A DNA stretch of 64,000 nt from Escherichia coli. Its GTDB lineage: Bacteria; Pseudomonadota; Gammaproteobacteria; Enterobacterales; Enterobacteriaceae. Position 1 is the first letter of the stretch; every line of letters starts with the position of its first letter. Of the stretch, positions 1-64,000 are shown piece after piece. The position numbers were made by a program, and so were the translations under genes. The notes under the pieces were generated by a model. It was not told the origin of the DNA, did not search any database, and saw only the letters and a list, made by a program, of their open reading frames with translations. The stretch lies in assembly GCF_011045215.1 (NCBI RefSeq), contig NZ_CP049201.1; one strand, 5' to 3'.

Positions 1-202
1 TAATCAGTAAAGGAATTTGCTGATCGCGGGCAATCTTACATGCCGCATCGATAGTCGGCATAACCGCATTGCCTGCAAGGATCACGCAATCGGCCTGATA
101 CGGCACCTCACCGGAGAAATCATCCTGCGCCAGCCACTGTCCGATAACATTTATGGCATCTATGGTTGCCGTCGAAAGCGTCGGAAACGGGGTATTGTTC
201 AT
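1..202 (-). CDS. ydcF: DUF218-family protein YdcF, 5' portion (gene continues beyond window start)
   Basis: Minus-strand ATG at 200-202 preceded by AAGGAGG-like RBS; translation MNNTPFPTLSTATIDAINVIGQWLAQDDFSGEVPYQADCVILAGNAVMP... matches recalled E. coli YdcF N-terminus; absent from ORF track because truncated. Confidence 0.8.
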   Translation of the reverse strand, partial: MNNTPFPTLSTATIDAINVIGQWLAQDDFSGEVPYQADCVILAGNAVMPTIDAACKIARDQQIPLLI

Positions 203-414
203 GGTTCCTCCTTATCGTTCCCTTAAGAATACTGCGTGAGATAATAGTGAGAAGCGGAGCACTCTGAAAGGAGGAAGTCGTATTTCCTTAACCGCCACTC
301 CGCAAGCCTGACATATCTTTTAAGGAAATGCTGTAGATAAACATTATTCATCTTGCAGCAGAGAATTGTATTTTTCTGAATTCCTGAATTTTTGCCCTTA
401 CCGTTTTAGAATTA

Positions 415-450
415 ATAAAAAACCCGGCGCTAAATGCTTACCGGGTTTTA
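415..450 (-). terminator. Intrinsic terminator downstream of hrpA
   Basis: Stem CCCGG...CCGGG with flanking A-run/T-run about 25 nt after hrpA stop. Confidence 0.5.
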
Positions 451-473
451 GATTTATCAGGCAAATAGCAGGG

Positions 474-3400
474 TTAACCGCTAATCTGCTCCATCGCCTG
501 CAAAATACGCTTATCTGAAATCGGATAAGGCGTACCAAGTTGTTGAGCGAAGTAACTAACGCGCAACTCTTCTATCATCCAACGGATCTCTTTCACGTCT
601 TCATCCTCGCGACGTGCGGGCGGCAGTTTGTTGATCCATTGCTGCCACGCCTGCTGGACGTTTTCGACTTTCAGCATCTGTGCACGGTCGCGATGTGGAT
701 CAACCGCCAGTTTTTCCAGCCGTTTTTCAATCGCCTGCAAATAACGCAGCGTGTCGCCCAGCCGTTTGAAGCCGTTACCAGTCACAAAACCGCGATACAC
801 CAGCCCGCCCATCTGCGCTTTAATGTCAGAAAGCCCCAGCGCCATCGTCATATCCACCCGCCCTTTCAGACGTTTGTTGATATTGAACACTGCCGTAAGA
901 ATTTGCTCGACCTGCTTCGCAATATCCACCACCGTGTCATTCAGTTCGGCGCGCACTTTTTCATGCAGCGCAGCAAAGCCTTCTTCCGTCCAGACCGGGC
1001 CACCATTGGCGTCGATCAGTTGATCCACACCGCAGGAGATACAGTCGTCTATCAACTCCAGCACTTTGCCATACGGGTTAAAGTACAGTCCAAGCTTGGC
1101 TTTGTTTGGTAACTTCTCATGTAAATACTTGATCGGCGAGGGAATATTCAGCAGCAGTAGACGGCGAAGACCGTTCCACATTGCCTGTTTTTGCTCCAGC
1201 GGGTTATCAAACAGTTTGATCGCCACACTGTCGCGCTCATCCACCAGCGCCGGCCACGCCTTCACTTTGTAGTTACCACGCTTCTGTTCGTAGCTTTCCG
1301 GCAACTGACCAAAACTCCAGATATGTAAGCCGCTCTGCTCGATACCGTCATCCGCCACCGCAGATAGCGTTTCCTGCACTTTGCCTTTCAGCGCATCTTT
1401 CAGATCTTGTAGCGAGCGTCCTTCTTTTAGCTTCTTGTTTTTGTCATCCACCACGCGGAAGGTAATTTTCAGGTGATCGGGCACCTGATCCCAGTGCCAG
1501 TCTTCGCGGTCAACGGTAACGCCGGTCATCCGCCGTAACTCGCGCTCAAGGCTGTCGAGCAACGGTAACTCCAGCGGTTTGACGCGGCCTAAAAACGCTT
1601 CAGCGTAGTTTGGCGCGGGCACAAAATTACGGCGTACCGGTTTCGGCAACGATTTAATCAGAGCAATCACCAGTTCGCGGCGCAGACCGGGGATCTGCCA
1701 TTCAAACCCGCTTTCCTCAACCTGGTTAAGTAACGGCAGCGGAATATGTACGGTCACACCGTCAGCATCCGCGCCGGGCTCAAACTGATAGCTCAAACGC
1801 AGCTTGAGATTGCCCTGATGCCAGAAGTTCGGGTAATCCAGCTTGCTGATCTTTTCCGCCCCTTCTTTGATCAACATGCTCTTTTCAAAGTTGAGCAAAT
1901 CAGGCGTTTCGCGGCTGACTTTTTTCCACCAGCTGTCGAAGTGACGAGCGGAGATTACATCGTGGCTGATGCGCTGGTCGTAGAACTCAAACAGCGTTTC
2001 GTCATCAACCAGAATATCGCGGCGACGTGATTTGTGTTCAAGCTCTTCCACTTCGGCCCGCAGTTTCAGGTTTTCACGGAAGAATGCGTGACGCGTCTGC
2101 CAGTCACCTTCCACCAACGCGTGGCGAATAAAGAGTTCACGACATAACGCCGGATCGATCTGGCTGTAGTTGACCTTGCGCGCGGCAACAATCGGCAAAC
2201 CATAAACAGTGACTTTTTCCGTTGCCATCACCGCGCCCTGCGCCCGTTCCCAGTGCGGTTCGCTGTAGGTACGTTTAATCAAATGCTGAGCGACAGGCTC
2301 CACCCATTCCGGGTCGATACGCGCAGCAATGCGCCCCCACAGGCGGCTGGTTTCTACCAGTTCCGCCACCATTACCCATTTCGGCGGTTTTTTGAATAAA
2401 CCAGAACCGGGGAAGATGGAGAAACGCGCGTTACGTGCGCCGGTATATTCTTGTTTATCGGCATCTTTCATGCCGATATGGGAAAGCAAACCCGTCAGCA
2501 ACGCAATGTGAATTTCGCGATATTCCGCCGGTTCGCTGTTCACCGGAATGCCGAGTTCTTTCACCACCTGGCGCAACTGGGTGTAGATATCCTGCCATTC
2601 GCGCACGCGCAGATAGTTGAGATAATCGGTACGACACAGGCGACGGAAGGCGTTAGAAGAAAGCGCCTTTTGCTGCTCGCCAAGATAATTCCACAGATTT
2701 ACAAACGCGAGGAAGTCGGATTCTTTGTCGTGGAAGCGACGATGTTTTTCGTCCGATGCCTGCTGTTTGTCCATCGGACGTTCGCGCGGATCCTGAATGG
2801 AGAGCGCGGACGTGATAATCATCGCCTCACGCACGCAGCCATGTTTTTGCGCTTCCAGCACCATACGCGCCAGACGAGGGTCGACAGGCAACTGCGAGAG
2901 CTGGCGACCGAGCGGCGTCAGTTTATAGGCGCTGGCCTGTTCATCAGTGGTGATCGCGCCCAGCTCTTCGAGCAGACGCACGCCATCCTGGATATTGCGT
3001 TTATCCGGTGCTTCGACAAACGGGAACGCAGCGATATCGCCCAGCCCCAGCGCGGTCATCTGCAAAATAACCGAGGCCAGGTTGGTACGCAGAATCTCCG
3101 GATCGGTAAACTCCGGGCGCGAGAGGAAATCGTCTTCGGAATAGAGACGAATACAGATCCCTTCGGACACACGACCACAGCGGCCTTTACGCTGATTGGC
3201 AGACGCCTGGGAAATCGGCTCAATCGGCAAACGCTGCACTTTGGTGCGATAGCTGTAGCGGCTGATACGCGCCGTACCGGGGTCGATAACGTATTTAATC
3301 CCCGGTACGGTCAGCGAGGTTTCCGCGACGTTGGTCGCCAGCACAATGCGTCGCCCGCTGTGCGACTGGAACACGCGGTTCTGTTCGCTATTCGAAAGCC

Positions 3401-4376
3401 GCGCATAAAGCGGCAAGATTTCGGTATGGCGTAAGTTCAGCTTGTTCAGCGCATCGGCGGTATCGCGAATTTCCCGCTCGCCGCTCATAAAGATCAGAAT
3501 GTCGCCGGGGCTTTCCTGGCTTAGTTCGTCTACGGCGTCAAAAATCGCCTGCAACTGATCGCGCTCGGTGTCATCGGCTTCTTCAACAATCGGGCGATAG
3601 CGCACTTCCACCGGATAGGTCCGACCGGAGACTTCAATAATCGGCGCATTATTAAAGTGGCGCGAAAAGCGTTCCGGGTCGATAGTCGCGGAAGTGATAA
3701 TGATTTTTAGGTCAGGACGCCGCGGCAGCAACTCTTTCAAATAGCCGAGCAAAAAATCGATATTCAGGCTGCGTTCGTGCGCTTCGTCAATAATGATAGT
3801 GTCGTACTGCATCAGCAGGCGGTCTTGCTGGATCTCCGCCAGCAGGATACCGTCGGTCATCAGCTTGACCATCGTGTTATCACTTACGTGATCGCTGAAA
3901 CGCACTTTGTAACCGATGCAACCGCCCGGCTCCGTTTTCAGCTCTTCCGCAATACGGTTCGCTACCGTTCTTGCCGCCAGGCGACGCGGCTGGGTATGGC
4001 CGATCAGCCCTTTAATCCCGCGCCCCAGCTCCATACAGATTTTCGGTAACTGAGTCGTTTTACCAGAACCCGTTTCCCCGGCGACGATCACCACCTGGTG
4101 ATCACGAATCGCTTCGAGAATGTCCTGTTTTTTCTGACTAACCGGTAAATTGTCAGGATAAGTAATTTCCGGTCGTGCCGCTTCACGCAGCAGGACTTTC
4201 CCTGCCGCCTGGTCAATCTCTTTCGCCATCTCCTGGAAAATGGCCTGTTGTGCATCAGGATTTTTAACCTTCTTCACGCCGTGCAGACGGCGAGAAAAAC
4301 GCAGTCTGTCACGCAGCATCAGCGAATCCAGCCGCTGCTGCAAGGCCGTAAAGGTCAATTTTTGTTGTTCTGTCAT
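474..4376 (-). CDS. hrpA: ATP-dependent RNA helicase HrpA (DEAH-box)
   Basis: 1300-aa ORF; Walker A GETGSGKTTQ, DEAH box (IIIDEAHERS), helicase C-terminal motifs; matches recalled E. coli HrpA. Confidence 0.95.
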   Translation of the reverse strand: MTEQQKLTFTALQQRLDSLMLRDRLRFSRRLHGVKKVKNPDAQQAIFQEMAKEIDQAAGKVLLREAARPEITYPDNLPVSQKKQDILEAIRDHQVVIVAGETGSGKTTQLPKICMELGRGIKGLIGHTQPRRLAARTVANRIAEELKTEPGGCIGYKVRFSDHVSDNTMVKLMTDGILLAEIQQDRLLMQYDTIIIDEAHERSLNIDFLLGYLKELLPRRPDLKIIITSATIDPERFSRHFNNAPIIEVSGRTYPVEVRYRPIVEEADDTERDQLQAIFDAVDELSQESPGDILIFMSGEREIRDTADALNKLNLRHTEILPLYARLSNSEQNRVFQSHSGRRIVLATNVAETSLTVPGIKYVIDPGTARISRYSYRTKVQRLPIEPISQASANQRKGRCGRVSEGICIRLYSEDDFLSRPEFTDPEILRTNLASVILQMTALGLGDIAAFPFVEAPDKRNIQDGVRLLEELGAITTDEQASAYKLTPLGRQLSQLPVDPRLARMVLEAQKHGCVREAMIITSALSIQDPRERPMDKQQASDEKHRRFHDKESDFLAFVNLWNYLGEQQKALSSNAFRRLCRTDYLNYLRVREWQDIYTQLRQVVKELGIPVNSEPAEYREIHIALLTGLLSHIGMKDADKQEYTGARNARFSIFPGSGLFKKPPKWVMVAELVETSRLWGRIAARIDPEWVEPVAQHLIKRTYSEPHWERAQGAVMATEKVTVYGLPIVAARKVNYSQIDPALCRELFIRHALVEGDWQTRHAFFRENLKLRAEVEELEHKSRRRDILVDDETLFEFYDQRISHDVISARHFDSWWKKVSRETPDLLNFEKSMLIKEGAEKISKLDYPNFWHQGNLKLRLSYQFEPGADADGVTVHIPLPLLNQVEESGFEWQIPGLRRELVIALIKSLPKPVRRNFVPAPNYAEAFLGRVKPLELPLLDSLERELRRMTGVTVDREDWHWDQVPDHLKITFRVVDDKNKKLKEGRSLQDLKDALKGKVQETLSAVADDGIEQSGLHIWSFGQLPESYEQKRGNYKVKAWPALVDERDSVAIKLFDNPLEQKQAMWNGLRRLLLLNIPSPIKYLHEKLPNKAKLGLYFNPYGKVLELIDDCISCGVDQLIDANGGPVWTEEGFAALHEKVRAELNDTVVDIAKQVEQILTAVFNINKRLKGRVDMTMALGLSDIKAQMGGLVYRGFVTGNGFKRLGDTLRYLQAIEKRLEKLAVDPHRDRAQMLKVENVQQAWQQWINKLPPARREDEDVKEIRWMIEELRVSYFAQQLGTPYPISDKRILQAMEQISG

Positions 4377-4567
4377 AACGTTAGTGGGCAGTAGTCTGCC
4401 TGATTAATTTTCTTTGAAATGATAGATATAGAGTACCACATCGCGGCTTTCTATGCGTTGTTCAATAAATTCGAACATAGGCTTCGATTTATTGCGCTAT
4501 CTCTGTGGCAGGATTGTGAATAAAGTGTCAACAAGCAACGGGGCATCGCCCATTCAAATATCTATAA

Positions 4568-5182
<615 letters not shown>

Positions 5183-5196
5183 CCGGACACGATCTT

Positions 5197-5223
5197 GATG
5201 TGGACTGTAGTTCAGTCCACATC
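5197..5223. terminator. Inverted repeat between convergent azoR and ynbD (terminator-like)
   Basis: GATGTGGACTG-tagtt-CAGTCCACATC perfect 11-bp stem; weak T-run so function uncertain. Confidence 0.4.
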
Positions 5224-5232
5224 TCAATCCAC

Positions 5233-8296
<3,064 letters not shown>

Positions 8297-8311
8297 TTTC
8301 TCTATTTTCCT

Positions 8312-9208
8312 TCAGTAACAGCAGTAGCGAATAAAATAAAAAAATACCGGAGCGGTGAAAATTAATGAGTCAATCCTGTCAAGGAGTCCGCCATGTCCTG
8401 GTAATAGTTTTCCGCTATCTTTAACACCCACATCTCGTTTGACGGCTGACATCACTGCATCGCCGCAAAAACCACTAATACCAATTAACAAACCCGCTAA
8501 TAATGCCTGTAATGTATTTAGCGGTGTCAGCAACGGTCCAATAATCAGTGACGCAATCATGGTGGTGATTACGCCCCCCACCAGACCTTCCAGCGTTTTT
8601 CCCGGGCTGACTCTGGGGACCACTTTTCTTCTGCCGCAGGATTTCCCCCATAAATACTGTGCAATATCGTTTGACTCTGTTAACGCCAAAAGAAATAACA
8701 CCAGTAACGCCCCGCCCTGGGTATTTGTGGTTGTCAACATTAATAACCAGGCGGCATGACTCAAGGCGAAAACGGTCATTATCCAGCCCCAAAAAATGGC
8801 GCTCACGGTATGCAGAAAACCGGAGGTATCACCTACTAAAACTCGCCAGGTGGTTAATATCAGAAACCCAGCCAAAGGTATAAATAACAGAAACAGCTCA
8901 AAGCAATTAAAACCGATAAGCAAATAGTTAAGAGGAATAACCCAATATAACCAACGCGGAAAATGTACGGATATAAGCGTACAATATTCTTTCAATGCCA
9001 GAAAACTTATCAGCGCAAAAAACGTCAACGTCATCCAGCGTGGACCTGAAATCACCAGTGAAAAACAAATGACGATACCCCACCAGGTACGAATACGTAG
9101 TGTAACTTCATCCCCTTTTCTCTCCGGTAACCGCCATACCCGAAAACGGTTTATCAGCGTTGCTAAAATTAACAACGCGAAAAGTGTTGCCAGAGATTTT
9201 TCCAGCAT
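8312..9208 (-). CDS. ynbB: CDP-diglyceride synthetase-like integral membrane protein YnbB
   Basis: 298-aa polytopic membrane protein, CdsA-like C-terminal region; synteny. Confidence 0.85.
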   Translation of the reverse strand: MLEKSLATLFALLILATLINRFRVWRLPERKGDEVTLRIRTWWGIVICFSLVISGPRWMTLTFFALISFLALKEYCTLISVHFPRWLYWVIPLNYLLIGFNCFELFLLFIPLAGFLILTTWRVLVGDTSGFLHTVSAIFWGWIMTVFALSHAAWLLMLTTTNTQGGALLVLFLLALTESNDIAQYLWGKSCGRRKVVPRVSPGKTLEGLVGGVITTMIASLIIGPLLTPLNTLQALLAGLLIGISGFCGDAVMSAVKRDVGVKDSGKLLPGHGGLLDRIDSLIFTAPVFFYFIRYCCY

Positions 9209-9813
9209 TATCTTTCAGCACTCATCAGGAGCACACTCCGACAACGATTAATCGCAGTCCAGAGAAGCAGAATTGAAGCAATGCTCCATAAAAGATTATT
9301 CCATTGCATCCACTGTGGATAAATGGCAACGGCCAGCCCCCACAACCCAAATATTAACGCGCGATCGCTTTTGCCAAAAGGACCGACATAACTACGAATA
9401 CCGTTAATCGTCTGCGCGAGTAAACCGCAAAACTCAGTCAATATGGTGCAAAATAACATGAGTATTACGAGTGATGCGTTACTTTCCGGTAAAAATAAAA
9501 ACGGTAAATAGAGCGCAATATCGGAAATAACATCGCCAGTTTCATTTAAAATCGCCCCCAGACGTGTTTGCTGATTGCACTCACGCGCCAACATGCCATC
9601 CAGCGCATTGAGTGCCATACGGATAAAAAGCACGATGGGCAATAGCAAAAAGAGGATGGGTTGTGCGACCAACATCAACAGCAATCCGGTAATAAGAGAA
9701 AGCGCCAGTGCAGCAAGAGTGATGTGATTCGCTGTAACATGGTGCTTATAAAGCCAAAACATCGTCGGCCTTAACAGCGACTGAAAGAGCGGTTTTATCT
9801 GGTAGAGCGTCAT
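9208..9813 (-). CDS. ynbA: CDP-alcohol phosphatidyltransferase-family protein YnbA
   Basis: Signature D-G-x2-A-R-x8-G-x3-D-x3-D visible (NALDGMLARECNQQTRLGAILNETGDVISDIALY); start taken at MTLYQIK. Confidence 0.88.
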   Translation of the reverse strand: MTLYQIKPLFQSLLRPTMFWLYKHHVTANHITLAALALSLITGLLLMLVAQPILFLLLPIVLFIRMALNALDGMLARECNQQTRLGAILNETGDVISDIALYLPFLFLPESNASLVILMLFCTILTEFCGLLAQTINGIRSYVGPFGKSDRALIFGLWGLAVAIYPQWMQWNNLLWSIASILLLWTAINRCRSVLLMSAER

Positions 9814-9983
9814 TATCAATCCTTGATAATTCGGTTTGCGCTATGGTGCATCAATTCCCCTGACGGAGATATCGCAACACGACGCTTCATTAAAAATTCA
9901 GAATATATCAAGGTATTGGGGACTCACTGTCAGGAATGATTATCCCCAATAAATCAAGTGGTTAAAAATTATTACACTGTTAT

Positions 9984-12290
9984 TCAATACAACTCATCAA
10001 GTTTTCTCATCGCTTGTTCCCGTATTGCGCGCGTCTTACCGTTAAGCGCCAGCTGGCGAACTAAATCCAGTTCAGGGTTAACAAGCTCTAACGCCAGCAA
10101 AGGATCACGTTTCAGCCTCGCCTTTAATACATCAACTGGAAAACGGGGATTATTCATCGCCACAATCCACCACTCGGGATCAATTTCTGCCGCCAGTACT
10201 GCAGGCGGTGTGTGGCGGTTGTTAAGTGCGCCGAACTTGAAAAATGTGAGATTGCTTTTCGCCAGTGTACTCCACCATATACGATCCGGTTGTTTTGCCA
10301 GTACATCCAGTTGTGCTAACGCATCGGGGTCTAGTGCATAATAAACACGTAACGCTTCGTTAACCTGCGCACGGGAACTGTTTTCCTGCCTCAGAAAAAA
10401 CTTCGCCCAAATATCATTGCGTGGCGTGTTTTGCTGTAATTCCTTGAGAACAACAGCGGGTAAATTATCCCAACTAATTAATGCACTCTCTAAAAAGTCC
10501 CAGTCGTCCGAACGTATCAGAGAGGTGGCATTTAATAGCATCTGGTCATCAACTTCACCGTAGCTGATAAGCTCAGACAAAATCATATCAGCGCTGGTTT
10601 CATATGCATCTGAATCTGCTTTGGGATTATTTTTCCGATGCGATAAAGCACGTTGCCAAATTTTTTGTTTCATCGACGTGCTCAGATACTGATTTTTCGC
10701 CAGATTACTCCACCCCTCAGGATCGTTGAAACGTGTCAATAACCGTTGTAAAGCAGCGTCAGAGTGAATTATTTGCATATCCCGACAGCAAAAGTAGGCA
10801 GGGGATTTTTTCTCCATCCTTTTAACAAAATTAAACTGTAAGTTATCTGGCAACGCTAAAAATAACGCACCTATTAGATCATCGTCATTCTCGAATTTTT
10901 GGTATAAATATACTGCTATTTTGTCACTCTCTTGTGGCGTCATCCGCAACAATTGACCATGGTGTTTCATCTCTGCCAGCTTTAACGCTAAGCTTGTGAC
11001 AACATCGTTTGATGAATCGTTCGCCAACTGCATTGCCTGATTGTAGGTGAGTTGTCCTCCAGCACCGACCTGACGAATAGAGGAATCATCACTGCGGATA
11101 TAGCCATCAATAATGGATTCGGGCAATAACCACGCATCTTTATAAAGCTCCTGAATGATCATATCCCAATCTCTTTTCGCCAGAGTCATGACGATATCCA
11201 GAGGGAGATTTTCACGTAGCGCAAGATTCAACGGACCGACACCATCAGGTAGATGACTCATTCGCGTCATTATTTCGACAGAGAGCGGTTCACGGTCGAG
11301 CACCCCCAGAACAACAGGCTGGTAACCCAATTGCTGATCGGTCAACTCCAGAATCTCATTGTCAGGCATATATCTCGCCATACTTTCAATCGTTTGTCCA
11401 TCATTGCTATTAATAAGTTGTTTGCGTAGGTTAGCTGAAATTCCTTTAAGCCTTGGGAGAGTTCGCATTATGGCAAGATCAAATGTCGCAATATCTCGTC
11501 CTTCAAATGCAGCAACGTTGCCTTCATCCAGCATTTGCAATTCCTGCACTAACTCAGGAGAAGGCTTAGGGCGAAACAGCGCTTCTTTTTTCATCTGATT
11601 ACAGACATTCCCTGCCATGCGAATATTGCTTCGCTTAAAAATTTCTTTCAGAGCATCTTCATCATTTATTAGACCCCAATAATATGCATCAGGATTTATT
11701 ATCATCAGCGCTTTTTTGACATTTTCAGTGTCATTTTTGTCACTCGCACGGACCATGAATTCACTATTTGTCGAAGACGCAACAACAGGTGCAATTATGT
11801 CATTGATAAATATCCCACGCGCATTAATACTCCCCTTAATCGTAGACGGATTATCGTAATATGAGTCGATAAATACCAGTCCACTTGCATTTATCGAACC
11901 GGTAATTAACAGTGGTGAATCCGTAACTATATTCGTTGCCGTCACGTTACCGAGAATAACCCATGGATTAGAAAGAGAGAAAGTGGAAATATTACCTTTG
12001 ACTGTCAAATTGCCAAGAACAATCAATTTTTGATTACTCTCTATATTACCTTCTACCACTAAATCGCCACGATGCACTTTCCAGTCCGATGCAGATAAAC
12101 CGAAGGGGACAAGATTCACGCTACTGTTGATAGCTTGTTCAACTTGTTGTTTATCTTCAGCGGTAGCCGCAGAAAAAAATGGTTCTATATCAACTGCATT
12201 TGCAACACATCGAAGTTCCGCCTGTACTGGAAGACTCAGCATAAACAGGGGAAGTAAACCTATCCAGCTGCAAATCCTGGGCTTAAACAT
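9984..12290 (-). CDS. ydbD: Secreted protein of unknown function YdbD
   Basis: About 768 aa with N-terminal signal peptide (MFKPRICSWIGLLPLFMLSLPVQA); synteny. Confidence 0.85.
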   Translation of the reverse strand: MFKPRICSWIGLLPLFMLSLPVQAELRCVANAVDIEPFFSAATAEDKQQVEQAINSSVNLVPFGLSASDWKVHRGDLVVEGNIESNQKLIVLGNLTVKGNISTFSLSNPWVILGNVTATNIVTDSPLLITGSINASGLVFIDSYYDNPSTIKGSINARGIFINDIIAPVVASSTNSEFMVRASDKNDTENVKKALMIINPDAYYWGLINDEDALKEIFKRSNIRMAGNVCNQMKKEALFRPKPSPELVQELQMLDEGNVAAFEGRDIATFDLAIMRTLPRLKGISANLRKQLINSNDGQTIESMARYMPDNEILELTDQQLGYQPVVLGVLDREPLSVEIMTRMSHLPDGVGPLNLALRENLPLDIVMTLAKRDWDMIIQELYKDAWLLPESIIDGYIRSDDSSIRQVGAGGQLTYNQAMQLANDSSNDVVTSLALKLAEMKHHGQLLRMTPQESDKIAVYLYQKFENDDDLIGALFLALPDNLQFNFVKRMEKKSPAYFCCRDMQIIHSDAALQRLLTRFNDPEGWSNLAKNQYLSTSMKQKIWQRALSHRKNNPKADSDAYETSADMILSELISYGEVDDQMLLNATSLIRSDDWDFLESALISWDNLPAVVLKELQQNTPRNDIWAKFFLRQENSSRAQVNEALRVYYALDPDALAQLDVLAKQPDRIWWSTLAKSNLTFFKFGALNNRHTPPAVLAAEIDPEWWIVAMNNPRFPVDVLKARLKRDPLLALELVNPELDLVRQLALNGKTRAIREQAMRKLDELY

Positions 12291-12353
12291 ATGCACTCCA
12301 TGCCATTAAAAAAGAAACAAAAGGGAAATGCATCTTTCCCTTTTGTATATTCG

Positions 12354-13214
12354 TTATTCTCGCGAAATACCATCCAACGTAGACAACACTTCCTCAGAAA
12401 GATGCAATTTTTCAGCAGCCATATTCTCCCGTAAATGCGCAACAGAAGACGTCCCTGGGATCAGCAAAATATTCGGTGAACGTTGTAACAGCCACGCCAG
12501 CGCCACCTGCATGGGTGTTGCACCCAGGCTCGCTGCAACATCGGAAAGCGTGGCGGATTGCAGCGGTGTAAAGCCCCCGAGCGGGAAGAACGGCACGTAG
12601 GCAATGCCATCGTGGGCCAAAGCATCAATCATTGCATCATCAGCACGGTGCGCGATGTTGTATTCGTTTTGCACACAGACAATTTCGGCAATCTTGCGCG
12701 CCTCTGCAACCTGCGTCGGTGTGACGTTGCTTAGGCCAATATGTTTTACCAGGCCTTGTTGTTGCATCTCTGCCAGCACGGTCAGGCTGGCTTCAATCGA
12801 TCCTTCCGCCGGGCCATGACCATCCCCCATCATCACGCGCAGGTTAACCACATCCAGTACGTCCAGGCCGAGATTACGTAGATTATCGTGTACCGCTTTT
12901 TGCAGCTCTGCCGGAGAAAATGCGGGCAACCAGGATGCGTCCTCTCCACGCCGCGCACCAATTTTAGTGACAATTGTCAGGTCGTCAGAGTAAGGATAAA
13001 GCGCTTCGCGGATAATCTGATTGGTGACGTGCGGACCATAAAAGTCGCTGGTATCAATGTGATTGACGCCCAATGCCAGCGCCTCACGCAGCACGGTTAT
13101 AGCGACGTGACGATCTCTTGGGGGGCCAAAAACCCCAGGACCTGCCAGTTGCATCGCGCCATAACCAAGACGGTTAACGGATTTTGTACCGAGAGTAAAT
13201 GTGTTGCTGCTCAT
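12354..13214 (-). CDS. ydbC: Aldo-keto reductase YdbC
   Basis: 286 aa; AKR-family features (GxxxxD, NHIDTSDFYG); synteny. Confidence 0.9.
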   Translation of the reverse strand: MSSNTFTLGTKSVNRLGYGAMQLAGPGVFGPPRDRHVAITVLREALALGVNHIDTSDFYGPHVTNQIIREALYPYSDDLTIVTKIGARRGEDASWLPAFSPAELQKAVHDNLRNLGLDVLDVVNLRVMMGDGHGPAEGSIEASLTVLAEMQQQGLVKHIGLSNVTPTQVAEARKIAEIVCVQNEYNIAHRADDAMIDALAHDGIAYVPFFPLGGFTPLQSATLSDVAASLGATPMQVALAWLLQRSPNILLIPGTSSVAHLRENMAAEKLHLSEEVLSTLDGISRE

Positions 13215-13368
13215 CGCACCCTGCCCTGTAATAAAACGGATTAAGAAAAATCAGTATAGAAATGAATAGAGATAAATAATGCGAGGGCGTAAACAAGATT
13301 ACTGGATGAGTTGCTCTATTGTCCTGAAAGACACCAAAACAAAACGCGTCAAGTACCGCATCCGGCAA

Positions 13369-13402
13369 TAAAAAACCGCAACCTGTATCAGCGTTGCGGT
13401 TT
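13369..13402 (-). terminator. Intrinsic terminator after paaY (end of paa cluster)
   Basis: A-run, CCGCAAC...GTTGCGG stem, T-run; symmetric so potentially bidirectional. Confidence 0.6.
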
Positions 13403-13444
13403 AGGTATCACCTGCTAAAAATTAGAACATTCAGCATCAGGACG

Positions 13445-14035
13445 TTACTGTTTCGGTCGCAGATCCTCATCAAATACCAGGCGCTTTCTGCCAGGTTCAA
13501 CTTCCCGCAATGGCTCGACTTGATGCAACGTCTGCTTACAGCGTGTCACCAGCACCTGATACTCATGCGTGCCCTGCTTTTTCCATGCCAGTTCTTGCTC
13601 ACTAAGTTCACGAATCGCTTTGGCCGGGCTGCCGACAATCAGGTAATTAGCAGGCATTTCTGCTTTGGCTTTCACAAATGCGGATGCGCCAACAATGCTG
13701 TTCTCGCCAATCACCGCACCGTCCATCACTACCGCGTTCATTCCCACTAATGCATTGCGGCGGATAATGCAGCCGTGAAGAATAGCGCTATGACCAATAT
13801 GTCCATCTTCTTCAACGACTGTATCCTGCTCGGGAAAACCGTGCATAACGCAATTATCCTGAATGTTCGCGCCATCTTTCACCACGATACGACCAAAATC
13901 GCCACGCAGGCTGGCATTGGGTCCAACGTAAACACCCTTGCCGAGAATAACATCGCCGATCAATACCGATGTCGGATGAACAAAACTCTCTTCTGGTACA
14001 ACCGGAGTCAGACCGTCTATCTGGTAAATTGGCAT
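13445..14035 (-). CDS. paaY: Hexapeptide-repeat (left-handed beta-helix) protein PaaY
   Basis: 196 aa; gamma-carbonic-anhydrase-like hexapeptide repeats; last gene of paa cluster. Confidence 0.92.
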
Positions 14036-14967
14036 AACGCCTCCTGTTCAATGTTCAAACCGCCAAAACGTTGAAAATACAGGCTACCCGGCGCAGGCAG
14101 TTCACCGACCGAGGTTTCACCTTTTTCACTAACGAACGCTAAAGCGGCAGGCGCTACGCGCTGATAAATGTTGATACACAGCTGACGCGCCGTATGCCCT
14201 GCCCAGTGTGCCGGAAGCAACTCCTCCGGCAACAATGGGTCTTTAAGGACGACACGGCGATAAAAATGGATCAGTAAAAGCTGAATATGAAATGCACGCT
14301 CCGGGGTTAACTCGTCTGCCGCCTCTTTTAACAGCGGCACCAGCGGGCGGAATGACTGAATAAAGGTTTCGTACATGGCATTTTGTTCAGTTAAATGCCA
14401 GCACTCTTCTACTCTGGCACGCAGTGCTGCACGAGAAAGCGCCAGTGGTATTTGCGCTTCAAAACAAATTACGTTATCCGCCACACCCGCTTCATGCAAA
14501 AGTGTCTGTACATCGGCCAGTTTTTGCGACGGCGATGCCATCAGGCTGGGTGCCAGTGCGCCAAAACCTTGCCAAATCAACTGCTTTTTGACATCAGCCA
14601 GCGTCGTTTTATCTAAACCTTCCGAGAGCAACAGGAGCCATTTACCATCCCATGCAGGTTGCTCTGCGCGATAGATTTTACTTTCTGCCCGTCGCGTCAG
14701 GCGCAAGCCTTTATCACTGAGGCTATAGAAACTGCGTCGCCCGATGCGGGAAACATCCAGCCAGCCTTCTTTATTAAGACGAAACAAAGCGGTGCGGACG
14801 AAACGCTCACCAAATCCCAGCCCTTCCAGCAAAGCCGCCAGACTACCCAGCCAGATTTCACCACCACGATGGGAAAGCGAATCACCATACAGAGAGGAGA
14901 TCAGTGATGTGCCACTGACAGGAACAGCGTTGACAGCATGTTGGATAAAAGTATCAAGTTTACTCAT
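14017..14967 (-). CDS. paaX: Phenylacetyl-CoA-responsive transcriptional repressor PaaX
   Basis: 316 aa; matches recalled PaaX; position upstream of paaY. Confidence 0.93.
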
Positions 14968-15029
14968 TCGATTCAGTCTGTTGTTATTGTTGTGATTTAT
15001 GAATCATAGCACAGGTCGTATCGACTTCT

Positions 15030-15057
15030 GGCCCTGGTGGTTTACCTCACCAGGGCC
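15030..15057. repeat. Perfect 10-bp inverted repeat in paaK-paaX intergenic region
   Basis: GGCCCTGGTG-gtttacct-CACCAGGGCC; no T-run; possible attenuator/REP-like structure. Confidence 0.5.
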
Positions 15058-15067
15058 ATACGACACG

Positions 15068-16381
15068 TCAGGCACCAACAATATTGCGCAGATCAAACAC
15101 CCGACACGCCTTGCCTTCTGAACGCGGGATACTGCCACAGTTAACGATCATCACATCGGTAGAAATCCCCACCATCGACTTAATCCGATGGCGCAGCTGG
15201 TGGCATACCTGGCAACGCTGCTCATGCGTCAATGTCAGGCTGCTTTCTTTCAGCTCTACTTTCACAGAAAGTGAATCAAGATGCCCTCGGCGGTTCACCT
15301 CCAGTTGGTAATGCGGCGATAAATGTTCGAATTTGACAATCTCTTCTTCCAGTTGTGACGGGAAGACATTCACACCGCGAATGATCAACATGTCATCGCT
15401 GCGTCCGCTGATGCGATCCATGCGGCGCATGGTTCGTGCCGTTCCTGGCAACAGTCGGGTTAAATCACGCGTGCGGTAACGAATGACCGGCAATGCTTCT
15501 TTGGTCAGCGTGGTGAATAACAGTTCGCCATGTTCGCCATCGGCAAGCGGTGTGCCGTCATGAGGATTAACAATTTCAGGATAGAAATGATCTTCCCAAA
15601 TAGTTGGGCCGTCGGTCGTTTCCAGACACTCCATCGCCACCCCCGGCCCCATCACTTCTGACAGGCCATAAATATCCAGTGCGGTGATCCCCAGACGCCG
15701 TTCAATCTCTTTACGCATGGCCTGTGTCCACGGCTCAGCACCAAACACTCCAACCCGCAGCGAGCAACCGCTGGCATCACCGCCCAACTGCCGCTCCAGC
15801 TCTTCAATCAGGTTAAGGCAATAAGATGGCGTAACCATGATCATATCTGGTTGAAAATCGCGGATCAGTTGCGCTTGTTTTTCTGTCTGCCCGCCAGACA
15901 TCGGGATCACCGTAGCGCCCAGACGTTCGGCACCATAGTGCGCGCCCAGCCCACCAGTAAACAGGCCGTAACCATAGGCAACATGAATTTTGTCTTTGGG
16001 CGTGCCACCTGCCGCACGCAAAGAACGCGCTACAATATTGGCCCAGTTATCAATATCGTTTTGCGTATAGCCGACAACTGTCGGTTTACCTGTGGTTCCC
16101 GAAGAAGCATGAATGCGCACCACTTGTTCCATCGGCACGGCAAAGGTGTCGAAAGGATAGTTGTCGCGCAGATCCTGTTTGGTGGTACAGGGAAATTTAC
16201 GCAGGTCTGAAAGTTCCCTGAAATCATCAGGATGTACGCCTGCTGCGTCGAATTTGCGCCGATACATCGGCACATTTTCATACGCGTGTTTGAGCGTCCA
16301 TTTCAGACGCTGTGTTTGCAACGCCTGTAACTCATCAACAGACGCGGTTTCAATCGGGTCAAGCTTTGTATTGGTTATCAT
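15068..16381 (-). CDS. paaK: Phenylacetate-CoA ligase PaaK
   Basis: Adenylate-forming enzyme; start placed at MITNTKLDPIE (437 aa) instead of the overlapping ORF-track start. Confidence 0.92.
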   Translation of the reverse strand: MITNTKLDPIETASVDELQALQTQRLKWTLKHAYENVPMYRRKFDAAGVHPDDFRELSDLRKFPCTTKQDLRDNYPFDTFAVPMEQVVRIHASSGTTGKPTVVGYTQNDIDNWANIVARSLRAAGGTPKDKIHVAYGYGLFTGGLGAHYGAERLGATVIPMSGGQTEKQAQLIRDFQPDMIMVTPSYCLNLIEELERQLGGDASGCSLRVGVFGAEPWTQAMRKEIERRLGITALDIYGLSEVMGPGVAMECLETTDGPTIWEDHFYPEIVNPHDGTPLADGEHGELLFTTLTKEALPVIRYRTRDLTRLLPGTARTMRRMDRISGRSDDMLIIRGVNVFPSQLEEEIVKFEHLSPHYQLEVNRRGHLDSLSVKVELKESSLTLTHEQRCQVCHQLRHRIKSMVGISTDVMIVNCGSIPRSEGKACRVFDLRNIVGA

Positions 16382-16407
16382 TGTAGGGTACTCGCAGGTT
16401 GATATGC

Positions 16408-17613
16408 TCAAACACGCTCCAGAATCATGGCGATGCCCTGACCGACACCGATGCACATGGTGCATAATGCGTAACGACCGTTACGCCGATGCAACTCATG
16501 GCTGGCAGCCAGTGCCAGGCGGGCACCACTCATTCCCAACGGATGGCCTAAGGCGATAGCGCCTCCGTTGGGGTTAACATGTGGGGCATCATCAGGCAGC
16601 CCCAATTCGCGTAGTACACCCAACGCCTGGGCCGCGAACGCTTCGTTCAGTTCAATCACGTCCATATCGTGAATACTCAGCCCCGCGCGTTCCAGCACCC
16701 GGCGAGTTGCAGGCACCGGACCAAGCCCCATCAGACGCGGTTCCACCCCGGCGGTTGCCATGGCTACGATACGCGCTCGCGGCGTCAGTCCATGCGCTGC
16801 TGCCATCTGTTCACTGGCAATAATCAACGCAGCGGCTCCGTCATTCACCCCGGAGGCATTGCCTGCGGTAATCACCCCATTGGCACGAAACGGTGCTTTC
16901 AGCCCACGTAACTGTTCCAGCGTCGTTTCCGGGCGCAGATGCTCATCATGTTGTATTTCTATTACAACACCTTTCTTGTTTTTCAACACAACCGGAACAA
17001 TCTCCTCAGCCAGAATGCCTGAGGATTGCGCTTTTGCCGTACGTTGCTGACTGCGTAGCGCAAAACTATCTTGATCTTCTCGCGAGATTTTTAACAGTTC
17101 AGCTACATTCTCTGCCGTTTCCGGCATGCTGTCAGTTCCAAATTGTTGAGCCATGAGCGGGTTCACAAATCGCCAGCCAATAGTGGTATCAAACATCTCA
17201 GCCTGACGAGAAAATGCACTGGTTGCCTTGCCCATAACAAACGGTGCCCGTGACATTGACTCCACGCCACCGGCGATCAGCAAATCGCCATCGCCCGCTT
17301 TAATCGCCCGTGCGGCGAACCCCAGTGCGTCCAGCCCGGAACCACACAAGCGGTTAATGGTTGTGCCGGAAACACTCTGCGGCAGCCCCGCCAGTAAAGT
17401 CGCCATCCGGGCTACGTTACGGTTATCTTCTCCCGCCTGATTAGCACAGCCGAGGATCACATCATCGATACATTCCGCATCGAGACGCGGGTTTCGCACC
17501 AGCAGTTCCCGCAAAGGGATAGCAGCCAGATCATCAGCCCGAACACCTGATAATGCCCCGCCGTAGCGACCAATTGGCGTACGAATTCCGTCACAAATAA
17601 AGGCTTCACGCAT
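16408..17613 (-). CDS. paaJ: 3-oxoadipyl-CoA / 3-oxo-5,6-dehydrosuberyl-CoA thiolase PaaJ
   Basis: 401 aa; thiolase signatures (catalytic Cys region CGSGLDA, NEAFAAQ, C-terminal [11 protein letters not shown]). Confidence 0.93.
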
Positions 17614-18035
17614 CAGGCTTCTCCTGTAATGGTGCCGCCGATGCGGTGAGATTTACCGCGAAACAGCGCAACCGTTTTTTGTTGTTGGTTAACAATTTCG
17701 ATGTCGTAAACACCGGTTTGCTTGCCCTGATGACGTACCTGCGCAGTAGCAGTTAAGGTGTCTCCGGCAAAGCCTGGACGCAAAAAATCAATCGTGCAGG
17801 CAGAAGCGACGGCTGCCAGCCCCTGGCTATTGCAGGCGTAGGCAAAGGCAGTATCAGCCAGTGAAAATAGCTGCCCGCCGTGGCAACTTTGATGACCATT
17901 AAGCATTTGTGCAGTGACGGTCATGGTCACTACAGCAAAGCCTTCATCCATTGAGGTAATGTCGATGCCAAGCGCTTTGGCGCAGGCATCGTTCTCATAC
18001 ATTGCATGGGCATTTTGCCAGGCCTTATGACTCAT
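17613..18035 (-). CDS. paaI: Hotdog-fold acyl-CoA thioesterase PaaI
   Basis: 140 aa from MSHKAWQNAH; ORF-track upstream extension overlaps paaH. Confidence 0.9.
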   Translation of the reverse strand: MSHKAWQNAHAMYENDACAKALGIDITSMDEGFAVVTMTVTAQMLNGHQSCHGGQLFSLADTAFAYACNSQGLAAVASACTIDFLRPGFAGDTLTATAQVRHQGKQTGVYDIEIVNQQQKTVALFRGKSHRIGGTITGEA

Positions 18036-19452
18036 AACCGCTCTCCAGAAGCGCCCGTTGGCGCAGCAATGAACATGGGCGATAGCGTTCTTCGCCATAG
18101 TGATGCTGTAGATTTTCCAGGAGCCTTAATATTCGCTGCCAGCCAAGTTGCGCTCCCCAGGCAAGTGGGCCATATGGATAATTCACCCCAAGACGCATGG
18201 CGGTATCGATATCCTGTTCAGAGGCCACGCCTTTTTGCAGCGCATCGAGGGCTTCATTGATGATCATTGCTACCGTTCGCCAAATCAGCATTCCTGGGTA
18301 ATCTGCAATTTGCAGCACTGTTTTGCCCTGCTGTTGCAGGTAATAAATGGCCTTGCGGGTCGCTGAGTCCGGGTTCACCGCTGCCGCAGCAATGGTCACC
18401 ACCTTGCCCGCCATTTTGTCGACCACTACCACCGGGCGTGCCAGTCGTATTGCCAGCGCCTGTGCCGTCTCGCCTTGTGTCTCAATCAATAAAACATCGT
18501 CAATTTCCGTGACACCGTCACTTTTCTTTTCTACTTTCATTGGGCTAAAACTGTCGCTTACCGCTTCCAGGCCAACAACTGCCTCACGTTCCGCGCGCCA
18601 GTCGTACACGCCCAGCCCACTTTTCTTGCCCAACCGTCCACCAATCACCAGTTCCTGTTGCACCAGCGAAGGTAAAAAACGACGCTCCTGCCAGAAAGCG
18701 TTAAACACCGAACAGGTGACAGCAAAATTGACGTCCTGACCAATCAGATCGGTTAATTCCAGCGGCCCCATCGGGAAACCAGCGCCATCGCGAAGCGCAG
18801 CGTCAATCACTTCTGGTGCAGCAACCTGCTCTTCCAGTGCCCGCCAGGCCTCGGAATAATAAGGACGCGCAACACGGTTAACGATAAATCCGGGGGTCGA
18901 ATGACAGCGCACTGGCTGCTTACCCCAACTCAATGTCAGTTCACACAACTGCTCGACAACTTCCGCTGCCGTTGCCAGCCCACTGACCACCTCCACCAAC
19001 TTCATCACCGGTGCCGGGTTAAAAAAATGCAGCCCCGCAACACGTTCAGGATTTTTTACCTCCGCAGCAATCGCGGTTATAGAGATTGACGAAGTGTTAG
19101 TGGTCAATAGCGTTTGTGGCGGGCAAACTTCCGCCAGCTGTGCAAAGAGCGCTTTTTTGACTTCCAGACGTTCAGACGCCGCTTCAATGACCAGGTCCGC
19201 AGCTGCCAGCGCGTGAATATCGGTCACTGGGATCAGGCGTTTCAATGTGCGTTCACAGGTTTCAGCAGTCAGTTTTCCCCGCGTCACGCGTGAATTTAGC
19301 CGCGCGTGTATCCCGTCGATTGCGCGGGTCAGCGCTTCAGCAGAAATGTCATACAGTAAAACCTGATGTCCATGACTGGCGGCAATTTCAGCAATGCCTG
19401 CCCCCATGGTGCCGCTCCCAATCACTGCCACAGTTTGCACATTTATCATCAT
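18025..19452 (-). CDS. paaH: 3-hydroxyadipyl-CoA dehydrogenase PaaH
   Basis: NAD-binding VAVIGSGTMGAGIA; start at MMINVQ (475 aa); ORF-track start overlaps paaG. Confidence 0.92.
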   Translation of the reverse strand: MMINVQTVAVIGSGTMGAGIAEIAASHGHQVLLYDISAEALTRAIDGIHARLNSRVTRGKLTAETCERTLKRLIPVTDIHALAAADLVIEAASERLEVKKALFAQLAEVCPPQTLLTTNTSSISITAIAAEVKNPERVAGLHFFNPAPVMKLVEVVSGLATAAEVVEQLCELTLSWGKQPVRCHSTPGFIVNRVARPYYSEAWRALEEQVAAPEVIDAALRDGAGFPMGPLELTDLIGQDVNFAVTCSVFNAFWQERRFLPSLVQQELVIGGRLGKKSGLGVYDWRAEREAVVGLEAVSDSFSPMKVEKKSDGVTEIDDVLLIETQGETAQALAIRLARPVVVVDKMAGKVVTIAAAAVNPDSATRKAIYYLQQQGKTVLQIADYPGMLIWRTVAMIINEALDALQKGVASEQDIDTAMRLGVNYPYGPLAWGAQLGWQRILRLLENLQHHYGEERYRPCSLLRQRALLESGYES

Positions 19453-19453
19453 G

Positions 19454-20242
19454 CTATTTCCCCGTGAACTGCGGTGAGCGTTTGGCCAGGAACGCACTGA
19501 CACCTTCACGATAATCTGCGCTCCGTCCGGCAAGTCGCTGATAGTCGCGTTCCAGATCCAGTTGCGTATCGAGCGTATTGGTTTCAGCGCTATTTATCGC
19601 TTGCTTGATAAGTCCAAGACCAAATGTCGGTTGTGTCGCCAGATGCCGCGCCAGCTGTTGCGCGGTATCTGCCAGCGTTTCATCATCAACAACCTGCCAG
19701 ATCATCCCCCATTCGTGCGCCTGTTCAGCACTCAGTTGATTCCCCAGCAGTGCCAGCCCCATGGCGCGCGCTCGCCCAGCAACGCGTGGCAGTAACCAGG
19801 TTCCACCGCAATCGGGTACTAAGCCTAACTTACTAAACGCCATGACGAATTTTGCTGAACGGGCAGCAATAACGATGTCGCATCCCAGTGCCAGTGTTGC
19901 GCCAGCCCCTGCCGCCACGCCATTGACTGCACAGATCACCGGTTTTGGCAGTTTTGCCAGGCGACGTACCAGCGGGTTATAGAAACGTTCTACTGACATA
20001 CCTAAATCCGGTGCGGGGCCAGTGGGATCAACGTTACGATCGTTAAGGTCCTGACCAGCACAAAATCCGCGCCCGGCACCTGTAATTAACAGGCAACGGA
20101 TAGTGTCGTCGCGCTCGGCCTGTTTCAGGCACTCTGCCAGTTGTGCGTGCATCTCATCATTAAAACTGTTCAGGCGTTCCGGGCGGTTGAGCGTTAGTGT
20201 CATCACGCCCTTTTCTACATGACTGAGGATGAATTCCATCAT
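19454..20242 (-). CDS. paaG: Crotonase-family 1,2-epoxyphenylacetyl-CoA isomerase PaaG
   Basis: 262 aa enoyl-CoA hydratase/isomerase fold; synteny. Confidence 0.92.
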   Translation of the reverse strand: MMEFILSHVEKGVMTLTLNRPERLNSFNDEMHAQLAECLKQAERDDTIRCLLITGAGRGFCAGQDLNDRNVDPTGPAPDLGMSVERFYNPLVRRLAKLPKPVICAVNGVAAGAGATLALGCDIVIAARSAKFVMAFSKLGLVPDCGGTWLLPRVAGRARAMGLALLGNQLSAEQAHEWGMIWQVVDDETLADTAQQLARHLATQPTFGLGLIKQAINSAETNTLDTQLDLERDYQRLAGRSADYREGVSAFLAKRSPQFTGK

Positions 20243-21009
20243 TAGCGTCCTTTAAAGTCGGGCGTGCGTTTTTGTAAGAAAGCGGAGATGCCTTCATGAC
20301 GATCTTCTGTTGCCGCCAGCAAGGTGAATAACTGTCGCTCCTGGGCAAGTCCGGCTTGCAAAGCCACTTCCTGCGACTGGCGCAGCGCTTGCTTTGCCGC
20401 TTGTAAGGCCAGCGGCGAGTGACGTGCCATTTTCGACGCCAGCTGTAAGGCGTATTCGAGGGTTAAATCGCTGGGGAAGACGTCGCTAACCAGCCCGGCC
20501 TGCTGTGCTTGCTGAGCGGTGATACTTTCTCCGCTCAGCACCATTTTGCTGGCTAACGATTTACCGACACTACGGATTAAACGTTGCGTTCCGCCTGCGC
20601 CAGGCATGATGCCGAGAGTGATTTCCGGCAACCCAAAACGCGCGTTCTCTCCGGCAACCACCACATCGCACAGCAATGCCAGTTCGCAACCCGCACCAAG
20701 CGCGTAACCGTTGACGGCTGCGATGAGTGGTTTGTTAAAGGCCTGCAATCGCGCCCATAGCTGCGGACGTGTATCGTTTAAGGTGGCCGCGAGATCTTTT
20801 TCCGCCATTTCGTTGAGATCGGCCCCGGCGGCAAAAAAGCGTGCATTACCGGTAATCACACAGACCGAAATACTGCTATCGGTAGCCGCAGCTTCCAGTT
20901 CATTTACCAGTTGCGTCAGCAGGGCATTATTTAGCGCATTACGTGCGGCGGGACGGTTAAGGGTCAGCAACAATACTCGTTGCTGACGGCTGACGATCAG
21001 TTCGCTCAT
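20242..21009 (-). CDS. paaF: Enoyl-CoA hydratase PaaF
   Basis: 255 aa crotonase fold; synteny. Confidence 0.92.
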   Translation of the reverse strand: MSELIVSRQQRVLLLTLNRPAARNALNNALLTQLVNELEAAATDSSISVCVITGNARFFAAGADLNEMAEKDLAATLNDTRPQLWARLQAFNKPLIAAVNGYALGAGCELALLCDVVVAGENARFGLPEITLGIMPGAGGTQRLIRSVGKSLASKMVLSGESITAQQAQQAGLVSDVFPSDLTLEYALQLASKMARHSPLALQAAKQALRQSQEVALQAGLAQERQLFTLLAATEDRHEGISAFLQKRTPDFKGR

Positions 21010-22076
21010 GCCATCCCCTTCGCGTCAAAGTCAACCACCACATCGCTGGTCAGCGGCAGTGCCTGGCAACTCAACACATAGCCTGCAGCCAGTTCATCCG
21101 GTTCCAGACTGTAATTGGTTTCCATCGCCACTTTGCCACGCAGCACTTTGCATTTGCAGGTCGCACAGACGCCGCCTTTGCAGGCATAGGGCAGATCAGC
21201 CCCCTGGCGCAATGCCGCATCGAGAATGCTTTCATCGTCGGCATTAAGCACGATTTCCCGATCCCGCCCATCCTGACGTACAGTCACTTTTTGTCCGTCA
21301 CTTTGCACGTTAACGCTACGTTTGACGCGCGTGCCAGGCGTATTAAACCGCTCCAGATGAATCGCTTTTTCTGGCATTCCCAGTGCTTTTAAGGCAGCTT
21401 CCGCGTCATCCATCATCGCCGCCGGACCACAAATAAACGCCTCATCATAAAGACGAAAATTAATGAGCGAGGCCCCAAGTGACTGTAATTTTTCACCATC
21501 AATACGCCCGTGAAGCAGATCGCTGTCGAGGGTTTCCTGACTGAAAATGCACAACAACTGTAAACGCTGAGGATATTTGTCTTTCAGGTCTGCCAGTGCC
21601 TGGCGAAACATCATGCTCTGGCTGGTACGGTTACCGTAGATCAGGGTGAACTGACTTTCAGGCTCGGTTTGTAAAGTGGTGGCGATAATCGCCAGCATTG
21701 GCGTAATACCTGATCCTGCTGCAATTGCCAGATAACGGCCCTGGCGTTCGGCCTGCGGCTGATAGCCGAAATGCCCCTGCGGCACCATGACTTCCAGCGT
21801 CATCCCCTGGCGGATGTGTTCGCGGGCATAGCGGGAGAAACGTCCGCCTTCAATAGCTTTCACCGCCACACTAATTTCGCCAGGCAGGTAGCTGCGGCAA
21901 ATGGAGTAACAACGGCGTAATTCTTCACCATCAAGGCTGGCTTTTAAGGTCAAATGTTGACCGGGGCGAAAGCGATACGCCTCCTGCAAAGGCTGGGGCA
22001 CCGCAAAGGTAATGGTCACCGCATCACGGGTTTCCGGCTCCACTTTTGCCACCGTTAAGGAATGAAACGTTGTCAT
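21006..22076 (-). CDS. paaE: Phenylacetyl-CoA epoxidase reductase subunit PaaE
   Basis: FNR-like domain plus C-terminal 2Fe-2S ferredoxin cysteines (CKGGVCATCKC); start at MTTFHSL (356 aa). Confidence 0.92.
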   Translation of the reverse strand: MTTFHSLTVAKVEPETRDAVTITFAVPQPLQEAYRFRPGQHLTLKASLDGEELRRCYSICRSYLPGEISVAVKAIEGGRFSRYAREHIRQGMTLEVMVPQGHFGYQPQAERQGRYLAIAAGSGITPMLAIIATTLQTEPESQFTLIYGNRTSQSMMFRQALADLKDKYPQRLQLLCIFSQETLDSDLLHGRIDGEKLQSLGASLINFRLYDEAFICGPAAMMDDAEAALKALGMPEKAIHLERFNTPGTRVKRSVNVQSDGQKVTVRQDGRDREIVLNADDESILDAALRQGADLPYACKGGVCATCKCKVLRGKVAMETNYSLEPDELAAGYVLSCQALPLTSDVVVDFDAKGMA

Positions 22077-22083
22077 GGCATCC

Positions 22084-22581
22084 TCAAATACATTTGAAAT
22101 AATCGAAAGGTTCGCGGCAACTATCGCAGCGATACAATGCTTTGCAGGCCGTGGAACCAAATTCACTGATAAGTGTGGTATGGACGCTGGCGCAACGCGG
22201 GCAACGTACTTCTGGCGGTAAATGGGCATGACAACTGTGTCCGGCGGGCGGGCTGATGCCATACTGTCGCAGACGCTCACGGGCATCGGGGGTCATCCAG
22301 TCGGTGGTCCATGCCGGGTCGAGTTGCAGCACAACCTGAACGGGGGTAAACCCGTTGGTTGTCATTGCCTCACGTATCGCGCCAATCAGATGTTCCGTTG
22401 CCGGACAACCGGAATATGTCGGCGTAAAGCCGATCACCCATCCTTCTCCCATCTGTGACACATTACTCACCATGCCTAAATCGGTAATGGTCAGCACCGG
22501 GATCTCCGGGTCCGGGATCTGGCTGAGTAGCGCCCATATCTCATGCACCTGCGGTGGTGCAATGGTGGCCAGACGTTGCAT
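22084..22581 (-). CDS. paaD: Phenylacetyl-CoA epoxidase subunit PaaD
   Basis: 165 aa from MQRLATIAPPQ; synteny. Confidence 0.9.
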   Translation of the reverse strand: MQRLATIAPPQVHEIWALLSQIPDPEIPVLTITDLGMVSNVSQMGEGWVIGFTPTYSGCPATEHLIGAIREAMTTNGFTPVQVVLQLDPAWTTDWMTPDARERLRQYGISPPAGHSCHAHLPPEVRCPRCASVHTTLISEFGSTACKALYRCDSCREPFDYFKCI

Positions 22582-22595
22582 ACCCATCTCCTCTG

Positions 22596-23342
22596 TTACC
22601 ACTGCTGACCGGGCAAGACACGCTGGAGATACTGCATTTCTGCCAGCATGGGTCCAAGGTGTTCGGTATGCAGTCCTTTTTTACCGCCAGTGCGATACGC
22701 CTGCTCTTGCGGCACGTTCAATGTGGCTTCGTTGATCCCGGCAAAAACTTCGGCCTCCCACGCTGCGCGTAAAGTGCGTGGATCAACCGCAATACCCTCT
22801 TCACTCAGTGCAATATCAATCTCGTCGGCATCGAACAGTTCGGCGGTAAAACGCCACAACTTGTTGATGGCCTGCTGCATCTTTTGCCCTGAAACGTCAG
22901 TACCATTGCCCAGTCGCTCCAGCCAGCCACGACTAAAACGCAGGTGATAACGCGCTTCTTTAATTGCTTTGGCAGAAATCGCTGCCAGTTGCGGATCACG
23001 GCTTTCCATCAGACGGGTAAAGAGCGCCACATGCCATGCATCGATGAAATACTGGCGTGCAATGGTGTCGGCAAAATTGCCGTTTGGCTGTTCAACCAAC
23101 AATAAGTTGCTGAACTGGCGCTCGTCTCGGGTGAAGGCCAGGGTATCTTCATCGCCTTCTCCCGCTAATTCAGCGGCATACGATAAGAAGTTGCGTGCCT
23201 GGCCTAATAAATCGAGGCCAATATTTGCCAGTGCGAGATCGATTTCCAGTTCCGGTGCATGACCGCACCACTCCCCCAACCGCTGGGAGAGCACCAGGCA
23301 GTTATCGCCCAGGCGCAAGGTGTAAGCCGTTAACTGATTCAT
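22596..23342 (-). CDS. paaC: Phenylacetyl-CoA epoxidase subunit PaaC
   Basis: 248 aa from MNQLTAYTLR; ferritin-like fold family; synteny. Confidence 0.9.
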   Translation of the reverse strand: MNQLTAYTLRLGDNCLVLSQRLGEWCGHAPELEIDLALANIGLDLLGQARNFLSYAAELAGEGDEDTLAFTRDERQFSNLLLVEQPNGNFADTIARQYFIDAWHVALFTRLMESRDPQLAAISAKAIKEARYHLRFSRGWLERLGNGTDVSGQKMQQAINKLWRFTAELFDADEIDIALSEEGIAVDPRTLRAAWEAEVFAGINEATLNVPQEQAYRTGGKKGLHTEHLGPMLAEMQYLQRVLPGQQW

Positions 23343-23350
23343 TTCCGACC

Positions 23351-23638
23351 TCACATGTGCTCAATGCCATCAGGGATGGAGTAAAACGTTGGATGGCGAT
23401 AGACCTTGCTTTCAGCCGGATCAAAAAATTCACCGCGTTCTTCCGGTTGCGAGGCAACAATTTCACTCGCCTTCACCACCCAAATTGAACATCCTTCACT
23501 ACGACGGGTGTAAGCATCACGGGCATTTTCCAGTGCCATCCGCTCATCGGCAGCATGTAAACTGCCAACATGGCGGTGTGATAAGCCCTGTTTGCCACGC
23601 ACGAAAACTTCGTATAACGGCCAGTAAACATTACTCAT
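23351..23638 (-). CDS. paaB: Phenylacetyl-CoA epoxidase subunit PaaB
   Basis: 95 aa; synteny. Confidence 0.92.
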   Translation of the reverse strand: MSNVYWPLYEVFVRGKQGLSHRHVGSLHAADERMALENARDAYTRRSEGCSIWVVKASEIVASQPEERGEFFDPAESKVYRHPTFYSIPDGIEHM

Positions 23639-23649
23639 TTTGAATCTCC

Positions 23650-24579
23650 TTATGCGACCTTACGGGCATGTTGTTTTTGTGCATGGGCCAGCGCAGCTTC
23701 CCGTACCCAGGTACCTTCTTCCCAGGCTTTACGTTTGGCCTCGAGCCTCTCCTGATTACAAATTCCGCGACCGTTAATTACTTCGTTAAACTCCTGCCAG
23801 TCGATCTCACCAAAGCGGTAGTGACCGCTTTCAGTATCAAAATGCAGATCCGGGTCAGGAACGGTCATACCGAGCATTTCAACCTGTGGAACGGTGTTAT
23901 CCACGAAACGCTGGCGGAGTTCGTCGTTGGTGAAACGTTTGATTTTCCAGGCGAGACTTCTGGCGCTGTTTGGCGAGTTATCATCGTTTGGCCCGAACAT
24001 CATTAAGGCTGGCCACCAGAAACGGTTAATGGCGTCTTGCAACATCTGCTTTTGAGCTTCGCTGCCCTGCGCCAGTGCCATGCAGGCTTCAAACCCCTGA
24101 CGCTGGTGAAAACTCTCTTCTTTGCAGATTTTCACCATTGCTCTGGCATACGGGCCATAAGAAGTGCGGCATAACGCCACCTGATTGACGATCGCTGCGC
24201 CATCCACCAGCCAGCCGATAACACCGATATCAGCCCAACTCAATGTCGGATAATTAAAGATGGAGGAATATTTCATCCGTCCGTCGAGCATTTTTTGGTA
24301 GATGTCTTCTCTGGCGCAGCCCAGTGTTTCGGCGGCGCTATAGAGATACAGGCCATGACCTGCTTCATCCTGCACTTTGGCTAACAGAATGGCTTTACGC
24401 CGCAAGGTTGGTGCGCGAGTGATCCAGTTACCTTCAGGCAACATACCAACAATCTCGGAGTGCGCATGCTGCCCAATCTGGCGGATCAATGTCTTTCGGT
24501 AAGCATCGGGCATCCAGTCCTGCGGCTCGATAGCCATTTCCTGGGCTATCCGTTGCTCAAAGCGTTCTTCTTGGGTCAC
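23650..24579 (-). CDS. paaA: Phenylacetyl-CoA epoxidase catalytic subunit PaaA
   Basis: 309 aa di-iron oxygenase family; matches recalled PaaA. Confidence 0.93.
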
Positions 24580-24620
24580 GTCATCACCTTTACGATTCCA
24601 GTTTTCGTGAATTAATTAAA

Positions 24621-24635
24621 AACACGAATCACGTT
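24621..24635 (-). promoter_or_regulatory. Candidate PaaX operator half-site in paaA promoter
   Basis: Minus-strand AACGTGATTCGTGTT contains TGATTCGYG core of the PaaX box as I recall it. Confidence 0.4.
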
Positions 24636-24805
24636 GTTTTATGAAAGTTACACAATGGTTAACTAAAATCACAAATTTTGTATGTTTGAACTGTGACGGA
24701 TTTCGCACCCTATTTTTATAACTCATTATTTATCAGTGTATTAATGCTTTTATTAGTTGATATACAGATCGCACAGTTAACATTTCGTTAAAATACGCCT
24801 TGCTT

Positions 24806-24820
24806 TTTATGATTCGTGAT
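24806..24820 (+). promoter_or_regulatory. Candidate PaaX operator in paaZ promoter
   Basis: TTTATGATTCGTGAT fits recalled PaaX consensus WWTRTGATTCGYGWT; about 45 nt upstream of paaZ ATG. Confidence 0.45.
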
Positions 24821-24863
24821 TTAACTATTAGTAACAGAAATGTGAAACATCTGGAGAGTAGCG

Positions 24864-26909
24864 ATGCAGCAGTTAGCCAGTTTCTTATCCGGTACCTGGC
24901 AGTCTGGCCGGGGCCGTAGCCGTTTGATTCATCACGCTATTAGCGGCGAGGCGTTATGGGAAGTGACCAGTGAAGGTCTTGATATGGCGGCTGCCCGCCT
25001 GTTTGCCATTGAAAAAGGTGCCCCAGCCCTTCGCGCTATGACCTTTATCGAACGTGCGGCGATGCTTAAAGCGGTCGCTAAACATCTGCTGAGTGAAAAA
25101 GAGCGTTTCTATGCTCTTTCTGCGCAAACAGGCGCAACGCTGGCAGACAGTTGGGTTGATATTGAAGGCGGTATTGGGACGTTATTTACTTACGCCAGCC
25201 TCGGTAGCCGGGAGCTGCCTGACGATACGCTGTGGCCGGAAGATGAATTGCTCCCCTTATCTAAAGAAGGTGGATTTGCCGCGCGCCATGTACTGACCTC
25301 AAAGTCAGGCGTGGCAGTGCATATTAACGCCTTTAACTTCCCCTGCTGGGGAATGCTGGAAAAGCTGGCACCAACGTGGCTGGGCGGAATGCCAGCCATC
25401 ATCAAACCAGCTACCGCGACGGCCCAACTGACTCAGGCGATGGTGAAATCAATTGTCGATAGTGGTCTTGTTCCCGAAGGCGCAATTAGTCTGATCTGCG
25501 GTAGTGCGGGTGATCTGTTGGATCATCTGGACAGCCAGGATGTGGTGACTTTCACGGGGTCTGCGACGACCGGACAGATGCTGCGAGTTCAGCCAAATAT
25601 CGTAGCCAAATCTATCCCCTTCACTATGGAAGCTGATTCCCTGAACTGCTGCGTACTGGGTGAAGATGTCACCCCGGATCAACCGGAGTTTGCGCTGTTT
25701 ATTCGTGAAGTTGTGCGTGAGATGACCACAAAAGCCGGGCAAAAATGTACGGCAATCCGGCGGATTATTGTGCCGCAAGTATTGGTTAATGCTGTCAGTG
25801 ACGCTCTGGTTGCGCGATTACAGAAAGTCGTGGTCGGTGATCCTGCGCAGGAAGACGTGAAAATGGGCGCACTGGTAAATGCAGAGCAGCGTGCCGATGT
25901 GCAGGAAAAAGTGAACACATTGCTGGCTGCAGGATGCGAGATTCGCCTCGGTGGTCAGGCGGATTTATCTGCTGCGGGTGCCTTCTTCCCGCCAACCTTA
26001 TTGTACTGTCCGCAGCCGGATGAAACACCGGCGGTACATGCAACAGAAGCCTTTGGCCCTGTCGCAACGCTAATGCCAGCACAAAACCAGCAACATGCTC
26101 TGCAACTGGCTTGTGCAGGCGGCGGTAGCCTTGCGGGAACGCTGGTGACGGCTGATCCGCAAATTGCGCGTCAGTTTATTGCCGACGCGGCACGTACGCA
26201 TGGGCGAATTCAGATCCTCAATGAAGAATCGGCAAAAGAATCCACCGGGCATGGCTCCCCACTGCCACAACTGGTACATGGTGGGCCTGGTCGCGCAGGA
26301 GGCGGTGAAGAATTAGGTGGTTTACGGGCGGTGAAACATTACATGCAGCGAACCGCTGTACAGGGTAGTCCGACGATGCTTGCCGCTATCAGTAAACAGT
26401 GGGTGCGTGGTGCGAAAGTCGAAGAAGATCGTATTCATCCGTTCCGCAAATATTTTGAGGAGCTGCAACCAGGCGACAGCCTGCTGACTCCCCGCCGCAC
26501 AATGACAGAGGCCGATATTGTTAACTTTGCTTGCCTCAGCGGCGATCATTTCTATGCACATATGGATAAGATTGCCGCTGCCGAATCTATTTTTGGCGAG
26601 CGAGTAGTACATGGGTATTTTGTGCTTTCTGCGGCTGCGGGTCTGTTTGTCGATGCCGGAGTTGGTCCGGTCATTGCTAACTATGGGCTGGAAAACTTGC
26701 GCTTTATCGAGCCAGTAAAACCAGGTGATACCATCCAGGTGCGTCTTACCTGTAAGCGCAAGACGCTGAAAAAACAGCGTAGCGCAGAAGAAAAACCAAC
26801 AGGTGTGGTGGAATGGGCGGTAGAGGTATTCAATCAGCATCAAACCCCGGTGGCGCTGTATTCAATTCTGACGCTGGTGGCCAGGCAGCACGGTGATTTT
26901 GTCGATTAA
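24864..26909 (+). CDS. paaZ: Bifunctional oxepin-CoA hydrolase / aldehyde dehydrogenase PaaZ
   Basis: 681 aa; N-terminal ALDH domain and C-terminal MaoC-like hydratase domain. Confidence 0.93.
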
Positions 26910-26921
26910 TCGGTGAATGAA

Positions 26922-26950
26922 GGGCAACGGCGAATAGTTGCCCTTTTATT
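26922..26950 (+). terminator. Intrinsic terminator after paaZ
   Basis: GGGCAAC...TTGCCC stem followed by TTTT. Confidence 0.6.
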
Positions 26951-27156
26951 TCACCAAATTTTGTGACGTTGTCACGTTATGCATGATGTGTATCTGTATT
27001 TTCAGGGCACCCACTGTATGAAAAGCTGGCACACCTGCCAAACAACCTGGCAGGTGCAGGCAATCCCCTTTACATCAGTACTGATAATGTGAACCTGACT
27101 AAACCGCCCACAGAGCGCGGTTGCTAACAAGAACACAACATCTGACGAGGTTAATA

Positions 27157-29430
27157 ATGAGAAGCCCCTCTCTGTATTCTGCCCGTAAAACAGCCCTGGC
27201 GTTGGCAGTCGCCTTAAGTTTCGCCTGGCAAGCGCCGGTATTTGCCCACGGTGGTGAAGCGCATATGGTGCCAATGGATGAAACGCTTAAAGAATTTGGT
27301 GCCGATGTGCAGTGGGACGACTACGCCCAGCTCTTTACCCTGATTAAAGATGGCGCGTACGTGAAAGTGAAGCCTGGTGCGCAAACAGCAATTGTTAATG
27401 GTCAGCCTCTGGCACTGCAAGTACCGGTAGTGATGAAAGACAATAAAGCCTGGGTTTCTGACACCTTTATTAACGATGTTTTCCAGTCCGGGCTGGATCA
27501 AACCTTTCAGGTAGAAAAGCGCCCTCACCCACTTAATGCGCTAACTGCGGACGAAATTAAACAGGCCGTTGAAATTGTTAAAGCTTCCGCGGACTTCAAA
27601 CCCAATACCCGTTTTACTGAGATCTCCCTGCTACCGCCAGATAAAGAAGCTGTCTGGGCGTTTGCGCTGGAAAACAAACCGGTTGACCAGCCACGCAAAG
27701 CCGACGTCATTATGCTCGACGGCAAACATATCATCGAAGCGGTGGTGGATCTGCAAAACAACAAACTGCTCTCCTGGCAACCCATTAAAGACGCCCACGG
27801 TATGGTGTTGCTGGATGATTTCGCCAGTGTGCAGAACATTATTAACAACAGTGAAGAATTTGCCGCTGCCGTGAAGAAGCGCGGTATTACTGATGCGAAG
27901 AAAGTGATTACCACGCCGCTGACCGTAGGTTATTTCGATGGTAAAGATGGCCTGAAACAAGATGCCCGGTTGCTCAAAGTCATCAGCTATCTTGATGTCG
28001 GTGATGGCAACTACTGGGCACATCCCATCGAAAACCTGGTGGCGGTCGTTGACTTAGAACAGAAAAAAATCGTTAAGATTGAAGAAGGTCCGGTAGTTCC
28101 GGTGCCAATGACCGCACGCCCATTTGATGGCCGTGACCGCGTTGCTCCGGCAGTTAAACCTATGCAAATCATTGAGCCTGAAGGTAAAAATTACACCATT
28201 ACTGGCGATATGATTCACTGGCGTAACTGGGATTTTCACCTCAGCATGAACTCTCGCGTCGGGCCGATGATCTCCACCGTGACTTATAACGACAATGGCA
28301 CCAAACGCAAAGTCATGTACGAAGGTTCTCTCGGCGGCATGATTGTGCCTTACGGTGATCCTGATATTGGCTGGTACTTTAAAGCGTATCTGGACTCTGG
28401 TGACTACGGTATGGGCACGCTAACCTCACCAATTGCTCGTGGTAAAGATGCACCGTCTAACGCAGTGCTCCTGAATGAAACCATCGCCGACTACACTGGC
28501 GTGCCGATGGAGATCCCTCGCGCTATCGCAGTATTTGAACGTTATGCCGGGCCGGAGTATAAGCATCAGGAAATGGGCCAGCCCAACGTCAGTACCGAAC
28601 GCCGGGAGTTGGTGGTGCGCTGGATCAGTACAGTGGGTAACTATGACTACATTTTTGACTGGATCTTCCATGAAAACGGCACTATTGGCATTGATGCCGG
28701 TGCTACGGGCATCGAAGCGGTGAAAGGTGTTAAAGCGAAAACCATGCACGATGAGACGGCGAAAGATGACACGCGCTACGGCACGCTTATCGATCACAAT
28801 ATCGTGGGTACTACGCACCAACATATTTATAATTTCCGCCTCGATCTGGATGTAGATGGCGAAAATAACAGCCTGATGGCGATGGACCCGGTGGTAAAAC
28901 CGAATACTACCGGTGGCCCACGCACCAGTACCATGCAAGTTAATCAGTACAACATTGGCAATGAACAGGATGCCGCACAGAAGTTTGATCCGGGCACGAT
29001 TCGTCTGTTGAGTAACCCGAACAAAGAGAATCGCATGGGCAATCCGGTTTCCTATCAAATTATTCCTTATGCAGGTGGTACTCACCCGGTAGCAAAAGGT
29101 GCCCAGTTCGCGCCGGACGAGTGGATCTATCATCGTTTAAGCTTTATGGACAAGCAGCTCTGGGTAACGCGTTATCATCCTGGCGAGCGTTTCCCGGAAG
29201 GCAAATATCCGAACCGTTCTACTCATGACACCGGTCTTGGACAATACAGTAAAGATAACGAGTCGCTGGACAACACCGACGCCGTTGTCTGGATGACCAC
29301 CGGCACCACACATGTGGCCCGCGCCGAAGAGTGGCCGATTATGCCGACCGAATGGGTACATACTCTGCTGAAACCATGGAACTTCTTTGACGAAACGCCA
29401 ACGCTAGGGGCGCTAAAGAAAGATAAGTGA
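27157..29430 (+). CDS. tynA: Periplasmic copper/topaquinone primary amine oxidase
   Basis: Signal peptide; TPQ precursor motif NYDY; copper-binding HQH; start at MRSPSLYSARK. Confidence 0.93.
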   Translation: MRSPSLYSARKTALALAVALSFAWQAPVFAHGGEAHMVPMDETLKEFGADVQWDDYAQLFTLIKDGAYVKVKPGAQTAIVNGQPLALQVPVVMKDNKAWVSDTFINDVFQSGLDQTFQVEKRPHPLNALTADEIKQAVEIVKASADFKPNTRFTEISLLPPDKEAVWAFALENKPVDQPRKADVIMLDGKHIIEAVVDLQNNKLLSWQPIKDAHGMVLLDDFASVQNIINNSEEFAAAVKKRGITDAKKVITTPLTVGYFDGKDGLKQDARLLKVISYLDVGDGNYWAHPIENLVAVVDLEQKKIVKIEEGPVVPVPMTARPFDGRDRVAPAVKPMQIIEPEGKNYTITGDMIHWRNWDFHLSMNSRVGPMISTVTYNDNGTKRKVMYEGSLGGMIVPYGDPDIGWYFKAYLDSGDYGMGTLTSPIARGKDAPSNAVLLNETIADYTGVPMEIPRAIAVFERYAGPEYKHQEMGQPNVSTERRELVVRWISTVGNYDYIFDWIFHENGTIGIDAGATGIEAVKGVKAKTMHDETAKDDTRYGTLIDHNIVGTTHQHIYNFRLDLDVDGENNSLMAMDPVVKPNTTGGPRTSTMQVNQYNIGNEQDAAQKFDPGTIRLLSNPNKENRMGNPVSYQIIPYAGGTHPVAKGAQFAPDEWIYHRLSFMDKQLWVTRYHPGERFPEGKYPNRSTHDTGLGQYSKDNESLDNTDAVVWMTTGTTHVARAEEWPIMPTEWVHTLLKPWNFFDETPTLGALKKDK

Positions 29431-29445
29431 TTGTTTCAGACTAAT

Positions 29446-29470
29446 AAAACGGCACCAGGTGCCGTTTTTT
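29446..29470. terminator. Bidirectional intrinsic terminator between convergent tynA and feaB
   Basis: AAAA-CGGCACC-a-GGTGCCG-TTTTTT. Confidence 0.7.
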
Positions 29471-29488
29471 ACTTATGAGCGAACCAGA

Positions 29489-30988
29489 TTAATACCGTAC
29501 ACACACCGACTTAGTTTCACACCAACCCTCCAGCCAGTCGGGGCCAAAATCACGGCCTGTTCCTGACTGCTTCATCCCACCAAACGGTAAGTTAGCGTCA
29601 ATTAAGGTATGACTGTTTACCCACACCGTCCCTGCCTGTAAGCGATCGCTATATTCCAGAGCCCGGGAGAGATTTTGCGTCCAGACACTGGCAGTTAAGC
29701 CATATTCCGTGTCGTTTGCCAGTTGTAACGCCTCTTCTCCATCCGCTACTCGCACCAGGTTAACCACCGGACCAAACACCTCTTCACGAGTTAGGCGCAA
29801 TTTAGCATCGGGATTAACCACCAGCGTTGGCGCAACATAATATCCCTCTCCGGCTGGTCCACTCGACCCGCGAATCAGTTCTGCTTGCTGTGCCTGCGCA
29901 TCGTCGAGGAATGAACGCACTTTGTCGCAGTGCGCACGAGAAACCAAAGGGTTAATCTGTGCAACAGTTGACATCCCCGGTCCCACTTGCAACGATTTTA
30001 CCGCCTGCTCAAATCCACTAACCAGCGTGTCAAACAACGGCGCTTCAATATAAATTCGCGAACTGGCGGCGCATACTTGCCCCTGATTCAGGAAGCTTCC
30101 GGTCATCAAGCCTTCAATAACCCATTGCGGATCAGCATCTTTTAATACAATTGCCGGGTTTTTACCGCCCAGTTCCAGCGTTACACGCGTTAAGCGATCA
30201 GCAGCAGTTCTGGCAATACCTTTTCCCGTCGCGGTTGAACCGGTAAAACTGATTTTCGCAACATGAGGATGTGACGTCAGGGCCGCGCCGCATACAGCAC
30301 CGGCCCCGGTGACGACATTAAAAACGCCATCAGGGATACCAGCCTCGCTGGCCAGTTCCGCCACGCGCAACATCGTCAGTGGCGTGGTTTCCGAAGGCTT
30401 AATCACGATTGAACAGCCTGCTGCCAGTGCTGGCATCACCTTCCACATGCCAATCATCAACGGGAAGTTCCATGGCACAATTCCCGCCACTACGCCAACC
30501 GGCTCTTTACGCGTCCAGGCCTGATAGCGCGCCCCCTGGGGTAAGGGAATCGACAAGTCCAGCGTTTTACCCGCGATTTTGGTCGTTAACCCGGCGGTAT
30601 AACGCATCCAGTTCAGCGTACAGCCCACTTCAAAAGCACGGGAAATGGCAATTGACTTGCCTTGCTCCAGGGTTTCCAGCTGCGCCAGCTCCTCACTGTG
30701 CTGCTCAACCAGATCGGCAAAACGTAGCAGGATACGTTCACGCTCTGCGGGTAATCGCCCGGCCCAGCGACGCGAGACAAAGGCTCGCCAGGCAGACATG
30801 ACCGCGTTATCTACATCCGCTTCGTTGGCATCAGCAGTTGACGAAATTTTTTGCCCGGTTGCCGGATTAAAGATCGCTAACCGTTTTTCACTTTGTGCGG
30901 GGCCAGGACGACCATCAATATAAAGACCGTGTTGACGATCGAGAAACTGTTGGACCTGGCTTAATACTGCTACATGCGGCTCTGTCAT
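29489..30988 (-). CDS. feaB: Phenylacetaldehyde dehydrogenase
   Basis: ALDH family: ELGGKNP, catalytic Cys in [10 protein letters not shown]; matches recalled FeaB. Confidence 0.93.
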
Positions 30989-31223
30989 CACTTTTCCTTA
31001 TTATTTACCCAGTGTGATTTCAGTGTACGCAGCGACAAGAAAAGTCACTTTTTTCGCTGTGACATTCGCTTTGTCAGCTGTGACAAGCTCCGCAAATCGT
31101 GACAATAACCGCTTATGTCTCTATGCCTGACAAGACTTATTTCCTATAGTCAGGCTCATTAGCTTCGTTTATTGCAACACAAATGCAACAATAAAAATAC
31201 ATTTCACAGAGCGAAAACGTGCC

Positions 31224-32129
31224 ATGAACCCCGCAGTGGATAATGAGTTTCAGCAATGGCTTTCCCAAATCAATCAGGTATGCGGAAATTTTACCGGACG
31301 CCTGCTGACTGAGCGTTACACGGGTGTACTGGAAACGCATTTTGCCAAAGGACTAAAGCTGAGCACCGTGACAACCAGCGGGGTGAATTTATCCCGCACC
31401 TGGCAGGAGGTAAAAGGCAGTGACGATGCCTGGTTTTACACTGTTTTTCAGCTTAGTGGTCAGGCGATAATGGAGCAGGATGAGCGTCAGGTGCAGATTA
31501 GCGCAGGCGATATTACGTTACTCGATGCCTCACGACCCTGTTCGCTTTACTGGCAGGAGTCTTCTAAACAGATTTCATTACTTTTGCCACGCACTCTGCT
31601 GGAACAATATTTTACCCATCAAAAACCTGTCTGCGCAGAAAGACTGGACGCTGACTTACCCATGGCGCAACTCAGTCATCGCCTGTTACAGGAGAGCATG
31701 AATAACCCGGCACTTTCTGAAACAGAAAGTGAAGCTGCGCTACAGGCGATGGTGTGTCTGCTGCGCCCGGTACTTCATCAGCGGGAATCTGTTCAACCTC
31801 GCCGTGAACGTCAGTTTCAAAAAGTGGTTACGTTGATAGACGATAATATTCGCGAAGAGATATTACGCCCGGAGTGGATAGCCGGAGAGACAGGTATGTC
31901 AGTACGTAGTTTGTACCGAATGTTTGCCGATAAAGGTTTGGTGGTCGCGCAATATATTCGTAACCGTCGTCTCGATTTTTGTGCTGATGCGATTCGCCAT
32001 GCCGCAGATGATGAAAAACTGGCAGGCATTGGCTTTCATTGGGGATTTTCCGACCAGAGTCATTTTTCAACGGTATTTAAGCAACGCTTTGGGATGACGC
32101 CAGGCGAGTATCGCCGTAAATTCCGCTAA
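31224..32129 (+). CDS. feaR: AraC-family activator of tynA/feaB
   Basis: 301 aa; C-terminal AraC-type HTH; divergent from feaB. Confidence 0.9.
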   Translation: MNPAVDNEFQQWLSQINQVCGNFTGRLLTERYTGVLETHFAKGLKLSTVTTSGVNLSRTWQEVKGSDDAWFYTVFQLSGQAIMEQDERQVQISAGDITLLDASRPCSLYWQESSKQISLLLPRTLLEQYFTHQKPVCAERLDADLPMAQLSHRLLQESMNNPALSETESEAALQAMVCLLRPVLHQRESVQPRRERQFQKVVTLIDDNIREEILRPEWIAGETGMSVRSLYRMFADKGLVVAQYIRNRRLDFCADAIRHAADDEKLAGIGFHWGFSDQSHFSTVFKQRFGMTPGEYRRKFR

Positions 32130-32300
32130 CTAATTCGCGTTGCATGTACTGCAACGCGAATTAGTTAAAACAGATATTTGACTATGCATTTTTCAGGGCG
32201 AAAGGCAATTTGACAGGAGTTTTTGAATATTCACCTTGTTTCAGGAAAATAGATCAATCGCTTTCTCCTGTAGCGTTATCCCGATATTGCGGTTTTGCTA

Positions 32301-32627
32301 TTAAAATTTTCGCACCCATTTACCGTTTATCCCTTGTACATATTCCCCCGGTTTGGCCCGAGCGACGAGCTTTTGCCCGGCGAGTTTCGCGATATCATCT
32401 ACAGACACATTATTTTGCTTTGCCAGTTGTTGGTAACTCGCTTTACGTTCGGCATTAATGTCGGTTACTAATTTCTCTGTTTCAGCATCCGTTTTCAGCG
32501 CAACCAGATAACCATAAAATGTTTCACCTACCCGCCCCTGAGTTCTGGCTTCATCCAGAGTCAATGCCATTACATTGCTGCTTACCAGCCCAACAAGAAA
32601 CGCACAAAGAAGTAATGTTTTCTTCAT
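32301..32627 (-). CDS. ydbL: Periplasmic DUF1318-family protein YdbL
   Basis: 108 aa from MKKTLLLCAFLVGLVSSNVMA (signal peptide); start shortened to avoid overlap with ynbE. Confidence 0.85.
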   Translation of the reverse strand: MKKTLLLCAFLVGLVSSNVMALTLDEARTQGRVGETFYGYLVALKTDAETEKLVTDINAERKASYQQLAKQNNVSVDDIAKLAGQKLVARAKPGEYVQGINGKWVRKF

Positions 32628-32634
32628 CATCGCC

Positions 32635-32820
32635 TCAGAAAAGATCGCTACGAGTTTCAAGCAGCTCTTCGACATCTTTGTCTGCCTTGATGATGATCTC
32701 ATGCTCAATTTTAACGTTCATATTGATAGTGATCGGTTCCTTAGGTGCAGCGACTTCAATGCGAGGCGTACAGCCAACCAGCATAAAAGATGACGTCAAC
32801 GCAGCCAGTAAAATTTTCAT
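32635..32820 (-). CDS. ynbE: Small lipoprotein YnbE
   Basis: 61 aa with lipobox LVGC. Confidence 0.85.
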   Translation of the reverse strand: MKILLAALTSSFMLVGCTPRIEVAAPKEPITINMNVKIEHEIIIKADKDVEELLETRSDLF

Positions 32821-35456
32821 TGTTTTTCCTCACACTCTTTTCCTTGCGGACAGTCATTTCCCGGCAGACGTGCGTTCTGCTCCAACCATGCCTGGAGATT
32901 ATCGCCAAAGCGTAAACTGCGCCACAGCGTAAAAATATTCTCTTCATGATGGTAATTAAGGTTTACCGTACCGCTTTTACCATCGACGCGACTGGTGCCC
33001 GAAATGTTGGCCTGCATGGTTAACACACCGAGATTATCTAAATTAATCCTTGTTGATGAGCGACTGATTTCCATATAACGCAACCAGTTGATGGCAGTTC
33101 CAGCGGTCATATTGTCTTTGGCCACCGCATCTGCAGTGTCTTTATCCAGACGCAGCGTCATCGGCCCCGCGTTTGCCAACCAGCCATCTTTGACAATCCA
33201 TTTTTCATTGTTCAGCCATAGTGGCAACGCCCCACTAAATGCCCCAGACATAGCAAACTGTTTCGGATTAACCGCGCTAACCAGTTCGCTGGATGAGAGA
33301 TTATTCAGCCGCAACAGCGCCGGGTCATGTTGCGGCATACGTAATTGTTTCATCAGCACGTTACCGCCTAACACATCGACGCTAACATCAGTCAACAGCA
33401 ATGGTTCTTCTTCAGTCCACGGATAACGCCCTTGCAAATCAGCCGTAATATTTTTCGCTGTCACCAGATTAATCACTTCGGCAATTCGCAACGTAACGGG
33501 GCCGCGAGTCCCCAGATGCCAGGCTCCATCGGCAAAACGGAAAGGCAGGACAAAATCGACACCGTTAACCTGATTATCTGGCATCCAGGCACTACCGCCT
33601 TTCAACACGCCGTGCCCTCCCGCGCGGAATCCTTGTTCAGGCGCAGCAGAAAATGCAACCTGAGCATACAGTTCACCATCGCGTAAGTTCATCTTCCAGT
33701 CGGGTGGCACCAGCGGCTGGAATACAGTCAGTGATTGTTTAGGCCACCAGGCGTTACCGCGCAGACGAATACCGTCCCAGCGACCATTTACCCGAACCGG
33801 GCCAATCTCACCAGCATGTAAATCGCCTTTAAAGAGGAAATACGTCGGATCGCGCCCATCGACGCTAAATTTTAAGGTTGATGGCGGTAACACACTGCCG
33901 CCAGTGAACAGCGTTTGCCCGGCGTCCAGTGACAGCGCGCCGCTGAAGGAGGGATGCTGTGCGTCACGTACCCAGGCGACGGGCTTGTCGAGAATTAATC
34001 GCGGCTTTTCTACCGTCATCGTACCGTATTGTAACTGGTCGAAACCGGTGGAGAGATCGGTCAGCGTAATCGTGCTGTCATGCCACTCACCTTTTCCTGC
34101 GACATCCCAGGTGGCATTCATCGGTGTAAAGCTCCCTTTTCCCCAGTAGCGCCACTGCCAGCGGCCAGCGTCAGGGAGAAAATCATTCGCCAGCCCATCC
34201 ATATGCAGCACGAAATCGCCCAGTTCATTTTCATGCGCCTGCAAAATGGCCTGCAAACGTCCGTCAACACCACGTTGGGTGACTTTTACACCCGCTAAAG
34301 GCCAGCGGATTTCATCGATGTCCAGCGAATCGATGACTCTTCCCTTTGAACGAAGTAACGCGCCTGGCTCAAAGGTCAGCGTTGGGTCAGACAGACTTCC
34401 ACTTAGCTGCGCAGGTAAACGGGCATATAAAATGAGGTCCGCCTGTTTCGCTTCACCGGTCAGCTGCAGAGGCAGCTGGCTGTTATCCATGCTTAATTTT
34501 CCTGGGCCAAAATTAAGCACCGCGTTGCCCTTACCCGCTTGCCCCTGGGTCAGCACACTCAGTCGTCCGCTGACCAGAGCGTTCTCAAGCCCTGCCTGCC
34601 AGTTGTCGACTTTGACACCCAGTCGGCCACTCAAAGGAAAACCTGCATACGGCCAGCTCCAGCGACCATCGCTTACGGTCAATTGTTGACGAGTAATTCG
34701 CCACGGCAAATCGAGCAACGGATCGCCGTTATCCCGTGCCAGCACGATCAATTGCCCGCTATTTTCCTGCCAGTCCAGCTCGGCATCCACCAGTGACGGT
34801 TCCTGCGGCAAGTTTAACGTCGCAGTAGCATGCCCACTTACAGGAAGTCCATCCGGCACGAGCGGCATAGTAAATTCCCCCACCAGTTTAACCGGCGGCT
34901 GATTTTCAAACGCGACGACATCCAGTTCGCTGACTGTAAGTTGTTGCCCTTTCAGCTGGCCTTGAAATTTAACTTTTTCGCCCTGATAACGCAGTTGCTG
35001 GATATCAGAGGTTAATGCGAGAGAGAGTTTTCCCTGCCATTCCTGCCAGGGAGAAAAAATCAGTTTATCGATATTGATCCAGGTGTTAGGCAGCATGGAC
35101 TGCCACTGCGCGAGGGTTTTTGGAGCAGCTGGCGATTGCTCCGTCTGCGGCAATTTCGCCAGACAAGCAGAATCAAGTTCTACCATGCCGACGTTCAATA
35201 ACCAGCGGCTGGGATGTGAAAGGCTGGCGTTGGTGATATGCGCAAGCTGACAATCTCCCACCAGATAACGGAGATCGGGAATGATTAAACCTTTACGCGT
35301 AATGCGTGGGCTTTCATCTAATGCAATACGTGTCCCGAGCGGTAGCCAGATGCCCGCCAGCGTGGGAACCCACAGCCCGAGCGTCATCAGCAGCGTCAAC
35401 GGCACAAGAATAATCAGTAATAACAGCGCGAGAACGGCTTTATATTTACCCAGCAT
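32817..35456 (-). CDS. ydbH: AsmA-like envelope protein YdbH
   Basis: 879 aa; N-terminal membrane anchor; forms operon with ynbE and ydbL (overlapping stops/starts). Confidence 0.9.
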   Translation of the reverse strand: MLGKYKAVLALLLLIILVPLTLLMTLGLWVPTLAGIWLPLGTRIALDESPRITRKGLIIPDLRYLVGDCQLAHITNASLSHPSRWLLNVGMVELDSACLAKLPQTEQSPAAPKTLAQWQSMLPNTWINIDKLIFSPWQEWQGKLSLALTSDIQQLRYQGEKVKFQGQLKGQQLTVSELDVVAFENQPPVKLVGEFTMPLVPDGLPVSGHATATLNLPQEPSLVDAELDWQENSGQLIVLARDNGDPLLDLPWRITRQQLTVSDGRWSWPYAGFPLSGRLGVKVDNWQAGLENALVSGRLSVLTQGQAGKGNAVLNFGPGKLSMDNSQLPLQLTGEAKQADLILYARLPAQLSGSLSDPTLTFEPGALLRSKGRVIDSLDIDEIRWPLAGVKVTQRGVDGRLQAILQAHENELGDFVLHMDGLANDFLPDAGRWQWRYWGKGSFTPMNATWDVAGKGEWHDSTITLTDLSTGFDQLQYGTMTVEKPRLILDKPVAWVRDAQHPSFSGALSLDAGQTLFTGGSVLPPSTLKFSVDGRDPTYFLFKGDLHAGEIGPVRVNGRWDGIRLRGNAWWPKQSLTVFQPLVPPDWKMNLRDGELYAQVAFSAAPEQGFRAGGHGVLKGGSAWMPDNQVNGVDFVLPFRFADGAWHLGTRGPVTLRIAEVINLVTAKNITADLQGRYPWTEEEPLLLTDVSVDVLGGNVLMKQLRMPQHDPALLRLNNLSSSELVSAVNPKQFAMSGAFSGALPLWLNNEKWIVKDGWLANAGPMTLRLDKDTADAVAKDNMTAGTAINWLRYMEISRSSTRINLDNLGVLTMQANISGTSRVDGKSGTVNLNYHHEENIFTLWRSLRFGDNLQAWLEQNARLPGNDCPQGKECEEKQ

Positions 35457-35663
35457 GGGTAGTTAATATCGTGATTTAGCGAAAAATTAAGCATTCAATA
35501 CGGGTATTGTGGCATGTTTAACCGTTCAGTTGAAGGTTGCGCCTACACTAAGCATAGTTGTTGATGAATTTTTCAATATCGCCATAGCTTTCAATTAAAT
35601 TTGAAATTTTGTAAAATATTTTTAGTAGCTTAAATGTGATTCAACATCACTGGAGAAAGTCTT

Positions 35664-36653
35664 ATGAAACTCGCCGTTTATAGCACAAAACAGTACGACA
35701 AGAAGTACCTGCAACAGGTGAACGAGTCCTTTGGCTTTGAGCTGGAATTTTTTGACTTTCTGCTGACGGAAAAAACCGCTAAAACTGCCAATGGCTGCGA
35801 AGCGGTATGTATTTTCGTAAACGATGACGGCAGCCGCCCGGTGCTGGAAGAGCTGAAAAAGCACGGCGTTAAATATATCGCCCTGCGCTGTGCCGGTTTC
35901 AATAACGTCGACCTTGACGCGGCAAAAGAACTGGGGCTGAAAGTAGTCCGTGTTCCAGCCTATGATCCAGAGGCCGTTGCTGAACACGCCATCGGTATGA
36001 TGATGACGCTGAACCGCCGTATTCACCGCGCGTATCAGCGTACCCGTGACGCTAACTTCTCTCTGGAAGGTCTGACCGGCTTTACTATGTATGGCAAAAC
36101 GGCAGGCGTTATCGGTACCGGTAAAATCGGTGTGGCGATGCTGCGCATTCTGAAAGGTTTTGGTATGCGTCTGCTGGCGTTCGATCCGTATCCAAGTGCA
36201 GCGGCGCTGGAACTCGGTGTGGAGTATGTCGATCTGCCAACCCTGTTCTCTGAATCAGACGTTATCTCTCTGCACTGCCCGCTGACACCGGAAAACTACC
36301 ATCTGTTGAACGAAGCCGCCTTCGATCAGATGAAAAATGGCGTGATGATCGTCAATACCAGTCGCGGTGCATTGATTGATTCACAGGCAGCAATTGAAGC
36401 GCTGAAAAATCAGAAAATTGGTTCGTTGGGTATGGACGTGTATGAGAACGAACGCGATCTGTTCTTTGAAGATAAATCCAACGACGTGATCCAGGATGAC
36501 GTATTCCGTCGCCTGTCTGCCTGCCACAACGTGCTGTTTACCGGGCACCAGGCATTCCTGACAGCAGAAGCTCTGACCAGTATTTCTCAGACTACGCTGC
36601 AAAACTTAAGCAATCTGGAAAAAGGTGAAACCTGCCCGAACGAACTGGTTTAA
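35664..36653 (+). CDS. ldhA: Fermentative D-lactate dehydrogenase
   Basis: 329 aa; NAD-binding GVIGTGKIG; 2-hydroxyacid dehydrogenase family. Confidence 0.95.
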   Translation: MKLAVYSTKQYDKKYLQQVNESFGFELEFFDFLLTEKTAKTANGCEAVCIFVNDDGSRPVLEELKKHGVKYIALRCAGFNNVDLDAAKELGLKVVRVPAYDPEAVAEHAIGMMMTLNRRIHRAYQRTRDANFSLEGLTGFTMYGKTAGVIGTGKIGVAMLRILKGFGMRLLAFDPYPSAAALELGVEYVDLPTLFSESDVISLHCPLTPENYHLLNEAAFDQMKNGVMIVNTSRGALIDSQAAIEALKNQKIGSLGMDVYENERDLFFEDKSNDVIQDDVFRRLSACHNVLFTGHQAFLTAEALTSISQTTLQNLSNLEKGETCPNELV

Positions 36654-36660
36654 TCTTGCC

Positions 36661-36683
36661 GCTCCCCTGCAATCCAGGGGAGC
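36661..36683 (+). terminator. Terminator-like hairpin after ldhA
   Basis: GCTCCCCTG-caatc-CAGGGGAGC perfect stem; weak T-run. Confidence 0.4.
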
Positions 36684-36763
36684 TGATTCAGATAATCCCC
36701 AATGACCTTTCATTCTCTATTCTTAAAATAGTCCTGAGTCAGAAACTGTAATTGAGAACCACA

Positions 36764-37186
36764 ATGAAGAAAGTAGCCGCGTTTGTTGCGCTAAGCCTGC
36801 TGATGGCGGGATGTGTAAGTAATGACAAAATTGCTGTTACGCCAGAACAGCTACAGCATCATCGCTTTGTGCTGGAAAGCGTAAACGGTAAGCCCGTGAC
36901 CAGCGATAAAAATCCGCCAGAAATCAGCTTTGGTGAAAAAATGATGATTTCCGGCAGCATGTGTAACCGCTTTAGCGGTGAAGGCAAACTGTCTAATGGT
37001 GAACTGACAGCCAAAGGGCTGGCAATGACCCGTATGATGTGCGCTAACCCGCAGCTTAATGAACTCGATAACACCATTAGCGAAATGCTGAAAGAAGGTG
37101 CACAAGTGGATCTGACCGCGAACCAGTTAACGCTGGCGACCGCGAAACAGACATTAACTTATAAGCTGGCGGATTTAATGAATTAA
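36764..37186 (+). CDS. hslJ: Heat-inducible lipoprotein HslJ
   Basis: Lipobox LMAGC; start at MKKVAAFVAL. Confidence 0.9.
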   Translation: MKKVAAFVALSLLMAGCVSNDKIAVTPEQLQHHRFVLESVNGKPVTSDKNPPEISFGEKMMISGSMCNRFSGEGKLSNGELTAKGLAMTRMMCANPQLNELDNTISEMLKEGAQVDLTANQLTLATAKQTLTYKLADLMN

Positions 37187-37449
37187 TAGCTGCCACAGCT
37201 CCCGGCGGCAAGTGACTGTTCGCTACAGCGTTTGCCGTTGGGTAATGCACACATCCCAATCGCCGTACCATCCAGTTGACGGGCAACAGAAAGCGAACCG
37301 CCGATCATTGCACAATTTGCTTCTCCACTACTCGACATTGACGCTTTTAAACCTGGCGCTACGTGCGCCGCAGTCGCCTGCTGAACAGGCTCACTACTAC
37401 ACGCCGACAACAATAAAGCGGCACACCCTACCCAAAACGCTGCTCGCAT
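37183..37449 (-). CDS. ydbJ: Small lipoprotein-like protein YdbJ
   Basis: 88 aa; signal/lipobox LLLSAC; 3' end overlaps hslJ by 4 nt (convergent). Confidence 0.8.
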   Translation of the reverse strand: MRAAFWVGCAALLLSACSSEPVQQATAAHVAPGLKASMSSSGEANCAMIGGSLSVARQLDGTAIGMCALPNGKRCSEQSLAAGSCGSY

Positions 37450-37722
37450 CTTTTCTTCCTCTGATCTTCAAGCCAAACGACACCGCCATAAATAATAGGC
37501 AGCACAGAGGGCGGCGTCGAGAGCTGTCCTGCGCGTTGCCCCGCATTTTTACTTTTTTATGGCTATTTTTTTGCCCTCTGTTTGATCAAAACATTCATTA
37601 CGCTGATGTGGGGGACACAAAAGCGAAAATGCAGAAGAAAGCCATTTGCTAAAATTGAAAGATTACTACTGGGCGCGCAGCAATTTCGTGCGCCCCTCAT
37701 TTGCGCAATGTAAGGGTGTCAT

Positions 37723-40700
37723 ATGATTACTATTGACGGTAATGGCGCGGTTGCTTCGGTCGCATTTCGCACCAGTGAAGTTATCGCCATCTACCCTATT
37801 ACCCCCAGTTCCACGATGGCAGAACAGGCTGATGCCTGGGCCGGAAACGGCTTAAAGAACGTTTGGGGAGACACACCACGCGTGGTTGAAATGCAGTCGG
37901 AAGCGGGTGCTATCGCTACCGTGCATGGCGCTTTGCAGACGGGTGCCCTTTCAACATCGTTTACATCATCGCAGGGTTTGCTGCTGATGATCCCGACGCT
38001 GTACAAACTGGCAGGCGAACTAACACCGTTTGTCCTGCATGTAGCGGCACGTACCGTTGCCACACATGCACTCTCTATTTTTGGCGATCATTCCGACGTC
38101 ATGGCGGTGCGCCAGACGGGTTGCGCGATGTTGTGTGCGGCAAACGTCCAGGAAGCGCAAGACTTTGCTCTCATTTCGCACATCGCGACGCTGAAAAGCC
38201 GCGTGCCATTTATTCATTTCTTTGATGGTTTCCGCACGTCCCACGAAATCAATAAAATTGTCCCGCTGGCCGATGACACGATTCTTGATCTCATGCCGCA
38301 GGCCGAAATTGATGCTCATCGCGCCCGGGCGCTCAACCCGGAACATCCGGTGATCCGCGGTACGTCCGCCAATCCTGACACTTATTTCCAGTCTCGCGAA
38401 GCCACCAACCCTTGGTACAACGCGGTCTATGACCATGTTGAACAGGCGATGAATGATTTCGCTGCTGCGACAGGTCGTCAGTATCAGCCGTTTGAGTATT
38501 ACGGGCATCCGCAAGCGGAACGGGTGATTATCCTGATGGGCTCTGCCATTGGCACCTGTGAAGAAGTGGTTGATGAATTGCTAACCCGTGGCGAAAAAGT
38601 CGGCGTGCTGAAAGTTCGCCTGTACCGCCCCTTCTCCGCTAAACATTTACTGCAAGCTCTGCCGGGATCCGTACGCAGCGTGGCGGTACTGGACAGAACC
38701 AAAGAAGCCGGTGCCCAGGCAGAACCGCTCTATCTGGATGTGATGACCGCACTGGCAGAAGCCTTTAATAATGGCGAGCGTGAAACCCTGCCCCGTGTCA
38801 TTGGTGGGCGCTATGGTCTTTCATCCAAAGAATTTGGTCCGGACTGTGTACTGGCGGTATTTGCCGAGCTCAACGCGGCTAAACCGAAAGCGCGCTTTAC
38901 GGTTGGTATTTACGATGATGTGACTAATCTGTCACTGCCGTTGCCGGAAAACACCCTGCCAAACTCGGCGAAACTGGAAGCCTTGTTTTATGGCCTTGGT
39001 AGTGATGGCAGCGTTTCCGCGACCAAAAACAATATCAAGATTATCGGTAATTCCACGCCGTGGTACGCACAGGGCTATTTTGTTTACGACTCCAAAAAGG
39101 CGGGCGGCCTGACGGTTTCTCACCTTCGAGTGAGCGAACAGCCGATTCGTTCCGCTTATCTCATTTCCCAGGCTGATTTTGTTGGCTGCCACCAGTTGCA
39201 GTTTATCGATAAATATCAGATGGCTGAGCGTTTAAAACCTGGCGGCATTTTCCTGCTCAACACACCGTACAGCGCAGATGAAGTGTGGTCGCGCTTGCCG
39301 CAAGAAGTTCAGGCCGTGTTAAACCAGAAAAAAGCGCGCTTCTATGTGATTAACGCGGCGAAAATCGCCCGCGAATGTGGCCTGGCGGCCCGTATTAATA
39401 CCGTCATGCAGATGGCTTTTTTCCATCTGACGCAAATTCTGCCTGGCGATAGCGCCCTCGCAGAATTGCAGGGTGCGATTGCCAAAAGTTACAGTAGCAA
39501 AGGCCAGGATCTGGTGGAACGCAACTGGCAGGCTCTGGCGCTGGCGCGTGAATCCGTAGAAGAAGTTCCGTTGCAACCGGTAAATCCGCACAGCGCCAAT
39601 CGACCGCCAGTGGTTTCCGATGCCGCCCCTGATTTCGTGAAAACCGTAACCGCTGCGATGCTCGCCGGGCTTGGTGATGCCCTCCCCGTTTCGGCGCTGC
39701 CGCCAGACGGCACCTGGCCGATGGGCACTACGCGCTGGGAAAAACGCAATATCGCCGAAGAGATCCCCATCTGGAAAGAGGAACTCTGTACCCAATGTAA
39801 CCACTGTGTTGCCGCTTGCCCACACTCAGCTATTCGCGCAAAAGTGGTACCGCCTGAAGCGATGGAAAACGCCCCTGCCAGCCTGCATTCGCTGGATGTG
39901 AAATCGCGTGATATGCGCGGGCAGAAATATGTCTTGCAGGTGGCTCCGGAAGATTGCACCGGTTGTAACCTGTGCGTCGAAGTTTGCCCGGCGAAAGACC
40001 GTCAGAATCCAGAGATTAAAGCCATCAATATGATGTCGCGCCTGGAACATGTCGAAGAAGAGAAAATCAATTACGATTTCTTCCTCAACCTCCCAGAAAT
40101 CGACCGTAGTAAACTCGAACGTATTGATATTCGTACATCACAGCTGATTACACCGCTGTTTGAATATTCAGGTGCTTGCTCCGGTTGTGGCGAGACGCCG
40201 TATATTAAATTGCTGACTCAGCTCTATGGTGACCGGATGTTGATCGCTAACGCCACCGGCTGTTCTTCAATTTATGGCGGTAACCTGCCCTCTACACCGT
40301 ATACTACCGATGCCAACGGTCGTGGTCCGGCCTGGGCGAACTCTCTGTTTGAAGATAATGCCGAATTTGGCCTGGGTTTCCGCCTGACGGTCGATCAACA
40401 CCGTGTACGCGTGCTGCGTCTGCTGGATCAATTTGCCGATAAAATCCCGGCGGAATTACTGACTGCGTTGAAATCAGACGCCACGCCAGAGGTTCGTCGT
40501 GAACAGGTTGCAGCTTTACGCCAGCAACTCAACGATGTTGCCGAAGCACATGAACTGCTGCGTGATGCAGATGCGCTGGTAGAAAAATCAATCTGGCTGA
40601 TTGGTGGCGACGGCTGGGCTTACGATATCGGCTTTGGCGGTCTGGATCATGTATTGAGTTTGACAGAAAACGTCAACATTCTGGTGCTGGATACGCAATG

Positions 40701-41247
40701 CTATTCCAACACCGGTGGTCAGGCGTCGAAAGCGACACCGCTGGGTGCAGTAACTAAATTTGGCGAGCACGGCAAACGTAAAGCGCGTAAAGATCTTGGC
40801 GTCAGTATGATGATGTACGGTCATGTTTATGTGGCGCAGATTTCTCTCGGCGCGCAACTGAACCAGACGGTGAAAGCGATTCAGGAAGCGGAAGCGTATC
40901 CGGGACCATCGCTGATCATTGCTTATAGCCCGTGTGAAGAGCATGGTTACGATCTGGCACTCAGCCATGACCAGATGCGCCAACTCACAGCTACCGGCTT
41001 CTGGCCGCTATATCGCTTCGATCCGCGTCGTGCCGATGAAGGCAAACTGCCGCTGGCGCTGGATTCACGCCCGCCGTCAGAAGCACTGGAAGAAACGTTA
41101 CTTCACGAGCAACGTTTCCGTCGTCTGAATTCGCAGCAGCCAGAAGTGGCAGAACAGTTATGGAAAGATGCTGCAGCTGATTTGCAAAAACGCTATGACT
41201 TCCTGGCACAAATGGCCGGAAAAGCGGAAAAAAGCAACACCGATTAA
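37723..41247 (+). CDS. ydbK: Pyruvate:flavodoxin oxidoreductase (PFOR)
   Basis: 1174 aa; two 4Fe-4S ferredoxin motifs (CTQCNHCVAACP, CTGCNLCVEVCP); TPP-binding GDGWAYDIG. Confidence 0.95.
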   Translation: MITIDGNGAVASVAFRTSEVIAIYPITPSSTMAEQADAWAGNGLKNVWGDTPRVVEMQSEAGAIATVHGALQTGALSTSFTSSQGLLLMIPTLYKLAGELTPFVLHVAARTVATHALSIFGDHSDVMAVRQTGCAMLCAANVQEAQDFALISHIATLKSRVPFIHFFDGFRTSHEINKIVPLADDTILDLMPQAEIDAHRARALNPEHPVIRGTSANPDTYFQSREATNPWYNAVYDHVEQAMNDFAAATGRQYQPFEYYGHPQAERVIILMGSAIGTCEEVVDELLTRGEKVGVLKVRLYRPFSAKHLLQALPGSVRSVAVLDRTKEAGAQAEPLYLDVMTALAEAFNNGERETLPRVIGGRYGLSSKEFGPDCVLAVFAELNAAKPKARFTVGIYDDVTNLSLPLPENTLPNSAKLEALFYGLGSDGSVSATKNNIKIIGNSTPWYAQGYFVYDSKKAGGLTVSHLRVSEQPIRSAYLISQADFVGCHQLQFIDKYQMAERLKPGGIFLLNTPYSADEVWSRLPQEVQAVLNQKKARFYVINAAKIARECGLAARINTVMQMAFFHLTQILPGDSALAELQGAIAKSYSSKGQDLVERNWQALALARESVEEVPLQPVNPHSANRPPVVSDAAPDFVKTVTAAMLAGLGDALPVSALPPDGTWPMGTTRWEKRNIAEEIPIWKEELCTQCNHCVAACPHSAIRAKVVPPEAMENAPASLHSLDVKSRDMRGQKYVLQVAPEDCTGCNLCVEVCPAKDRQNPEIKAINMMSRLEHVEEEKINYDFFLNLPEIDRSKLERIDIRTSQLITPLFEYSGACSGCGETPYIKLLTQLYGDRMLIANATGCSSIYGGNLPSTPYTTDANGRGPAWANSLFEDNAEFGLGFRLTVDQHRVRVLRLLDQFADKIPAELLTALKSDATPEVRREQVAALRQQLNDVAEAHELLRDADALVEKSIWLIGGDGWAYDIGFGGLDHVLSLTENVNILVLDTQCYSNTGGQASKATPLGAVTKFGEHGKRKARKDLGVSMMMYGHVYVAQISLGAQLNQTVKAIQEAEAYPGPSLIIAYSPCEEHGYDLALSHDQMRQLTATGFWPLYRFDPRRADEGKLPLALDSRPPSEALEETLLHEQRFRRLNSQQPEVAEQLWKDAAADLQKRYDFLAQMAGKAEKSNTD

Positions 41248-41275
41248 ATGCTCTGTATAAGGATTATCCAATTCT

Positions 41276-41313
41276 AAAAAAAAGCCCGGACGACTGTTCG
41301 GGCTTGTCTTTTT
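41276..41313. terminator. Bidirectional intrinsic terminator shared by ydbK and micC
   Basis: A-run / GCCCG...CGGGC stem / T-run; serves convergent transcripts. Confidence 0.75.
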
Positions 41314-41385
41314 ATATGTTGGAAAATCAGTGGCAATGCAATGGCCCAACAGAAAATAAAATCTGTGACAATAAAGGCATATAAC
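41277..41385 (-). ncRNA. micC: MicC sRNA (Hfq-dependent repressor of ompC)
   Basis: Minus-strand sequence GTTATATGCCTTTATTGTCACAGATTTTATTTTCTGTTGGGCCATTGC...CCGGGCTTTTTTT matches recalled MicC; lies between ydbK and ompN as in K-12. Confidence 0.85.
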
Positions 41386-41612
41386 CCGCGCAGAATAACG
41401 TATAGAAAATTAAAAGTATAATTTTTATTTTGTATGTATTATCTTCGATACATTCACCAGACTTATTATCATTTCAGAGGAATTATTTGATTAAGGTTTT
41501 ACTTAAGGCGTAACAAATGATATTTATCGGCTAACTGAACTTCTCCTTTAGGATGTTTTCACTCCCCGAAATGGGGATCAAAGGCAAATAAAATAACTAA
41601 AGGATTTATTCA

Positions 41613-42746
41613 ATGAAAAGCAAAGTACTGGCACTTTTAATTCCTGCCCTGCTCGCCGCAGGTGCTGCACATGCAGCCGAAGTTTATAATAAAGACGGCA
41701 ACAAATTAGATCTGTATGGCAAAGTTGATGGCCTGCATTATTTTTCTGATAATTCAGCGAAAGATGGCGACCAGAGCTATGCGCGTCTGGGTTTTAAAGG
41801 CGAAACCCAAATTAACGATCAACTTACTGGCTACGGTCAATGGGAATACAATATTCAGGCAAACAACACTGAATCTTCAAAAAACCAGTCATGGACCCGT
41901 CTGGCATTTGCCGGACTGAAATTTGCAGATTACGGTTCTTTCGATTACGGACGTAATTATGGCGTAATGTACGACATCGAAGGCTGGACCGATATGCTGC
42001 CTGAATTTGGCGGTGACTCTTATACCAATGCAGACAACTTTATGACTGGTCGTGCCAATGGCGTCGCGACTTATCGTAATACTGATTTCTTCGGTCTGGT
42101 AAATGGTCTGAACTTCGCGGTGCAGTATCAAGGTAACAACGAAGGTGCCAGTAATGGTCAGGAAGGCACCAACAACGGACGTGATGTTCGCCATGAAAAC
42201 GGTGACGGCTGGGGTCTTTCCACAACATATGATTTAGGCATGGGCTTTAGCGCTGGTGCGGCATACACCTCTTCTGACCGCACCAATGACCAGGTTAACC
42301 ATACTGCGGCGGGTGGTGATAAAGCAGACGCGTGGACTGCTGGGCTAAAATACGATGCTAACAATATTTACCTGGCAACCATGTATTCAGAAACGCGTAA
42401 TATGACCCCGTTTGGCGACAGCGATTATGCAGTTGCGAACAAAACCCAGAACTTTGAAGTCACTGCACAGTACCAGTTTGATTTTGGTCTGCGTCCGGCA
42501 GTCTCTTTCCTGATGTCTAAAGGCCGTGACCTGCACGCTGCCGGTGGTGCAGACAACCCGGCAGGTGTTGATGATAAAGATCTGGTTAAATACGCCGATG
42601 TTGGCGCGACTTACTATTTCAATAAAAACATGTCCACCTATGTTGACTATAAAATCAACCTGTTGGATGAAGATGACAGTTTCTACGCTGCCAACGGCAT
42701 CTCTACCGATGATATTGTCGCTTTAGGTCTGGTTTATCAGTTCTAA
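41613..42746 (+). CDS. ompN: Outer membrane porin OmpN
   Basis: 377 aa; signal peptide [21 protein letters not shown]; porin C-terminal YQF. Confidence 0.93.
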
Positions 42747-42754
42747 ATCCTCCT

Positions 42755-42780
42755 GCCCGCTGTTATGGCGGGCTTTTTCT
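42755..42780 (+). terminator. Intrinsic terminator after ompN
   Basis: GCCCGC-tgttatg-GCGGGC followed by TTTTT. Confidence 0.7.
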
Positions 42781-42805
42781 GCTTATTCTTCCTCCTTTGA
42801 TCTAA

Positions 42806-43321
<516 letters not shown>

Positions 43322-43328
43322 CACTAAC

Positions 43329-43353
43329 GCCCGCACATTGCTGCGGGCTTTTT
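43329..43353 (+). terminator. Intrinsic terminator after uspF
   Basis: GCCCGCA-cattgc-TGCGGGC followed by TTTTT. Confidence 0.7.
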
Positions 43354-43496
43354 GATTCATTTCGCAAATGTGCTGACATTTTCCCCTCTAATCCGTACCA
43401 TACACGCCACAGTTTTTATATCAGATTTCTTATGCTGGGCGTTCCGGCATGACGCATACTCTTCTGATGCCATATAACGAATTGAGTCGCTTTTAA

Positions 43497-43550
43497 ATGT
43501 CGCAAAATCAAGAAATTAGCAAGAAAGAACAATACAATCTGAACAAGTAA
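43497..43550 (+). pseudogene. ttcC: ttcA 5' fragment (ttcC-like), prophage attachment-site duplication
   Basis: ATG...TAA encodes MSQNQEISKKEQYNLNK, near-identical to recalled TtcA N-terminus (MQENQQITKKEQYNLNK...), then stops. Confidence 0.7.
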
Positions 43551-43652
43551 GGGCAAAAATCACAACCATCTGATGCATAATAGTTTTATTTATTTTTCAA
43601 TGCGTTAATCATTATCAGCAACAACAATAAGCTACGATAATCCACTCTTTTG

Positions 43653-43698
43653 TTGCCCCATTTTTGCCCCTTTTACAGCATTTTGCCCCATTTTTGCC
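43653..43698 (+). repeat. Two exact 16-bp direct repeats TTGCCCCATTTTTGCC spaced 30 bp apart
   Basis: Copies at 43653-43668 and 43683-43698, in non-coding DNA at the prophage end. Confidence 0.8.
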
Positions 43699-43782
43699 AC
43701 CGAAAAAATTCCAAAACTTCTCAACCTCAGCACGTTCTTGAATATGGCATATGACAATTTCCTTTACGATTTATATGCTGTT

Positions 43783-43825
43783 ATAAAAATCCCCAGTTGT
43801 CAGCAACAACTGGGGATTTACTTTT
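43783..43825. terminator. Bidirectional intrinsic terminator downstream of the HTH-peptidase gene
   Basis: Perfect 10-bp stem CCCCAGTTGT-cagca-ACAACTGGGG flanked by A-rich and T-rich runs. Confidence 0.7.
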
Positions 43826-43873
43826 CAGGCCCAAAAGACGTTCACTACGACTCTAGATGTGAGCATTTACGGG

Positions 43874-44980
43874 TCATACTAGTCGGAGCGAAGCCCTTGA
43901 TGGTGTTCTTTTGTTATTTCCGCCACTAATTGCCGCAACTCCATAAAGCAAACTACTCAATTCATCGAGAGGTACGTTAAGCTCATTACTCAAGTGAGCC
44001 AGATAAATGCCGTCTCCAGCCAGAGCAGTCATCATTTTTTCTATAACGAGTGATCTTTCGCGCTCAATTCCCCCCGGCTCACCGGTTCGATACCCCTTTG
44101 CCGTCGCATCACGCATCAAACTATTATACTGCCATTCCGTCAGCATATTTAGATTGCGCATTCTGACAATCAGGGCCATAGCCGAAACTTTCCAGAGTGA
44201 TTTCAATTGCACAATTTTATCAAACGTCGGGACCACCATCTTAACGGCCATCACGTTTTCCTGAGGCATTAGAAATGCAGAAGCAAAAGCATCCGCTTCA
44301 CGCTCAGCATCCTGCCCTTTGACTTCCCCTTGACGATGAAGTACTAGGTGAGCCAATTCATGTGCGGCATCAAAACGGCTGCGTTCACCTGACTTGCGTG
44401 TGTTAAGAAAGATATAAGGAACATCATCTTTCCAGAACGAAAAAGCATCAATACTCGCTGTTTCCTCTGAAAGCCAGAACACCTTAACTCCAAATTTCTC
44501 AAGTAGATGAACAACATTGGTGATACTCTTCTTACCAATCCCCCAAGCCTCGCGTATCGCTTGGGCAGCGACCTCAGGCTCACTTCCACGGAGATTCGGC
44601 AATTGAGGCGAAGGAAGAGTAAAGCGAGCATTAAAATAATCGCTAAGCATAACCCCTAAAGCACCTGCACCAATTGCCGCATGCTGGTCAGCAGCTTTTG
44701 TTGTGCGTAATGAACGAAATGAAACAGTCAATGGATCAATTGTTTCAACATCATCGCCAAAGAAAAAAGCCTCTGGATAATTTAAAGCACTAGCGTATGC
44801 GCGTACCGTCTCTGCCGTGGGTGCATAAAGACAATAATCTTTTTCGTATTCAATTACGATACGACTAGATAACCCGGTTCGCCTCGCCAGTTCTGCCAAG
44901 GTCAGTTTGCGTCTGATCCGCGCTAGCTTTAGTCGAGACGGATTAAAAAGACGTTTGACATCATCAACAGTGTTACTCAT
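43874..44980 (-). CDS. XRE-type HTH + ImmA/IrrE-family zinc metallopeptidase fusion protein
   Basis: N-terminal HTH (LARIRRKLTLAELARRTGLSSRIVIEYE); HEXXH motif with downstream Glu/LMP (AAHELAHLVLH...EREADAFASAFLMP); ATGA start/stop overlap with upstream gene. Confidence 0.8.
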   Translation of the reverse strand: MSNTVDDVKRLFNPSRLKLARIRRKLTLAELARRTGLSSRIVIEYEKDYCLYAPTAETVRAYASALNYPEAFFFGDDVETIDPLTVSFRSLRTTKAADQHAAIGAGALGVMLSDYFNARFTLPSPQLPNLRGSEPEVAAQAIREAWGIGKKSITNVVHLLEKFGVKVFWLSEETASIDAFSFWKDDVPYIFLNTRKSGERSRFDAAHELAHLVLHRQGEVKGQDAEREADAFASAFLMPQENVMAVKMVVPTFDKIVQLKSLWKVSAMALIVRMRNLNMLTEWQYNSLMRDATAKGYRTGEPGGIERERSLVIEKMMTALAGDGIYLAHLSNELNVPLDELSSLLYGVAAISGGNNKRTPSRASLRLV

Positions 44981-45648
44981 TTGCTTTCAACTGAAATTGA
45001 TATGTCATCATCAAAATCCTGTTCAGGGAAAATATCCGCACCTTCAAATTGCAGAGGAGCTAAAATAATTCGCTCACTCCACGCGCTTACTCTGGCAAAT
45101 CCGTCCTGATTCACCATCCCTACCGGATACGACACCTCACAGCGAATTTCTTTATTTGCCGCATCATAATAATACAGAACGATATAAGTTCGGGTGCTAT
45201 CTATCGGCGTGATCTCAGCTTTGCCTGAATGTAAGGTATCTGCTTGGAACATATCGAATGTACCCGGATTGTTGTGAACAATCGAGCGAGTTGCCTCTCC
45301 CTTTGCATTTTTGGTTTTAGGCAATCCATCAGGACGCCCGGTATGTCCGTCACCTGAGGTAATAATCAGATTAACCCCTTTGCTTGAATTAACGACCATT
45401 TCCATGCGATTGACTACTTCAGAAGACCAGCCGTTACCCTTACCAATCAGAATACGGCGAAGCGCGGCAACCATCTCACTCCAAAAGCGGAATCCAGCAT
45501 CCACTTTAGGGTGGAGCTTACTGGATTTGCGTCGCTCGTATAAAGCAGACATTAACGCATCGCGAATATCATTTTCTGTAAAGCCCAGTTTACTAAGTAC
45601 AAAATCCGAATCAATTCCTGTATGCAGAACACAATGAGGCATATTCAT
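44977..45648 (-). CDS. Hypothetical protein, partner of the HTH-peptidase gene
   Basis: ORF with GGGAG RBS before MNMPHCVLH...; stop overlaps next start (ATGA); no family recognised by eye. Confidence 0.6.
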   Translation of the reverse strand: MNMPHCVLHTGIDSDFVLSKLGFTENDIRDALMSALYERRKSSKLHPKVDAGFRFWSEMVAALRRILIGKGNGWSSEVVNRMEMVVNSSKGVNLIITSGDGHTGRPDGLPKTKNAKGEATRSIVHNNPGTFDMFQADTLHSGKAEITPIDSTRTYIVLYYYDAANKEIRCEVSYPVGMVNQDGFARVSAWSERIILAPLQFEGADIFPEQDFDDDISISVESK

Positions 45649-45884
45649 GAAAGTTTCTCCCATCACTTTTACTTCATGATTTTATCATAAAATTTATGCA
45701 AAAATCAAGAAGTGACACCCTGCAAGCGATTGTAGACTTTCTCTTGTTTTCTTACGTTCCTGCTCTCCAATTGCGCAATTGATTTCTTCAACAATATGAG
45801 AGTACACATCATAAACCTCCGACTGCAGCCAGCAACCGGAGCCTCATTCTTCAGATACCAGAACAACTCACTGCGACCTATTCG

Positions 45885-46448
45885 TTACTCAACATTAAAT
45901 GCTCGTATCGCATCTAAATCCTCCAGACTACTCAACTCCTCCTTCATCTCCCGCTGACGCTGATAAATCTCGTCATTGCGATCGACCTGCGCCTGAACCA
46001 TTGCAGTAAGTAGCTCATCCAGTTGTTGCATTGACAACTTTACCTGCTGATTTTCCGCATCACCCCATACCATGTTTTTCCGTGCCGTGACTGATTTTGC
46101 TGATATCACCACCGGGTAAAGACGGGCCATCGAATCCGGTCCCCCGTTCCAGCTATGACCGTTCCATTCAAAAATGAATGGCTGCGCCTCCTGCTCTGTA
46201 CGCCATGCTTCAATTTCCCGGCGTTTGGCTGCTTTTGCTGCTTCCAGCATCTCTGGCGTGACGGTGAACGGCGTTATTTCTCCCCACTTGCCGCTTTGCA
46301 GTTCCTGCCAGACTCGCTGCCCTGTCTCTGCTGTATCCGTGGCAGTTGCCGTATACGGAACCGGTTCATCCATGCCATCAAACAACACCCCGCAGTCAAT
46401 CGCGCCATTTTCAAGATAACGCGCATTTTCGATGCGTTTTATTTCCAT
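45885..46448 (-). CDS. Putative tail fibre assembly/chaperone protein (second module)
   Basis: Immediately downstream of second fibre gene with short overlap; size typical of Tfa; start placed at MEIKRIEN; weak sequence support. Confidence 0.5.
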   Translation of the reverse strand: MEIKRIENARYLENGAIDCGVLFDGMDEPVPYTATATDTAETGQRVWQELQSGKWGEITPFTVTPEMLEAAKAAKRREIEAWRTEQEAQPFIFEWNGHSWNGGPDSMARLYPVVISAKSVTARKNMVWGDAENQQVKLSMQQLDELLTAMVQAQVDRNDEIYQRQREMKEELSSLEDLDAIRAFNVE

Positions 46449-46455
46449 AAAACAC

Positions 46456-47880
46456 CTACGCAATACGTATGAACAAACCAATCATGACACTGGCTGACCC
46501 GGCAGACCCGAGTTCATCGCCTGACAGTGCACGATATGACCCCGGCATACCACCACCAGAACCCCGCACATATACGGAAACGCTGCCGTTATATCCAACC
46601 CCGCTACCGGTCGTGCCGTGACACATAAATTCAACCGCGCTCAGACGTGACCCCGGATAGCTGTACCCGCGTTTTATCCGGCGGTCGGTGTCTGCGTCTC
46701 CCTCACCGTTACAGGCCGCCAGTACAAGACTGCCTGTACCGTACCAGCCGTCCGTGGTACCGGGAGCAATACCGGACAGAAGAGAGATAATGTCCTGTGA
46801 GGTCATCTTCAGATTTTCCCAGCCAGTCAGATAACCATTACCTGTTGTCCAGTAGCGGCTGTAATAAACATCGCCATTAATACCGTAGAAAATAATGGCC
46901 TTTGCTGTATATCGCGGCTCCGGTGGATTATTGCGTGCCTCAACCCACCGGATTCTGACCACCCCGTTAAACAACACACCTCCGGATATGATTTTACTGC
47001 CACCCTCAACAAAATATTCACCCGGCGTCGCATTCCTTACCCATGCCAGAAAATCATCCTCTGTGTTAAAACGGATACGCTCTGCGGGCAAAAAAATATG
47101 CCCAAAACCAAATGCGCCAGGTGTCGCCAGACGACCTTCAGTCCGGTCACGAATGTCGCTCTGTGGCATCATTGTGGCAGCGCTTTTCAGTCCAAGATTA
47201 TCACGGGATTCCTGCTGAGCCTCTTCACCTTCATCAGCCAGCTCTGACAGGCGATTCGCCGTTTTCAGTGTCGCAGATAACGCAGTATCAATATCTGCTC
47301 TGGCCTGCTCTGCACCGGATGCGGCCTGTTTAGCAGCTTCAGCGTCCTTTTTTACCTCTGCGGCGGCATTCTCAACCTGCGAGGCCAGATTTTCGGCCTG
47401 TTGTTTACCCTCCGCAACAGCGTCGGCGTTCTGCTGAACACCTTCCGCCAGTTTTTTTACCTCTTCTTTTGCCCGGGCGGCAGCATCTGCATGTTGCCCT
47501 GCCTGTCGTTCGCTTTCTGTTGCGGTTTCGGCACCCTGCTGCGCCTGCGCCACCATTTCCTCAAATCGTTTCACCACGTCGGGTTTGAGGTCGCCTTCAT
47601 CCAGGGCAGTCAGAAAATCGTTCAGCGTGCCGGGCTTTGAGTCGTCGTATACAGCAATATCGCCAACACAGTACTCGTCGCGCCAGCCCTGTTTCAGATA
47701 TACGCAATATTTTCCGGTCTGCGCCTCAAAACAGTACTCGCCACAGTTTCCTGTCACCACGTCGGCAACTGTGCGCATCACCACCTCTGAGGTGTTTACC
47801 CGGGATTTCAGAATAATGTGGCATCCGGACATGGAGATACCTGCGCCATCAATCAGCGCACCTGATATCACTACAGACAT
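46456..47880 (-). CDS. Tail fibre protein 2 with lambda Stf-like N-terminal domain and divergent C-terminal domain
   Basis: N-terminus MSVVISGALIDGAG...VYDDSKPGTLNDFL resembles recalled side-tail-fibre N-terminal domain; Ala/Glu/Lys-rich coiled coil; Gly-rich C-terminus. Confidence 0.65.
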   Translation of the reverse strand: MSVVISGALIDGAGISMSGCHIILKSRVNTSEVVMRTVADVVTGNCGEYCFEAQTGKYCVYLKQGWRDEYCVGDIAVYDDSKPGTLNDFLTALDEGDLKPDVVKRFEEMVAQAQQGAETATESERQAGQHADAAARAKEEVKKLAEGVQQNADAVAEGKQQAENLASQVENAAAEVKKDAEAAKQAASGAEQARADIDTALSATLKTANRLSELADEGEEAQQESRDNLGLKSAATMMPQSDIRDRTEGRLATPGAFGFGHIFLPAERIRFNTEDDFLAWVRNATPGEYFVEGGSKIISGGVLFNGVVRIRWVEARNNPPEPRYTAKAIIFYGINGDVYYSRYWTTGNGYLTGWENLKMTSQDIISLLSGIAPGTTDGWYGTGSLVLAACNGEGDADTDRRIKRGYSYPGSRLSAVEFMCHGTTGSGVGYNGSVSVYVRGSGGGMPGSYRALSGDELGSAGSASVMIGLFIRIA

Positions 47881-47903
47881 AGTTTTTCTCGCGATAAATT
47901 AAA

Positions 47904-48449
47904 TCAGGAAGAGGCTTCCGGAGAGACGGGCCATTCAATGGCGTTATATGAGGCTTTATCAGTGACGGTGCTGAAATCCATCGCCTGCAGCGATTTCGCG
48001 TAAATGCGGTACGCTTTCAGCTTTTCCCTGTCTTCGTCGCTGATTAATCCCAGCAGCAGGTCTTTTTCCCATTCGCTGGTCATGATGCTGGCCTGTTGTA
48101 ACAGGGCATCGCGTTCATCTTCTGCTTTAAGTTTGTAGTCGAAAACAAATTCATCATTGCGGTAAAACCAGTAACCAGGCACGGTAATACGGCGATTAGC
48201 GGTAATATCAGGAACTTCAATAACACTGGCGTTACGGGGTTCAATACCTGTCACATCCTTACCGACCCACACCACGCGTCCGTCTCCGGTGTAAACCATT
48301 TTTATGGTGTCACTGGCAAAGTTCTTCTGTTCTTCATACCAGTTTTTGCCGTCTTCCGAAAAAAGCCAGGTGACATCATACTGTTTTGTCAGCTGATATT
48401 GTTCCGCGGTTTTCGGATTACCCGCAGTAATATTTTTTAAATGCAACAT
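47904..48449 (-). CDS. Tail fibre assembly protein (Tfa/gpG-like)
   Basis: 181 aa; C-terminal region (KLKAYRIYAKSL...IEWPVSP) resembles recalled Tfa proteins; directly follows fibre gene. Confidence 0.7.
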   Translation of the reverse strand: MLHLKNITAGNPKTAEQYQLTKQYDVTWLFSEDGKNWYEEQKNFASDTIKMVYTGDGRVVWVGKDVTGIEPRNASVIEVPDITANRRITVPGYWFYRNDEFVFDYKLKAEDERDALLQQASIMTSEWEKDLLLGLISDEDREKLKAYRIYAKSLQAMDFSTVTDKASYNAIEWPVSPEASS

Positions 48450-48451
48450 TG

Positions 48452-50005
48452 TTAAACACTCGCCACGTTATACCAGGTGCCGTTAATCAGTTTCTGAAGC
48501 GGTCGGTAATACACGCCGCCGATGTTATCTGCTGAATTTTTTCCGGTATCCTGCACATTAATACCGGATAATCCGTGGCCTGAAGGTGAGCGAAATGTCC
48601 AGGATTTTTCGTTACCTCCCGGGTTATAAAACATTTCGGAGCCATAACGCACATCCTGCACGCCGCCATTTCGCTGCTGGTAACGGGCATCGAAATTTCC
48701 ATAGTTTGATGGAACCATCTGTCCGTTTACAGCGAATGTGATACTGCCATCGGTATTTCTCTGGCTGTAGAAATGCCAGCCGGAATCATCACCAAGCTCT
48801 GCAACTACAGGTCGGGATGAATTACCCCATAAATTAAACGTTGCATTTTTCGTGGAGTTGTTGGCGCTGGATAACGTGAATTTTTTAGCATTTCCGGCCT
48901 GAATATTTTTTAACGCTATCGCCACACCATTCTGGAAACGAAATACATGCTGTCCATTCGCATAAACATCCAGAATGCCGTCGCCGTTTTGTTTTATACC
49001 TGTATCGTTATCCCCGAAAGCAATTGAGTTTCCGCCCAGCGCGTTCTGAACGCCGATACCCAGCGCACCATTGACCTGCGAACCACCGCCAACAGACACT
49101 TTATGCGACATGGATATTTCACCAGTCCGCAGATTAATAGTGAACGGGCGAAGTGGACCAATATCGCCATTCTCGCCCTGACCTTCACTGGTAGGGATAA
49201 GGTGCAGGCACTCTTCCGAACGACGAAAAATAAGGCCAAAAGCGTCGTTGAAAATCCTCAGCGCATTAACACCACGGATTTTCAGCTCCCCGGTCATCAA
49301 ATCACCAGATTTTTTTACATATCGCAGATCAAAATCTGAATAGATATTGCTGGGGTTTATCACGCTGAAATAGCTTTTCTCGCTATCAAGAAGGCAAATC
49401 AAAGGAATACCCTTAATGATATCATTCGCTACCAGCTCGGACTTGTTCCCCTTATAAAGTGGGAACGTACCAAGAACCTTTCCGCCTAGTGTTAGTTGAA
49501 GTGTCGCCGCGTTGGTATTGTTCTGAACGGGGAAGACGATAATCGGGGTTCGTAGCGTCCAATCTGTACCCTCATTAACAAAAAACGTCGAGGGAAGTTC
49601 CAGCGCCAGTGTGTTTGCAGTGCCACCAGCAACACCCGCAATATAATGACCGCTCTGAAGCTGCGCTATCTGTACGAAATAGTTTTCCGATCCACGCGTG
49701 GCAAAGTTAGCCACTACGTCATTAAGGGACCAACCTTTCGCGGTTGTTCCTTCCTGCCCACGAATGACTTTCAGCACGTCACCGTTTACCGATACCAGGT
49801 GACAAATCTCAAATGCAGACTCTTTATTATCGGTAAGCGTAATTTTTGCATAGACGCGTTGCCCGTTCGATTTATTTTCAAAATCGGCAGAAAGCAATTT
49901 TGCAAATTTAGCTCCCGTGCCCGGCATCACCGGAATATCAGTCTGAATCGTCGTAATATCACCAGCCAGTGCTGAAACAACGTTATTGCCGAATCCAAGA
50001 ATCAT
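48452..50005 (-). CDS. Tail fibre protein 1 (P2 gpH / Mu S / Stf-type C-terminal module)
   Basis: 517 aa; segment VNALRIFNDAFGLIFRRSEECLHLIPTSEGQGENGDIGPLRPFTINLRTGEISMSH matches a module I recall from P2 H-type fibres. Confidence 0.8.
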   Translation of the reverse strand: MILGFGNNVVSALAGDITTIQTDIPVMPGTGAKFAKLLSADFENKSNGQRVYAKITLTDNKESAFEICHLVSVNGDVLKVIRGQEGTTAKGWSLNDVVANFATRGSENYFVQIAQLQSGHYIAGVAGGTANTLALELPSTFFVNEGTDWTLRTPIIVFPVQNNTNAATLQLTLGGKVLGTFPLYKGNKSELVANDIIKGIPLICLLDSEKSYFSVINPSNIYSDFDLRYVKKSGDLMTGELKIRGVNALRIFNDAFGLIFRRSEECLHLIPTSEGQGENGDIGPLRPFTINLRTGEISMSHKVSVGGGSQVNGALGIGVQNALGGNSIAFGDNDTGIKQNGDGILDVYANGQHVFRFQNGVAIALKNIQAGNAKKFTLSSANNSTKNATFNLWGNSSRPVVAELGDDSGWHFYSQRNTDGSITFAVNGQMVPSNYGNFDARYQQRNGGVQDVRYGSEMFYNPGGNEKSWTFRSPSGHGLSGINVQDTGKNSADNIGGVYYRPLQKLINGTWYNVASV

Positions 50006-50628
50006 TTTTGAATCACCGTTGTTGCATAGGAATAAATAAAAGGGAGTTTTACATATTTCTGGTCAATGGCATCTTTCAGAAAATAGCCTATACCATCACC
50101 ATATTCTGGTATCTGAATAGAAAAAACACTGTCCGATACAGTCACGCTCACATCAAAAGTGTGCTGCAACGGCGGGTCTATTCCGTTTTTTCCATGAATA
50201 AAGCGCGCCACACGGCGCTTTAACCAGTCAATGCAGAAATGCGAACCGTCAGCCTTGTAAAAATTCCACGTTAATATTCGTTTGAAATAATCATCCGGAA
50301 CATACGATGCCTGCCCCGGAACATAATTCCGCATTGCCGCATAAGGGATTGTATTGTATTCAATGGTATCGTATGCGCCGCGTGCAATAGCCTCCTCGGA
50401 AACCTGTAGTAAAGGCCTTTCAACGCCATAAATCCCGAGAGCAATCCAGTCCAGCAATTGCCCGGTTATTGATTCCGATGTCCAGCATGGCAATGCCAGA
50501 TTGTTGAGTGAATCGAGGTATTCCTGAGCAATTTCATTGTATGCATCAAAGAACGCAACAACATTCGGATCATCTCTGTACTGCACAAACGGATAAGCAG
50601 GGAGAATTTTTTCAGTCAGATATTGCAT
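50002..50628 (-). CDS. Baseplate protein (gpI-like, by position)
   Basis: Lies between J-like gene and fibre; start placed at MQYLTEKILP to limit overlap. Confidence 0.5.
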   Translation of the reverse strand: MQYLTEKILPAYPFVQYRDDPNVVAFFDAYNEIAQEYLDSLNNLALPCWTSESITGQLLDWIALGIYGVERPLLQVSEEAIARGAYDTIEYNTIPYAAMRNYVPGQASYVPDDYFKRILTWNFYKADGSHFCIDWLKRRVARFIHGKNGIDPPLQHTFDVSVTVSDSVFSIQIPEYGDGIGYFLKDAIDQKYVKLPFIYSYATTVIQK

Positions 50629-51838
50629 ACTTGTTAACTTGAACCTGTGATGCCACCGTCGAAAAATAGGAATAGGTATCGCCATAAACCAGGCTTGTGT
50701 CTTTTGCCGGAGGAACAATATGGCCATTAATGCCAATGCTCACACTGATTGTTGAGATCAACGTCGCATCAACCAACAATCTGACGGAACTGGTAAAAAT
50801 ATCCTGGATTCGCAGCAGATTTATCGGGTGTCCGACTTCAATAGAATTGATGTAATCAGCAACGTTTTGCTGCACAGCCATAGCAATACCCGCCGGATCA
50901 ACATAATCATCAGATACAGTGTTCCAGGTGATTAGCACCATGACGTTTTGTGATGACGGGATAACGAACGGCACCTGATAAACATCTGGCGAAACGGTTA
51001 TTGAAACCGTGCGTTTTTCCACTGCCGCACCAGATGGATTGCTAACATCGTTGGTCAGTTTCGAAATATCCGGTACAGATTTGTAAATAGCATAAGCCAC
51101 ATCATACGGATCACCGCCACCAACAACCGCAACCCATTTCCCCAGCGACGACTGCCGGAAAGAAATCAGGTTTTCTCGCACACCGCTTACTGATTTGAGC
51201 ATCGCTTTAAAGCAATCCGGTGTTCCCTGCACACCAAACATGCCGGACTCCATGACTTCGGCGCGGTAAGATGCCCACGTTTGCGCCTCCTGACCTGGCA
51301 TCCCTGCGGTAAGGTTCGTGCATTTTACAGGCTGATCTTTGGGTACCGATGTAATGACCTGCGTTACGGTTCCTTCCGGTACAGCCCATGAGCCTGACGT
51401 TGTGGCCACACAGTAGACTGGCTCAGTCTGCCCGCTTTCCGGCACCACCGTATCGCGGGAAACTGCATACTGGTAGTTGCCGTCACCGACAACAAATCCT
51501 TTAGGGATACCAAACCCCGGCAACGCCTCAAACACCACGTATACCGCCGTATTTGTACTTAATCCCTTCTGTGCTCCATAAATGTTTCCGAGTTGCATCA
51601 ATAACGGAATATTTGCGCCGTATGGGCTTACGGAGTTAATAAGGTCCACCCGCGCCTGGTCTATTAATGCCAGCGCCCCGACTGCCGTGCTGGCAAGGTC
51701 AGTAATAAGCCCCGCCGGAAGGTTGGCTGTATATCCAGGTACTTTTTCAGCAACTCTGATGATAAGATCTGCAAGCAAATCATTGGGTGGCGTAGGCTGC
51801 GCCCCCGCACTGGTCATAGTAATTGGTATTTCTGACAT
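50612..51838 (-). CDS. Baseplate wedge protein (gpJ/gp47-like, by position and size)
   Basis: 408 aa; GGAG RBS; order W - J - I - fibre typical of contractile-tail baseplate clusters. Confidence 0.55.
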   Translation of the reverse strand: MSEIPITMTSAGAQPTPPNDLLADLIIRVAEKVPGYTANLPAGLITDLASTAVGALALIDQARVDLINSVSPYGANIPLLMQLGNIYGAQKGLSTNTAVYVVFEALPGFGIPKGFVVGDGNYQYAVSRDTVVPESGQTEPVYCVATTSGSWAVPEGTVTQVITSVPKDQPVKCTNLTAGMPGQEAQTWASYRAEVMESGMFGVQGTPDCFKAMLKSVSGVRENLISFRQSSLGKWVAVVGGGDPYDVAYAIYKSVPDISKLTNDVSNPSGAAVEKRTVSITVSPDVYQVPFVIPSSQNVMVLITWNTVSDDYVDPAGIAMAVQQNVADYINSIEVGHPINLLRIQDIFTSSVRLLVDATLISTISVSIGINGHIVPPAKDTSLVYGDTYSYFSTVASQVQVNKYAISD

Positions 51839-51850
51839 ATTTACTCCATT

Positions 51851-51876
51851 AAAAAACCCGCTTTCGCGGGTTTTTT
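51851..51876. terminator. Intrinsic terminator immediately after the moron gene and 13 nt before the J-like gene
   Basis: AAAAAA-CCCGC-tttc-GCGGG-TTTTTT, perfectly symmetric. Confidence 0.75.
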
Positions 51877-51878
51877 AC

Positions 51879-53054
51879 TTATTCAACCTCTTCTAAACTG
51901 CTCACTCTGGACCCTCGGCGGAAATTATCATCATTTTTAACATACTCGTATGAATCCAGAATCAAACCAGATATGCGAAGTATATCTTCCGGATTAGTTA
52001 TATGTATCCTTTTACCATCCGTATCAAGTCGAGCTCGTCTTATTTCATTCAACTGAACTTCACTAAGCGAAATAGGTAAAGTTATAAATGAAGATTTTTT
52101 ATCATAAAATCTTAACAGCCATCTATTTGTTTTACCATTCAATAGTACACCGAAATATGACTCAGTATCTTTATATTCTATATTATCTTCTGTTTGTATG
52201 ATTTGTTTTACCCTTTCAAATAGCTCCAATTCTTTGGCTGTGGTTATTATGTTGGGGTTTTCTTCATCAACAATGGCGTTATTAACTTGTGTATCCGTTG
52301 CATCATTTTCTTTAGTTTGCTCTACCGGTTGTGTAGATAGCCCGGAAACCACCATTGCGCTAACAGCGCGCTCAACGGCCTGTTTAACTAATGGAGTCAC
52401 GAACTCAAGAAATCTCTGATTAAGTTGTCTCTCAATATTTGAACGACTAGCAACATATCGAACAAACTCCAGATCAACTTCACGAAGACTAGAACTGATT
52501 GTTTTAGTAAATGAATTCAAATAAACACTTTCTTCAGCCAGTGTCCGTAAAGCCTCTGGTTTGAATTTATCATAACGAAAACGAAATAATTGTGTAATAT
52601 CGGAGTGAGTTAGAGAATCCATTCTTAATTTTAAAAACGGCGTTGAATCCATTATGTTTTTTTGTTTCAAATCCGTAAAAAAACGCCATTCAACACCATT
52701 TGTAATGGCTGATATAGTAACTTCCGGTGTTGAATTAAAATATCTTGATAGCTGTGGGCAGTGATTATCAATTTGTTCTGAAAACGATTTCGCCTCAATG
52801 AACATCACAGGAACATCATGACAAAATAAAGCGTAATCAACCCGTTCATTAGCCTTAACCCCGGGGAAGTCAGCACTATACTCAGCTTTGACTTTTCTTG
52901 GATCATACGGAGTAAAACCAAGAATATCTAGTAATGGCATAATGAGTGCTTGTTTTGTCGTTTCTTCAGTTGTACAAAACACCCCCATTTTTGCAACATG
53001 CTCTGTGTGTATTTTTAACTTATTTGCAAAATTTTCCATGCTTGTCTCCTCCAT
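51879..53054 (-). CDS. Orphan HsdR-N-like PD-(D/E)xK nuclease-domain protein (AT-rich moron; candidate defence gene)
   Basis: N-terminal motifs ETTKQALIMPLLDILGF / RVDYALF / VMFIEAKS / QLSRYF / AITNGVEWRFF as in type I R-subunit N-domains; C-terminal ~270 aa unassigned; AT-rich; likely start at second ATG (53039) after GGAGGAG. Confidence 0.7.
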   Translation of the reverse strand: MEETSMENFANKLKIHTEHVAKMGVFCTTEETTKQALIMPLLDILGFTPYDPRKVKAEYSADFPGVKANERVDYALFCHDVPVMFIEAKSFSEQIDNHCPQLSRYFNSTPEVTISAITNGVEWRFFTDLKQKNIMDSTPFLKLRMDSLTHSDITQLFRFRYDKFKPEALRTLAEESVYLNSFTKTISSSLREVDLEFVRYVASRSNIERQLNQRFLEFVTPLVKQAVERAVSAMVVSGLSTQPVEQTKENDATDTQVNNAIVDEENPNIITTAKELELFERVKQIIQTEDNIEYKDTESYFGVLLNGKTNRWLLRFYDKKSSFITLPISLSEVQLNEIRRARLDTDGKRIHITNPEDILRISGLILDSYEYVKNDDNFRRGSRVSSLEEVE

Positions 53055-53188
53055 GGTAACAATATGTATTTTGCAAATCCGAAATAATATATGTCAATAT
53101 GCTCCAGCTTAGAAAATTACTCGCCCCCCTAAAATATCTCTCTACAGCACTCCAAACCAAGGTAAAAGTTTTATCATAAAACTGTGAT

Positions 53189-53536
53189 TCATACCGGCAC
53201 CTGCGTCCGGTAACTGGTCCCATTAAAAAACACAACATCGATGTTATAGGTGGGGTTATCTGCTCCATCTACCTTTGAAATTGCCAGTGATGCAAAATAC
53301 CCAGCAAACTGTTGCTGAACCATGTTCACATAGTAGTCTGGGTAAATCTGCTGCACGATGCACTGCTGCGCAGGAATACCGTAATTCGCGTAAAACGGCG
53401 ACTCCCCCAATCCCAGCTTTAACGTCTGAATGAGCGTCGTCAGCCAGCCGTAGGAGAAATCACCGTTGGCGTCAGATTCTACTGCAACCCATTTTTTGTT
53501 GCCGTTCGCGTCGGTGACGCGGCCCCATGTTCTCAT
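53189..53536 (-). CDS. Baseplate protein (gpW/gp25-like)
   Basis: 115 aa; LKLGLGESPFYANYGIP resembles the gp25/W-family core; position before J. Confidence 0.5.
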   Translation of the reverse strand: MRTWGRVTDANGNKKWVAVESDANGDFSYGWLTTLIQTLKLGLGESPFYANYGIPAQQCIVQQIYPDYYVNMVQQQFAGYFASLAISKVDGADNPTYNIDVVFFNGTSYRTQVPV

Positions 53537-53736
53537 CGTGCCCCCATCACTTTAACTAACTCTGTCAGTACTGGTGAAAAGGCAAATGCTAAAGCTACGA
53601 GTGCAGCGGTGTAATACATGCGTCGTAAGGTATTGCTTTTTGCCACTAATTTTAAGGCTTTCACAATCCAGTCTCCTCCGCTAAAATTAATCACGGAAGA
53701 CCTCCAAACATACGTAATCATCCCTTGCGTATTCAA
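53533..53736 (-). CDS. Small hypothetical protein with hydrophobic C-terminal segment
   Basis: 67-aa ORF overlapping W-like start by 4 nt; TAALVALAFAFSPVL stretch; coding status unverified. Confidence 0.35.
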   Translation of the reverse strand: MNTQGMITYVWRSSVINFSGGDWIVKALKLVAKSNTLRRMYYTAALVALAFAFSPVLTELVKVMGAR

Positions 53737-53747
53737 GGTGAGAAACA

Positions 53748-53786
53748 GAAAACCCCGACTGGGCCAACAGTCGGGTTTTTCGTTTT
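53748..53786. terminator. Intrinsic terminator-like hairpin between spike gene and downstream baseplate genes
   Basis: CCCGACTG-ggccaa-CAGTCGGG with flanking A/T runs on both strands. Confidence 0.55.
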
Positions 53787-53818
53787 ATGGTCAGAATTTA
53801 AAGTGAAATGAACCGGTA

Positions 53819-54532
53819 TTAACCAGGATTTGGTTTCTTCGACGTAATCGTGCTGCTGCCGCTTTGAACACCAGTCACATCGTGGCTGTGGCCGCTGACG
53901 CTCACGCCGTTGATAACTGCATCCATCTCGACATTAAGAGGACCAATCAGCGAAGCGGTTGTATCCTTCATCTGGGCTTTGTCCTGGACGATCGGTCCGT
54001 TGAGGTGAATTTTCCCGTTCAGGAAAATATCTTCGGCCTCGAGGTAAACAGCTTTCGACTTTTGCCTGATTTCTTCCAGAGCCACCATTACCGAGCTACT
54101 GCCGTCCTCTGTTTTGAGGATCGCGCCATCCGGACCGTACAAAACGATTTTTTGCGGATCTTCGTCGGACCACTCCTTGTTTGCCAGTGGCACGAAAAAC
54201 AGGGGAGTGAGCGACATCGAGTAAGAAAGCGTTGCCATACCGGTTCCCAATCCGGACACACCGCGCAGTGATACATCAGCGGCAATTGTTACTCCTCGAT
54301 CGCCCGGCTGTATCGGGTAACGGATATACGGGAATGTGGCGACAGGGATTGTTATCTGCGGGAAGTTGATCCCCTCCGGCAACATATCAAACTGAACTGT
54401 CACTATTTGCCCGCAGATATCGACAACATGGCAGGGCAATTCGCGGCCTTTAAGCTCGGCTTGTTGGTTACCAGAACTGGTCATCATCTCCGACAGTGTT
54501 CGGAGAAACGGTAATTTTTGAGCGTTTGACAT
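53819..54532 (-). CDS. Baseplate central spike protein (gpV/gp5-like)
   Basis: 237 aa; C-terminal HxH motif (VSGHSHDVTG) as in metal-binding spike tips; position after hub. Confidence 0.6.
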   Translation of the reverse strand: MSNAQKLPFLRTLSEMMTSSGNQQAELKGRELPCHVVDICGQIVTVQFDMLPEGINFPQITIPVATFPYIRYPIQPGDRGVTIAADVSLRGVSGLGTGMATLSYSMSLTPLFFVPLANKEWSDEDPQKIVLYGPDGAILKTEDGSSSVMVALEEIRQKSKAVYLEAEDIFLNGKIHLNGPIVQDKAQMKDTTASLIGPLNVEMDAVINGVSVSGHSHDVTGVQSGSSTITSKKPNPG

Positions 54533-55539
54533 TACACCCTCGCCCAGTTCTCAGCATATGCCTCAAATACCGTCACCCAGGCATCGCCATCGGCTGTCAG
54601 ATACGAACCAATGTGTCTGACTGATTTCACAAGAAATTTCCCGGTGAACGTGGTCGAATTTTTTGCGATAACGCTGGGTACCGTTGTATTAGCCATCACA
54701 ATCGACGCAGCGCCAGAATATAGCCCCTCCGGCAGTTTAACCACATCACCACATCTGATATCGCCTCTCATAGGGCATTTGAAACTGACGGTAAACGGCG
54801 CTATCCATGTCGGCTGCCCGACCAGTTCATGGGCATGAATTGTTTTTGGCTCACCCCACTTTGCCGATGCGTTATCGTAGATTCGTATTCTGTCGGAAAG
54901 AATACTGATGGCGATTCCGCTATACCTTTCATTACGCATCATCGCAATAGAGGCGTTTTTTACGACCATAGCCAGCGAACCAATCTCCGTATATTTGCCC
55001 GTCCACGGCTCTGGCAAAACCAGGTTGTCGCTGACTGTGCAATCAATAAGTTTATTGGGATATGCTTTTTGCAAAGCGCGGACTAAAACATCGCCCACCC
55101 TTTCCCCTGCTTCCCCCTGCCCCTCAATTGAAAAAGGTTTACCGTCATCGGTTTTGCGTATGCTTGGATTTATTACCAGGTTTAAAGTCTGGTTCGTGCC
55201 GATCCAGTTGGCATAGGCCAGATAAATTTCACCATAGATTACCTCCCCCTGTTGATCCTTATTTGCCAGTGGTAACCCCTGAACAAAGCCTGCTTTCATA
55301 CGTACCAGACAACCCTGCAAACTTACGCTTTGCTTCAGCATGTCAATTGGTAATCCATAGATCGTCAGCATCGTACCCGAACAGACTACATCCAGGCCGG
55401 TTACTTCAAAGTCAAATTCAACATGTAACCCACATCCTGGTGTTTCATTGGTATCAAAAGGTCCAATGGGTTTTCCATTGCTATCCACTGGCGGCTTGCC
55501 TGTTTTAGGATTAATAATTTCCAGTCGGTAATAACGCAT
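54532..55539 (-). CDS. Baseplate hub protein (gpD/gp27-like, by position)
   Basis: 335 aa immediately upstream of spike; tight coupling. Confidence 0.45.
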   Translation of the reverse strand: MRYYRLEIINPKTGKPPVDSNGKPIGPFDTNETPGCGLHVEFDFEVTGLDVVCSGTMLTIYGLPIDMLKQSVSLQGCLVRMKAGFVQGLPLANKDQQGEVIYGEIYLAYANWIGTNQTLNLVINPSIRKTDDGKPFSIEGQGEAGERVGDVLVRALQKAYPNKLIDCTVSDNLVLPEPWTGKYTEIGSLAMVVKNASIAMMRNERYSGIAISILSDRIRIYDNASAKWGEPKTIHAHELVGQPTWIAPFTVSFKCPMRGDIRCGDVVKLPEGLYSGAASIVMANTTVPSVIAKNSTTFTGKFLVKSVRHIGSYLTADGDAWVTVFEAYAENWARV

Positions 55540-55805
55540 TACGAAACCTCAAACTGATTCGTACTTTCGCGAAAAACAAGTTTCCCCGGTGAGCAAGGCA
55601 GCGCCAGATTGATGTCGTAACTGTCTGGTGACGCGATCAAAGGCATGTATACAATCACGTCGCCTGAACTGTCTTTCAGTTCCAGGTAGTAACGATTTGC
55701 ATACAGATTAAACGGAACGCGGGCGAATGTTTCATATTCTCCGATTCTGGCCGTGAACTGAAATGGTCCTCGCCCGTCAGGTTTGAAAGGAATTAACGTT
55801 GTCAT
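55539..55805 (-). CDS. Hypothetical tail protein
   Basis: 88-aa ORF tightly coupled between neighbours. Confidence 0.4.
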   Translation of the reverse strand: MTTLIPFKPDGRGPFQFTARIGEYETFARVPFNLYANRYYLELKDSSGDVIVYMPLIASPDSYDINLALPCSPGKLVFRESTNQFEVS

Positions 55806-56470
55806 AAGCCAAAACCAAACTCCTGCACGACCTGGTTCTTAATACCTGACCACGATAGCGCCCCGTCTGACGGCATCCCTTTATCAAATTTATCCAGAAC
55901 GCTCGCCAGCGTTTTTACCGTTTGTTCGACAGACGACAATGGTTGCTCAAACTCAATCTGCCAGGTGTGCTGAACCTGCTTGTTCTGCTCAGAGAAACCG
56001 GATGTATCGATAAACGACCGCATCAGACAGCGCGTGTAGATGAAAGATGGCGTCATTACGGTGTAACAACCGCCATACTGGTTATGCATATCGAGCGCCA
56101 TTTTCAGCGCCGTAAACGTCATCCCCTTAGTGGTGTAGCCACCGTCCTCCGTTGATACCGGACGGATCATCTGCATGACTACCCGGTTAGGCTTCCTGAC
56201 GGTCGCATTCGCTGCCGTTACCTGGTTATAGAAATTCAGGTTGCAAATATCCTGCTGGACCAGCGTTGTCCCGGCCATTGGCGTGAATGCCGCCATCGAG
56301 CGTGTATGAATCTCTCCATGCAGCAGACCGTTCGCGATACTTAGTCCTTCGGTCAGAACAGCAATCGGCATCACCCCGCCGGGAATTTTCGACGCTATGC
56401 CATCAACTAAAAGAATGGGCGAAACTTCAAACGCCAGTTTGAAAGCTTGTCCAAAGTAATTAAGTGACAT
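55802..56470 (-). CDS. Hypothetical tail protein following tape measure
   Basis: 222 aa; 4-nt gap to TMP stop. Confidence 0.45.
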   Translation of the reverse strand: MSLNYFGQAFKLAFEVSPILLVDGIASKIPGGVMPIAVLTEGLSIANGLLHGEIHTRSMAAFTPMAGTTLVQQDICNLNFYNQVTAANATVRKPNRVVMQMIRPVSTEDGGYTTKGMTFTALKMALDMHNQYGGCYTVMTPSFIYTRCLMRSFIDTSGFSEQNKQVQHTWQIEFEQPLSSVEQTVKTLASVLDKFDKGMPSDGALSWSGIKNQVVQEFGFGL

Positions 56471-56473
56471 CTT

Positions 56474-58447
56474 TTACCCCGGTATTTGTTGCGTTCCGGC
56501 GAGTTGTGCCAGTATGTCGGAACCCGGCGATTGTCGCACCTGAAGCTCAATTATTGCGCGGGCATTTTTGCCAGCACCCTGAAGGTTATCTCTGGCATTT
56601 CTTAGCTGATTCATAATACCAGGGTGTTGATCCAAAGCTCCCTGTATCTGAGGCAATAATTTAATTAAATATTTTACAGTCTCCATTCTCAAACTTAGAT
56701 TTCCATCTCTATCAATACGACCTCCGTTATATGCCGTAAGCATTTTTGCCACATCGCCTTTATAACGCCGGTTCAGATCATTTAAAAAGCGGCCAGCCGC
56801 AAGAGTGGATTTATTTGGGTCATAAACATCATCACCCACCAGACCATACTGTTTTGCGGTGCTATCCCAGAATTGCCACAACCCCTTAGCGAATCTACCT
56901 TTTTCATCTGGAGTTCCTCTTGCCAGAGGATTCCACGAAGATTCAACCTCCGCGATAGCTGACATCATATTTTTAGGAAGTCGATAAGTATTATTGGCTT
57001 GCTCTACAAAGTTCTGAATATTTCTCTTTAAATCATTAGGCATACGGTAATTTTTATATACATCATCCTGTTTATAAAACTCACCCGTATACTGATTTGT
57101 CATCGGGTTTGCTCCCGGCAACGCACCACCGAGATATTTATTCCCAAATGCCGCAAGAACTGGATCTGCCTGTTCAGCACCAACTCCGGTTCCGGGGAGA
57201 TATTTATCTTCCCCACCGATCCATTTGATAGCTGACCATATTGCTTTTGCAATCCGGCTCACCGCCAGAGAAAAATCGTCAAGATCATTTTTAAATTGTT
57301 CGCTATTCAGCCACTTACCAAGTTTCTCCAGCCCTTCGCCAGCCTCAGTGAGAATTTTCTGAAAATTTCCACCATTCAGAAAACCTTCAATATTGGATGT
57401 CAGCCCATCAGATGCACCTGTGATTAGTGGGTTATATCTGGCGAGAGCTGCATACCAGGAATTTGATATTCTGTTTCCATTTACCATCAGGTTACTCACC
57501 GTATCCTGATAACCTGACTGCATAGCTGGCGTGAGGTAAGCACCGAGCAACCTGGTATTTGATGCAAATTTCTCGTTCAGTTGGGGGATCTTGTCCAGAT
57601 TCGCTTCCACCTGGTTAGTTGTCGCGACATCAACAAATCCAAGCCCTTGTCCGTTGAGAATCCCCTGAGTAAGTCCTGAACCTTTATATTGCTTAACGAG
57701 AGATGCAAGCGCGCTCATAAGTTTGGGCAGATTCTTTGCTGCACCATCTCGAGGATCAATTCCAAGACTGACCAGACCAGCATAGTTTGGATCATTCGGA
57801 TTTTTCTGTGCGTTCGCCAGATGCTGAACCAGTTCTTCTGTGCCAGAAAAATATGGCGAATAGGTGGCACGTGCGGCCTGCATCTGTGCGGTTTCCATAC
57901 CCAGCCCCTGAGCCACGCTGTATTGCGCTGCAACCTTGCTCGCCATATATCCGTACCCGAAAGCACCGACCGAACCAAGCGCCGCAATTTTGCTCCCCCA
58001 GGATACAGTCGTTTTAAACAGCGTTTTCAGTCGTGAATTGGTCGTTTTAAGCGTTGAATTGATCTGCTTGTAAGTTTTCAGCGTCCCCTGAGCGTTTTTA
58101 CCCAGACTACTGAGATACTTATCAAACATCGTTTCGCCGCGACCTTTATAGTTGCTCACCAGCGAATCAGGTGTTTTTCCGCTACCGACAAAGCTCCCTT
58201 TTTCATCCCTTAAACGTCCATCGGTGGGCGCAGGTGAAGATGGTTTCCTGGGAGCCTGATTGGCTTCTCCGCCCGAGGTTGCCTGCTGCGTGCCACCTCC
58301 TAGACCTGTATTTGAAGGTATTTTAAGCGGCGTCCCCGCAGGGCCAATCATCAGCCCATTGCGATACTTTTCAAATATCGCCTCAAGTCGCTTAAGGTGT
58401 TCTTCATTAACGTCCAGTGTCAGAACTGGCATCTGATTACCTGACAT
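56474..58447 (-). CDS. Tail tape measure protein with lytic transglycosylase-like domain
   Basis: 657 aa, Gly/Ala-rich; SLT-like motif AIAEVESSWNPLA...GLWQFWDSTA; follows frameshift chaperone. Confidence 0.75.
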   Translation of the reverse strand: MSGNQMPVLTLDVNEEHLKRLEAIFEKYRNGLMIGPAGTPLKIPSNTGLGGGTQQATSGGEANQAPRKPSSPAPTDGRLRDEKGSFVGSGKTPDSLVSNYKGRGETMFDKYLSSLGKNAQGTLKTYKQINSTLKTTNSRLKTLFKTTVSWGSKIAALGSVGAFGYGYMASKVAAQYSVAQGLGMETAQMQAARATYSPYFSGTEELVQHLANAQKNPNDPNYAGLVSLGIDPRDGAAKNLPKLMSALASLVKQYKGSGLTQGILNGQGLGFVDVATTNQVEANLDKIPQLNEKFASNTRLLGAYLTPAMQSGYQDTVSNLMVNGNRISNSWYAALARYNPLITGASDGLTSNIEGFLNGGNFQKILTEAGEGLEKLGKWLNSEQFKNDLDDFSLAVSRIAKAIWSAIKWIGGEDKYLPGTGVGAEQADPVLAAFGNKYLGGALPGANPMTNQYTGEFYKQDDVYKNYRMPNDLKRNIQNFVEQANNTYRLPKNMMSAIAEVESSWNPLARGTPDEKGRFAKGLWQFWDSTAKQYGLVGDDVYDPNKSTLAAGRFLNDLNRRYKGDVAKMLTAYNGGRIDRDGNLSLRMETVKYLIKLLPQIQGALDQHPGIMNQLRNARDNLQGAGKNARAIIELQVRQSPGSDILAQLAGTQQIPG

Positions 58448-59128
58448 TCAATACCCCTCCCGGCGTCGTGCATTTACGCAGCTCACGAAACTGAGCTGCT
58501 GTTTTTACATTCAGACCGGAATTTGCCCAGATGTCGCTGAATCCGTCTCCGGCTGAGTAGTCGAGGATGTCGCTGATAACGTGCTCGCCGTCGCGCCAGA
58601 ACTGGCGACAGGCTTCAATGTCGGCAATGAAGCAATCCATTCCGTAAGACTCAAGGATGAAGTGCGACTGTTCCACATTCCACTGACTACCAGCATCATC
58701 TGTTCCGTCTGCTCCGGTGTGTTTATCGACGAGACGCATGTAAAAAAAACGAGTTCACCTGCCACATCATCAAATTCAACGATGCCGCGCTCTAGCGCCA
58801 TATCAAGCGGGATCGTGTCGTAGCCTTTCCCTTCGACTGGGTAAACCAGATTCGCAAGACGAATGATTTCATTCACGAGCGTATTGCGAACGCCCTTTTC
58901 GCCATCCCAGATATTCATATCTGAGGAGATCCGTTCCAGCATAAGGCAGGCGATACGCGGCCCCGAAACGACGCCAAGACCTTCTGAAAAAATGGCAGAA
59001 AAGGTTTTACTCAGAATAAAGAAATGCTCTTTAAACACCTCTTTGCTGATCGGCGTGGCATGGATCCAGCCGTTCCCCTTTTCTGTCCGGACAGGAATAA
59101 TCAGATTCAAATTTCGCGCGATTTTCAT
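58437..59128 (-). CDS. Tail assembly chaperone, 0-frame product 59128..58511 and -1 frameshift fusion extending to 58437
   Basis: Slippery T-tract (minus 58749-58742) in overlap of two frames; second frame ends 8 nt inside TMP start; classic chaperone arrangement between tube and TMP. Confidence 0.65.
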
Positions 59129-59568
59129 ACCAGATCCCACATTTCAGAGTTGATGTAATACGTACCGGTAATGGTGATGGCTACACCAGGCTCGCCCCCG
59201 GCGAAGGTCATATCCTGCACGTTGGTGATCGCCGTGTTATAGATATCGAAGTCACCGAATACCGTGCTGTCGCTATACACTTTTGCGTCGCCGATCGTGG
59301 CGTTCTTTTCCCATTGAGCCTTGAATTGTTTCCCCAGCGCCTGGCTACGCAGCAGATGAACACGCGCCTGTAAAATCATGTATGGCTGCGGCGACTGCAC
59401 GGCTCCCGTCATGGCGGGTAAAAACTCCGTGATATTGCCCTGAAAGGACAATTCGACGCCTTCTTTTGCCAGAAATGAGGCGGACACATTCAGTTCGGAA
59501 TGAGAGGTGAATTTAACGCTGGCGCGAACCCGGTTAAGGGTGCCAACGGGGATCATTGGATTAGGCAC
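59125..59568 (-). CDS. Tail tube protein (by position/size)
   Basis: 147 aa between sheath-sized gene and chaperone; ATGA overlap with chaperone start. Confidence 0.55.
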   Translation of the reverse strand: MPNPMIPVGTLNRVRASVKFTSHSELNVSASFLAKEGVELSFQGNITEFLPAMTGAVQSPQPYMILQARVHLLRSQALGKQFKAQWEKNATIGDAKVYSDSTVFGDFDIYNTAITNVQDMTFAGGEPGVAITITGTYYINSEMWDLV

Positions 59569-59579
59569 GGTTCAGTCCC

Positions 59580-60917
59580 TCACGAAAGCTGCATTGTCAC
59601 ATTGATGTTAAAAATGATTTCGACAAATCCGCGCATCGGCGTATAGGAGGCCGAAAGGCCCGCATAACGCCCGATACCGTAATCATTCGGATTCGTGTTG
59701 ATATACTGGCGGAAAGGCACTGCATCTACGACAGGCTGGCCGTTGACCAGGCCGTAAGATACGCCCGTATTGAACACCGCCTGTGCGACCTGCTGCAGAC
59801 GGTCGATCCCGTCCTGGTTGTAGTAAAGCGGGTTAATTGGGTTATTGCAGCCGTTGATCACCGCGTTGGCGAGCTGCATATCGACGTTAATCTGCACCCA
59901 ATCCACGGAATACCAGTACGTCATATCGTTACCGTCACTGGTAACGCCTTTCACCAGGATCGTGTTGGAGATTCCACCCTCAGCACCCGTTTCGATGTAG
60001 TTAATATTCTGCTTCGTCATCGTGGCCAGAATGGAATTTTTGCCCTTGTGGGCGTTTACCGCCTGTAAATAGCGAAATGCCATCGGCGGCACCTTGTTGA
60101 TTTCTGAAGGTGATGCGGAAACATAGTTCCACATTACGGCTGCTGCCGCGTTTGTCGCCGGGTACGTATCATCCGCCGTTGCAATAACCGACTTAATACC
60201 GGCATAAGGCGAAACGTAATTCGTGTCGTCCGGCGTTTTCGTCAGCACGAAGAAATACTGCATCGCTTCGTTGGCGGTGTGGAGTTTTGCCAGACTGATA
60301 AACTCTGCGTCACCATCCCACGGCTGCGGCACCAGATACGCATAAAAACGCAGGAGCGGATCTTCCATATAAGCTTTCAGTGCAGCGATTTCCTTACTGA
60401 CTCCGCCTTTCTGTACTCCCAACTCCAGCAGGTAAATCCCCACTGAATTTCCCTGGGCAAAAAACGTGTTTACTGCCGTCACCAGATTTTCACTGCCAGC
60501 AATGGAAAACTGACCCAGTGTCACTGGCGAACCGGAAAGCTGAGAATCAGCTATTGTCCAGGTCAGTGTTTTTTCATCCGCGACGGTAGCAGTATATTCG
60601 CCGTTCCACGCGTCGGGAGAGCAACCGGAAACGACAATCTTTACCTCAGAACTGTTTTCGCGCCGGATATTACTCCCTTCCGGAAGCGTCATCGTAACAG
60701 TGACGTTTGTCGCAGATTTTCCTGCGGCTGCTGCCGACAGTGCTGCAATCGGATTTTTAACCAGATCGTTGATATCCTGATTACGGGTGAGTAATACGGG
60801 TTTCCCAGGCTCATGAGTCGTGGAGCCAAACGAGAGAACCGCGGACATCTGCTGCAAATTCGAGGGAATGGCCCCGATGGTCTGGGACACATTCACCGTG
60901 ACGATATTAAATCCCAT
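59580..60917 (-). CDS. Tail sheath protein (by position/size)
   Basis: 445 aa immediately upstream of tube. Confidence 0.55.
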   Translation of the reverse strand: MGFNIVTVNVSQTIGAIPSNLQQMSAVLSFGSTTHEPGKPVLLTRNQDINDLVKNPIAALSAAAAGKSATNVTVTMTLPEGSNIRRENSSEVKIVVSGCSPDAWNGEYTATVADEKTLTWTIADSQLSGSPVTLGQFSIAGSENLVTAVNTFFAQGNSVGIYLLELGVQKGGVSKEIAALKAYMEDPLLRFYAYLVPQPWDGDAEFISLAKLHTANEAMQYFFVLTKTPDDTNYVSPYAGIKSVIATADDTYPATNAAAAVMWNYVSASPSEINKVPPMAFRYLQAVNAHKGKNSILATMTKQNINYIETGAEGGISNTILVKGVTSDGNDMTYWYSVDWVQINVDMQLANAVINGCNNPINPLYYNQDGIDRLQQVAQAVFNTGVSYGLVNGQPVVDAVPFRQYINTNPNDYGIGRYAGLSASYTPMRGFVEIIFNINVTMQLS

Positions 60918-61861
60918 TATTTAACCTCATATTTACAAATAACTTTTTCAATCAACTGCCGGGATATTTTCCGGGCGGTGCTCTGGTAGTAATTCACGTC
61001 AAAATCGACAATCTTTTTCTTCGCCAGAGCGTTGATTTCAACCTGTCCCGACTTTGCGTCCTGAACCACCGGAATATTGGTTACACCAAACTTTTCCTCC
61101 TCCAGCGCCCTGTTCACCACCGAGTCGACAAGATCCAGCGCCATTTTGTTGCTGAATCCGTAAAGCGTCAGGCGAACCGAATCCTGGACTAGCTGGAACC
61201 GCTCACCGCCGAAAACAACGGGAGCCACCTGCAACGGAATACTGTTGCGAACATCCACCGCGATATACGGAGGGCGAAGGTTCTGCGGTACCAGGTAAGA
61301 CGGATACACGGTCGCGGCATCTTTCATTTGCAGCCAGATCGGGATGCTGTTGGAGATGATCTGCTCGTCGCTGATATCCTCCTCGCAGTCGATAATCTGA
61401 GAACGCATGGTTGGTAAAATCGCCATGCCGCGATAATGAAAAATACCAGACTGCTGATAACGGCTCTCCATTCGTGAAAAAGCGAACTGGACGCCTCCGT
61501 ACTCACCGAGATAGATCGCATCGGGATTTTCCACATTAAAATCATCAACCTGCTGAACAGGCGTGAAAATAATGTTGTTCACATCCTTCGAGACAGACTC
61601 GTCCTGAATCGCAATAACCTGACGATGCAGGCTGCCTTTGATTTTCAGACGAGTTGGTGACTCAATATTCAGGCGACACAGTTCATCGCAACTGATGATT
61701 TCCGCATTAACCCAATAGACAAAGCCATCCAGCGGCAGAACCTGCCGGACATAGAGCCTGAACGTGATTTCCTGGTCTGACGAGATGGTTTCAACTGCGG
61801 ATTTAAGAACGGACGAGAGCTGCGAACTGTGCTGTTCGGCTAATTCCTCAAGACTCGGCAT
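60917..61861 (-). CDS. Hypothetical head-tail joining / tail completion protein
   Basis: 314-aa ORF between head-side genes and sheath. Confidence 0.4.
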   Translation of the reverse strand: MPSLEELAEQHSSQLSSVLKSAVETISSDQEITFRLYVRQVLPLDGFVYWVNAEIISCDELCRLNIESPTRLKIKGSLHRQVIAIQDESVSKDVNNIIFTPVQQVDDFNVENPDAIYLGEYGGVQFAFSRMESRYQQSGIFHYRGMAILPTMRSQIIDCEEDISDEQIISNSIPIWLQMKDAATVYPSYLVPQNLRPPYIAVDVRNSIPLQVAPVVFGGERFQLVQDSVRLTLYGFSNKMALDLVDSVVNRALEEEKFGVTNIPVVQDAKSGQVEINALAKKKIVDFDVNYYQSTARKISRQLIEKVICKYEVK

Positions 61862-62303
61862 TATTATCTATCCACGCTATAAAGCTGCCCTTAAACAGGC
61901 CGCCGTCTATGAATGACGGACGCCGCTCTCCGGTATACTTGTCCTTAAGCCTGGAGTTAACGCCCAGTAGCGCGGCCTGAGTTGGCACAGGGTTTCCGTT
62001 AATCGTCATCCCGGCCATTTCTTCAGTTTCAAGAAAAATATGGAAAATCTTCCCGGTCCCTTCCAGAAAATGCTCGCCAGGTAGCGGAGCCTTATACTTG
62101 AAGTGATTGACCAACTGGTACGCCAGTTCAGTACCTGCCTCCTGGATAATCTCGTCCTTATGCATTTCCCAGAAGTGCGTAAAAATTTCGTATCGCTCCT
62201 CGAGGTCACAGGCTACGTCAAACGTGGTTTTTCCCGGTTCGTCGCCGTAGTCATACGGCTGGTCGATAACCCCAAAACAAAGTTTCATGGCGTGTAACCC
62301 CAT
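61848..62303 (-). CDS. Hypothetical head-tail connector protein
   Basis: 151-aa coupled ORF. Confidence 0.4.
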   Translation of the reverse strand: MGLHAMKLCFGVIDQPYDYGDEPGKTTFDVACDLEERYEIFTHFWEMHKDEIIQEAGTELAYQLVNHFKYKAPLPGEHFLEGTGKIFHIFLETEEMAGMTINGNPVPTQAALLGVNSRLKDKYTGERRPSFIDGGLFKGSFIAWIDNNAES

Positions 62304-62725
62304 ACCGTGCCCATCTGCATCAGCACCGCAACAACCTGTCGCCCATACGGATCCTGTAACATCTGCAAATCCAGCAAAGACAGATTACTCAGCGCGTCGC
62401 TGATGGTGATCGAACCCGATGTCCCCTGGTCTGCTGCCGCGCTGACAAGCCCGGTAGCCAGTTTCCCCAGGTTGAGTTTTTTTCTCAGGTCGGCAAACCA
62501 CGAGCCGGGAGCGAAATTCAGGAGAAATGAGGCAGCAGCGTTATAAACCGTTCGCACATAGATGATGGATAAACGCTCCAGCCCCTGATCGTGAGGGATT
62601 AGCTCCATCGCAGACTGAAAGCAACATTCCAGCGTCGGATCATCGTCAGCAATAGCGTGAACCGGTACTTTCATGTCTTCACGAACGAAGCGAATAAACC
62701 CCTCCAGTGACGGACGCAGGGTCAT
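62285..62725 (-). CDS. Hypothetical head-tail connector protein
   Basis: 146-aa coupled ORF. Confidence 0.4.
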   Translation of the reverse strand: MTLRPSLEGFIRFVREDMKVPVHAIADDDPTLECCFQSAMELIPHDQGLERLSIIYVRTVYNAAASFLLNFAPGSWFADLRKKLNLGKLATGLVSAAADQGTSGSITISDALSNLSLLDLQMLQDPYGRQVVAVLMQMGTVWGYTP

Positions 62726-63222
62726 TATTTTTTAACCTTAATATTTCGCTTTGTGCTGGGCGGATTTTCCTGTTCGGTGTTAACCGCTTCCCCGGTGATT
62801 TCCATCTCAATACCGCCCGGTTGAGGTTTTTCGCCACTCTGAATCACCGCCTGATCCACTGCGTTATTCAGCGATACAGCGCTGGCTGCGAGAATTTCTT
62901 CTGACAGGGATTCCAGATTTTCCGTTTTCTGCTCCGCGCAATCCTCAATGCGACCGACGCTCACAGGTTTATCGATGGAATAGCAGATACCGGAAAAATT
63001 CTTGTCCACCTTGTCACAACGCTGGAATCCGTAAGGCTCATGCTGTCGGATGATGTGGTCGATAATATCGGACTGATTTTCGATCATATGCTGACGTCCG
63101 GACGGAATTGTCACACCGAACGACTGCGTTTTTTCGGGGAGTTTGTAGTTGAACGTGTGCGGCTGACGTGAGCAGTTAGCGATGTAGAGCTTCATAAATT
63201 TTCCCACAAAAAAGGGGAGCAT
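62725..63222 (-). CDS. Hypothetical structural protein
   Basis: 165-aa ORF; alternative start MKLYIANCS about 27 nt downstream. Confidence 0.35.
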   Translation of the reverse strand: MLPFFVGKFMKLYIANCSRQPHTFNYKLPEKTQSFGVTIPSGRQHMIENQSDIIDHIIRQHEPYGFQRCDKVDKNFSGICYSIDKPVSVGRIEDCAEQKTENLESLSEEILAASAVSLNNAVDQAVIQSGEKPQPGGIEMEITGEAVNTEQENPPSTKRNIKVKK

Positions 63223-63251
63223 TTAGCTCCCCGCATTATCAGATTGAACGT

Positions 63252-64000
63252 TTATGCGTATTTGGCAGACAACAGAGTGATCCCCTCAGGGCGGAAGTTC
63301 CAGCCCGGCGTCGCGCGCATGGTATACAACGTGGTCAGGCCGCCATCCGGCATAGGGGACGGAATTTCCGTCGGCGCTGCCATATCACAGAACATCACGT
63401 TGACGGCCTGCTGGTTAGGGACCAGCGTGGAGAAAATATTGGTGTTAATGTTGTGACGCGCTTCCGGAACCTCAATCGTCGGGTTCGTAACGATGATCAG
63501 GTCATTACCACCAGCGCCTTTACCGATCAGCGTGTCGTCCTGGCAGAAAATGATGTCGTCGCCTGCCGCCTTATCGGCGACGTCTTTAACCATCGTTCCC
63601 ACCGTTCCGGTACCACCACCAGGACGCTGGTAACTGGTCAGCTCAACAATTCCTGTCCACTCCAGCGCCTTCATGAATCGCTGTGGGCTCAGAATAACAG
63701 TCGTTAATGGCTGCCCCAGCAGCAACATGCGGGTTTTCTGGTCAGCAATCAGGCCAAGCATAAATTTAGCCATCTCGCCGGAATCCCAGGTGGTATATGA
63801 ATCATTCCCTTTGCTGTCGTTGCCCAGATTCAGCGTCACTGCGTTCGGGGAGTTGGTGATCCCCTCGTTATTAGCTGCATTCACGCCATACAGCAGCATA
63901 TTACGCAACATTTGAGCGTGTCCCTGACGGTTAGCCAGGCGCAAGCCTTCAATCAGAGAATAGCCCCAGCGATCTGCTGCATCAGTATCGAGATAGCTGT
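63252..64000 (-). CDS. Putative major capsid protein, 3' portion (open to window end)
   Basis: Reading frame stays open upstream to position 64000; position upstream of connector/tail genes; identity by position only. Confidence 0.4.
   Translation of the reverse strand, partial: SYLDTDAADRWGYSLIEGLRLANRQGHAQMLRNMLLYGVNAANNEGITNSPNAVTLNLGNDSKGNDSYTTWDSGEMAKFMLGLIADQKTRMLLLGQPLTTVILSPQRFMKALEWTGIVELTSYQRPGGGTGTVGTMVKDVADKAAGDDIIFCQDDTLIGKGAGGNDLIIVTNPTIEVPEARHNINTNIFSTLVPNQQAVNVMFCDMAAPTEIPSPMPDGGLTTLYTMRATPGWNFRPEGITLLSAKYA

Follow-up and report, generated by a model that had tools for sequence, protein, structure and literature searches.

A prophage end in Escherichia coli carries a closely spaced pair of exact 16-bp direct repeats, and the question raised by this locus is which protein, if any, reads them. 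The first-pass annotation had suggested arm-type sites for the integrase or excisionase of the prophage, or else operators for an adjacent helix-turn-helix (HTH) protein. Our comparison of attachment regions indicates that IntR, the tyrosine integrase encoded by the prophage itself, probably uses the repeats as arm-type (accessory) binding sites in the outer attR arm. Throughout, the window means the whole 64-kb stretch of DNA that was analysed, and coordinates refer to it unless a genome is named.

The repeats and their natural unit

The repeat pair is as it was first described: TTGCCCCATTTTTGCC occurs twice on the + strand, at 43653-43668 and 43683-43698, 30 bp start to start, in a non-coding interval bounded by the 5' ttcA fragment (43497-43550) on one side and the last prophage gene (43874-44980, - strand) on the other. 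The bases that flank the two copies differ (g at 43652 and t at 43682; c at 43669 and a at 43699), so the exact repeat is 16 nt long. No further copy was found in the 64-kb window even when 3 mismatches were allowed, and the pair is the sole exact direct repeat of at least 14 nt with copies 4-100 bp apart in the window. First-order Markov simulation of the window (60 runs) produced on average 0.03 repeats of this kind with a length of at least 14 nt and none that reached 16 nt; a separate shuffle figure of 25/100 counts any match in the window that has no more than 3 mismatches, and has no bearing on a close exact pair.

Read in register, the repeats resolve into an array of four units of 11 bp that follow the pattern TTTTTGCCCC(A/T), with TGCC(C/A)C at 43654, 43665, 43684 and 43695, spaced by 11, 19 and 11 bp. 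The natural unit is 11 bp and not the 16-mer, which is one full unit plus the first bases of its partner. The original description had mentioned a spacing of about three helical turns, which fits the 30 bp but is secondary, the primary period being 11 bp. The array consists of two tandem pairs 30 bp apart, 108-155 bp outside the 26-bp core of the attachment site. The core-proximal pair of putative arm-type sites (43650..43672, + strand) is composed of TGCCCCA at 43654-43660 and TGCCCCT at 43665-43671, 11 bp apart, and includes the first 16-mer. The distal pair, also putative (43680..43702, + strand), is composed of TGCCCCA at 43684-43690 and a degenerate TGCCACC at 43695-43701, again 11 bp apart; it includes the second 16-mer and is the last conserved element of the outer arm.

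The prophage end and the layout of attR

The window encodes the host genes ydbK, ompN and uspF on the + strand, followed by a 5' fragment of ttcA and then by prophage DNA that continues to the window end. The prophage belongs to the Rac type and interrupts the 5' end of ttcA, a gene that Rac-type prophages occupy in many complete E. coli genomes; the end seen here is its right one, attR. The ttcA fragment (43497..43550, + strand; 17 codons, MSQNQEISKKEQYNLNK and a stop) was recognized by reading the sequence as the host's original ttcA start, left here after insertion. Alignment of prophage-free genomes to intact ttcA stops exactly at 43546, and comparison of attL with attR restricted their identity to AAGAAAGAACAATACAA(C/T)CTGAACAA, which is 43521-43546 in the window. 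This 26-bp segment (43521..43546; AAGAAAGAACAATACAATCTGAACAA), common to attL, attR and attB, is the attR common core and contains the crossover; the corresponding 26 bp are annotated as attB in the record of phage Rac-SA53.

The phage-derived outer attR arm (43547..43702, + strand) is the int-distal arm, equivalent to the P arm of lambda, and an alignment of attR arms showed it to be a block conserved among Rac-type prophages. Two sites for IHF are predicted around the core. A perfect consensus match lies on its host side (43506..43518, + strand; AATCAAGAAATTA) and is homologous to AATCAACAAATTA of the P' arm, and an IHF-like site (43595..43607, + strand; TTTCAATGCGTTA), with 1 mismatch to WATCAANNNNTTR and an A/T tract before it, lies midway between core and array, where it is predicted to bend the DNA. 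The TCAA and GTTA parts of the latter site were invariant in ten arms while its four central N positions varied. The matches in the core-array interval (1 mismatch) and in the P' arm (perfect) are kept in relatives, as predicted sites identified by consensus matching alone.

The window does not reach the integrase end of this prophage, and the int-side arm was read in close relatives instead. A stretch of 401 bp at the attR end (43480-43880) is 97.3% identical to strain C7, in which a prophage of ~51 kb sits at the same place with the same gene order over the portion within the window, and in which the other prophage end reads xisR, intR, then ttcA. A Rac-type att arm surrounded by the E. coli-type chromosomal genes ydbK, ompN, uspF and sitABC was also found in the record of Salmonella phage SPF_0923 (ON032529), which is probably host or transduced DNA, or a mis-assembly, and not a phage genome.

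The motif in other Rac-type prophages and on the other arm

Ten attR arms were aligned, including those of K-12, BL21, Rac-SA53, an O145 strain and C7. The array was nearly invariant in all ten, even in an arm only 84% identical, with one unit substituted in the O145 strain. The fourth unit is degenerate, reading TGCCAC in the window and TGCTAC or TGCCAT in some relatives. Homology between every pair of prophages was lost 0-23 bp past the last unit, and megablast matches ended at 43699-43724, which makes the array the outermost element of the conserved att module. The genes beyond it vary among genomes (ynaM/ydfK in K-12, sitA, nleC, tail-fibre genes), and the array is independent of the gene that neighbours it in this window. 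Five units rather than four were found in USMARC-49610 and in at least a dozen other genomes, the extra 11-bp unit being TTTTTTGCCCC.

The first-pass annotation had proposed a search near the other prophage end and in related phages, and this search was productive at both, with 11-bp-spaced pairs after the intR stop (K-12, C7, DLL7555) and in eight relatives that are described below. On the int-side arm of K-12 and C7, TTTGCCCCCAATTTGCCCCATTT lies directly after the intR stop and comprises two units, 11 bp apart and in the same orientation, ~50 bp before the core. When attP was rebuilt from the C7 attL and the window attR, the motif matched six times, all in two clusters 198 bp apart. An attP-like junction in DLL7555 has the int end, a variant pair, the core and a four-unit array on one contiguous stretch. 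This junction is located in the chromosome (int 3' fragment, P' pair, phage-version ttcA start, core, array), where it adjoins an omptin gene, and it looks like what is left of a Rac-type element, tandem or rearranged, at a site other than ttcA.

The integrase and its distant relatives

IntR (411 aa) encodes a Pfam Arm-DNA-bind_2 domain, with an AP2-like model, at residues 5-69 (E 6.6e-26), in addition to a catalytic domain. Residues 1-74 were modelled with AlphaFold (pLDDT 90) as three strands and a helix. A search of PDB sequences with IntR matched the catalytic and core-binding part only (Tn1549 Int), leaving the N-terminal domain unmatched. The DUF3596/PF12167 arm-binding domain defines the IntBPP-1 subgroup of tyrosine recombinases, which includes the integrases of an Stx2a phage and Gifsy-2, and its members are termed putative integrases (Smyshlyaev et al., 2021; PMC8138268). 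IntR and the relatives we examined carry this domain and resemble the subgroup in that respect; the published work is a protein classification in which DNA sites are not described, and the sites are proposed here.

A tblastn search of phage genomes with IntR returned 182 records, and the region downstream of int was read in thirteen of them. In eight phages with integrases ~35-44% identical to IntR we found GCCCCA pairs of 11-bp spacing both at the 3' end of int and downstream of it. Seven of these, with integrases ~42-44% identical to IntR, share the motif TGCCCCA: mEp460, CharmingMan, Klebsiella RCIP0034, Klebsiella RothC, Providencia PSTRCR_117lys, an Stx1 phage and Fraca. Their distance from the int-proximal pair to the next pair, the measure used throughout, is 207-211 bp. 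The eighth, Aeromonas pAEv1818 (35%), has GCCCCA and a distance of 208 bp, and the value for Rac itself (window plus C7 attL; TGCCCCA), whose integrase is the reference, is 198 bp. One half of the downstream pair in mEp460 is degenerate (TGTCCCA). As in the window, a second downstream pair follows the first at 30-31 bp in the Stx1 phage and CharmingMan, with an 11, 20, 11 layout in the Stx1 phage. The core regions between the pairs could not be aligned among the eight phages, except at an IHF-like site and, in some phages, at a block beside the presumed core. An unbiased scan of the relatives' regions for any 6-mer making at least two tandem pairs returned this motif alone. In the seven phages at ~42-44%, the arm-binding and catalytic domains are ~50% identical to IntR and the core-binding domain ~28%, a pattern that fits shared arm sites with different cores.

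In the relatives the int-proximal TGCCCCA pair falls inside the int reading frame, in its last ~60 bp, and encodes a conserved C-terminal tail A-P-x-x-P-Q/H, so part of the conservation of that pair there could be at the protein level. The int gene of Rac ends sooner and leaves these sites outside the reading frame. The A-P-x-x-P-Q/H tail may be a by-product of the DNA sites.

More distant integrases keep the arrangement with a different motif. Pseudomonas KT1 (28% identical to IntR) has GCCCTAA with a distance of 207 bp, and phiCTX (32%, or 31.7%) has GTTCCCA with a distance of 173 bp, its pairs falling within the annotated 'R1, R2 repeats' to either side of a core annotated as 30 bp. In both phages the motif is unlike TGCCCCA yet is the same on both arms, and a switch on both arms together is expected if one protein reads both. 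No tandem pairs were found downstream of int in Kp4866-6 and phiNP (Int ~30% identical); an ATPase gene directly follows int in phiNP, and its attP is therefore probably elsewhere. The thirteenth record, ON470595, was rejected as an intact attP, being a prophage still joined to host ttcA. When IMG/VR was scanned with IntR, only 99-100% identical copies were returned, mostly on contigs cut at the int stop, which gave no distant comparison.

In sequence comparison, the array has several features expected of arm-type sites: it occupies the phage-derived arm outside the core, its motif is present on both arms, the integrase has a separate N-terminal arm-binding domain, and the sites are conserved with that domain while the core varies, with the motif covarying between arms. 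The suggestion that the repeats are arm-type integrase sites is therefore supported by the motif on both att arms, the arm-binding domain of IntR, the layout kept in relatives at ~35-44% identity, and the covariation of arms in phiCTX and KT1.

Integrase or excisionase

Excisionases such as lambda Xis, P2 Cox and L5 Xis typically have sites in the form of phased direct repeats with a period of ~10-11 bp. An alternative explanation is that the array, which has this form, consists of sites for XisR, the recombination directionality factor of the prophage, which would polymerise on the phased repeats and bend the arm during excision. A DUF1233 excisionase is encoded beside int in Rac and in the four TGCCCCA relatives in which the xis ORF was scanned. 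An XisR-type excisionase is thus co-conserved with Int in all the TGCCCCA phages checked for xis, and conservation alone cannot decide between the two proteins.

Published binding data bear directly on this alternative. Purified His-tagged XisR shifted a 294-bp fragment, AttR, and did not shift a 291-bp fragment, AttM, in electrophoretic mobility shift assays (EMSA) (Liu et al., 2015; PMC4632033). XisR therefore binds an attR fragment that includes the array, which speaks for XisR sites. But when we mapped the published primers on K-12, AttR corresponded to 1444-1737 and AttM to 1568-1858, and both fragments hold the whole array (1671-1722). AttM was unshifted though it holds the whole array, indicating that XisR alone did not bind the array, in what is a single published experiment with a tagged protein. 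AttR, unlike AttM, includes the core and host flank, and AttM begins exactly at the core-proximal GTAAGGGCAAAAATCAC, which suggests that XisR acts next to the core. The core-adjacent block of the outer arm at 43547-43575 (GGGCAAAAATCACAAC...; K-12 1568-1595) resembles TTTAAAAATCGACAAAGATCGTCCAGGAGC in the attP regions of Klebsiella, Fraca, Stx1 and CharmingMan phages, and also holds an inverted partial copy of the arm motif. This block is a candidate XisR site or core-type site, and such a role would explain why XisR shifts AttR and not AttM.

The position of the motif also argues against XisR. In the lambda-type layout, excisionase sites are confined to one arm and lie between the core and the distal Int sites. 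In Rac both arms carry the motif, on the int side immediately past the stop codon, and the array forms the outer end of its arm, a position at which lambda-type elements have Int arm sites and not Xis sites. Furthermore, phiCTX keeps the paired-site layout without a detectable XisR homologue: neither tblastn nor a small profile search found an XisR/DUF1233 homologue in its genome, and a Cox/Apl equivalent was likewise not identified in phiCTX by Nilsson et al. (2011; PMC3448106). We favour the view that the motif tracks Int rather than Xis, for which the evidence is phiCTX and the one published negative EMSA. Excisionase binding, the other half of the original suggestion, is not favoured, given the unshifted AttM, the occurrence on both arms and the phiCTX layout, and we consider it unlikely that the array consists of XisR sites.

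Slippage, coding and operator readings

The variation in unit number, with four in most arms and five in USMARC-49610 and others, would be compatible with slippage during replication of a T/C-rich tract, which would leave a repeat without function. But the array hardly varies while the arms diverge to 84% identity, and the same motif and spacing recur on both arms in phages with unrelated flanks, so that slippage by itself is a very improbable origin.

The repeat could also reflect a small coding gene, since an ORF on the - strand (43632-43757, 41 aa) spans it and translates to a tandem peptide ...AKMGQ...AKMGQ..., and in BL21 and other genomes the corresponding stretch is annotated in RefSeq as a hypothetical protein. 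The variant with one extra 11-bp unit, present in at least a dozen genomes, argues against this ORF, as 11 is not a multiple of 3; inter-prophage homology breaks inside the ORF; and the motif is kept at the DNA level in the unrelated sequence contexts of other phages. A coding origin is extremely improbable. Both the small-ORF and the slippage-only readings were rejected on these grounds.

The HTH protein to which the operator suggestion referred is encoded at 43874-44980 on the - strand and combines an XRE-type HTH with an M78 peptidase; it is RmrA (PADLOC E 5.6e-143). A 229-aa gene upstream of rmrA (44977-45666, - strand) is RmrT (PADLOC E 1.3e-59), and the two genes overlap by 4 bp. The two constitute a RosmerTA pair for anti-phage defence, a cargo of the prophage that lies between its tail-fibre genes and attR. 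Another cargo gene may lie within the tail module, where a 391-aa ORF (51879-53054, - strand) is found among baseplate and tail genes; its C7 counterpart is annotated in RefSeq as 'type I restriction endonuclease', and the ORF itself had a weak NCBIfam match (E 3e-4, far below the cut-off) and no PADLOC match.

The rmrT-rmrA operon starts near 45666-45710, with a promoter-like site near 45708-45679, and runs towards the att site. Downstream of rmrA is a terminator-like hairpin with a 15-bp stem (43787..43819, - strand; folding -24.6 kcal/mol, z -4.25), which is context and not part of att, and which, lying between rmrA and the att arm, separates the defence operon from the arm. A simple terminator scan did not call this hairpin, and an Rfam search of 43000-44200 gave sub-threshold matches on the hairpin only. 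A consensus promoter scan found no significant promoter at the array. Proximity is what the operator reading offers, with an XRE-type HTH protein whose stop codon is ~175 bp from the repeats, but rmrA is transcribed towards the array, which puts the array downstream of the gene and beyond the hairpin. The array is neither at the operon promoter nor tied to the regulator in its occurrence, being widespread beside unrelated genes and found mostly in genomes without rmrA (just 7 of 5426 complete E. coli genomes match at least 80% of the 401-bp query, which runs from attR to the rmrA 3' end), and the same motif is found in phages without rmrA. That the repeats are operators for RmrA is a proposal with next to no probability, and we set it aside.

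Proposed role of the sites

We propose a mechanism in which each protomer of an Int tetramer would place its C-terminal domains on a core half-site within 43521-43546 and its N-terminal domain on a TGCCCCA arm site. Bends induced by IHF, for which the site at 43595-43607 and the perfect consensus on the other arm are candidates, would fold the arms back onto the core, and through the arm-core bridges so formed the intasome would be assembled and the reaction given its direction. The minimal 2 + 2 sites of the relatives might correspond to one site per protomer of a tetramer. Rac, the Stx1 phage and CharmingMan have an additional pair, and integration and excision may differ in their use of it, as they do for P1 and P2 of lambda. 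XisR probably acts closer to the core. The layout of the sites is observed in the sequences; how they would act is inferred from it.

We found no protein-DNA binding or mutational data for this integrase family in the literature. Searches on the arm-type sites of Rac and Stx integrases, or on DUF3596, returned classification papers with no site description, and a full-text search for the motif strings returned unrelated primer sequences only. The sites have apparently not been described before for this integrase family, while the element itself is ordinary and expected.

Accessory sites of this kind would define the minimal functional attP or attR, here ~43497-43702, and would explain why homology between mosaic prophages stops exactly at the array. 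They would also provide a rule for locating attachment sites and judging the ability to excise, namely paired TGCCCCA ~207 bp apart flanking a core. Integrases of the same family mobilise many Shiga-toxin phages. A broader possibility, to which we give even chances, is that a shared arm-site code serves the whole DUF3596/IntBPP-1 subgroup, taken here to span Rac, many Stx-converting phages, and Klebsiella, Providencia and Aeromonas phages, with GCCCCA pairs 11 bp apart, one at or inside the int 3' end and one or two at an almost constant 207-211 bp downstream, whatever host gene is targeted. If such a code is real, the geometry of the intasome would be rigid and portable, and the attP and core of Stx phages would be predictable by rule. 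The int tail A-P-x-x-P-Q/H would then be a peptide shaped by an overlapping DNA site, and the balance between integration and excision could be tuned by the additional outer pair (Rac, Stx1 phage, CharmingMan) and by the variation from four to five units among E. coli strains.

Comparison with known systems

The arm-type sites of lambda attP are P1, P2 and P'1-P'3, which lambda Int contacts through its N-terminal domain. The Rac array resembles them in several respects: both systems have a short motif on both arms outside the core, repeated in tandem at intervals of about one helical turn; the outer-arm sites are well over 100 bp from the core; and the N-terminal domain has three strands and a helix in lambda Int and in the model of IntR. 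In lambda, IHF sites separate the arm sites from the core, and consensus matching predicts IHF sites in that interval of Rac. The motif of lambda is unrelated to the TGCCCCA of Rac, and the arm-binding domains belong to different Pfam families, that of Rac being Arm-DNA-bind_2. Unlike the sites of lambda, the putative Rac-type sites are strictly 11-bp tandem pairs, in a 2 + 2 or 2 + 4 arrangement, and in most Rac relatives the int-proximal pair lies inside the int coding tail.

Paired direct repeats that bind the integrase arm domain also flank the core in P2-like and 186-like phages, with the consensus sequences tgTGGaCa and tgccGCCActt (Nilsson et al., 2011; PMC3448106); the pattern recurs in the Rac type, which differs from these in integrase subgroup and in motif. 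The same authors described phiCTX as having a P2-type integrase; in our analysis the phiCTX integrase matches Pfam Arm-DNA-bind_2. The phiCTX attP (AB008550, 'region 1 with R1, R2 repeats') offers a comparison within the integrase family, and like Rac it has 11-bp-spaced pairs on both sides of its core, which is 30 bp long. It differs from the Rac type in its motif (GTTCCCA), in a pair-to-pair distance of 173 bp rather than 198-211 bp, in having no XisR-type excisionase, and in its annotated IHF sites, which lie further out, beyond the distal pair. The finding is biologically expected, and a conserved motif with fixed spacing across an integrase subgroup is a useful by-product of it. As judged from sequence comparison, the Rac array introduces no new principle and appears to extend the arm-site paradigm of lambda and P2 to a poorly characterised subgroup of integrases.

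What the first reader, a model, noticed from the sequence alone, without database searches (positions are those of the whole stretch)
43874..45666. Translationally coupled two-gene cassette at the prophage terminus: unknown protein + HTH-XRE/ImmA-IrrE metallopeptidase fusion
The last two genes before the host junction share an ATGA stop/start overlap. The downstream 368-aa product combines an XRE-type HTH with an ImmA/IrrE-type zinc peptidase module (HEXXH plus EREADAFASAFLMP), then a ~150-aa C-terminal extension. The upstream ~223-aa protein has no recognisable family. HTH-peptidase fusions of this kind are known as stress/SOS-responsive regulators or antitoxin-like components paired with variable effectors; the position (terminal cargo slot beyond the tail fibres, followed by a strong terminator) is where phages often carry defence or TA systems. 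The upstream protein is a candidate novel effector/toxin.
Basis: partly seen in the sequence, partly recalled or inferred. Interest (0 to 1): 0.8.

Follow-up and report, generated by a model that had tools for sequence, protein, structure and literature searches.

The report
RosmerTA toxin-antitoxin defence cassette on prophage
The two overlapping genes at the end of this E. coli prophage are a previously untested member of the known RosmerTA anti-phage toxin-antitoxin family, and their sequences suggest testable clues to how that poorly understood family works.

Summary
Two minus-strand genes (rmrT 44977-45648, 223 aa; rmrA 43874-44980, 368 aa) share an ATGA stop/start overlap. They are the last cargo of a contractile-tailed prophage inserted at ttcA next to uspF.

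The "unknown" upstream protein is not novel. It matches PADLOC RmrT end to end (E=1.4e-59) and is 29% identical to the verified RmrT of E. coli OLC-716. The downstream protein is RmrA (E=5.6e-143; 44% identical to the verified RmrA). The pair is a RosmerTA module: a new member of a known kind, present in 7 of 5,426 complete E. coli genomes.

The gene order is kept wherever the neighbour could be read, in 9 loci from seven genera and next to two distant relatives.

Four untested mechanistic predictions came out of the analysis:
- An invariant palindromic operator lies over the promoter.
- RmrA ends in an SspB-like ClpX-binding tail (107 of 113 homologues). This fits published ClpX/ClpP dependence of Rosmer systems.
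- The RmrT family carries a formal beta-clamp-binding motif in one loop (51 of 142 members). It is degenerate here (TFDMF).
- RmrT has a restriction-endonuclease-like fold without the canonical catalytic motif.

Interest is moderate to low.

The parts
44977..45648 (-). rmrT, toxin gene (223 aa, pI 5.7, no membrane segment)
   Evidence: PADLOC RmrT PDLC03935, E=1.4e-59, residues 12-223 against model 10-206/207. 29% identity and E=4e-19 to the verified OLC-716 RmrT. Start set by the conserved RBS and ATG. Maximum Kyte-Doolittle-19 hydropathy is 0.76.
43874..44980 (-). rmrA, antitoxin gene (368 aa): XRE HTH, M78 Zn-peptidase, helical C-terminal region, flexible linker and tail
   Evidence: PADLOC RmrA PDLC03949, E=5.6e-143, full length. 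Pfam HTH_3 and Peptidase_M78. 44% identity and E=8e-106 to the verified RmrA.
44977..44980 (-). ATGA stop/start overlap (translational coupling of rmrT and rmrA)
   Evidence: Read directly from the sequence. The tblastn matches abut in the four loci closest in sequence; 9-18 nt separate them in Serratia and Yersinia.
45679..45708 (-). sigma-70-type promoter-like site: TTGATT, 18 nt, TAAAAT with an upstream TG
   Evidence: Consensus scan, 9 of 12 matches. It lies inside the block that is conserved across genera.
45671..45713 (.). palindromic operator candidate (21-nt arms, 1 nt apart) overlapping the -35 and -10
   Evidence: Inverted repeat, 86% complementary. The core CACTTCTTGATTT...AAATCATGAAGT is invariant in 7 loci from 7 genera (this window plus 6 others) while the flanks cannot be aligned. 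It occurs only here in the 64-kb window.
45656..45660 (-). ribosome-binding site GGAGA, 7 nt before the rmrT ATG
   Evidence: Read from the sequence and conserved in the alignment.
43783..43822 (-). intrinsic terminator of the rmrTA operon (bidirectional hairpin with a U-run)
   Evidence: 15-bp stem. The 106-nt segment folds at -33.2 kcal/mol, z=-3.1. Sequence read.
45817..45841 (-). terminator-like hairpin after the tail-fibre chaperone gene, insulating the cassette from tail-operon read-through
   Evidence: Consensus scan: 10 pairs, 6 of them G-C.
44765..44932 (-). RmrA HTH_3 domain (residues 17-72)
   Evidence: Pfam E=3.7e-8. Coordinates.
44159..44500 (-). RmrA Peptidase_M78 domain (residues 161-274), with HELAH at 44348-44362
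   Evidence: Pfam E=1.3e-20. Motif positions.
43877..43900 (-). RmrA C-terminal tail ...SRASLRLV-COOH, a candidate SspB-like ClpX-binding (XB) motif
   Evidence: [K/R]-P-x-L-[R/K]-L-V-(K)-COOH in 107 of 113 non-redundant homologues. The 4-mer background is 6 in 50,257 residues. The SspB XB peptide is RGGRPALRVVK.
45247..45261 (-). RmrT residues 130-134 (TFDMF): degenerate copy of the family's clamp-binding-like loop motif
   Evidence: A formal CBM is present in this loop in 51 of 142 family members, against 5 elsewhere in 29,445 residues. Column statistics. The loop has low pLDDT.
45268..45354 (-). RmrT residues 99-127: most conserved segment (G99, D100, T103, G104, P110, T112, K113, K116, G117, T120, N127)
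   Evidence: Conservation across 142 diverse homologues.
43497..43550 (+). displaced ttcA 5' fragment marking the host/prophage junction (attR region)
   Evidence: Translates to MSQNQEISKKEQYNLNK*. Prophage-free genomes match the window to about 43546.

Best explanation
This is a RosmerTA toxin-antitoxin / anti-phage defence operon, carried as swappable cargo at the attR end of a contractile-tailed prophage integrated in ttcA.

Shown by sequence:
- rmrT (toxin) and rmrA (antitoxin) are transcribed from their own sigma-70-type promoter.
- They are translationally coupled through an ATGA overlap.
- An intrinsic terminator ends the operon.

Inferred, in decreasing order of support:
1. RmrA represses its own promoter by binding the invariant 43-bp palindrome through its XRE HTH (about 0.7).
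2. RmrA neutralises RmrT with the help of ClpX(P). Its C-terminal SspB-like tail (L-R-L-V-COOH) tethers it to the ClpX N-domain, so RmrA-bound RmrT, possibly first clipped by the M78 peptidase, is removed by ClpXP (about 0.5).
3. When infection or another stress interrupts this delivery or the supply of RmrA, free RmrT accumulates and arrests the cell or the phage.
4. RmrT is a soluble protein with a restriction-endonuclease-like fold that acts on DNA replication. It either docks to the beta sliding clamp through its conserved loop motif, attacks DNA, or does both (about 0.35-0.45 for a replication/DNA target).
For: Identity:
- Full-length PADLOC hits to RmrT and RmrA.
- Homology to the experimentally verified OLC-716 pair taken from Millman 2022 supplementary Table: RmrT 29% identity, E=4e-19; RmrA 44% identity, E=8e-106.
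- Delta-rmrA could not be obtained in the verified system, and the system protects against phage.

Co-occurrence:
- rmrT is followed directly by rmrA in 9 of 9 loci from Escherichia, Kluyvera, Pragia, Enterobacillus, Enterobacter, Serratia and Yersinia.
- The same holds next to distant RmrT relatives P0024 and P0033 and in Acinetobacter.

Cargo status:
- A sister prophage at the same site carries a different gene in the slot.
- The cassette is rare, 7 of 5,426 genomes.
- Its GC content is lower than its surroundings.

Operator.

ClpX link:
- Tail statistics and the SspB XB sequence.
- An XB region docks to the ClpX zinc-binding domain.
- clpP is essential because of a prophage TA of this architecture in E. 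coli E101.
- clpX is essential only in Rosmer-carrying Pectobacteriaceae.
- RipB antitoxin action depends on ClpX.

Toxin target:
- A formal clamp-binding motif sits in one loop in 51 of 142 family members, against 5 elsewhere; shuffles average 0.34; the flank is acidic.
- The motif definition comes from PMC11139829.
- The verified RmrT has QLKLDL at that position.
- The Rosmer toxin RipA binds the DnaN hydrophobic pocket.
Against: No function was tested. Toxicity, neutralisation and phage protection are inferred from relatives that are only 29% (RmrT) and 44% (RmrA) identical.

Against the clamp-binding idea for this protein:
- Its motif is degenerate (TFDMF). It has no Gln and has Phe at position 2, so it fails the formal CBM definition.
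- Only 36% of family members meet that definition.
- The conserved Leu-Phe could simply be a structural contact.
- RipA belongs to a different RmrT subfamily (PDLC03931). Its homology to this family is not established (hhalign probability 2%, p=0.02).

Against a nuclease:
- The canonical D...(D/E)xK positions on strands 2 and 3 are not conserved.

Against a general ClpX-tail model:
- The tail is absent from streptococcal RipB and from the phage Tritos homologue.
- I could not check whether the E101 or Pectobacterium antitoxins have it.
- Our tail has Ala rather than Pro at position -2 and no terminal Lys.

The role of the Zn-peptidase domain remains unexplained.
Confidence: 0.78

Rival explanations
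1. The pair is mainly an addiction/stabilisation module. It keeps the prophage, or its cargo end, from being lost and makes host ClpXP indispensable, without giving meaningful phage defence.
For: Related modules were first found as plain TA systems. vmi480/vmi470 kills E. coli unless the antitoxin is present. The E101 module makes clpP essential and is lost when the prophage excises. rmrA is essential in Pectobacteriaceae. RipAB in S. pneumoniae acts in competence signalling, not defence.
Against: The verified homologous system does protect against phages, and another Rosmer system protects against BASEL myoviruses. The cassette occupies a variable moron slot typical of defence cargo. The two roles are not mutually exclusive.
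Confidence: 0.2
2. The HTH-peptidase protein is the prophage's own immunity or induction switch: an ImmR/ImmA, CI-like or CapH/CapP-like repressor-protease that controls lysogeny. The upstream gene would then be an accessory regulator.
For: HTH plus M78 proteins are often annotated as phage repressors: phrog_2439 'transcriptional regulator' and 'cI-like repressor' in phiCD418. PADLOC also gives weaker hits to CapP and CapH.
Against: The cassette lies at the tail-fibre/attR end, far from any regulatory region. Its operator occurs only at its own promoter within 64 kb. A sister prophage at the same site lacks it entirely. The same pair occurs outside prophages, for example between nrd and a LysR gene, and on a P4-like satellite. 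The HTH and protease are fused, not separate proteins as in ImmR/ImmA.
Confidence: 0.04
3. Rival toxin mechanism: RmrT is an active PD-(D/E)xK-type nuclease that degrades DNA or RNA. The loop motif would be structural only, with no role for the sliding clamp.
For: Two independent AF2 models give NaeI, ThaI, BglI, SfiI, SwaI, EcoRV, Hjc and RecU as the only matches longer than 100 residues. The order of secondary-structure elements (helix, three strands, helix, strand) fits the core fold. Invariant acidic and basic residues are present: D100, K113, K116, D162, E167, R169, E171, R193.
Confidence: 0.25
4. Rival toxin mechanism: RmrT depolarises the membrane, like the RmrT(D5) toxin of Gordonia phage Kita. 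Secondary literature often quotes this as the Rosmer mechanism.
For: Ernits et al. 2023 showed membrane depolarisation for the Kita toxin. Later papers generalise this to 'RmrT'.
Against: The Kita toxin is an unrelated protein with predicted membrane-localised regions. This RmrT has no hydrophobic segment (maximum KD-19 0.76), is acidic and is predicted to be globular. It belongs to a different RmrT family.
Confidence: 0.03

Closest known systems
RosmerTA of E. coli OLC-716 (Millman et al. 2022; RmrT WP_000286846.1, RmrA WP_000483388.1)
   Same: Toxin-first two-gene operon. The RmrT proteins are homologous over their full length, as are the RmrA proteins, with the same HTH, M78 and C-terminal architecture and an LRLV(K) tail. 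There is a palindrome over the promoter, and the system is carried on a mobile element.
   Different: Only 29% (RmrT) and 44% (RmrA) identity. The two match different PADLOC sub-models. The operator sequence differs. OLC-716 has a 9-nt gap between the genes rather than an ATGA overlap. It sits on a P4-like satellite rather than at the end of a myovirus-type prophage. The loop motif is QLKLDL there and TFDMF here.
vmi480/vmi470 of Vibrio mimicus MGIVmi1 (Luo et al. 2015) and the E101_02645/02644 prophage module of E. coli E101 (Rousset et al. 2020/2021)
   Same: An upstream toxin of about 200 aa with no known domain, followed by an antitoxin of about 362-370 aa with an HTH and a Zn-peptidase. 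The toxin is lethal alone. The E101 module is prophage-borne and makes clpP essential.
   Different: I could not obtain these sequences, so direct homology to this pair is untested. vmi480/vmi470 have a 5-bp gap rather than an overlap.
RipA/RipB (Spr1630/Spr1629) of Streptococcus pneumoniae
   Same: Both proteins are catalogued as RmrT and RmrA. They have similar sizes, the toxin gene comes first, and the antitoxin needs ClpX. The toxin has an x-D-L-F motif (N-terminal MLNQDLFD) and physically targets the DnaN pocket.
   Different: RipA is in a different RmrT subfamily (PDLC03931), and homology to this RmrT is not established (p=0.02). RipB lacks the LRLV tail. RipAB is chromosomal and is linked to competence rather than defence.
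SocA/SocB (Caulobacter, type VI TA) and the SspB adaptor
   Same: Working analogy only. In SocAB the antitoxin acts as a ClpXP adaptor for a clamp-binding toxin, so ClpXP becomes essential (discussed). The SspB C-terminal XB peptide RGGRPALRVVK resembles the RmrA tail.
   Different: No sequence or domain relationship to SocA, SocB or the SspB body. RmrA also has an HTH and a Zn-peptidase domain. Adaptor activity has not been tested.
ImmR/ImmA (ICEBs1), DdrO/IrrE and CapH/CapP regulator-protease pairs
   Same: An XRE-type HTH and an M78 (ImmA/IrrE) Zn-peptidase with HEXXH. There are weak PADLOC hits to CapP (E=1.2e-19) and CapH (E=1.2e-5).
   Different: In those systems the repressor and the protease are separate proteins, and the output is transcriptional derepression. 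Here the two are fused in one 368-aa protein that is paired with a toxin.

Membership tests
RosmerTA (RmrT/RmrA) defence/TA system | Antitoxin RmrA with an XRE-type HTH and an M78 (ImmA/IrrE) Zn-peptidase domain with an intact HEXXH | tested here: met
   PADLOC RmrA PDLC03949, E=5.6e-143, full length. Pfam HTH_3 and Peptidase_M78. HELAH at 207-211.
RosmerTA (RmrT/RmrA) defence/TA system | Adjacent toxin gene on the same strand that matches a catalogued RmrT family | tested here: met
   PADLOC RmrT PDLC03935, E=1.4e-59, full length. 29% identity, E=4e-19 to the verified RmrT. ATGA overlap.
RosmerTA (RmrT/RmrA) defence/TA system | The two genes co-occur across genomes | tested here: met
   9 of 9 genomic loci, two distant family members and Acinetobacter. 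A third distant member (P0020) lies on a 1.7-kb contig; its downstream gene is cut off and could not be typed.
RosmerTA (RmrT/RmrA) defence/TA system | RmrT is toxic and RmrA neutralises it | not testable with these tools
   Shown only for relatives: delta-rmrA not obtainable; vmi480/vmi470; RipAB.
RosmerTA (RmrT/RmrA) defence/TA system | Protection against phage infection | not testable with these tools
   Shown for OLC-716 and for the phage Kita system, not for this subfamily.
PD-(D/E)xK (restriction-endonuclease-like) nucleases, for RmrT | Core alpha-beta-beta-beta-alpha-beta fold | tested here: inconclusive
PD-(D/E)xK (restriction-endonuclease-like) nucleases, for RmrT | Conserved catalytic D...(D/E)xK on strands 2 and 3 | tested here: not met
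   E83 is present in only 35% of 142 homologues and strand 3 has no ExK. The conserved polar residues lie elsewhere: D100, K113, K116, D162, E167, R169, E171, R193.
Beta-clamp (DnaN) ligands carrying a clamp-binding motif, for RmrT | Q-phi-x-[L/M]-[F/L] or Q-phi-x-[L/M]-x-[F/L] in an exposed loop or terminus (definition from PMC11139829) | tested here: inconclusive
   At family level, 51 of 142 members have it in one loop, against 5 elsewhere in 29,445 residues, with an acidic flank. This protein has TFDMF, which fails the formal definition but keeps the D-M-F of the Pol III alpha motif QADMF. Solvent exposure could not be measured.
SspB/RssB-type ClpX adaptors, for RmrA | C-terminal XB motif (...RPALRVVK-COOH) after a flexible linker | tested here: met
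   Consensus [K/R]-P-x-L-[R/K]-L-V-(K)-COOH in 107 of 113 homologues. Ours is AISGGNNKRTPSRASLRLV-COOH. The reference peptide is given. The match is to the motif only.
SspB/RssB-type ClpX adaptors, for RmrA | Binds the ClpX N-domain and speeds up degradation of a bound cargo | not testable with these tools
   Only indirect genetics in related systems.
ImmR/ImmA- or CapH/CapP-type two-protein regulator pairs | Repressor and protease are separate polypeptides, and the protease cleaves the repressor | tested here: not met
   The HTH and M78 domains are fused in one ORF. No separate small HTH gene lies in the cassette.
Kita-type membrane-depolarising RmrT(D5) | Toxin with a predicted transmembrane region | tested here: not met
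   Maximum 19-residue hydropathy is 0.76. The AF2 model is globular. The RmrT family is different.

The most novel reading that the evidence does not exclude
RosmerTA of this widespread gamma-proteobacterial type may work as a proteolytic-adaptor TA, with SocAB-like ('type VI') logic built from unrelated parts. RmrA would use an SspB-like C-terminal tail to dock on ClpX and hand over RmrT for destruction. RmrT would be a restriction-endonuclease-fold protein that docks on the beta sliding clamp through a loop-borne clamp-binding motif and blocks, or cuts at, replication forks. Defence would fire when infection disturbs ClpXP delivery or RmrA supply. I found none of these three features (XB tail, clamp-binding loop motif, REase-like fold) described for Rosmer in the searchable literature.
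Probability: 0.3. Interest if true: 0.6.

Novelty: new member of a known kind. Interest (0 to 1): 0.38.

Why it matters
As a genome feature it is ordinary. A standard defence-system annotator (PADLOC or DefenseFinder) would call it RosmerTA, even though RefSeq still labels the genes "hypothetical protein" and "helix-turn-helix domain-containing protein".

Its value is as a lead into the Rosmer mechanism, which is still largely unknown for the main soluble RmrT family. Three published but unexplained observations are that clpP or clpX becomes essential in strains carrying such modules. A conserved SspB-like ClpX-docking tail on RmrA would explain them. A clamp-binding-type motif conserved in the RmrT loop would connect the E. 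coli-type toxins to the one Rosmer toxin with a known target (RipA, which targets DnaN). Both ideas can be tested with point mutants in a few simple experiments.

The locus also documents a swappable cargo slot between the last tail-fibre chaperone gene and attR of a ttcA-integrating myovirus-type prophage.

Tried and rejected
- Pfam, NCBIfam and PHROGs gave nothing for RmrT. Pfam also gave nothing on any of the 142 family members.
- Searching PDB sequences with the narrow and broad RmrT profiles gave nothing significant. The best hit was BfiI at E=0.18, which I disregarded. RmrA had no PDB sequence relative.
- Foldseek against AFDB50 returned only uncharacterised family members.
- I tried to place the E. 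coli E101 ClpP-dependent module in the same family. Its accessions are not those of the OLC-716 pair. The partially similar rmrA in strains 1105 and HH45 is only a 96-aa remnant. This remains unresolved.
- I tried to prove RipA is homologous to this RmrT. I recovered the RipA sequence through a published primer, but hhalign gave only p=0.06 with a single sequence and p=0.02 with a small family alignment. Not established.
- The search for related loci with the broad alignment failed because it has no conserved 7-10-residue stretch. The narrow alignment gave 7 loci.
- A membrane-toxin mechanism was rejected: there is no hydrophobic segment.
- A role as the prophage immunity switch was rejected on position, operator uniqueness and the absence of the cassette from a sister prophage.
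- An ADP-ribosyltransferase-like R-S-E reading of the conserved residues was considered and dropped. No fold match supports it and there is no ExE motif.
- The alternative cargo gene in strain F2_407_2_2 has no PADLOC or Pfam match.
Full report
**1. Observation**

The window holds two minus-strand ORFs at the stated coordinates: 44977-45666 (229 aa from a GTG) and 43874-44980 (368 aa). The + strand reads TCAT at 44977-44980, which is ATGA on the coding strand. The stop of the upstream gene therefore overlaps the start of the downstream gene.

The upstream gene most likely starts at ATG 45648, giving 223 aa (MNMPHC...). A GGAGA ribosome-binding site lies 7 nt before this ATG. This ATG, not the upstream GTG or the RefSeq ATG, is the one conserved in six other genera.

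The downstream protein has HTH_3 (residues 17-72) and Peptidase_M78 (161-274). HELAH is at 207-211 and EREADAFASAFLMP at 226-239. That leaves 94 residues beyond the Pfam peptidase domain, not about 150.

**2. Context**

The flank carries nifJ/ydbK, ompN and uspF, so the host is Escherichia. Genomes with no prophage here have uspF next to ttcA and match the window only to about 43546. A displaced ttcA 5' fragment (MSQNQEISKKEQYNLNK*) lies at 43497-43550.

Beyond the cassette come two tail-fibre/chaperone pairs, then baseplate, sheath and other contractile-tail genes. The cassette is therefore the last cargo before attR of a myovirus-type prophage.

Within the cassette:
- A terminator-like hairpin follows the fibre-chaperone gene (45817-45841).
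- A promoter-like site lies at 45679-45708.
- A 15-bp stem-loop with a U-run follows rmrA.

Only 7 of 5,426 complete E. coli genomes carry the cassette. All have it at this site, annotated only as "hypothetical protein" and "helix-turn-helix domain-containing protein".

A sister prophage in strain F2_407_2_2 has 95% identical fibre genes at the same integration site. It carries a single unrelated 317-aa gene in the slot. Colinearity between the two prophages breaks at about 43700 and resumes at the chaperone gene. The 2.2-kb cassette is therefore a swappable moron. Its GC content is 45.0%, against 48.2% for the prophage and 49.9% for the host flank.

**3. Identity**

PADLOC gives full-length matches:
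- The upstream protein matches RmrT (PDLC03935, E=1.4e-59, residues 12-223 against model positions 10-206 of 207).
- The downstream protein matches RmrA (PDLC03949, E=5.6e-143).

RosmerTA was defined by Millman et al. (2022). [quoted passage not shown] Delta-rmrA could not be obtained, and defence was measured at 37 C.

Their supplementary table gives the verified system, from E. coli OLC-716. Against it:
- Our RmrT is 29% identical over essentially its full length (E=4e-19).
- Our RmrA is 44% identical over its full length (E=8e-106).

The upstream protein is therefore not a novel effector. It is a diverged member of the same toxin family as the verified one.

That family is large. A profile search of 1.84 billion cluster representatives found 1,469 clusters at E<=1e-3. 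Nearly all are 210-235 aa and match end to end. AFDB relatives span Proteobacteria, Actinobacteria, Chloroflexi and Desulfobacterota, and all are uncharacterised. Our exact proteins, or proteins at least 90% identical to them, are already on hundreds of E. coli and Salmonella contigs.

**4.

In all 9 genomic loci examined, rmrT is followed directly by rmrA. The loci come from two E. coli strains, Kluyvera, Pragia, Enterobacillus, Enterobacter, Serratia (two copies) and Yersinia. The genes overlap or are separated by at most 18 nt.

Two distant family representatives, P0024 and P0033, are each followed by a 366-371-aa HTH plus M78 protein. In one case the pair sits next to an integrase at smpB. 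A third representative (P0020) lies on a 1.7-kb contig. A same-strand gene starts 6 nt downstream, but it is cut off and could not be typed. An Acinetobacter pair at 28% and 36% identity keeps the same order.

The test is passed.

**5. Regulatory anatomy**

A 21-nt-arm inverted repeat (45671-45691 and 45693-45713) overlaps the -35 TTGATT and the extended -10 TAAAAT.

Across seven loci from seven genera (this window plus six others), the core CACTTCTTGATTT...AAATCATGAAGT is invariant while the flanking DNA cannot be aligned. This holds even where the proteins are only 57-70% identical. The half-site occurs nowhere else in the 64-kb window.

This is the expected signature of an operator for the RmrA HTH, meaning autorepression. 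That is an inference. The verified OLC-716 system has a different palindrome at the equivalent place.

**6. How RmrA may neutralise RmrT**

Three independent reports link Rosmer-type modules to ClpX or ClpP:
- A prophage TA of this architecture makes clpP essential in E. coli E101.
- clpX is essential only in the three Pectobacteriaceae strains that carry RosmerTA, and rmrA is essential there too.
- The pneumococcal antitoxin RipB works only if ClpX is intact.

RmrA ends in ...AISGGNNKRTPSRASLRLV-COOH, and the verified RmrA ends in ...RPSHLRLVK. Among 113 non-redundant full-length homologues, 107 end in [K/R]-P-x-L-[R/K]-L-V followed by zero or one residue, most often K. A Gly/Ser/Pro-rich linker precedes the tail. 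The core 4-mer occurs only 6 times in the other 50,257 residues of 141 homologues.

The ClpX-binding (XB) peptide of the adaptor SspB is NH2-RGGRPALRVVK-COOH. A conserved C-terminal ClpX-binding region docks SspB and RssB to the ClpX zinc-binding domain.

I therefore propose that RmrA tethers itself to ClpX and delivers RmrT to ClpXP. This explains why losing ClpX or ClpP is lethal when the module is present. If ClpXP instead degraded the antitoxin, its loss would be harmless.

Caveats:
- The Acinetobacter homologue has a degenerate tail (...RRSQLTVLE).
- Streptococcal RipB and the phage Tritos homologue lack the tail.
- Our tail has Ala instead of Pro at position -2 and no terminal Lys.
- Nothing here has been tested biochemically.
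- The role of the M78 peptidase is open. It might clip RmrT to expose a degron, or cleave RmrA itself as in ImmA/ImmR or CapP/CapH logic, as Ernits et al. suggest.
- I found no paper linking Rosmer to a ClpX adaptor.

**7. What RmrT may do**

RmrT is acidic (pI 5.7) and has no hydrophobic segment. The membrane-depolarising mechanism shown for the unrelated Kita RmrT(D5), which later papers generalise to all RmrT, therefore does not apply.

The canonical D...(D/E)xK positions are not conserved, however. The family-invariant residues lie in the loop after strand 3 (G99, D100, T103, G104, P110, T112, K113, K116, G117, N127) and on the last strands (D162, E167, R169, E171, S173, P175, W190, R193). 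The fold is restriction-endonuclease-like, but nuclease activity is unproven.

*Loop motif.* Directly after the near-invariant N127, in the low-confidence loop, the family consensus reads Q-L-[D/S]-L-F. I applied the formal clamp-binding-motif definitions from a recent review (Q-phi-x-[L/M]-[F/L] or Q-phi-x-[L/M]-x-[F/L]):
- 51 of 142 members have a motif in this 13-residue window.
- Only 5 motifs occur in the remaining 29,445 residues.
- Shuffled sequences average 0.34.
- The six residues after the motif are enriched in acidic residues (1.78 against 0.86) and depleted in basic ones. The review notes this favours clamp binding.

The verified OLC-716 RmrT has QLKLDL at this position. Our protein has TFDMF. 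That fails the formal definition but shares D-M-F with the internal Pol III alpha motif QADMF.

*Link to RipA.* The only Rosmer toxin with a known target, RipA, binds DnaN. Mutations in the clamp's hydrophobic pocket suppress it. I recovered RipA through a published primer. It starts MLNQDLFD and matches a different PADLOC RmrT model (PDLC03931). Profile-profile comparison with our family is collinear but not significant (p=0.02), so homology is not established.

My reading is that a replication or DNA target is the most likely one, with clamp docking, DNA cleavage or both as possibilities (about 0.35-0.45). For this particular protein the motif evidence is weaker than for the family as a whole.

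**8. Comparison with what is known, and novelty**

The cassette meets every sequence-testable criterion for RosmerTA. It fails the defining features of three other candidates: ImmR/ImmA-type two-protein switches (the HTH and protease are fused here), Kita-type membrane toxins, and canonical PD-(D/E)xK nucleases.

It is a new member of a known kind. It is a diverged, experimentally untested subfamily found in Enterobacterales prophages.

I did not find the following in the searchable literature: the SspB-like tail, the clamp-binding-type loop motif, the restriction-endonuclease-like fold, or the invariant operator. These are predictions, not findings.

**9. Verdict**

- Interest is 0.38.
- The most novel reading that the evidence does not exclude is a ClpX-adaptor antitoxin delivering a clamp-docking toxin. 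I give it a probability of about 0.3.

Noticed in passing
window 51879-53536 (-): A 391-aa endonuclease-like ORF (phrog_4225; RefSeq 'type I restriction endonuclease'; no PADLOC hit) and a 115-aa ORF sit between baseplate genes. In the sister prophage of strain F2_407_2_2 that position holds an LprI-family gene and an AntA/AntB antirepressor gene instead. This looks like a second variable cargo slot inside the tail module.
   Followed up: partly
L016:4926-5879 (E. coli F2_407_2_2, same slot as window ~43700-45880): In place of rmrTA, the sister prophage carries a single 317-aa hypothetical protein (WP_061330198.1) on the opposite strand. It has no PADLOC or Pfam match. It is an uncharacterised candidate cargo or defence gene.
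   Followed up: partly
window 43653-43698: The direct repeat TTGCCCCATTTTTGCC occurs twice, 30 bp apart, in the att-proximal arm of the prophage. This stretch is shared with the Rac prophage end of K-12 (the match extends to about 43724). The repeats may be integrase or excisionase arm-type sites.
   Followed up: no
window 43497-43550 (+): A truncated ttcA 5' fragment (MSQNQEISKKEQYNLNK*) was left by prophage integration. It is analogous to the ttcC pseudogene next to Rac in K-12.
   Followed up: partly
window 45649-45666 (-): RefSeq annotates rmrT as 228 aa, starting at ATG 45663. The conserved Shine-Dalgarno GGAGA (45656-45660) and cross-genus conservation point to ATG 45648 (223 aa), so the database start is probably 5 codons too long.
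   Followed up: yes
L018:5208-7049 (E. coli 2011C-4251): The experimentally verified OLC-716-type RosmerTA lies on a P4-like satellite, next to a DNA primase gene and an Icd-like gene. It has its own, different palindrome (ATTTTCTTGTTTTT...AAAAAATAGAAAAT) over its promoter.
   Followed up: partly
L023:6545-8442 (metagenome contig carrying S. pneumoniae-type ripA-ripB): RipA begins MLNQDLFD (TDLFD in a S. constellatus homologue). This clamp-binding-like motif at the extreme N-terminus is not mentioned in the paper that showed RipA targets the DnaN pocket.
   Followed up: partly
L031:1148-2904 (Escherichia phage Tritos): An HTH-M78 RmrA-like protein (30% identity) overlaps a different 204-aa upstream partner and lacks the LRLV tail. 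A HokD toxin gene lies just upstream. This is another toxin/RmrA-like combination on a coliphage.
   Followed up: no
L019:4109-4399 (E. coli strain 1105 and three other genomes): A 96-aa remnant of an rmrA-like peptidase gene (86% DNA identity to window 44084-44497) lies in a CP4-57/yfjQ-type island. It is a decayed copy of a related module.
   Followed up: no

Follow-up and report, generated by a model that had tools for sequence, protein, structure and literature searches.

Two same-strand tail fibre and chaperone pairs in an Escherichia coli prophage resemble a block annotated in phiP27 and Rac-SA53

Introduction

The four-gene block described here is also found in phiP27 (L54-L57), Rac-SA53 (tail1-4), vB_Apl-pPE4 (gp67-gp70) and P2/HP1-like prophages. 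It combines two fibres with a Caudo_TAP protein and a DUF4376 protein. In phage Mu the Tfa protein remains on the fibre tip. In Ur-lambda, the gpV/gpM junction is encircled by twelve Stf N-domains, which bear four fibres, each a trimer (PMC12617516). In the Vibrio myophage XM1, six trimers of the collar spike gp40 bind the neck through an N-terminal domain homologous to that of the second fibre of our locus (PMC10457771). In phage V22, whose gp26/gp27 pair is the only one of this type where it has been demonstrated by experiment, the DUF4376 protein gp27 is needed for a functional, host-binding receptor-binding protein (RBP) (PMC7289586) and has been proposed to be a transient cap (PMC10579305). 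We analyzed one such block in a 64-kb stretch of E. coli DNA, called the window below.

Results

The fibre block and its setting

Four minus-strand ORFs occupy positions 45885-50005 of the window, coding for fibre 1, Tfa, fibre 2 and a DUF4376 protein. The features of the region are as follows.

43510-43535, no strand assigned: prophage attachment-site (att) core, adjoining uspF and marking the prophage end
45817-45841, minus strand: terminator-like hairpin
45885-46448, minus strand: DUF4376 protein, 187 aa from ATG (Pfam); presumed chaperone or cap for the fibre 2 tip
46456-47880, minus strand: fibre 2, 474 aa (ORF; stop codon 46456-46458)
46459-47196, minus strand: fibre 2 C-terminal tip module, aa 229-474; a linker motif, then two small beta-rich globular domains (predicted)
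47197-47595, minus strand: fibre 2 coiled-coil shaft, aa 96-228, from composition and periodicity
47482-47880, minus strand: fibre 2 collar/adaptor domain of the lambda Stf type, aa 1-133 (PF08400)
47904-48449, minus strand: Tfa tail fibre assembly protein, 181 aa (Caudo_TAP); chaperone for fibre 1
48452-50005, minus strand: fibre 1, 517 aa (ORF; PHROG and PDB matches)
48455-48754, minus strand: fibre 1 Mu S-like tip, aa 418-517 (PDB matches)
48455-49318, minus strand: fibre 1 shaft plus tip, aa 230-517, the portable part
49319-50005, minus strand: fibre 1 N-terminal ~229 aa, lineage-specific baseplate adaptor
50002-50628, minus strand: 208-aa protein (phrog_8212), upstream baseplate gene of the same operon
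50612-51838, minus strand: baseplate J/gp47-like wedge protein, upstream in the same operon as the fibre block

In the ORF map the start of fibre 1 overlaps the upstream 208-aa gene by 4 nt, the Tfa gene starts 3 nt past the fibre 1 stop codon, a spacer of 23 nt free of junction debris separates Tfa from fibre 2, and a 7-nt gap precedes the DUF4376 gene. All four proteins have exact matches in NCBI. The first-pass annotation had read this stretch as two complete fibre/chaperone pairs on one strand, and the four ORFs bear it out.

Upstream of the block are genes for tail sheath, hub and baseplate J, so the prophage is a myovirus with a contractile tail. The order Baseplate_J, ~210-aa protein, fibre, Tfa, fibre, DUF4376 is also seen in L004-L007. 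The block is bordered by baseplate genes and by RmrT/RmrA, a cargo that sits between the DUF4376 gene and att. The att core is a 26-nt match, with one mismatch, to the annotated attB of Rac-SA53 (L008 306-331). About 45 nt past the DUF4376 stop codon, a hairpin with a 10-bp stem including 6 GC pairs is suggestive of the end of the late tail operon; it can be called no more than suggestive because its T-tract is weak and terminator-like sites in the region are no commoner than chance predicts (11 against 9.9 expected). A promoter scan of the region gave nothing above chance level.

Fibre 1 and its chaperone

The C-terminus of fibre 1 (about aa 418-517) matches the tail fibre S of phage Mu (PDB 5YVQ, E 1.2e-14, aa 419-516), and the C-terminus also matches the short tail fibre of phiTE (PDB 9CUY, E 1.1e-15). 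The PDB sequence search further returned the T4 gp34 repeats (E ~1e-11). Residues 1-254 correspond to phrog_25419, a family of unknown function, and the remainder to phrog_6859/454, annotated as tail fiber. The P2 H-type adaptor PF12571 was not detected in the fibre 1 N-terminus, which has no Pfam match, while fibre 1 relatives from P2-like prophages do carry it. Over aa 230-517 fibre 1 is 61% identical to phiP27 L54 and 70% identical to the fibre of the P2-like prophage L004; the N-terminus differs.

Immediately downstream of fibre 1, Tfa contains the Caudo_TAP domain (Pfam PF02413, E 1.4e-24, aa 40-178) and belongs to phrog_136 (E 1.7e-60). It is 77-93% identical to phiP27 L55, pPE4 gp68 and the GmM062 homologue, and 90% identical to the L004 Tfa. 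The Mu S-type tip and Tfa-type chaperone that had been assigned to this fibre thus agree with the database matches.

Fibre 2 and the DUF4376 protein

Fibre 2 begins with the Pfam domain phage_tail_N (PF08400, E 2.4e-59, aa 1-133). Its N-domain matches the collar domain of Ur-lambda Stf (PDB 9E7M/9MGH, E 1.5e-15, aa 1-93), and aa 1-207 match XM1 gp40 (PDB 7KJK, E 2.3e-6), with the fibre 2 shaft aligned to the coiled-coil part of gp40. The shaft (aa 96-228) is 24% Ala, 14% Glu and 10.5% Gln and has no Tyr or Trp. Its hydrophobic period peaks at 3.5 residues, >10x the next peak when LIVMFA are counted and ~4x when LIVMF are counted. An Stf-like N-domain followed by a coiled coil, as the first-pass annotation had it, is what these matches describe, and the coiled coil is presumably trimeric.

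The C-terminal module (aa 229-474) is 15.9% Gly, 5.3% Tyr and 2.0% Trp and opens with a conserved linker motif, LGLKSAAT...DRTEGRL..PGAFGFG. It had been called unrecognised and unlike the usual receptor-binding modules. The first description holds for Pfam, which matched 0 of 44 family members, and for the PDB sequence search, which returned no match for the tip; it fails against PHROGs, where the tip is PHROG 2636 (E 3.7e-61). The family has 239 database matches, with 126 representatives at 50% identity, and the tip occurs fused to two adaptor N-termini, PF08400 and PF12571. The predicted structure, a monomer model although fibre 2 is almost certainly a trimer, consists of two small beta-rich knobs whose structural neighbours are solely distal domains of phage receptor-binding proteins and fibres. 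The second description is not borne out: the two adaptor contexts and the predicted fold come near the match to a common fibre tip domain that the annotation itself had named as speaking against it. As judged from sequence, the fibre 2 tip is a recurrent enterobacterial tail-fibre tip and no oddity. It is not accompanied by a Caudo_TAP Tfa, as the T4 gp37-like tip of lambda Stf is; the gene downstream codes for DUF4376.

The first-pass annotation had also left room for some other activity in fibre 2. The C-terminal module could be a depolymerase or esterase, act in superinfection exclusion, or be a cleaved intramolecular chaperone, but we consider this unlikely. No catalytic domain, enzyme-like fold or beta-helix was found in the module or its model, and its best structural neighbours are those of RBPs and fibres. 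The module is always at the extreme C-terminus behind differing adaptors and has a separate chaperone gene, as is typical of receptor-binding tips. Its distal knob diverges more than any other part, which is what contact with a receptor would lead one to expect.

The DUF4376 gene lies downstream of the same tip family in every context inspected (GmM062, phiP27, pPE4, Rac-SA53 and P2-like prophages). An AGGTG precedes its ATG, the RefSeq-style start; an alternative TTG start at 46481 gives the 198-aa ORF of the first-pass annotation (45885-46481). Pfam DUF4376 (PF14301) was found at aa 81-188 of the 198-aa ORF (E 8.5e-16), together with phrog_1141 (E 1e-86). Like V22 gp27, the protein has a C-terminal PF14301 domain and is encoded directly behind a short knob-type fibre, and by analogy it is presumed to be a chaperone or cap for the fibre 2 tip. 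Across lineages DUF4376 is 71-73% identical versus only 31-40% for the fibre 2 tip, which fits a conserved chaperone with a diversifying receptor-binding surface.

Distribution of the block

In a megablast search of 5426 complete E. coli genomes, 396 matched the block in whole or in part. The full double cassette is present in three baseplate lineages. In the P2-like relatives the adaptor of fibre 2 is PF12571, with just 36% identity to the fibre 1 adaptor; the mounting site of fibre 2 is therefore lineage-dependent.

This distribution bears on whether fibre 2 and DUF4376 are a remnant of an earlier lambdoid, Rac-like prophage at the same site and are not part of the myovirus virion. Lambdoid side tail fibres, lambda Stf among them, have PF08400 as their N-domain, and the prophage occupies the Rac/uspF attachment site. 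The pair is nevertheless inside the prophage, between fibre 1/Tfa on one side and the cargo and att on the other, with the clean 23-nt spacer noted above. The identical four-gene order is found in free-phage records integrated elsewhere (phiP27 and pPE4), and P2-like prophages keep it with a swapped adaptor. The fibre 2 ORF is also intact, with its 474-aa homologues forming a 368-member cluster. A remnant is thus very unlikely.

Search for switching elements

The window was searched by tblastn with a Gin-type serine invertase query, and the best match had an E-value of 1.3. Between 43.3 and 51 kb only two short imperfect inverted repeats were found, neither of which flanks a cassette. The only direct repeats were 20-31 nt long and at chance level, diversity-generating repeats were not found, and no unassigned ORF near the block is of reverse transcriptase size. 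These results uphold the statement that no gin/pin-like invertase is present, and they add the inverted-repeat search that had been proposed with it.

A host-range switch like the G segment of Mu, the C segment of P1 or the P segment of e14/Rac, expressing one tip at a time and captured in one orientation or frozen by invertase loss, is extremely improbable: the Mu S-type tip with Tfa in fibre 1, a chromosomal site at which K-12 Rac carries stfR-tfaR-pinR, and the association of the PF08400 fibres of e14 and Rac with Pin invertases count for it, but it is already largely refuted by the lack of an invertase and of flanking inverted repeats, by two fibre/chaperone sets on the same strand and not opposed as in invertible fibre-switch segments, by a fibre 2 that is a complete protein, having a start codon, a ribosome-binding site and an N-terminal adaptor of its own, and not an alternative C-terminal exon, and by the same invertase-less order in the complete phage genomes of phiP27, pPE4 and Rac-SA53.

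Discussion

The locus probably encodes two independent, complete fibres, each with its own chaperone, that are co-transcribed and constitutive at the end of a late tail operon of the Rac-SA53/phiP27 type. The lineage-specific N-terminus of fibre 1 would plug into the baseplate of this phage, and its Mu S-type distal tip would be folded by the Caudo_TAP protein. The collar domain of fibre 2 would ring a six-fold tail or neck component, and its trimeric coiled coil of ~130 residues would carry the two-domain knob tip. This tip may bind a receptor, with the DUF4376 protein maturing or capping it. We infer co-assembly of both fibres on one virion, and likewise an attachment site for fibre 2 and receptors. 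Simultaneous expression, which had been suggested at the outset, remains the best reading of a window in which no switching elements were found. If both pairs are transcribed together and constitutively present without a switch, the virion would therefore carry two receptor-binding specificities, which would give broader or two-step adsorption. With two adaptors the fibres are probably mounted at two different sites. The block of fibre 1 tip, Tfa, fibre 2 and DUF4376 appears to travel together among phages whose baseplates are unrelated, with the N-terminal adaptors alone being exchanged.

A more specific and tentative proposal is that fibre 2 is mounted through a collar ring of the lambda Stf/XM1 gp40 type, at the neck or another six-fold ring and not at the baseplate. 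Receptor-binding fibres would then stand at two levels of the particle, and the two-knob tip with DUF4376 might be a portable receptor-binding cassette of enterobacteria that is re-targeted to different phage chassis by swapping PF08400 and PF12571 adaptors. If so, it would be a ready-made module for host-range engineering. Since the sheath and baseplate proteins of the prophage showed no sequence similarity to PDB chains, those of XM1 included, the neck is a location that we only infer.

Similar to fibre 2, XM1 gp40 belongs to a contractile-tail phage, has a homologous N-terminal Ig-like domain and coiled coil, and coexists with separate baseplate fibres (gp18), as fibre 2 would with fibre 1. 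Unlike fibre 2, gp40 has 839 aa, and it is anchored on gp4 and gp5 of the neck. Ur-lambda Stf likewise has a homologous collar, behind which come a flexible linker and a trimeric coiled coil, and lambda Stf is an accessory fibre expressed beside another receptor-binding device (gpJ). Lambda is however a siphovirus with the collar on an exposed tube/tip junction, whereas the prophage tail has a sheath. Lambda Stf ends in a T4 gp37-like tip that uses a Caudo_TAP Tfa, while fibre 2 has a predicted two-knob tip and a DUF4376 partner.

In the Alteromonas phages V22 (gp26/gp27) and A5 (gp8/gp9), a short knob-domain fibre is also followed immediately by a DUF4376 protein, and knobs are duplicated within that fibre family as in the fibre 2 family. 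What links the block to these phages of marine hosts is the Pfam family of the chaperone. Like Mu S/U and P2 H/G, fibre 1 and its partner combine a tip homologous to Mu S with a Caudo_TAP chaperone like Mu U and P2 G. Mu flips S/U against S'/U' by Gin inversion, whereas the second pair here has a full-length fibre of its own in direct orientation, another chaperone class and no invertase.

The arrangement is real but ordinary, because annotated examples already exist in relatives, phiP27 and Rac-SA53 among them. Like pPE4, these two close their tail operon with a fibre, Caudo_TAP, a PF08400 fibre and DUF4376, ordered and oriented as here. Identity of relatives to the window proteins is 77-93% for Tfa, 72-89% for DUF4376 and 61-85% for fibre 1. 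Fibre 2 is 95% identical to that of GmM062, 55% identical to phiP27 L56 over the whole protein and 71% identical to its pPE4 counterpart over the N-terminus (aa 1-215), but the tips of the phiP27, Rac-SA53 and pPE4 group are only ~32% identical to the tip here. The pPE4 and Rac-SA53 versions of fibre 2 are longer, at 667 aa and 1061 aa respectively, and the window differs from these relatives in its extra RmrT/RmrA cargo between DUF4376 and att. phiP27 differs in its Mu-like baseplate and another fibre 1 N-terminus, while Rac-SA53 shares with the prophage the same uspF-adjacent att site and the same baseplate genes.

Results

Organization of the tail-fibre block

The region at 45885-50005 is an ordinary, previously annotated dual tail-fibre module of a prophage of the Rac-SA53/phiP27 type. 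The first-pass annotation had described two fibre/chaperone pairs in tandem on one strand; the finding is real and that anatomy accurate, with all four genes present in the ORF map. Each of the proteins has an identical NCBI entry under the expected name, and NCBIfam gave no meaningful match for any of the four.

48452-50005, minus strand: fibre 1 (517 aa; ORF call)
47904-48449, minus strand: Caudo_TAP/Tfa protein (181 aa; PF02413, E 1.4e-24)
46456-47880, minus strand: fibre 2 (474 aa; ORF call)
45885-46448, minus strand: DUF4376 protein (187 aa; PF14301, E 8.5e-16)
45817-45841: terminator-like hairpin just past the last gene, suggestive only, as such sites occur at chance frequency in the region

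Both fibres are complete, and they differ in their N-terminal adaptors and in the class of chaperone encoded after each. The genes share one orientation and are closely spaced where the tail operon ends. Of 5426 complete E. coli genomes, 396 had a megablast match to at least part of the block.

Prophage setting

The ORF map and relatives place the prophage from about 43.5 kb to the window end, with its structural genes on the minus strand. Upstream of the block are genes for a tail sheath (phrog_205), a baseplate hub (phrog_196) and a baseplate J/gp47-like protein, so the phage has a contractile tail.

37723-41247, plus strand: nifJ/ydbK, chromosomal flank
41613-42746, plus strand: ompN, chromosomal flank
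adjoining the prophage end, plus strand: uspF, chromosomal flank
43510-43535: prophage att core (26 nt), one mismatch to the annotated attB of Escherichia phage Rac-SA53, adjoining uspF
within 43874-45666, minus strand: RmrT (229 aa; PADLOC E 1.3e-59)
within 43874-45666, minus strand: RmrA (368 aa, HTH and ImmA/IrrE-type peptidase; E 5.6e-143)
51879-53054, minus strand: endonuclease-like gene (391 aa; phrog_4225), inside the baseplate gene cluster
56474-58447, minus strand: tail protein (657 aa; phrog_7694), lytic transglycosylase-like domain at about residues 473-606

The att core lies at the chromosomal position that the right end of Rac occupies in E. coli K-12. RmrT and RmrA, which match the Rosmer anti-phage defence system, are encoded between the DUF4376 gene and the att site; relatives carry other cargo or none there. 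The endonuclease-like gene has a GC content of 35.7% compared to about 47-50% in its flanks, and a strong promoter-like site (53097-53068, 10/12 matches) is directly upstream of it. A RefSeq homologue of its product is named 'type I restriction endonuclease'. In phages pPE4 and Rac-SA53, by contrast, unrelated opposite-strand genes fill the slot, including an anti-repressor, and accessory genes (morons) appear to insert preferentially at this position. The Rac-SA53 homologue of the 657-aa tail protein is annotated as a lytic transglycosylase, and the gene sits where a tape-measure or tail lysin gene is expected.

Fibre 1 and its chaperone

Fibre 1 had been assigned a C-terminal module of the P2 H/Mu S/Stf type and a Tfa-like chaperone. 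Both assignments held, the second through the PF02413 match and the first through the last ~100 residues, which align with tail fibre S of Mu (PDB 5YVQ, E 1.2e-14) and with the phiTE short tail fibre (9CUY, E 1.1e-15). In the PDB search residues 383-435 also matched the T4 gp34 repeats. Fibre 1 has no significant Pfam match, and its residues 1-254 fall in a separate PHROG, with function unassigned there. The 90%-identity cluster with fibre 1 also holds many 208-aa proteins, the product of the upstream baseplate gene. As that gene and the fibre 1 gene overlap by 4 nt, the co-clustering is probably an artefact of fused or mis-called ORFs. A DUF2612 label for the 208-aa protein came from a clustered homologue and was dropped when Pfam on the window protein did not confirm it.

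The fibre 2 tip is a recurrent module

PF08400 ('prophage tail fibre N-terminal') spans residues 1-133 of fibre 2 (E 2.4e-59). Among PDB structures, fibre 2 aligns with the collar domain of Ur-lambda Stf (9E7M, E 1.5e-15) and, at lower significance, with gp40, the collar spike of Vibrio myophage XM1 (7KJK, E 2.3e-6). The lambda Stf-like N-domain noted earlier is thus confirmed. So is the coiled coil, indicated at residues 96-228 by a composition rich in Ala, Glu and Gln and a dominant hydrophobic period of 3.5 residues. Literature searches on PF08400 and under PDB code 8JOV found nothing relevant, and the SfIV paper has nothing on dual fibres.

The remaining residues, 229-474 (the tip), were described as an unusual Gly/Tyr/Trp-rich region. 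The composition stands (Gly 15.9%, Tyr 5.3%, Trp 2.0%), as does the lack of a match to PDB sequences, profile search included, or to Pfam, where 44 family members were searched as well as the window protein. The tip is not, however, unusual. In PHROGs it corresponds to the C-terminal half of family 2636, annotated 'tail fiber protein' (E 3.7e-61). A word-indexed search of 5.8 billion proteins found it 239 times, almost always in E. coli, Shigella, Salmonella, Citrobacter or Plesiomonas; with a full profile, 126 clusters were retrieved from 1.84 billion representatives. It is a genuine, recurrent tail-fibre tip without a Pfam family, neither rare nor odd.

In the full-coverage matches checked, the module runs to the very end of the protein. 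The N-terminal adaptor to which it is joined is either PF08400 (lambda Stf type) or the unrelated PF12571 (P2 H type). A confident AlphaFold2 model built on a 44-sequence alignment from the profile search of 1.84 billion proteins (pLDDT 90, pTM 0.71) has a helix and, after it, two small beta-rich globular domains, or knobs. It superseded a model from only 13 close homologues (pLDDT 63.6), for which Foldseek was uninformative. In longer relatives the first knob and a coiled-coil stretch are tandemly repeated two to three times ahead of the final copy. Such repeats were noted among the relatives P0121-P0132, with a period of about 270 aa in P0121; another long relative is Rac-SA53 tail3 (1061 aa, 1208-4393 of its record). 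Members of this family thus differ in length through module duplication, and the 474-aa fibre 2 is the minimal form.

It had been suggested that fibre 2 carries a different activity. We consider it unlikely that the tip has an enzymatic function or any other besides binding: the predicted structure of two small beta-rich domains, its structural neighbours and Pfam searches of the 44 members offered no positive evidence for one.

DUF4376 accompanies the tip

A DUF4376 gene follows the tip family in every context examined: the window, E. coli GmM062, phiP27 (L57), pPE4 (gp70), Rac-SA53 (tail4) and three P2/HP1-like prophage loci (L004, L005, L007). In the window its start is likely ATG 46448, preceded by AGGTG, rather than TTG 46481. 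In Alteromonas myophage V22, host binding by the fibre gp26 has been shown experimentally to need the DUF4376 protein gp27, which is absent from the final complex (PMC7289586). A later study proposed DUF4376 proteins as transient caps too and described knob duplication in their cognate fibres (PMC10579305). Across lineages the DUF4376 proteins are 71-73% identical and the tips only 31-40%, the distal knob being the most divergent part. By sequence, this is the pattern expected of a conserved chaperone serving a diversifying receptor-binding surface. One PHROG, phrog_11571, matches both the N-terminal half of Tfa (aa 26-111) and the DUF4376 C-terminal part of the second chaperone (aa 62-197), implying that hybrids with a Tfa-type N-terminus and a DUF4376 C-terminus may exist.

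Discussion

Both fibres would be made together and assembled on one virion. Fibre 1 would attach to the baseplate by its lineage-specific N-terminus, its Mu S-like tip folded by Tfa, with fibre 2 anchored by its collar domain. In Ur-lambda the junction of tube and tip is encircled by 12 copies of that domain, to which four trimeric side fibres are attached; these fibres accelerate adsorption (PMC12617516). The homologous domain of gp40 fastens six trimers of that protein to the neck in myophage XM1 (PMC10457771). On a sheathed tail, the likely site for fibre 2 would be the neck or some other exposed ring with six-fold symmetry. The 208-aa protein, baseplate J and sheath had no match in the PDB, hence no sequence link to the XM1 tail proteins. 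The pair would provide two receptor specificities, or a two-step adsorption, reversible and then irreversible.

Fibre 2 and DUF4376 could instead be the remnant of a second, lambdoid prophage, but this is quite improbable given that the pair lies inside the prophage behind a spacer of only 23 nt and that the same order is found in complete phage genomes. An invertible switch of the Mu/P1/e14 type deserves almost no credence: as first noted, there is no invertase (tblastn with a Gin-type invertase found nothing in the whole 64-kb window), no inverted repeats flank the block, both cassettes face one way and fibre 2 is a complete protein. A diversity-generating retroelement at the block was likewise rejected, with no suggestive direct repeats.

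The main value of the finding is for annotation and engineering; no new mechanism is revealed. Mildly new are the structural description of a Pfam-less tip family, its strict linkage to DUF4376, and what we infer to be the use of a Stf-type collar fibre by contractile-tail phages. Because the tip recurs with its DUF4376 partner and the block moves intact with adaptor exchange, the module could help in predicting or re-programming the host range of temperate phages of E. coli, Shigella and Salmonella, and a Pfam-level family for the tip suggests itself.

The order fibre, Caudo_TAP, second fibre, DUF4376, on one strand and without an invertase, is shared by phiP27, Rac-SA53, pPE4 and P2/HP1-like prophages. 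The pPE4 record (PP818812.1), labelled Actinobacillus pleuropneumoniae phage vB_Apl-pPE4, has about 90% DNA identity to the prophage across the fibre region and baseplate genes in common with it; its Actinobacillus host label looks doubtful. While Rac-SA53 and pPE4 also share the baseplate of the window, phiP27 has a different, Mu-like one. The first fibre of the P2/HP1-like prophages combines PF12571 with PF03406, and the paralogous PF12571 adaptor of the second is only 36% identical to that of the first. Between the window and one such locus (L004), Tfa is 90% and the distal 288 residues of fibre 1 are 70% identical, whereas the fibre 1 N-termini are unrelated. With the order retained as well, these comparisons show that the double cassette travels as a unit, swapping nothing but its adaptors, among at least three tail lineages of myoviruses.

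Follow-up and report, generated by a model that had tools for sequence, protein, structure and literature searches.

An AT-rich cassette in the baseplate operon of a Rac-type Escherichia coli prophage encodes a predicted stand-alone HsdR-type nuclease, a candidate phage-exclusion factor

Solitary restriction nucleases that act independently of a methylase, many of them borne by prophages, include the type IV enzymes McrA (from prophage e14), Mrr and MspJI. Shedu SduA is a gated PD-(D/E)xK defence nuclease. A PICI-encoded single-gene system listed in DefenseFinder as 'FS_HsdR_like', said to come from work by Fillol-Salom et al. in Cell in 2022, reportedly has anti-phage activity. In temperate phages, the position downstream of the repressor is the site of rexAB and bstA, and BstA of Salmonella phage BTP1 has been described as expressed in lysogens (PMC8585504). 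Here we analyze a gene found in a 64,000-nucleotide stretch of E. coli DNA (NZ_CP049201.1; referred to as the window), where an initial sequence-only reading had proposed an orphan, HsdR-like nuclease with a role in anti-phage defence or superinfection exclusion. Our best reading is that the gene encodes a methylase-independent lysogen defence nuclease directed against superinfecting phages or incoming DNA, and we give this reading a probability of about 0.4.

The cargo block and its slot in the baseplate operon

The block lies between a baseplate wedge gene and a conserved tail-cluster gene (Table 1), where it occupies a variable accessory site in the baseplate operon of a complete Rac-type E. 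coli prophage. When we compared the locus by blastn to relatives that carry other cargo, we found that homology breaks off at 51846-51858 (left) and at 53178-53179 (right). The alternative cargo is usually an Ant antirepressor module, and there are also Rha, an LprI-family protein and hypothetical proteins in the slot. The sequence-only reading had called the upstream flanking gene W-like, had taken W and J to be normally adjacent and had proposed a comparison with prophages that lack the insert. We found no gpW/gp25 signal in the upstream gene with either Pfam or PHROGs, the two flanking genes are adjacent in no relative examined, and the slot is never empty but holds other cargo in every relative inspected. 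Because the alternative occupants include no recognised defence genes, the slot is not an established defence hotspot. The same prophage carries a RosmerTA defence system at its end (PADLOC-DB match 1e-143).

Table 1. Features of the cargo block, its flanking genes and the encoded protein (positions in the window; residues in the 391-aa frame)
Feature	Position	Strand	Basis
Exchangeable cargo slot	51846..53179	.	blastn against L002, L003, L011, L012, L013
Baseplate J/gp47-type wedge gene, downstream flank	50612..51838	-	RefSeq; PHROG 6 baseplate wedge subunit, 1.2e-37
Conserved 115-aa tail-cluster gene, upstream flank	53189..53536	-	PHROG 7986, unknown function
Symmetric intrinsic terminator A6-CCCGC-GAAA-GCGGG-T6, potentially bidirectional	51851..51876	.	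Sequence and fold
Promoter-like TTGACA-18 nt-CAAAAT	53068..53097	-	Consensus match 10/12; predicted
Shine-Dalgarno-like GGAGGAG	53046..53052	-	6-nt spacer to ATG 53039; read from sequence
HsdR-type stand-alone nuclease CDS	51879..53039	-	Open reading frame list, RefSeq and PHROG 4225
N-terminal HsdR-type PD-(D/E)xK domain, residues ~25-140	52635..52982	-	
Helical middle region, residues ~141-240	52335..52634	-	AF2 model
Acidic disordered linker, residues ~241-268, variable length	52251..52334	-	pLDDT ~50
C-terminal alpha/beta domain, residues ~269-375, YdhG/YjbR/MotA-CTD-like fold	51930..52250	-	

In E. coli, the nuclease gene is present in 24 of 99 related prophages and any homologue at all is found in 32 of 5426 genomes. 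Intact, nearly identical copies of the open reading frame are present in 24 complete E. coli genomes and in 23 IMG/VR contigs; a megablast search of the block against a phage collection returned no match. Copies of the cassette share 99.4-99.8% identity, even in cases where flanking identity is 97.8%, and the block lies between the two copies of a 12-nt direct repeat. These observations, together with presence or absence of the gene at an intergenic position within a conserved operon, could be those of a selfish, free-standing homing-type endonuclease that spreads by cutting cognate sites in related phages, and the I-TevI-like arrangement of a nuclease, a flexible linker and a small putative binding domain would fit such an element. 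We consider this very unlikely, however. Among the related E. coli prophages inspected there is no insert-free target allele, as the alternatives carry unrelated cargo; homology to a copy carried by an Stx prophage does not extend past the ends of the CDS, and the 12-nt repeat could be chance. Genes of the family also follow repressors of at least three unrelated types and occupy other sites, which argues against a common target sequence.

The block differs in composition from its surroundings, in agreement with the sequence-only reading. The GC content of 51845-53188 is 0.357, as compared to 0.496 for the window as a whole, 0.492 for the J gene and 0.500 for the upstream gene, and in a sliding-window scan the block is the GC minimum among all 1344-nt windows of the 64 kb (fraction at or below, 0.0005). 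At third codon positions, the GC content of the gene is 0.258 as compared to 0.46-0.60 in the adjoining genes. The 134-nt region upstream of the gene (53055-53188), already singled out as AT-rich, has a GC content of 0.356. Within this leader, which is 134 or 149 nt long depending on the start codon, there is a predicted promoter-like site that is the top-scoring consensus match between 51500 and 53600; the consensus scan returned 10 promoter-like sites in the region where 5.8 ± 2.4 were expected.

At the other end of the gene, the terminator (AAAAAACCCGC-GAAA-GCGGGTTTTTT) contains a 12-nt perfect inverted repeat and folds with a dG of -17.4 kcal/mol (z -4.8), and 0 of 200 shuffled sequences fold equally well. 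It starts 2 nt past the nuclease stop codon and ends 12 nt before the J start, so that its symmetry is as first described and the distance to J is 12 nt, not 13. A pattern scanner missed this terminator because its A/T arms pair with each other. A sub-threshold Rfam match to rsmX over the terminator (29 bits as compared to a cut-off of 56) was taken as chance. By its sequence features, the block is compositionally foreign, self-contained cargo that consists of a predicted promoter-like site, one gene and a terminator.

The minus-strand open reading frame at 51879..53054 encodes 391 aa, and a second in-frame ATG at 53039 would give a 386-aa product. The sequence-only reading had left the length at 386-391 aa; the open reading frame is there as described, and translation probably starts at ATG 53039 rather than at ATG 53054. 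We favor the 386-aa product because of the spacing of the GGAGGAG motif, the RefSeq annotation (WP_000426902.1, 386 aa, at the equivalent position of a locus with 99.7% identity) and the occurrence of the exact 386-aa protein on 697 contigs. Residue numbers throughout refer to the 391-aa frame.

Domain anatomy of the protein

At the N-terminus, Pfam returned matches to HSDR_N (3.9e-8) and HSDR_N_2 (9.7e-8). A PF04313-type HSDR_N match had been predicted from the letters, and every HsdR-type motif quoted in that prediction is found in the protein. The D..ExK and QxxxY motifs of the HsdR nuclease domain are present, and the key residues are E30, D73, E87, K89, Q101 and Y105. The matches and motifs support a real nuclease fold with a catalytic site that is, as judged from its sequence, intact. 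In the middle region, the AF2 model has long helices at 166-191, 195-204 and 213-240 with pLDDT values of 88-97; conservation there is moderate and no Pfam family matches. The linker that follows is 10-47 aa long across the family, with a median pI of 4.2, and is poorly conserved.

The sequence-only reading had found nothing that the C-terminal part resembled. We found that the last ~110 aa are confidently predicted to fold as a YdhG/YjbR/MotA-CTD-like alpha/beta domain, and that no Pfam family matches this domain either in the protein itself or in the 46 homologous C-terminal domains that we scanned. Its conserved residues are T271, T272, E275, D296, Y300 and R315, its charge is about neutral and the family median pI is 6.5. 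The YdhG/YjbR/MotA-CTD fold is not known to read DNA modifications, and its fold neighbours include protein-binding chaperone-like proteins. Over its whole length the AF2 model has a pTM of 0.63 and a pLDDT of 92.3, with the packing between domains undefined. When PDB sequences were searched, both the protein and a 101-sequence profile matched only by chance (a haemagglutinin and a chemoreceptor).

The RefSeq product name is 'type I restriction endonuclease'. The two Pfam matches, along with a partial, low-scoring match to NCBIfam PRK11448 (18.9 bits), would be expected if the protein were a genuine or decayed R subunit of a type I restriction enzyme, but this has next to no probability. The PRK11448 match covers 57 residues and lies far below the cut-off of 729 bits. 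By Pfam, the SF2 translocase domains (ResIII/DEAD, Helicase_C) are absent from the protein and from 101 relatives, and the YdhG/YjbR-like alpha/beta domain is unlike the helical methylase-docking domain of R subunits. There is no hsdM or hsdS near any sampled locus; the neighbours are baseplate genes here and repressors and phage genes elsewhere, and the 350-400-aa architecture is kept across phyla. As the domains that define a type I R subunit are missing, we rejected this identity, and the RefSeq name is therefore a misnomer. The protein is also an orphan in the sense first noted, as Pfam finds no helicase domain in it and the annotated parts of the near-identical strain C7 prophage contain no methylase or specificity gene.

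The PHROG 4225 family and its genomic niche

The protein matches PHROG 4225, 'endonuclease', at 9.8e-149 (residues 6-375 against profile positions 1-357 of 357), a family that PHROGs assigns to the class 'DNA, RNA and nucleotide metabolism'. Homologue representatives number 3356 at E<=1e-3, of which 290 reach E<=1e-30; most are 340-400 aa long, and full-length homologues are present in phages of at least six phyla-level host groups. The two-module architecture, HSDR_N plus the C-terminal domain, is conserved across phyla, and the protein is not an HsdR fragment. The sequence-only reading had thought the protein possibly uncharacterised; it is in fact catalogued in this very large family, although a literature search for PHROG 4225 found no functional study. 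As circumstantial support for a defence role, a phage-resistant Campylobacter jejuni strain carries a gene of the family's type and its sensitive relative is without it (PMC8713573). With PADLOC-DB v2.0.0 (2023), we found 0 families at E<=1 for the full protein and, for the split domains, nothing beyond a chance-level match to REase_II (E 0.009). Among longer family members there is a single partial TerD fusion, too isolated to interpret.

The catalytic residues and those of the C-terminal domain are conserved family-wide, indicating purifying selection on function. There are also solitary chromosomal copies that have no conserved neighbour, which indicates that the function is that of a single gene, and certain family members sit among housekeeping genes. 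The conservation bears on the idea that the gene is a prophage-stabilising toxin, or a silent and functionless acquisition (for example, silenced by H-NS as AT-rich DNA). The very low GC content of the gene would suit such a fate, no partner is visible and the promoter is a prediction. We nevertheless hold this to be highly improbable, as the open reading frame is intact and nearly identical in the genomes and contigs listed above, the catalytic and C-terminal residues are kept throughout the family, and no conserved antitoxin candidate lies beside family genes at the loci examined.

When we surveyed related loci in IMG/VR with a 10-sequence family alignment, we found that a repressor homologue is present directly upstream, on the same strand and 9-173 nt away, in 50 of 52 informative loci. 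These repressors are of three unrelated types (CI with an S24 domain, RacR-type and short HTH), and the order of repressor then nuclease is also seen in Citrobacter, Morganella, Klebsiella, a Salmonella Mu-like phage and E. coli. Phage IPP25 of S. pneumoniae has the family gene between its integrase and repressor, and in a Firmicute prophage the gene lies within the lysogeny module. In a Porphyromonas phage the gene adjoins HicAB, and at locus L055 it adjoins a TA pair and an antirepressor. The copy in the window is located in the baseplate operon instead of behind a repressor. Because its relatives almost always follow a prophage repressor, the gene is a good candidate for a single-gene anti-phage factor; the earlier proposal of defence or superinfection exclusion thus gains real support from the genomic context of the family, from which the function is inferred. 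We considered orphan DNA methylases found near several homologues as partners, a proximity judged with no control for background frequency, and rejected them: they are absent here and at four Citrobacter loci, and belong to other operons.

The same loci bear on whether the nuclease instead serves the phage's own DNA transactions, such as recombination, repair, the processing of replication intermediates or the degradation of host DNA on induction. Phage recombination and repair often involve PD-(D/E)xK nucleases, the PHROGs class would agree with such a role, and recET or exonuclease genes lie a few kb downstream at several loci. We regard it as quite unlikely, given that the gene is accessory both in related prophages and in E. 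coli genomes at large, that family genes follow the repressor on the repressor's strand and so lie outside the early lytic operons, that solitary chromosomal copies occur, and that the nuclease is of the type found in restriction enzymes.

Proposed function and comparison with known systems

If the protein is a methylase-independent defence nuclease, the autonomous cassette in the variable slot would allow the lysogen to express the 386-aa product from the predicted promoter. With its HsdR/type IIG-type catalytic domain, helical region, acidic linker and C-terminal domain, the product would be a stand-alone DNA endonuclease that cuts the DNA of superinfecting phages, or other incoming DNA, with no methyltransferase partner, and this cutting would protect the cell and the prophage. 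The C-terminal domain might target the nuclease by recognising a feature that is absent from the resident genome, or it might gate the nuclease, which would then be inactive until the feature appears. Besides the niche of the family, this reading draws on the cassette features, the RosmerTA system carried by the same prophage and the solitary chromosomal copies. Against it count the location of the window copy away from a repressor, the lack of a PADLOC match, the near-neutral charge and the fold of the C-terminal domain, the regulators and other non-defence cargo in the slot, and the family members among housekeeping genes. The escape of the host and prophage genomes from cleavage is unexplained by the defence reading.

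Alternatively, the protein could be an abortive-infection effector, in which the C-terminal domain or the oligomeric state holds the nuclease inactive until a trigger, either a phage protein or a nucleic-acid cue, sets it free. Host and phage DNA would then be degraded indiscriminately, and the cell would die with the burst lost. A gated toxin would agree with the lack of any visible methylase or other self-protection, and tethered domains with a disordered linker suit autoinhibition. The niche is shared with the abortive systems RexAB and BstA, the chaperone-like fold neighbours of the C-terminal domain bind proteins, and HicAB and other TA genes are neighbours at some loci. On the other hand, the trigger, the toxicity and the autoinhibitory contact are all hypothetical, and the model leaves the packing of the domains undefined. 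We judge abortive infection to be unlikely, although the data do not separate it from direct restriction. More broadly, it is possible, if doubtful, that the large, functionally uncharacterised family as a whole consists of single-protein immunity nucleases in temperate-phage immunity regions, from Proteobacteria to Firmicutes, Bacteroidota and Actinobacteria, in which a hitherto unrecognised sensor of the YdhG/YjbR/MotA-CTD fold targets or gates an HsdR-type nuclease. Such a family would amount to a new kind of defence, restrictive or abortive, that needs no methylase, and the fold would acquire a new function.

If the defence nuclease reading is right, a family with thousands of members that pipelines mislabel as 'type I restriction endonuclease' would gain a real function, and a compact single-gene phage-exclusion nuclease would be among the commonest occupants of the slot downstream of the repressor (the rex slot). 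The small C-terminal domain would receive its first function, as a sensing or targeting module. The baseplate slot of Rac-type prophages would be a place where immunity-related cargo is exchanged. Should the functional inference fail, a widespread annotation error is still corrected and a variable slot documented.

The N-terminal nuclease module is comparable to those of HsdR and type IIG/IIL enzymes (EcoR124I HsdR, 2w00; an HsdR fragment, 3h1t; BpuSI, 3s1s; DrdV, 7lo5). In contrast to these enzymes, the protein has no SF2 translocase, methyltransferase or target-recognition module and its gene has no hsdM/hsdS neighbours; they are replaced by a YdhG/YjbR-like domain of 110 aa that is attached through a flexible linker. 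The protein differs from the type IV enzymes and Shedu in its appended domain, which is none of the SRA, EVE, winged-helix and Shedu N-terminal domains, and no PADLOC model for these systems matches the protein. Its likeness to 'FS_HsdR_like', judged from the name alone, is that of a solitary HsdR-like protein on a phage-related mobile element.

As a genetic unit, the block resembles the morons of lambdoid phages in having a promoter-like site, a single gene, a terminator and a foreign composition inside a late operon. It differs from them in that its flanking genes are adjacent in no relative and that it sits in a swappable slot otherwise filled by Ant-type modules. The remaining comparison is to lambda rexAB and BstA. 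The proteins are unrelated, and the window copy is in a baseplate operon and carries a promoter-like site and a terminator of its own; the likeness is that relatives of the gene in other phages directly follow the prophage repressor on the same strand, as do rexAB and bstA.

The cargo gene and its protein

In the minus-strand ORF of the cargo block (51845-53188), we found a second in-frame ATG at 53039 with GGAGGAG 5' of it at a 6-nt spacing. RefSeq annotates the resulting 386-aa product at the equivalent site of an E. coli locus that is 99.7% identical, and this exact protein is seen on 697 contigs; thus, 53039 is the likelier start. Residue numbers follow the 391-aa frame (minus 5 for the 386-aa protein). 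The block is AT-rich, as the sequence-only reading had said: its GC content is 0.357 (GC3 0.258), as compared to 0.496 for the window, 0.492 for the downstream baseplate gene J and 0.500 for the upstream gene, and this is the minimum among all 1344-nt windows of the 64 kb. The symmetric terminator described before J is indeed a perfect hairpin; however, its distance to the J start is 12 nt, not 13. The AT-rich leader, put forward as a candidate promoter region, does contain a predicted promoter match. In an 11-nt perfect inverted repeat (53022-53032 and 53068-53078; ATTTGCAAAAT / ATTTTGCAAAT), one arm overlaps the predicted –10 hexamer, and codons 3-6 of the 386-aa ORF contain the second; the arms may be paired operator-like sites, and in this AT-rich stretch the repeat could also have arisen by chance.

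Pfam detects in the cargo protein the expected PF04313-type HSDR_N domain at the N-terminus (3.9e-8) and HSDR_N_2 (9.7e-8), and nothing else; diverse relatives are alike (100/101 and 99/101, respectively). In the 101-relative alignment, E30, D73, K89, Y105 and G120 never vary, and conservation of E87 and Q101 reaches 99%. From what is known of EcoR124I HsdR, we take these residues to be the helix glutamate, the D..ExK triad and the QxxxY of HsdR nucleases. The whole protein was modelled with AlphaFold2 on this alignment (pLDDT 92.3; domains in the table), and its linker ranges from 10 to 47 aa across the family. When modelled alone, the C-terminal domain has a pLDDT of 91.5 and a pTM of 0.81. 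It matches no Pfam family, and Foldseek against AFDB50 returns essentially its own family and one DUF5655 protein. Its conserved residues are T271, T272, E275, D296, Y300 and R315; with a net charge close to neutral, the domain may bind DNA but gives no indication of doing so. We rejected a type I R subunit since the translocase is absent, the C-terminal domain is unrelated, hsdM and hsdS are not among the neighbours, and the score for NCBIfam PRK11448, 18.9 bits, is far below the cut-off of 729. The protein is thus an orphan, as first described, and a true HsdR subunit is scarcely credible. The RefSeq product name carries a single-domain label over to the whole protein.

Coordinates of features in the window, the cargo protein and related loci
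Feature	Position	Strand	Evidence or remark
Long ORF, 391 aa	51879..53054	minus	ORF list
Downstream neighbour (J), 408 aa	50612..51838		ORF list
Upstream neighbour, 115 aa	53189..53536		ORF list
Hairpin, perfect A6-stem-GAAA-stem-T6	51851-51876		dG -17.4 kcal/mol, z -4.8
Promoter-like site TTGACA-18-CAAAAT	53097-53068	minus	Region's best match in AT-rich leader; prediction only
Second, smaller variable slot	53537-53818		Between 115-aa gene and 237-aa 'phage baseplate protein'
RmrA of RosmerTA, 368-aa ORF	43874-44980	minus	PADLOC 5.6e-143; RefSeq names for the pair: 'helix-turn-helix domain-containing protein' / 'hypothetical protein'
RmrT of RosmerTA, 229-aa ORF	44977-45666	minus	PADLOC 1.3e-59
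Canonical alpha-beta-beta-beta-alpha-beta core	residues about 25-140		AlphaFold2 model
Long helices	residues 166-240		AlphaFold2 model
Acidic disordered linker	residues 241-268		AlphaFold2 model
Compact alpha/beta C-terminal domain	residues 269-375		AlphaFold2 model
Orphan methyltransferase, related loci L016-L018	9230-10000		
Orphan methyltransferase, related locus L014	9939-10997		
Orphan methyltransferase, related locus L029	9270-10064		

A cargo slot in a Rac-type prophage

The window region shares 99.7% identity with E. coli strain C7, where a complete Rac-type element at ttcA carries intR, xisR, ralR, recET, kilR, a RacR-like repressor, ydaS/ydaT, a Q-like gene and a contractile-tail-type baseplate cluster, its end adjoining uspF and ompN. 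In C7, an IS3-family element (L001 34743-35956, outside the 64-kb window) splits the head-gene region and leaves pseudogenised NUDIX and DUF2213 genes, so that prophage copy is probably defective. The RosmerTA defence pair lies at the right end of the cargo gene's own prophage, beside uspF. J is a gp47/J-type wedge protein. The upstream 115-aa gene does not bear out its earlier label as W-like: neither PHROGs nor Pfam gives a gpW/gp25 signal, its PHROG is 7986 ('unknown function'), Pfam yields no match, and it has a putative baseplate role by position only.

The baseplate region is present in 99 of 5426 complete E. coli genomes, and the cargo gene in 24 of those. The block had been read as an insert between otherwise adjacent genes; instead, we found no empty slot among the inspected related E. 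coli prophages with the baseplate region. Those without the cargo gene carry, for example, an antirepressor (Ant or AntA/AntB) encoded on the opposite strand together with a hypothetical protein of ~180 aa, an LprI-family protein, or other unknowns; none of these alternative proteins matches a PADLOC model. Since relatives hold different cargo, none inspected is empty, and homology ends at the slot edges (51846-51858 on the left, 53178-53179 on the right), we regard this as a swappable accessory slot, resembling the immI (antirepressor) region. One divergent homologue, in L066, comes after an Arc-like repressor and is next to a Rha/Ant-like gene and a baseplate-hub gene, an arrangement that echoes the immI-like theme. 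With its restricted presence and atypical composition, the gene is not a conserved structural component of all related clusters; it is improbable that the protein acts as a nuclease in DNA transactions of the phage itself.

In six strains, with 214-4, F9792 and the O169:H41 isolates among them, the cargo gene (51879-53039) shows 99.8% identity, whereas the 3.9 kb of baseplate region around it reach only 97.8%, which suggests from sequence comparison that the cassette was recently exchanged among Rac-type prophages. We give a homing-type selfish cassette very little credence. A 12-nt perfect direct repeat, CCATTAAAAAAC, flanks the block (51846-51857 and 53220-53231). Its left copy is at the left homology breakpoint, and the 115-aa gene contains the right copy in its 3' end; chance alone would produce about one repeat of this kind in the region. 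In the second slot, homology stops at 53550 and returns at 53648-53732 (span about 53550-53730). Some relatives hold a Rha-family regulator there, and in the window the only content is a 67-aa ORF (53533-53736), unannotated and starting with TTG, whose C-terminus is hydrophobic and which matches no PHROG.

Spread and genomic niche of the family

PHROG 4225 ('endonuclease') matches the cargo protein over its full length (9.8e-149). We found 1354 homologues at E<=1e-5 (90% clusters) and 3356 representatives at 50% identity (290 with E<=1e-30), most of them 340-400 aa. Full-length homologues occur in phages of Klebsiella, Clostridium, Enterococcus, Lacticaseibacillus, Porphyromonas, Streptococcus, Corynebacterium, Fusobacterium and Pseudomonas, and on plasmids, including those of Borrelia; the family is scarce in E. 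coli (32/5426 genomes). One member, P0164 (509 aa), has a partial N-terminal TerD domain (Pfam 4.9e-10), an isolated case that could be a gene-call fusion.

Genomic context is the most informative result on the family. Among 80 IMG/VR loci, 23 have the baseplate context (at least 98% identity) and 2 are Q-adjacent; among the 52 divergent loci whose upstream sequence is long enough to be informative, 50 have a same-strand repressor homologue as the immediate upstream neighbour, 9-173 nt away. In lambdoid prophages of Citrobacter and Morganella, the gene starts 22 or 9 nt past a CI (HTH plus S24) repressor on the same strand. A RacR-type repressor precedes it in Klebsiella phage KpF5, a related prophage and E. 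coli PCN061, and short HTH repressors do so in a Salmonella Mu-like prophage and E. coli STEC384. In S. pneumoniae phage IPP25, integrase and repressor flank the gene; elsewhere it lies within the lysogeny module of a Firmicute prophage, beside HicAB in Porphyromonas phages, and next to a TA pair and an antirepressor in one further locus (L055). In the Stx2 prophage of E. coli JNEC-KY177 (L014 7968-9125), a homologue with 78% DNA identity occupies the interval from the Q antiterminator to the tRNA/stx2AB region, on the strand opposite to the late operon; this interval, near the Shiga toxin genes, is another classic cargo site. Several homologues have an orphan DNA methyltransferase (Dam-like D12 class or others) within 0.1-2 kb, with none in the examined parts of the window's prophage or in the Citrobacter loci.

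A minority of homologues are solitary and chromosomal, without a conserved partner (Gilliamella; Edwardsiella, beside an IS and a Fic/Phd pair; one GntR-adjacent), which argues for a self-sufficient, single-gene function, as judged from gene neighbourhoods. An addiction toxin or silent cargo seems very improbable.

Proposed function and known systems

As the best-supported reading, we propose that the lysogen would express the nuclease from the predicted promoter, that the nuclease would exclude superinfecting phages or other incoming DNA independently of a methylase, and that the tethered C-terminal domain would target or gate the catalytic domain. We lean to direct cleavage of invading DNA by a methylase-independent nuclease (probability about 0.42) over an abortive mode with trigger-released nuclease, which we consider unlikely. 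Against the single-gene defence role suggested at first, the cargo protein matches no PADLOC model, while that library finds RosmerTA in the same prophage; the window copy is not behind a repressor; and self-protection of the host and prophage genomes is without explanation.

A full-text literature search found no functional study of the family, and the sole pertinent mention is comparative. The combination of nuclease and C-terminal domain is absent from the 2023 defence catalogue. DefenseFinder lists a single-gene system, 'FS_HsdR_like', which reportedly stems from the 2022 Cell paper of Fillol-Salom et al. There is roughly one chance in three that this system is the same as the family; if so, anti-phage activity would already be known and only the mechanism would be left. 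We place the cargo protein with the prophage-borne solitary defence nucleases, its defence role being putative. The family niche directly 3' of a repressor is also where lambda rexAB and bstA are found, the latter lysogen-expressed according to its discoverers (PMC8585504).
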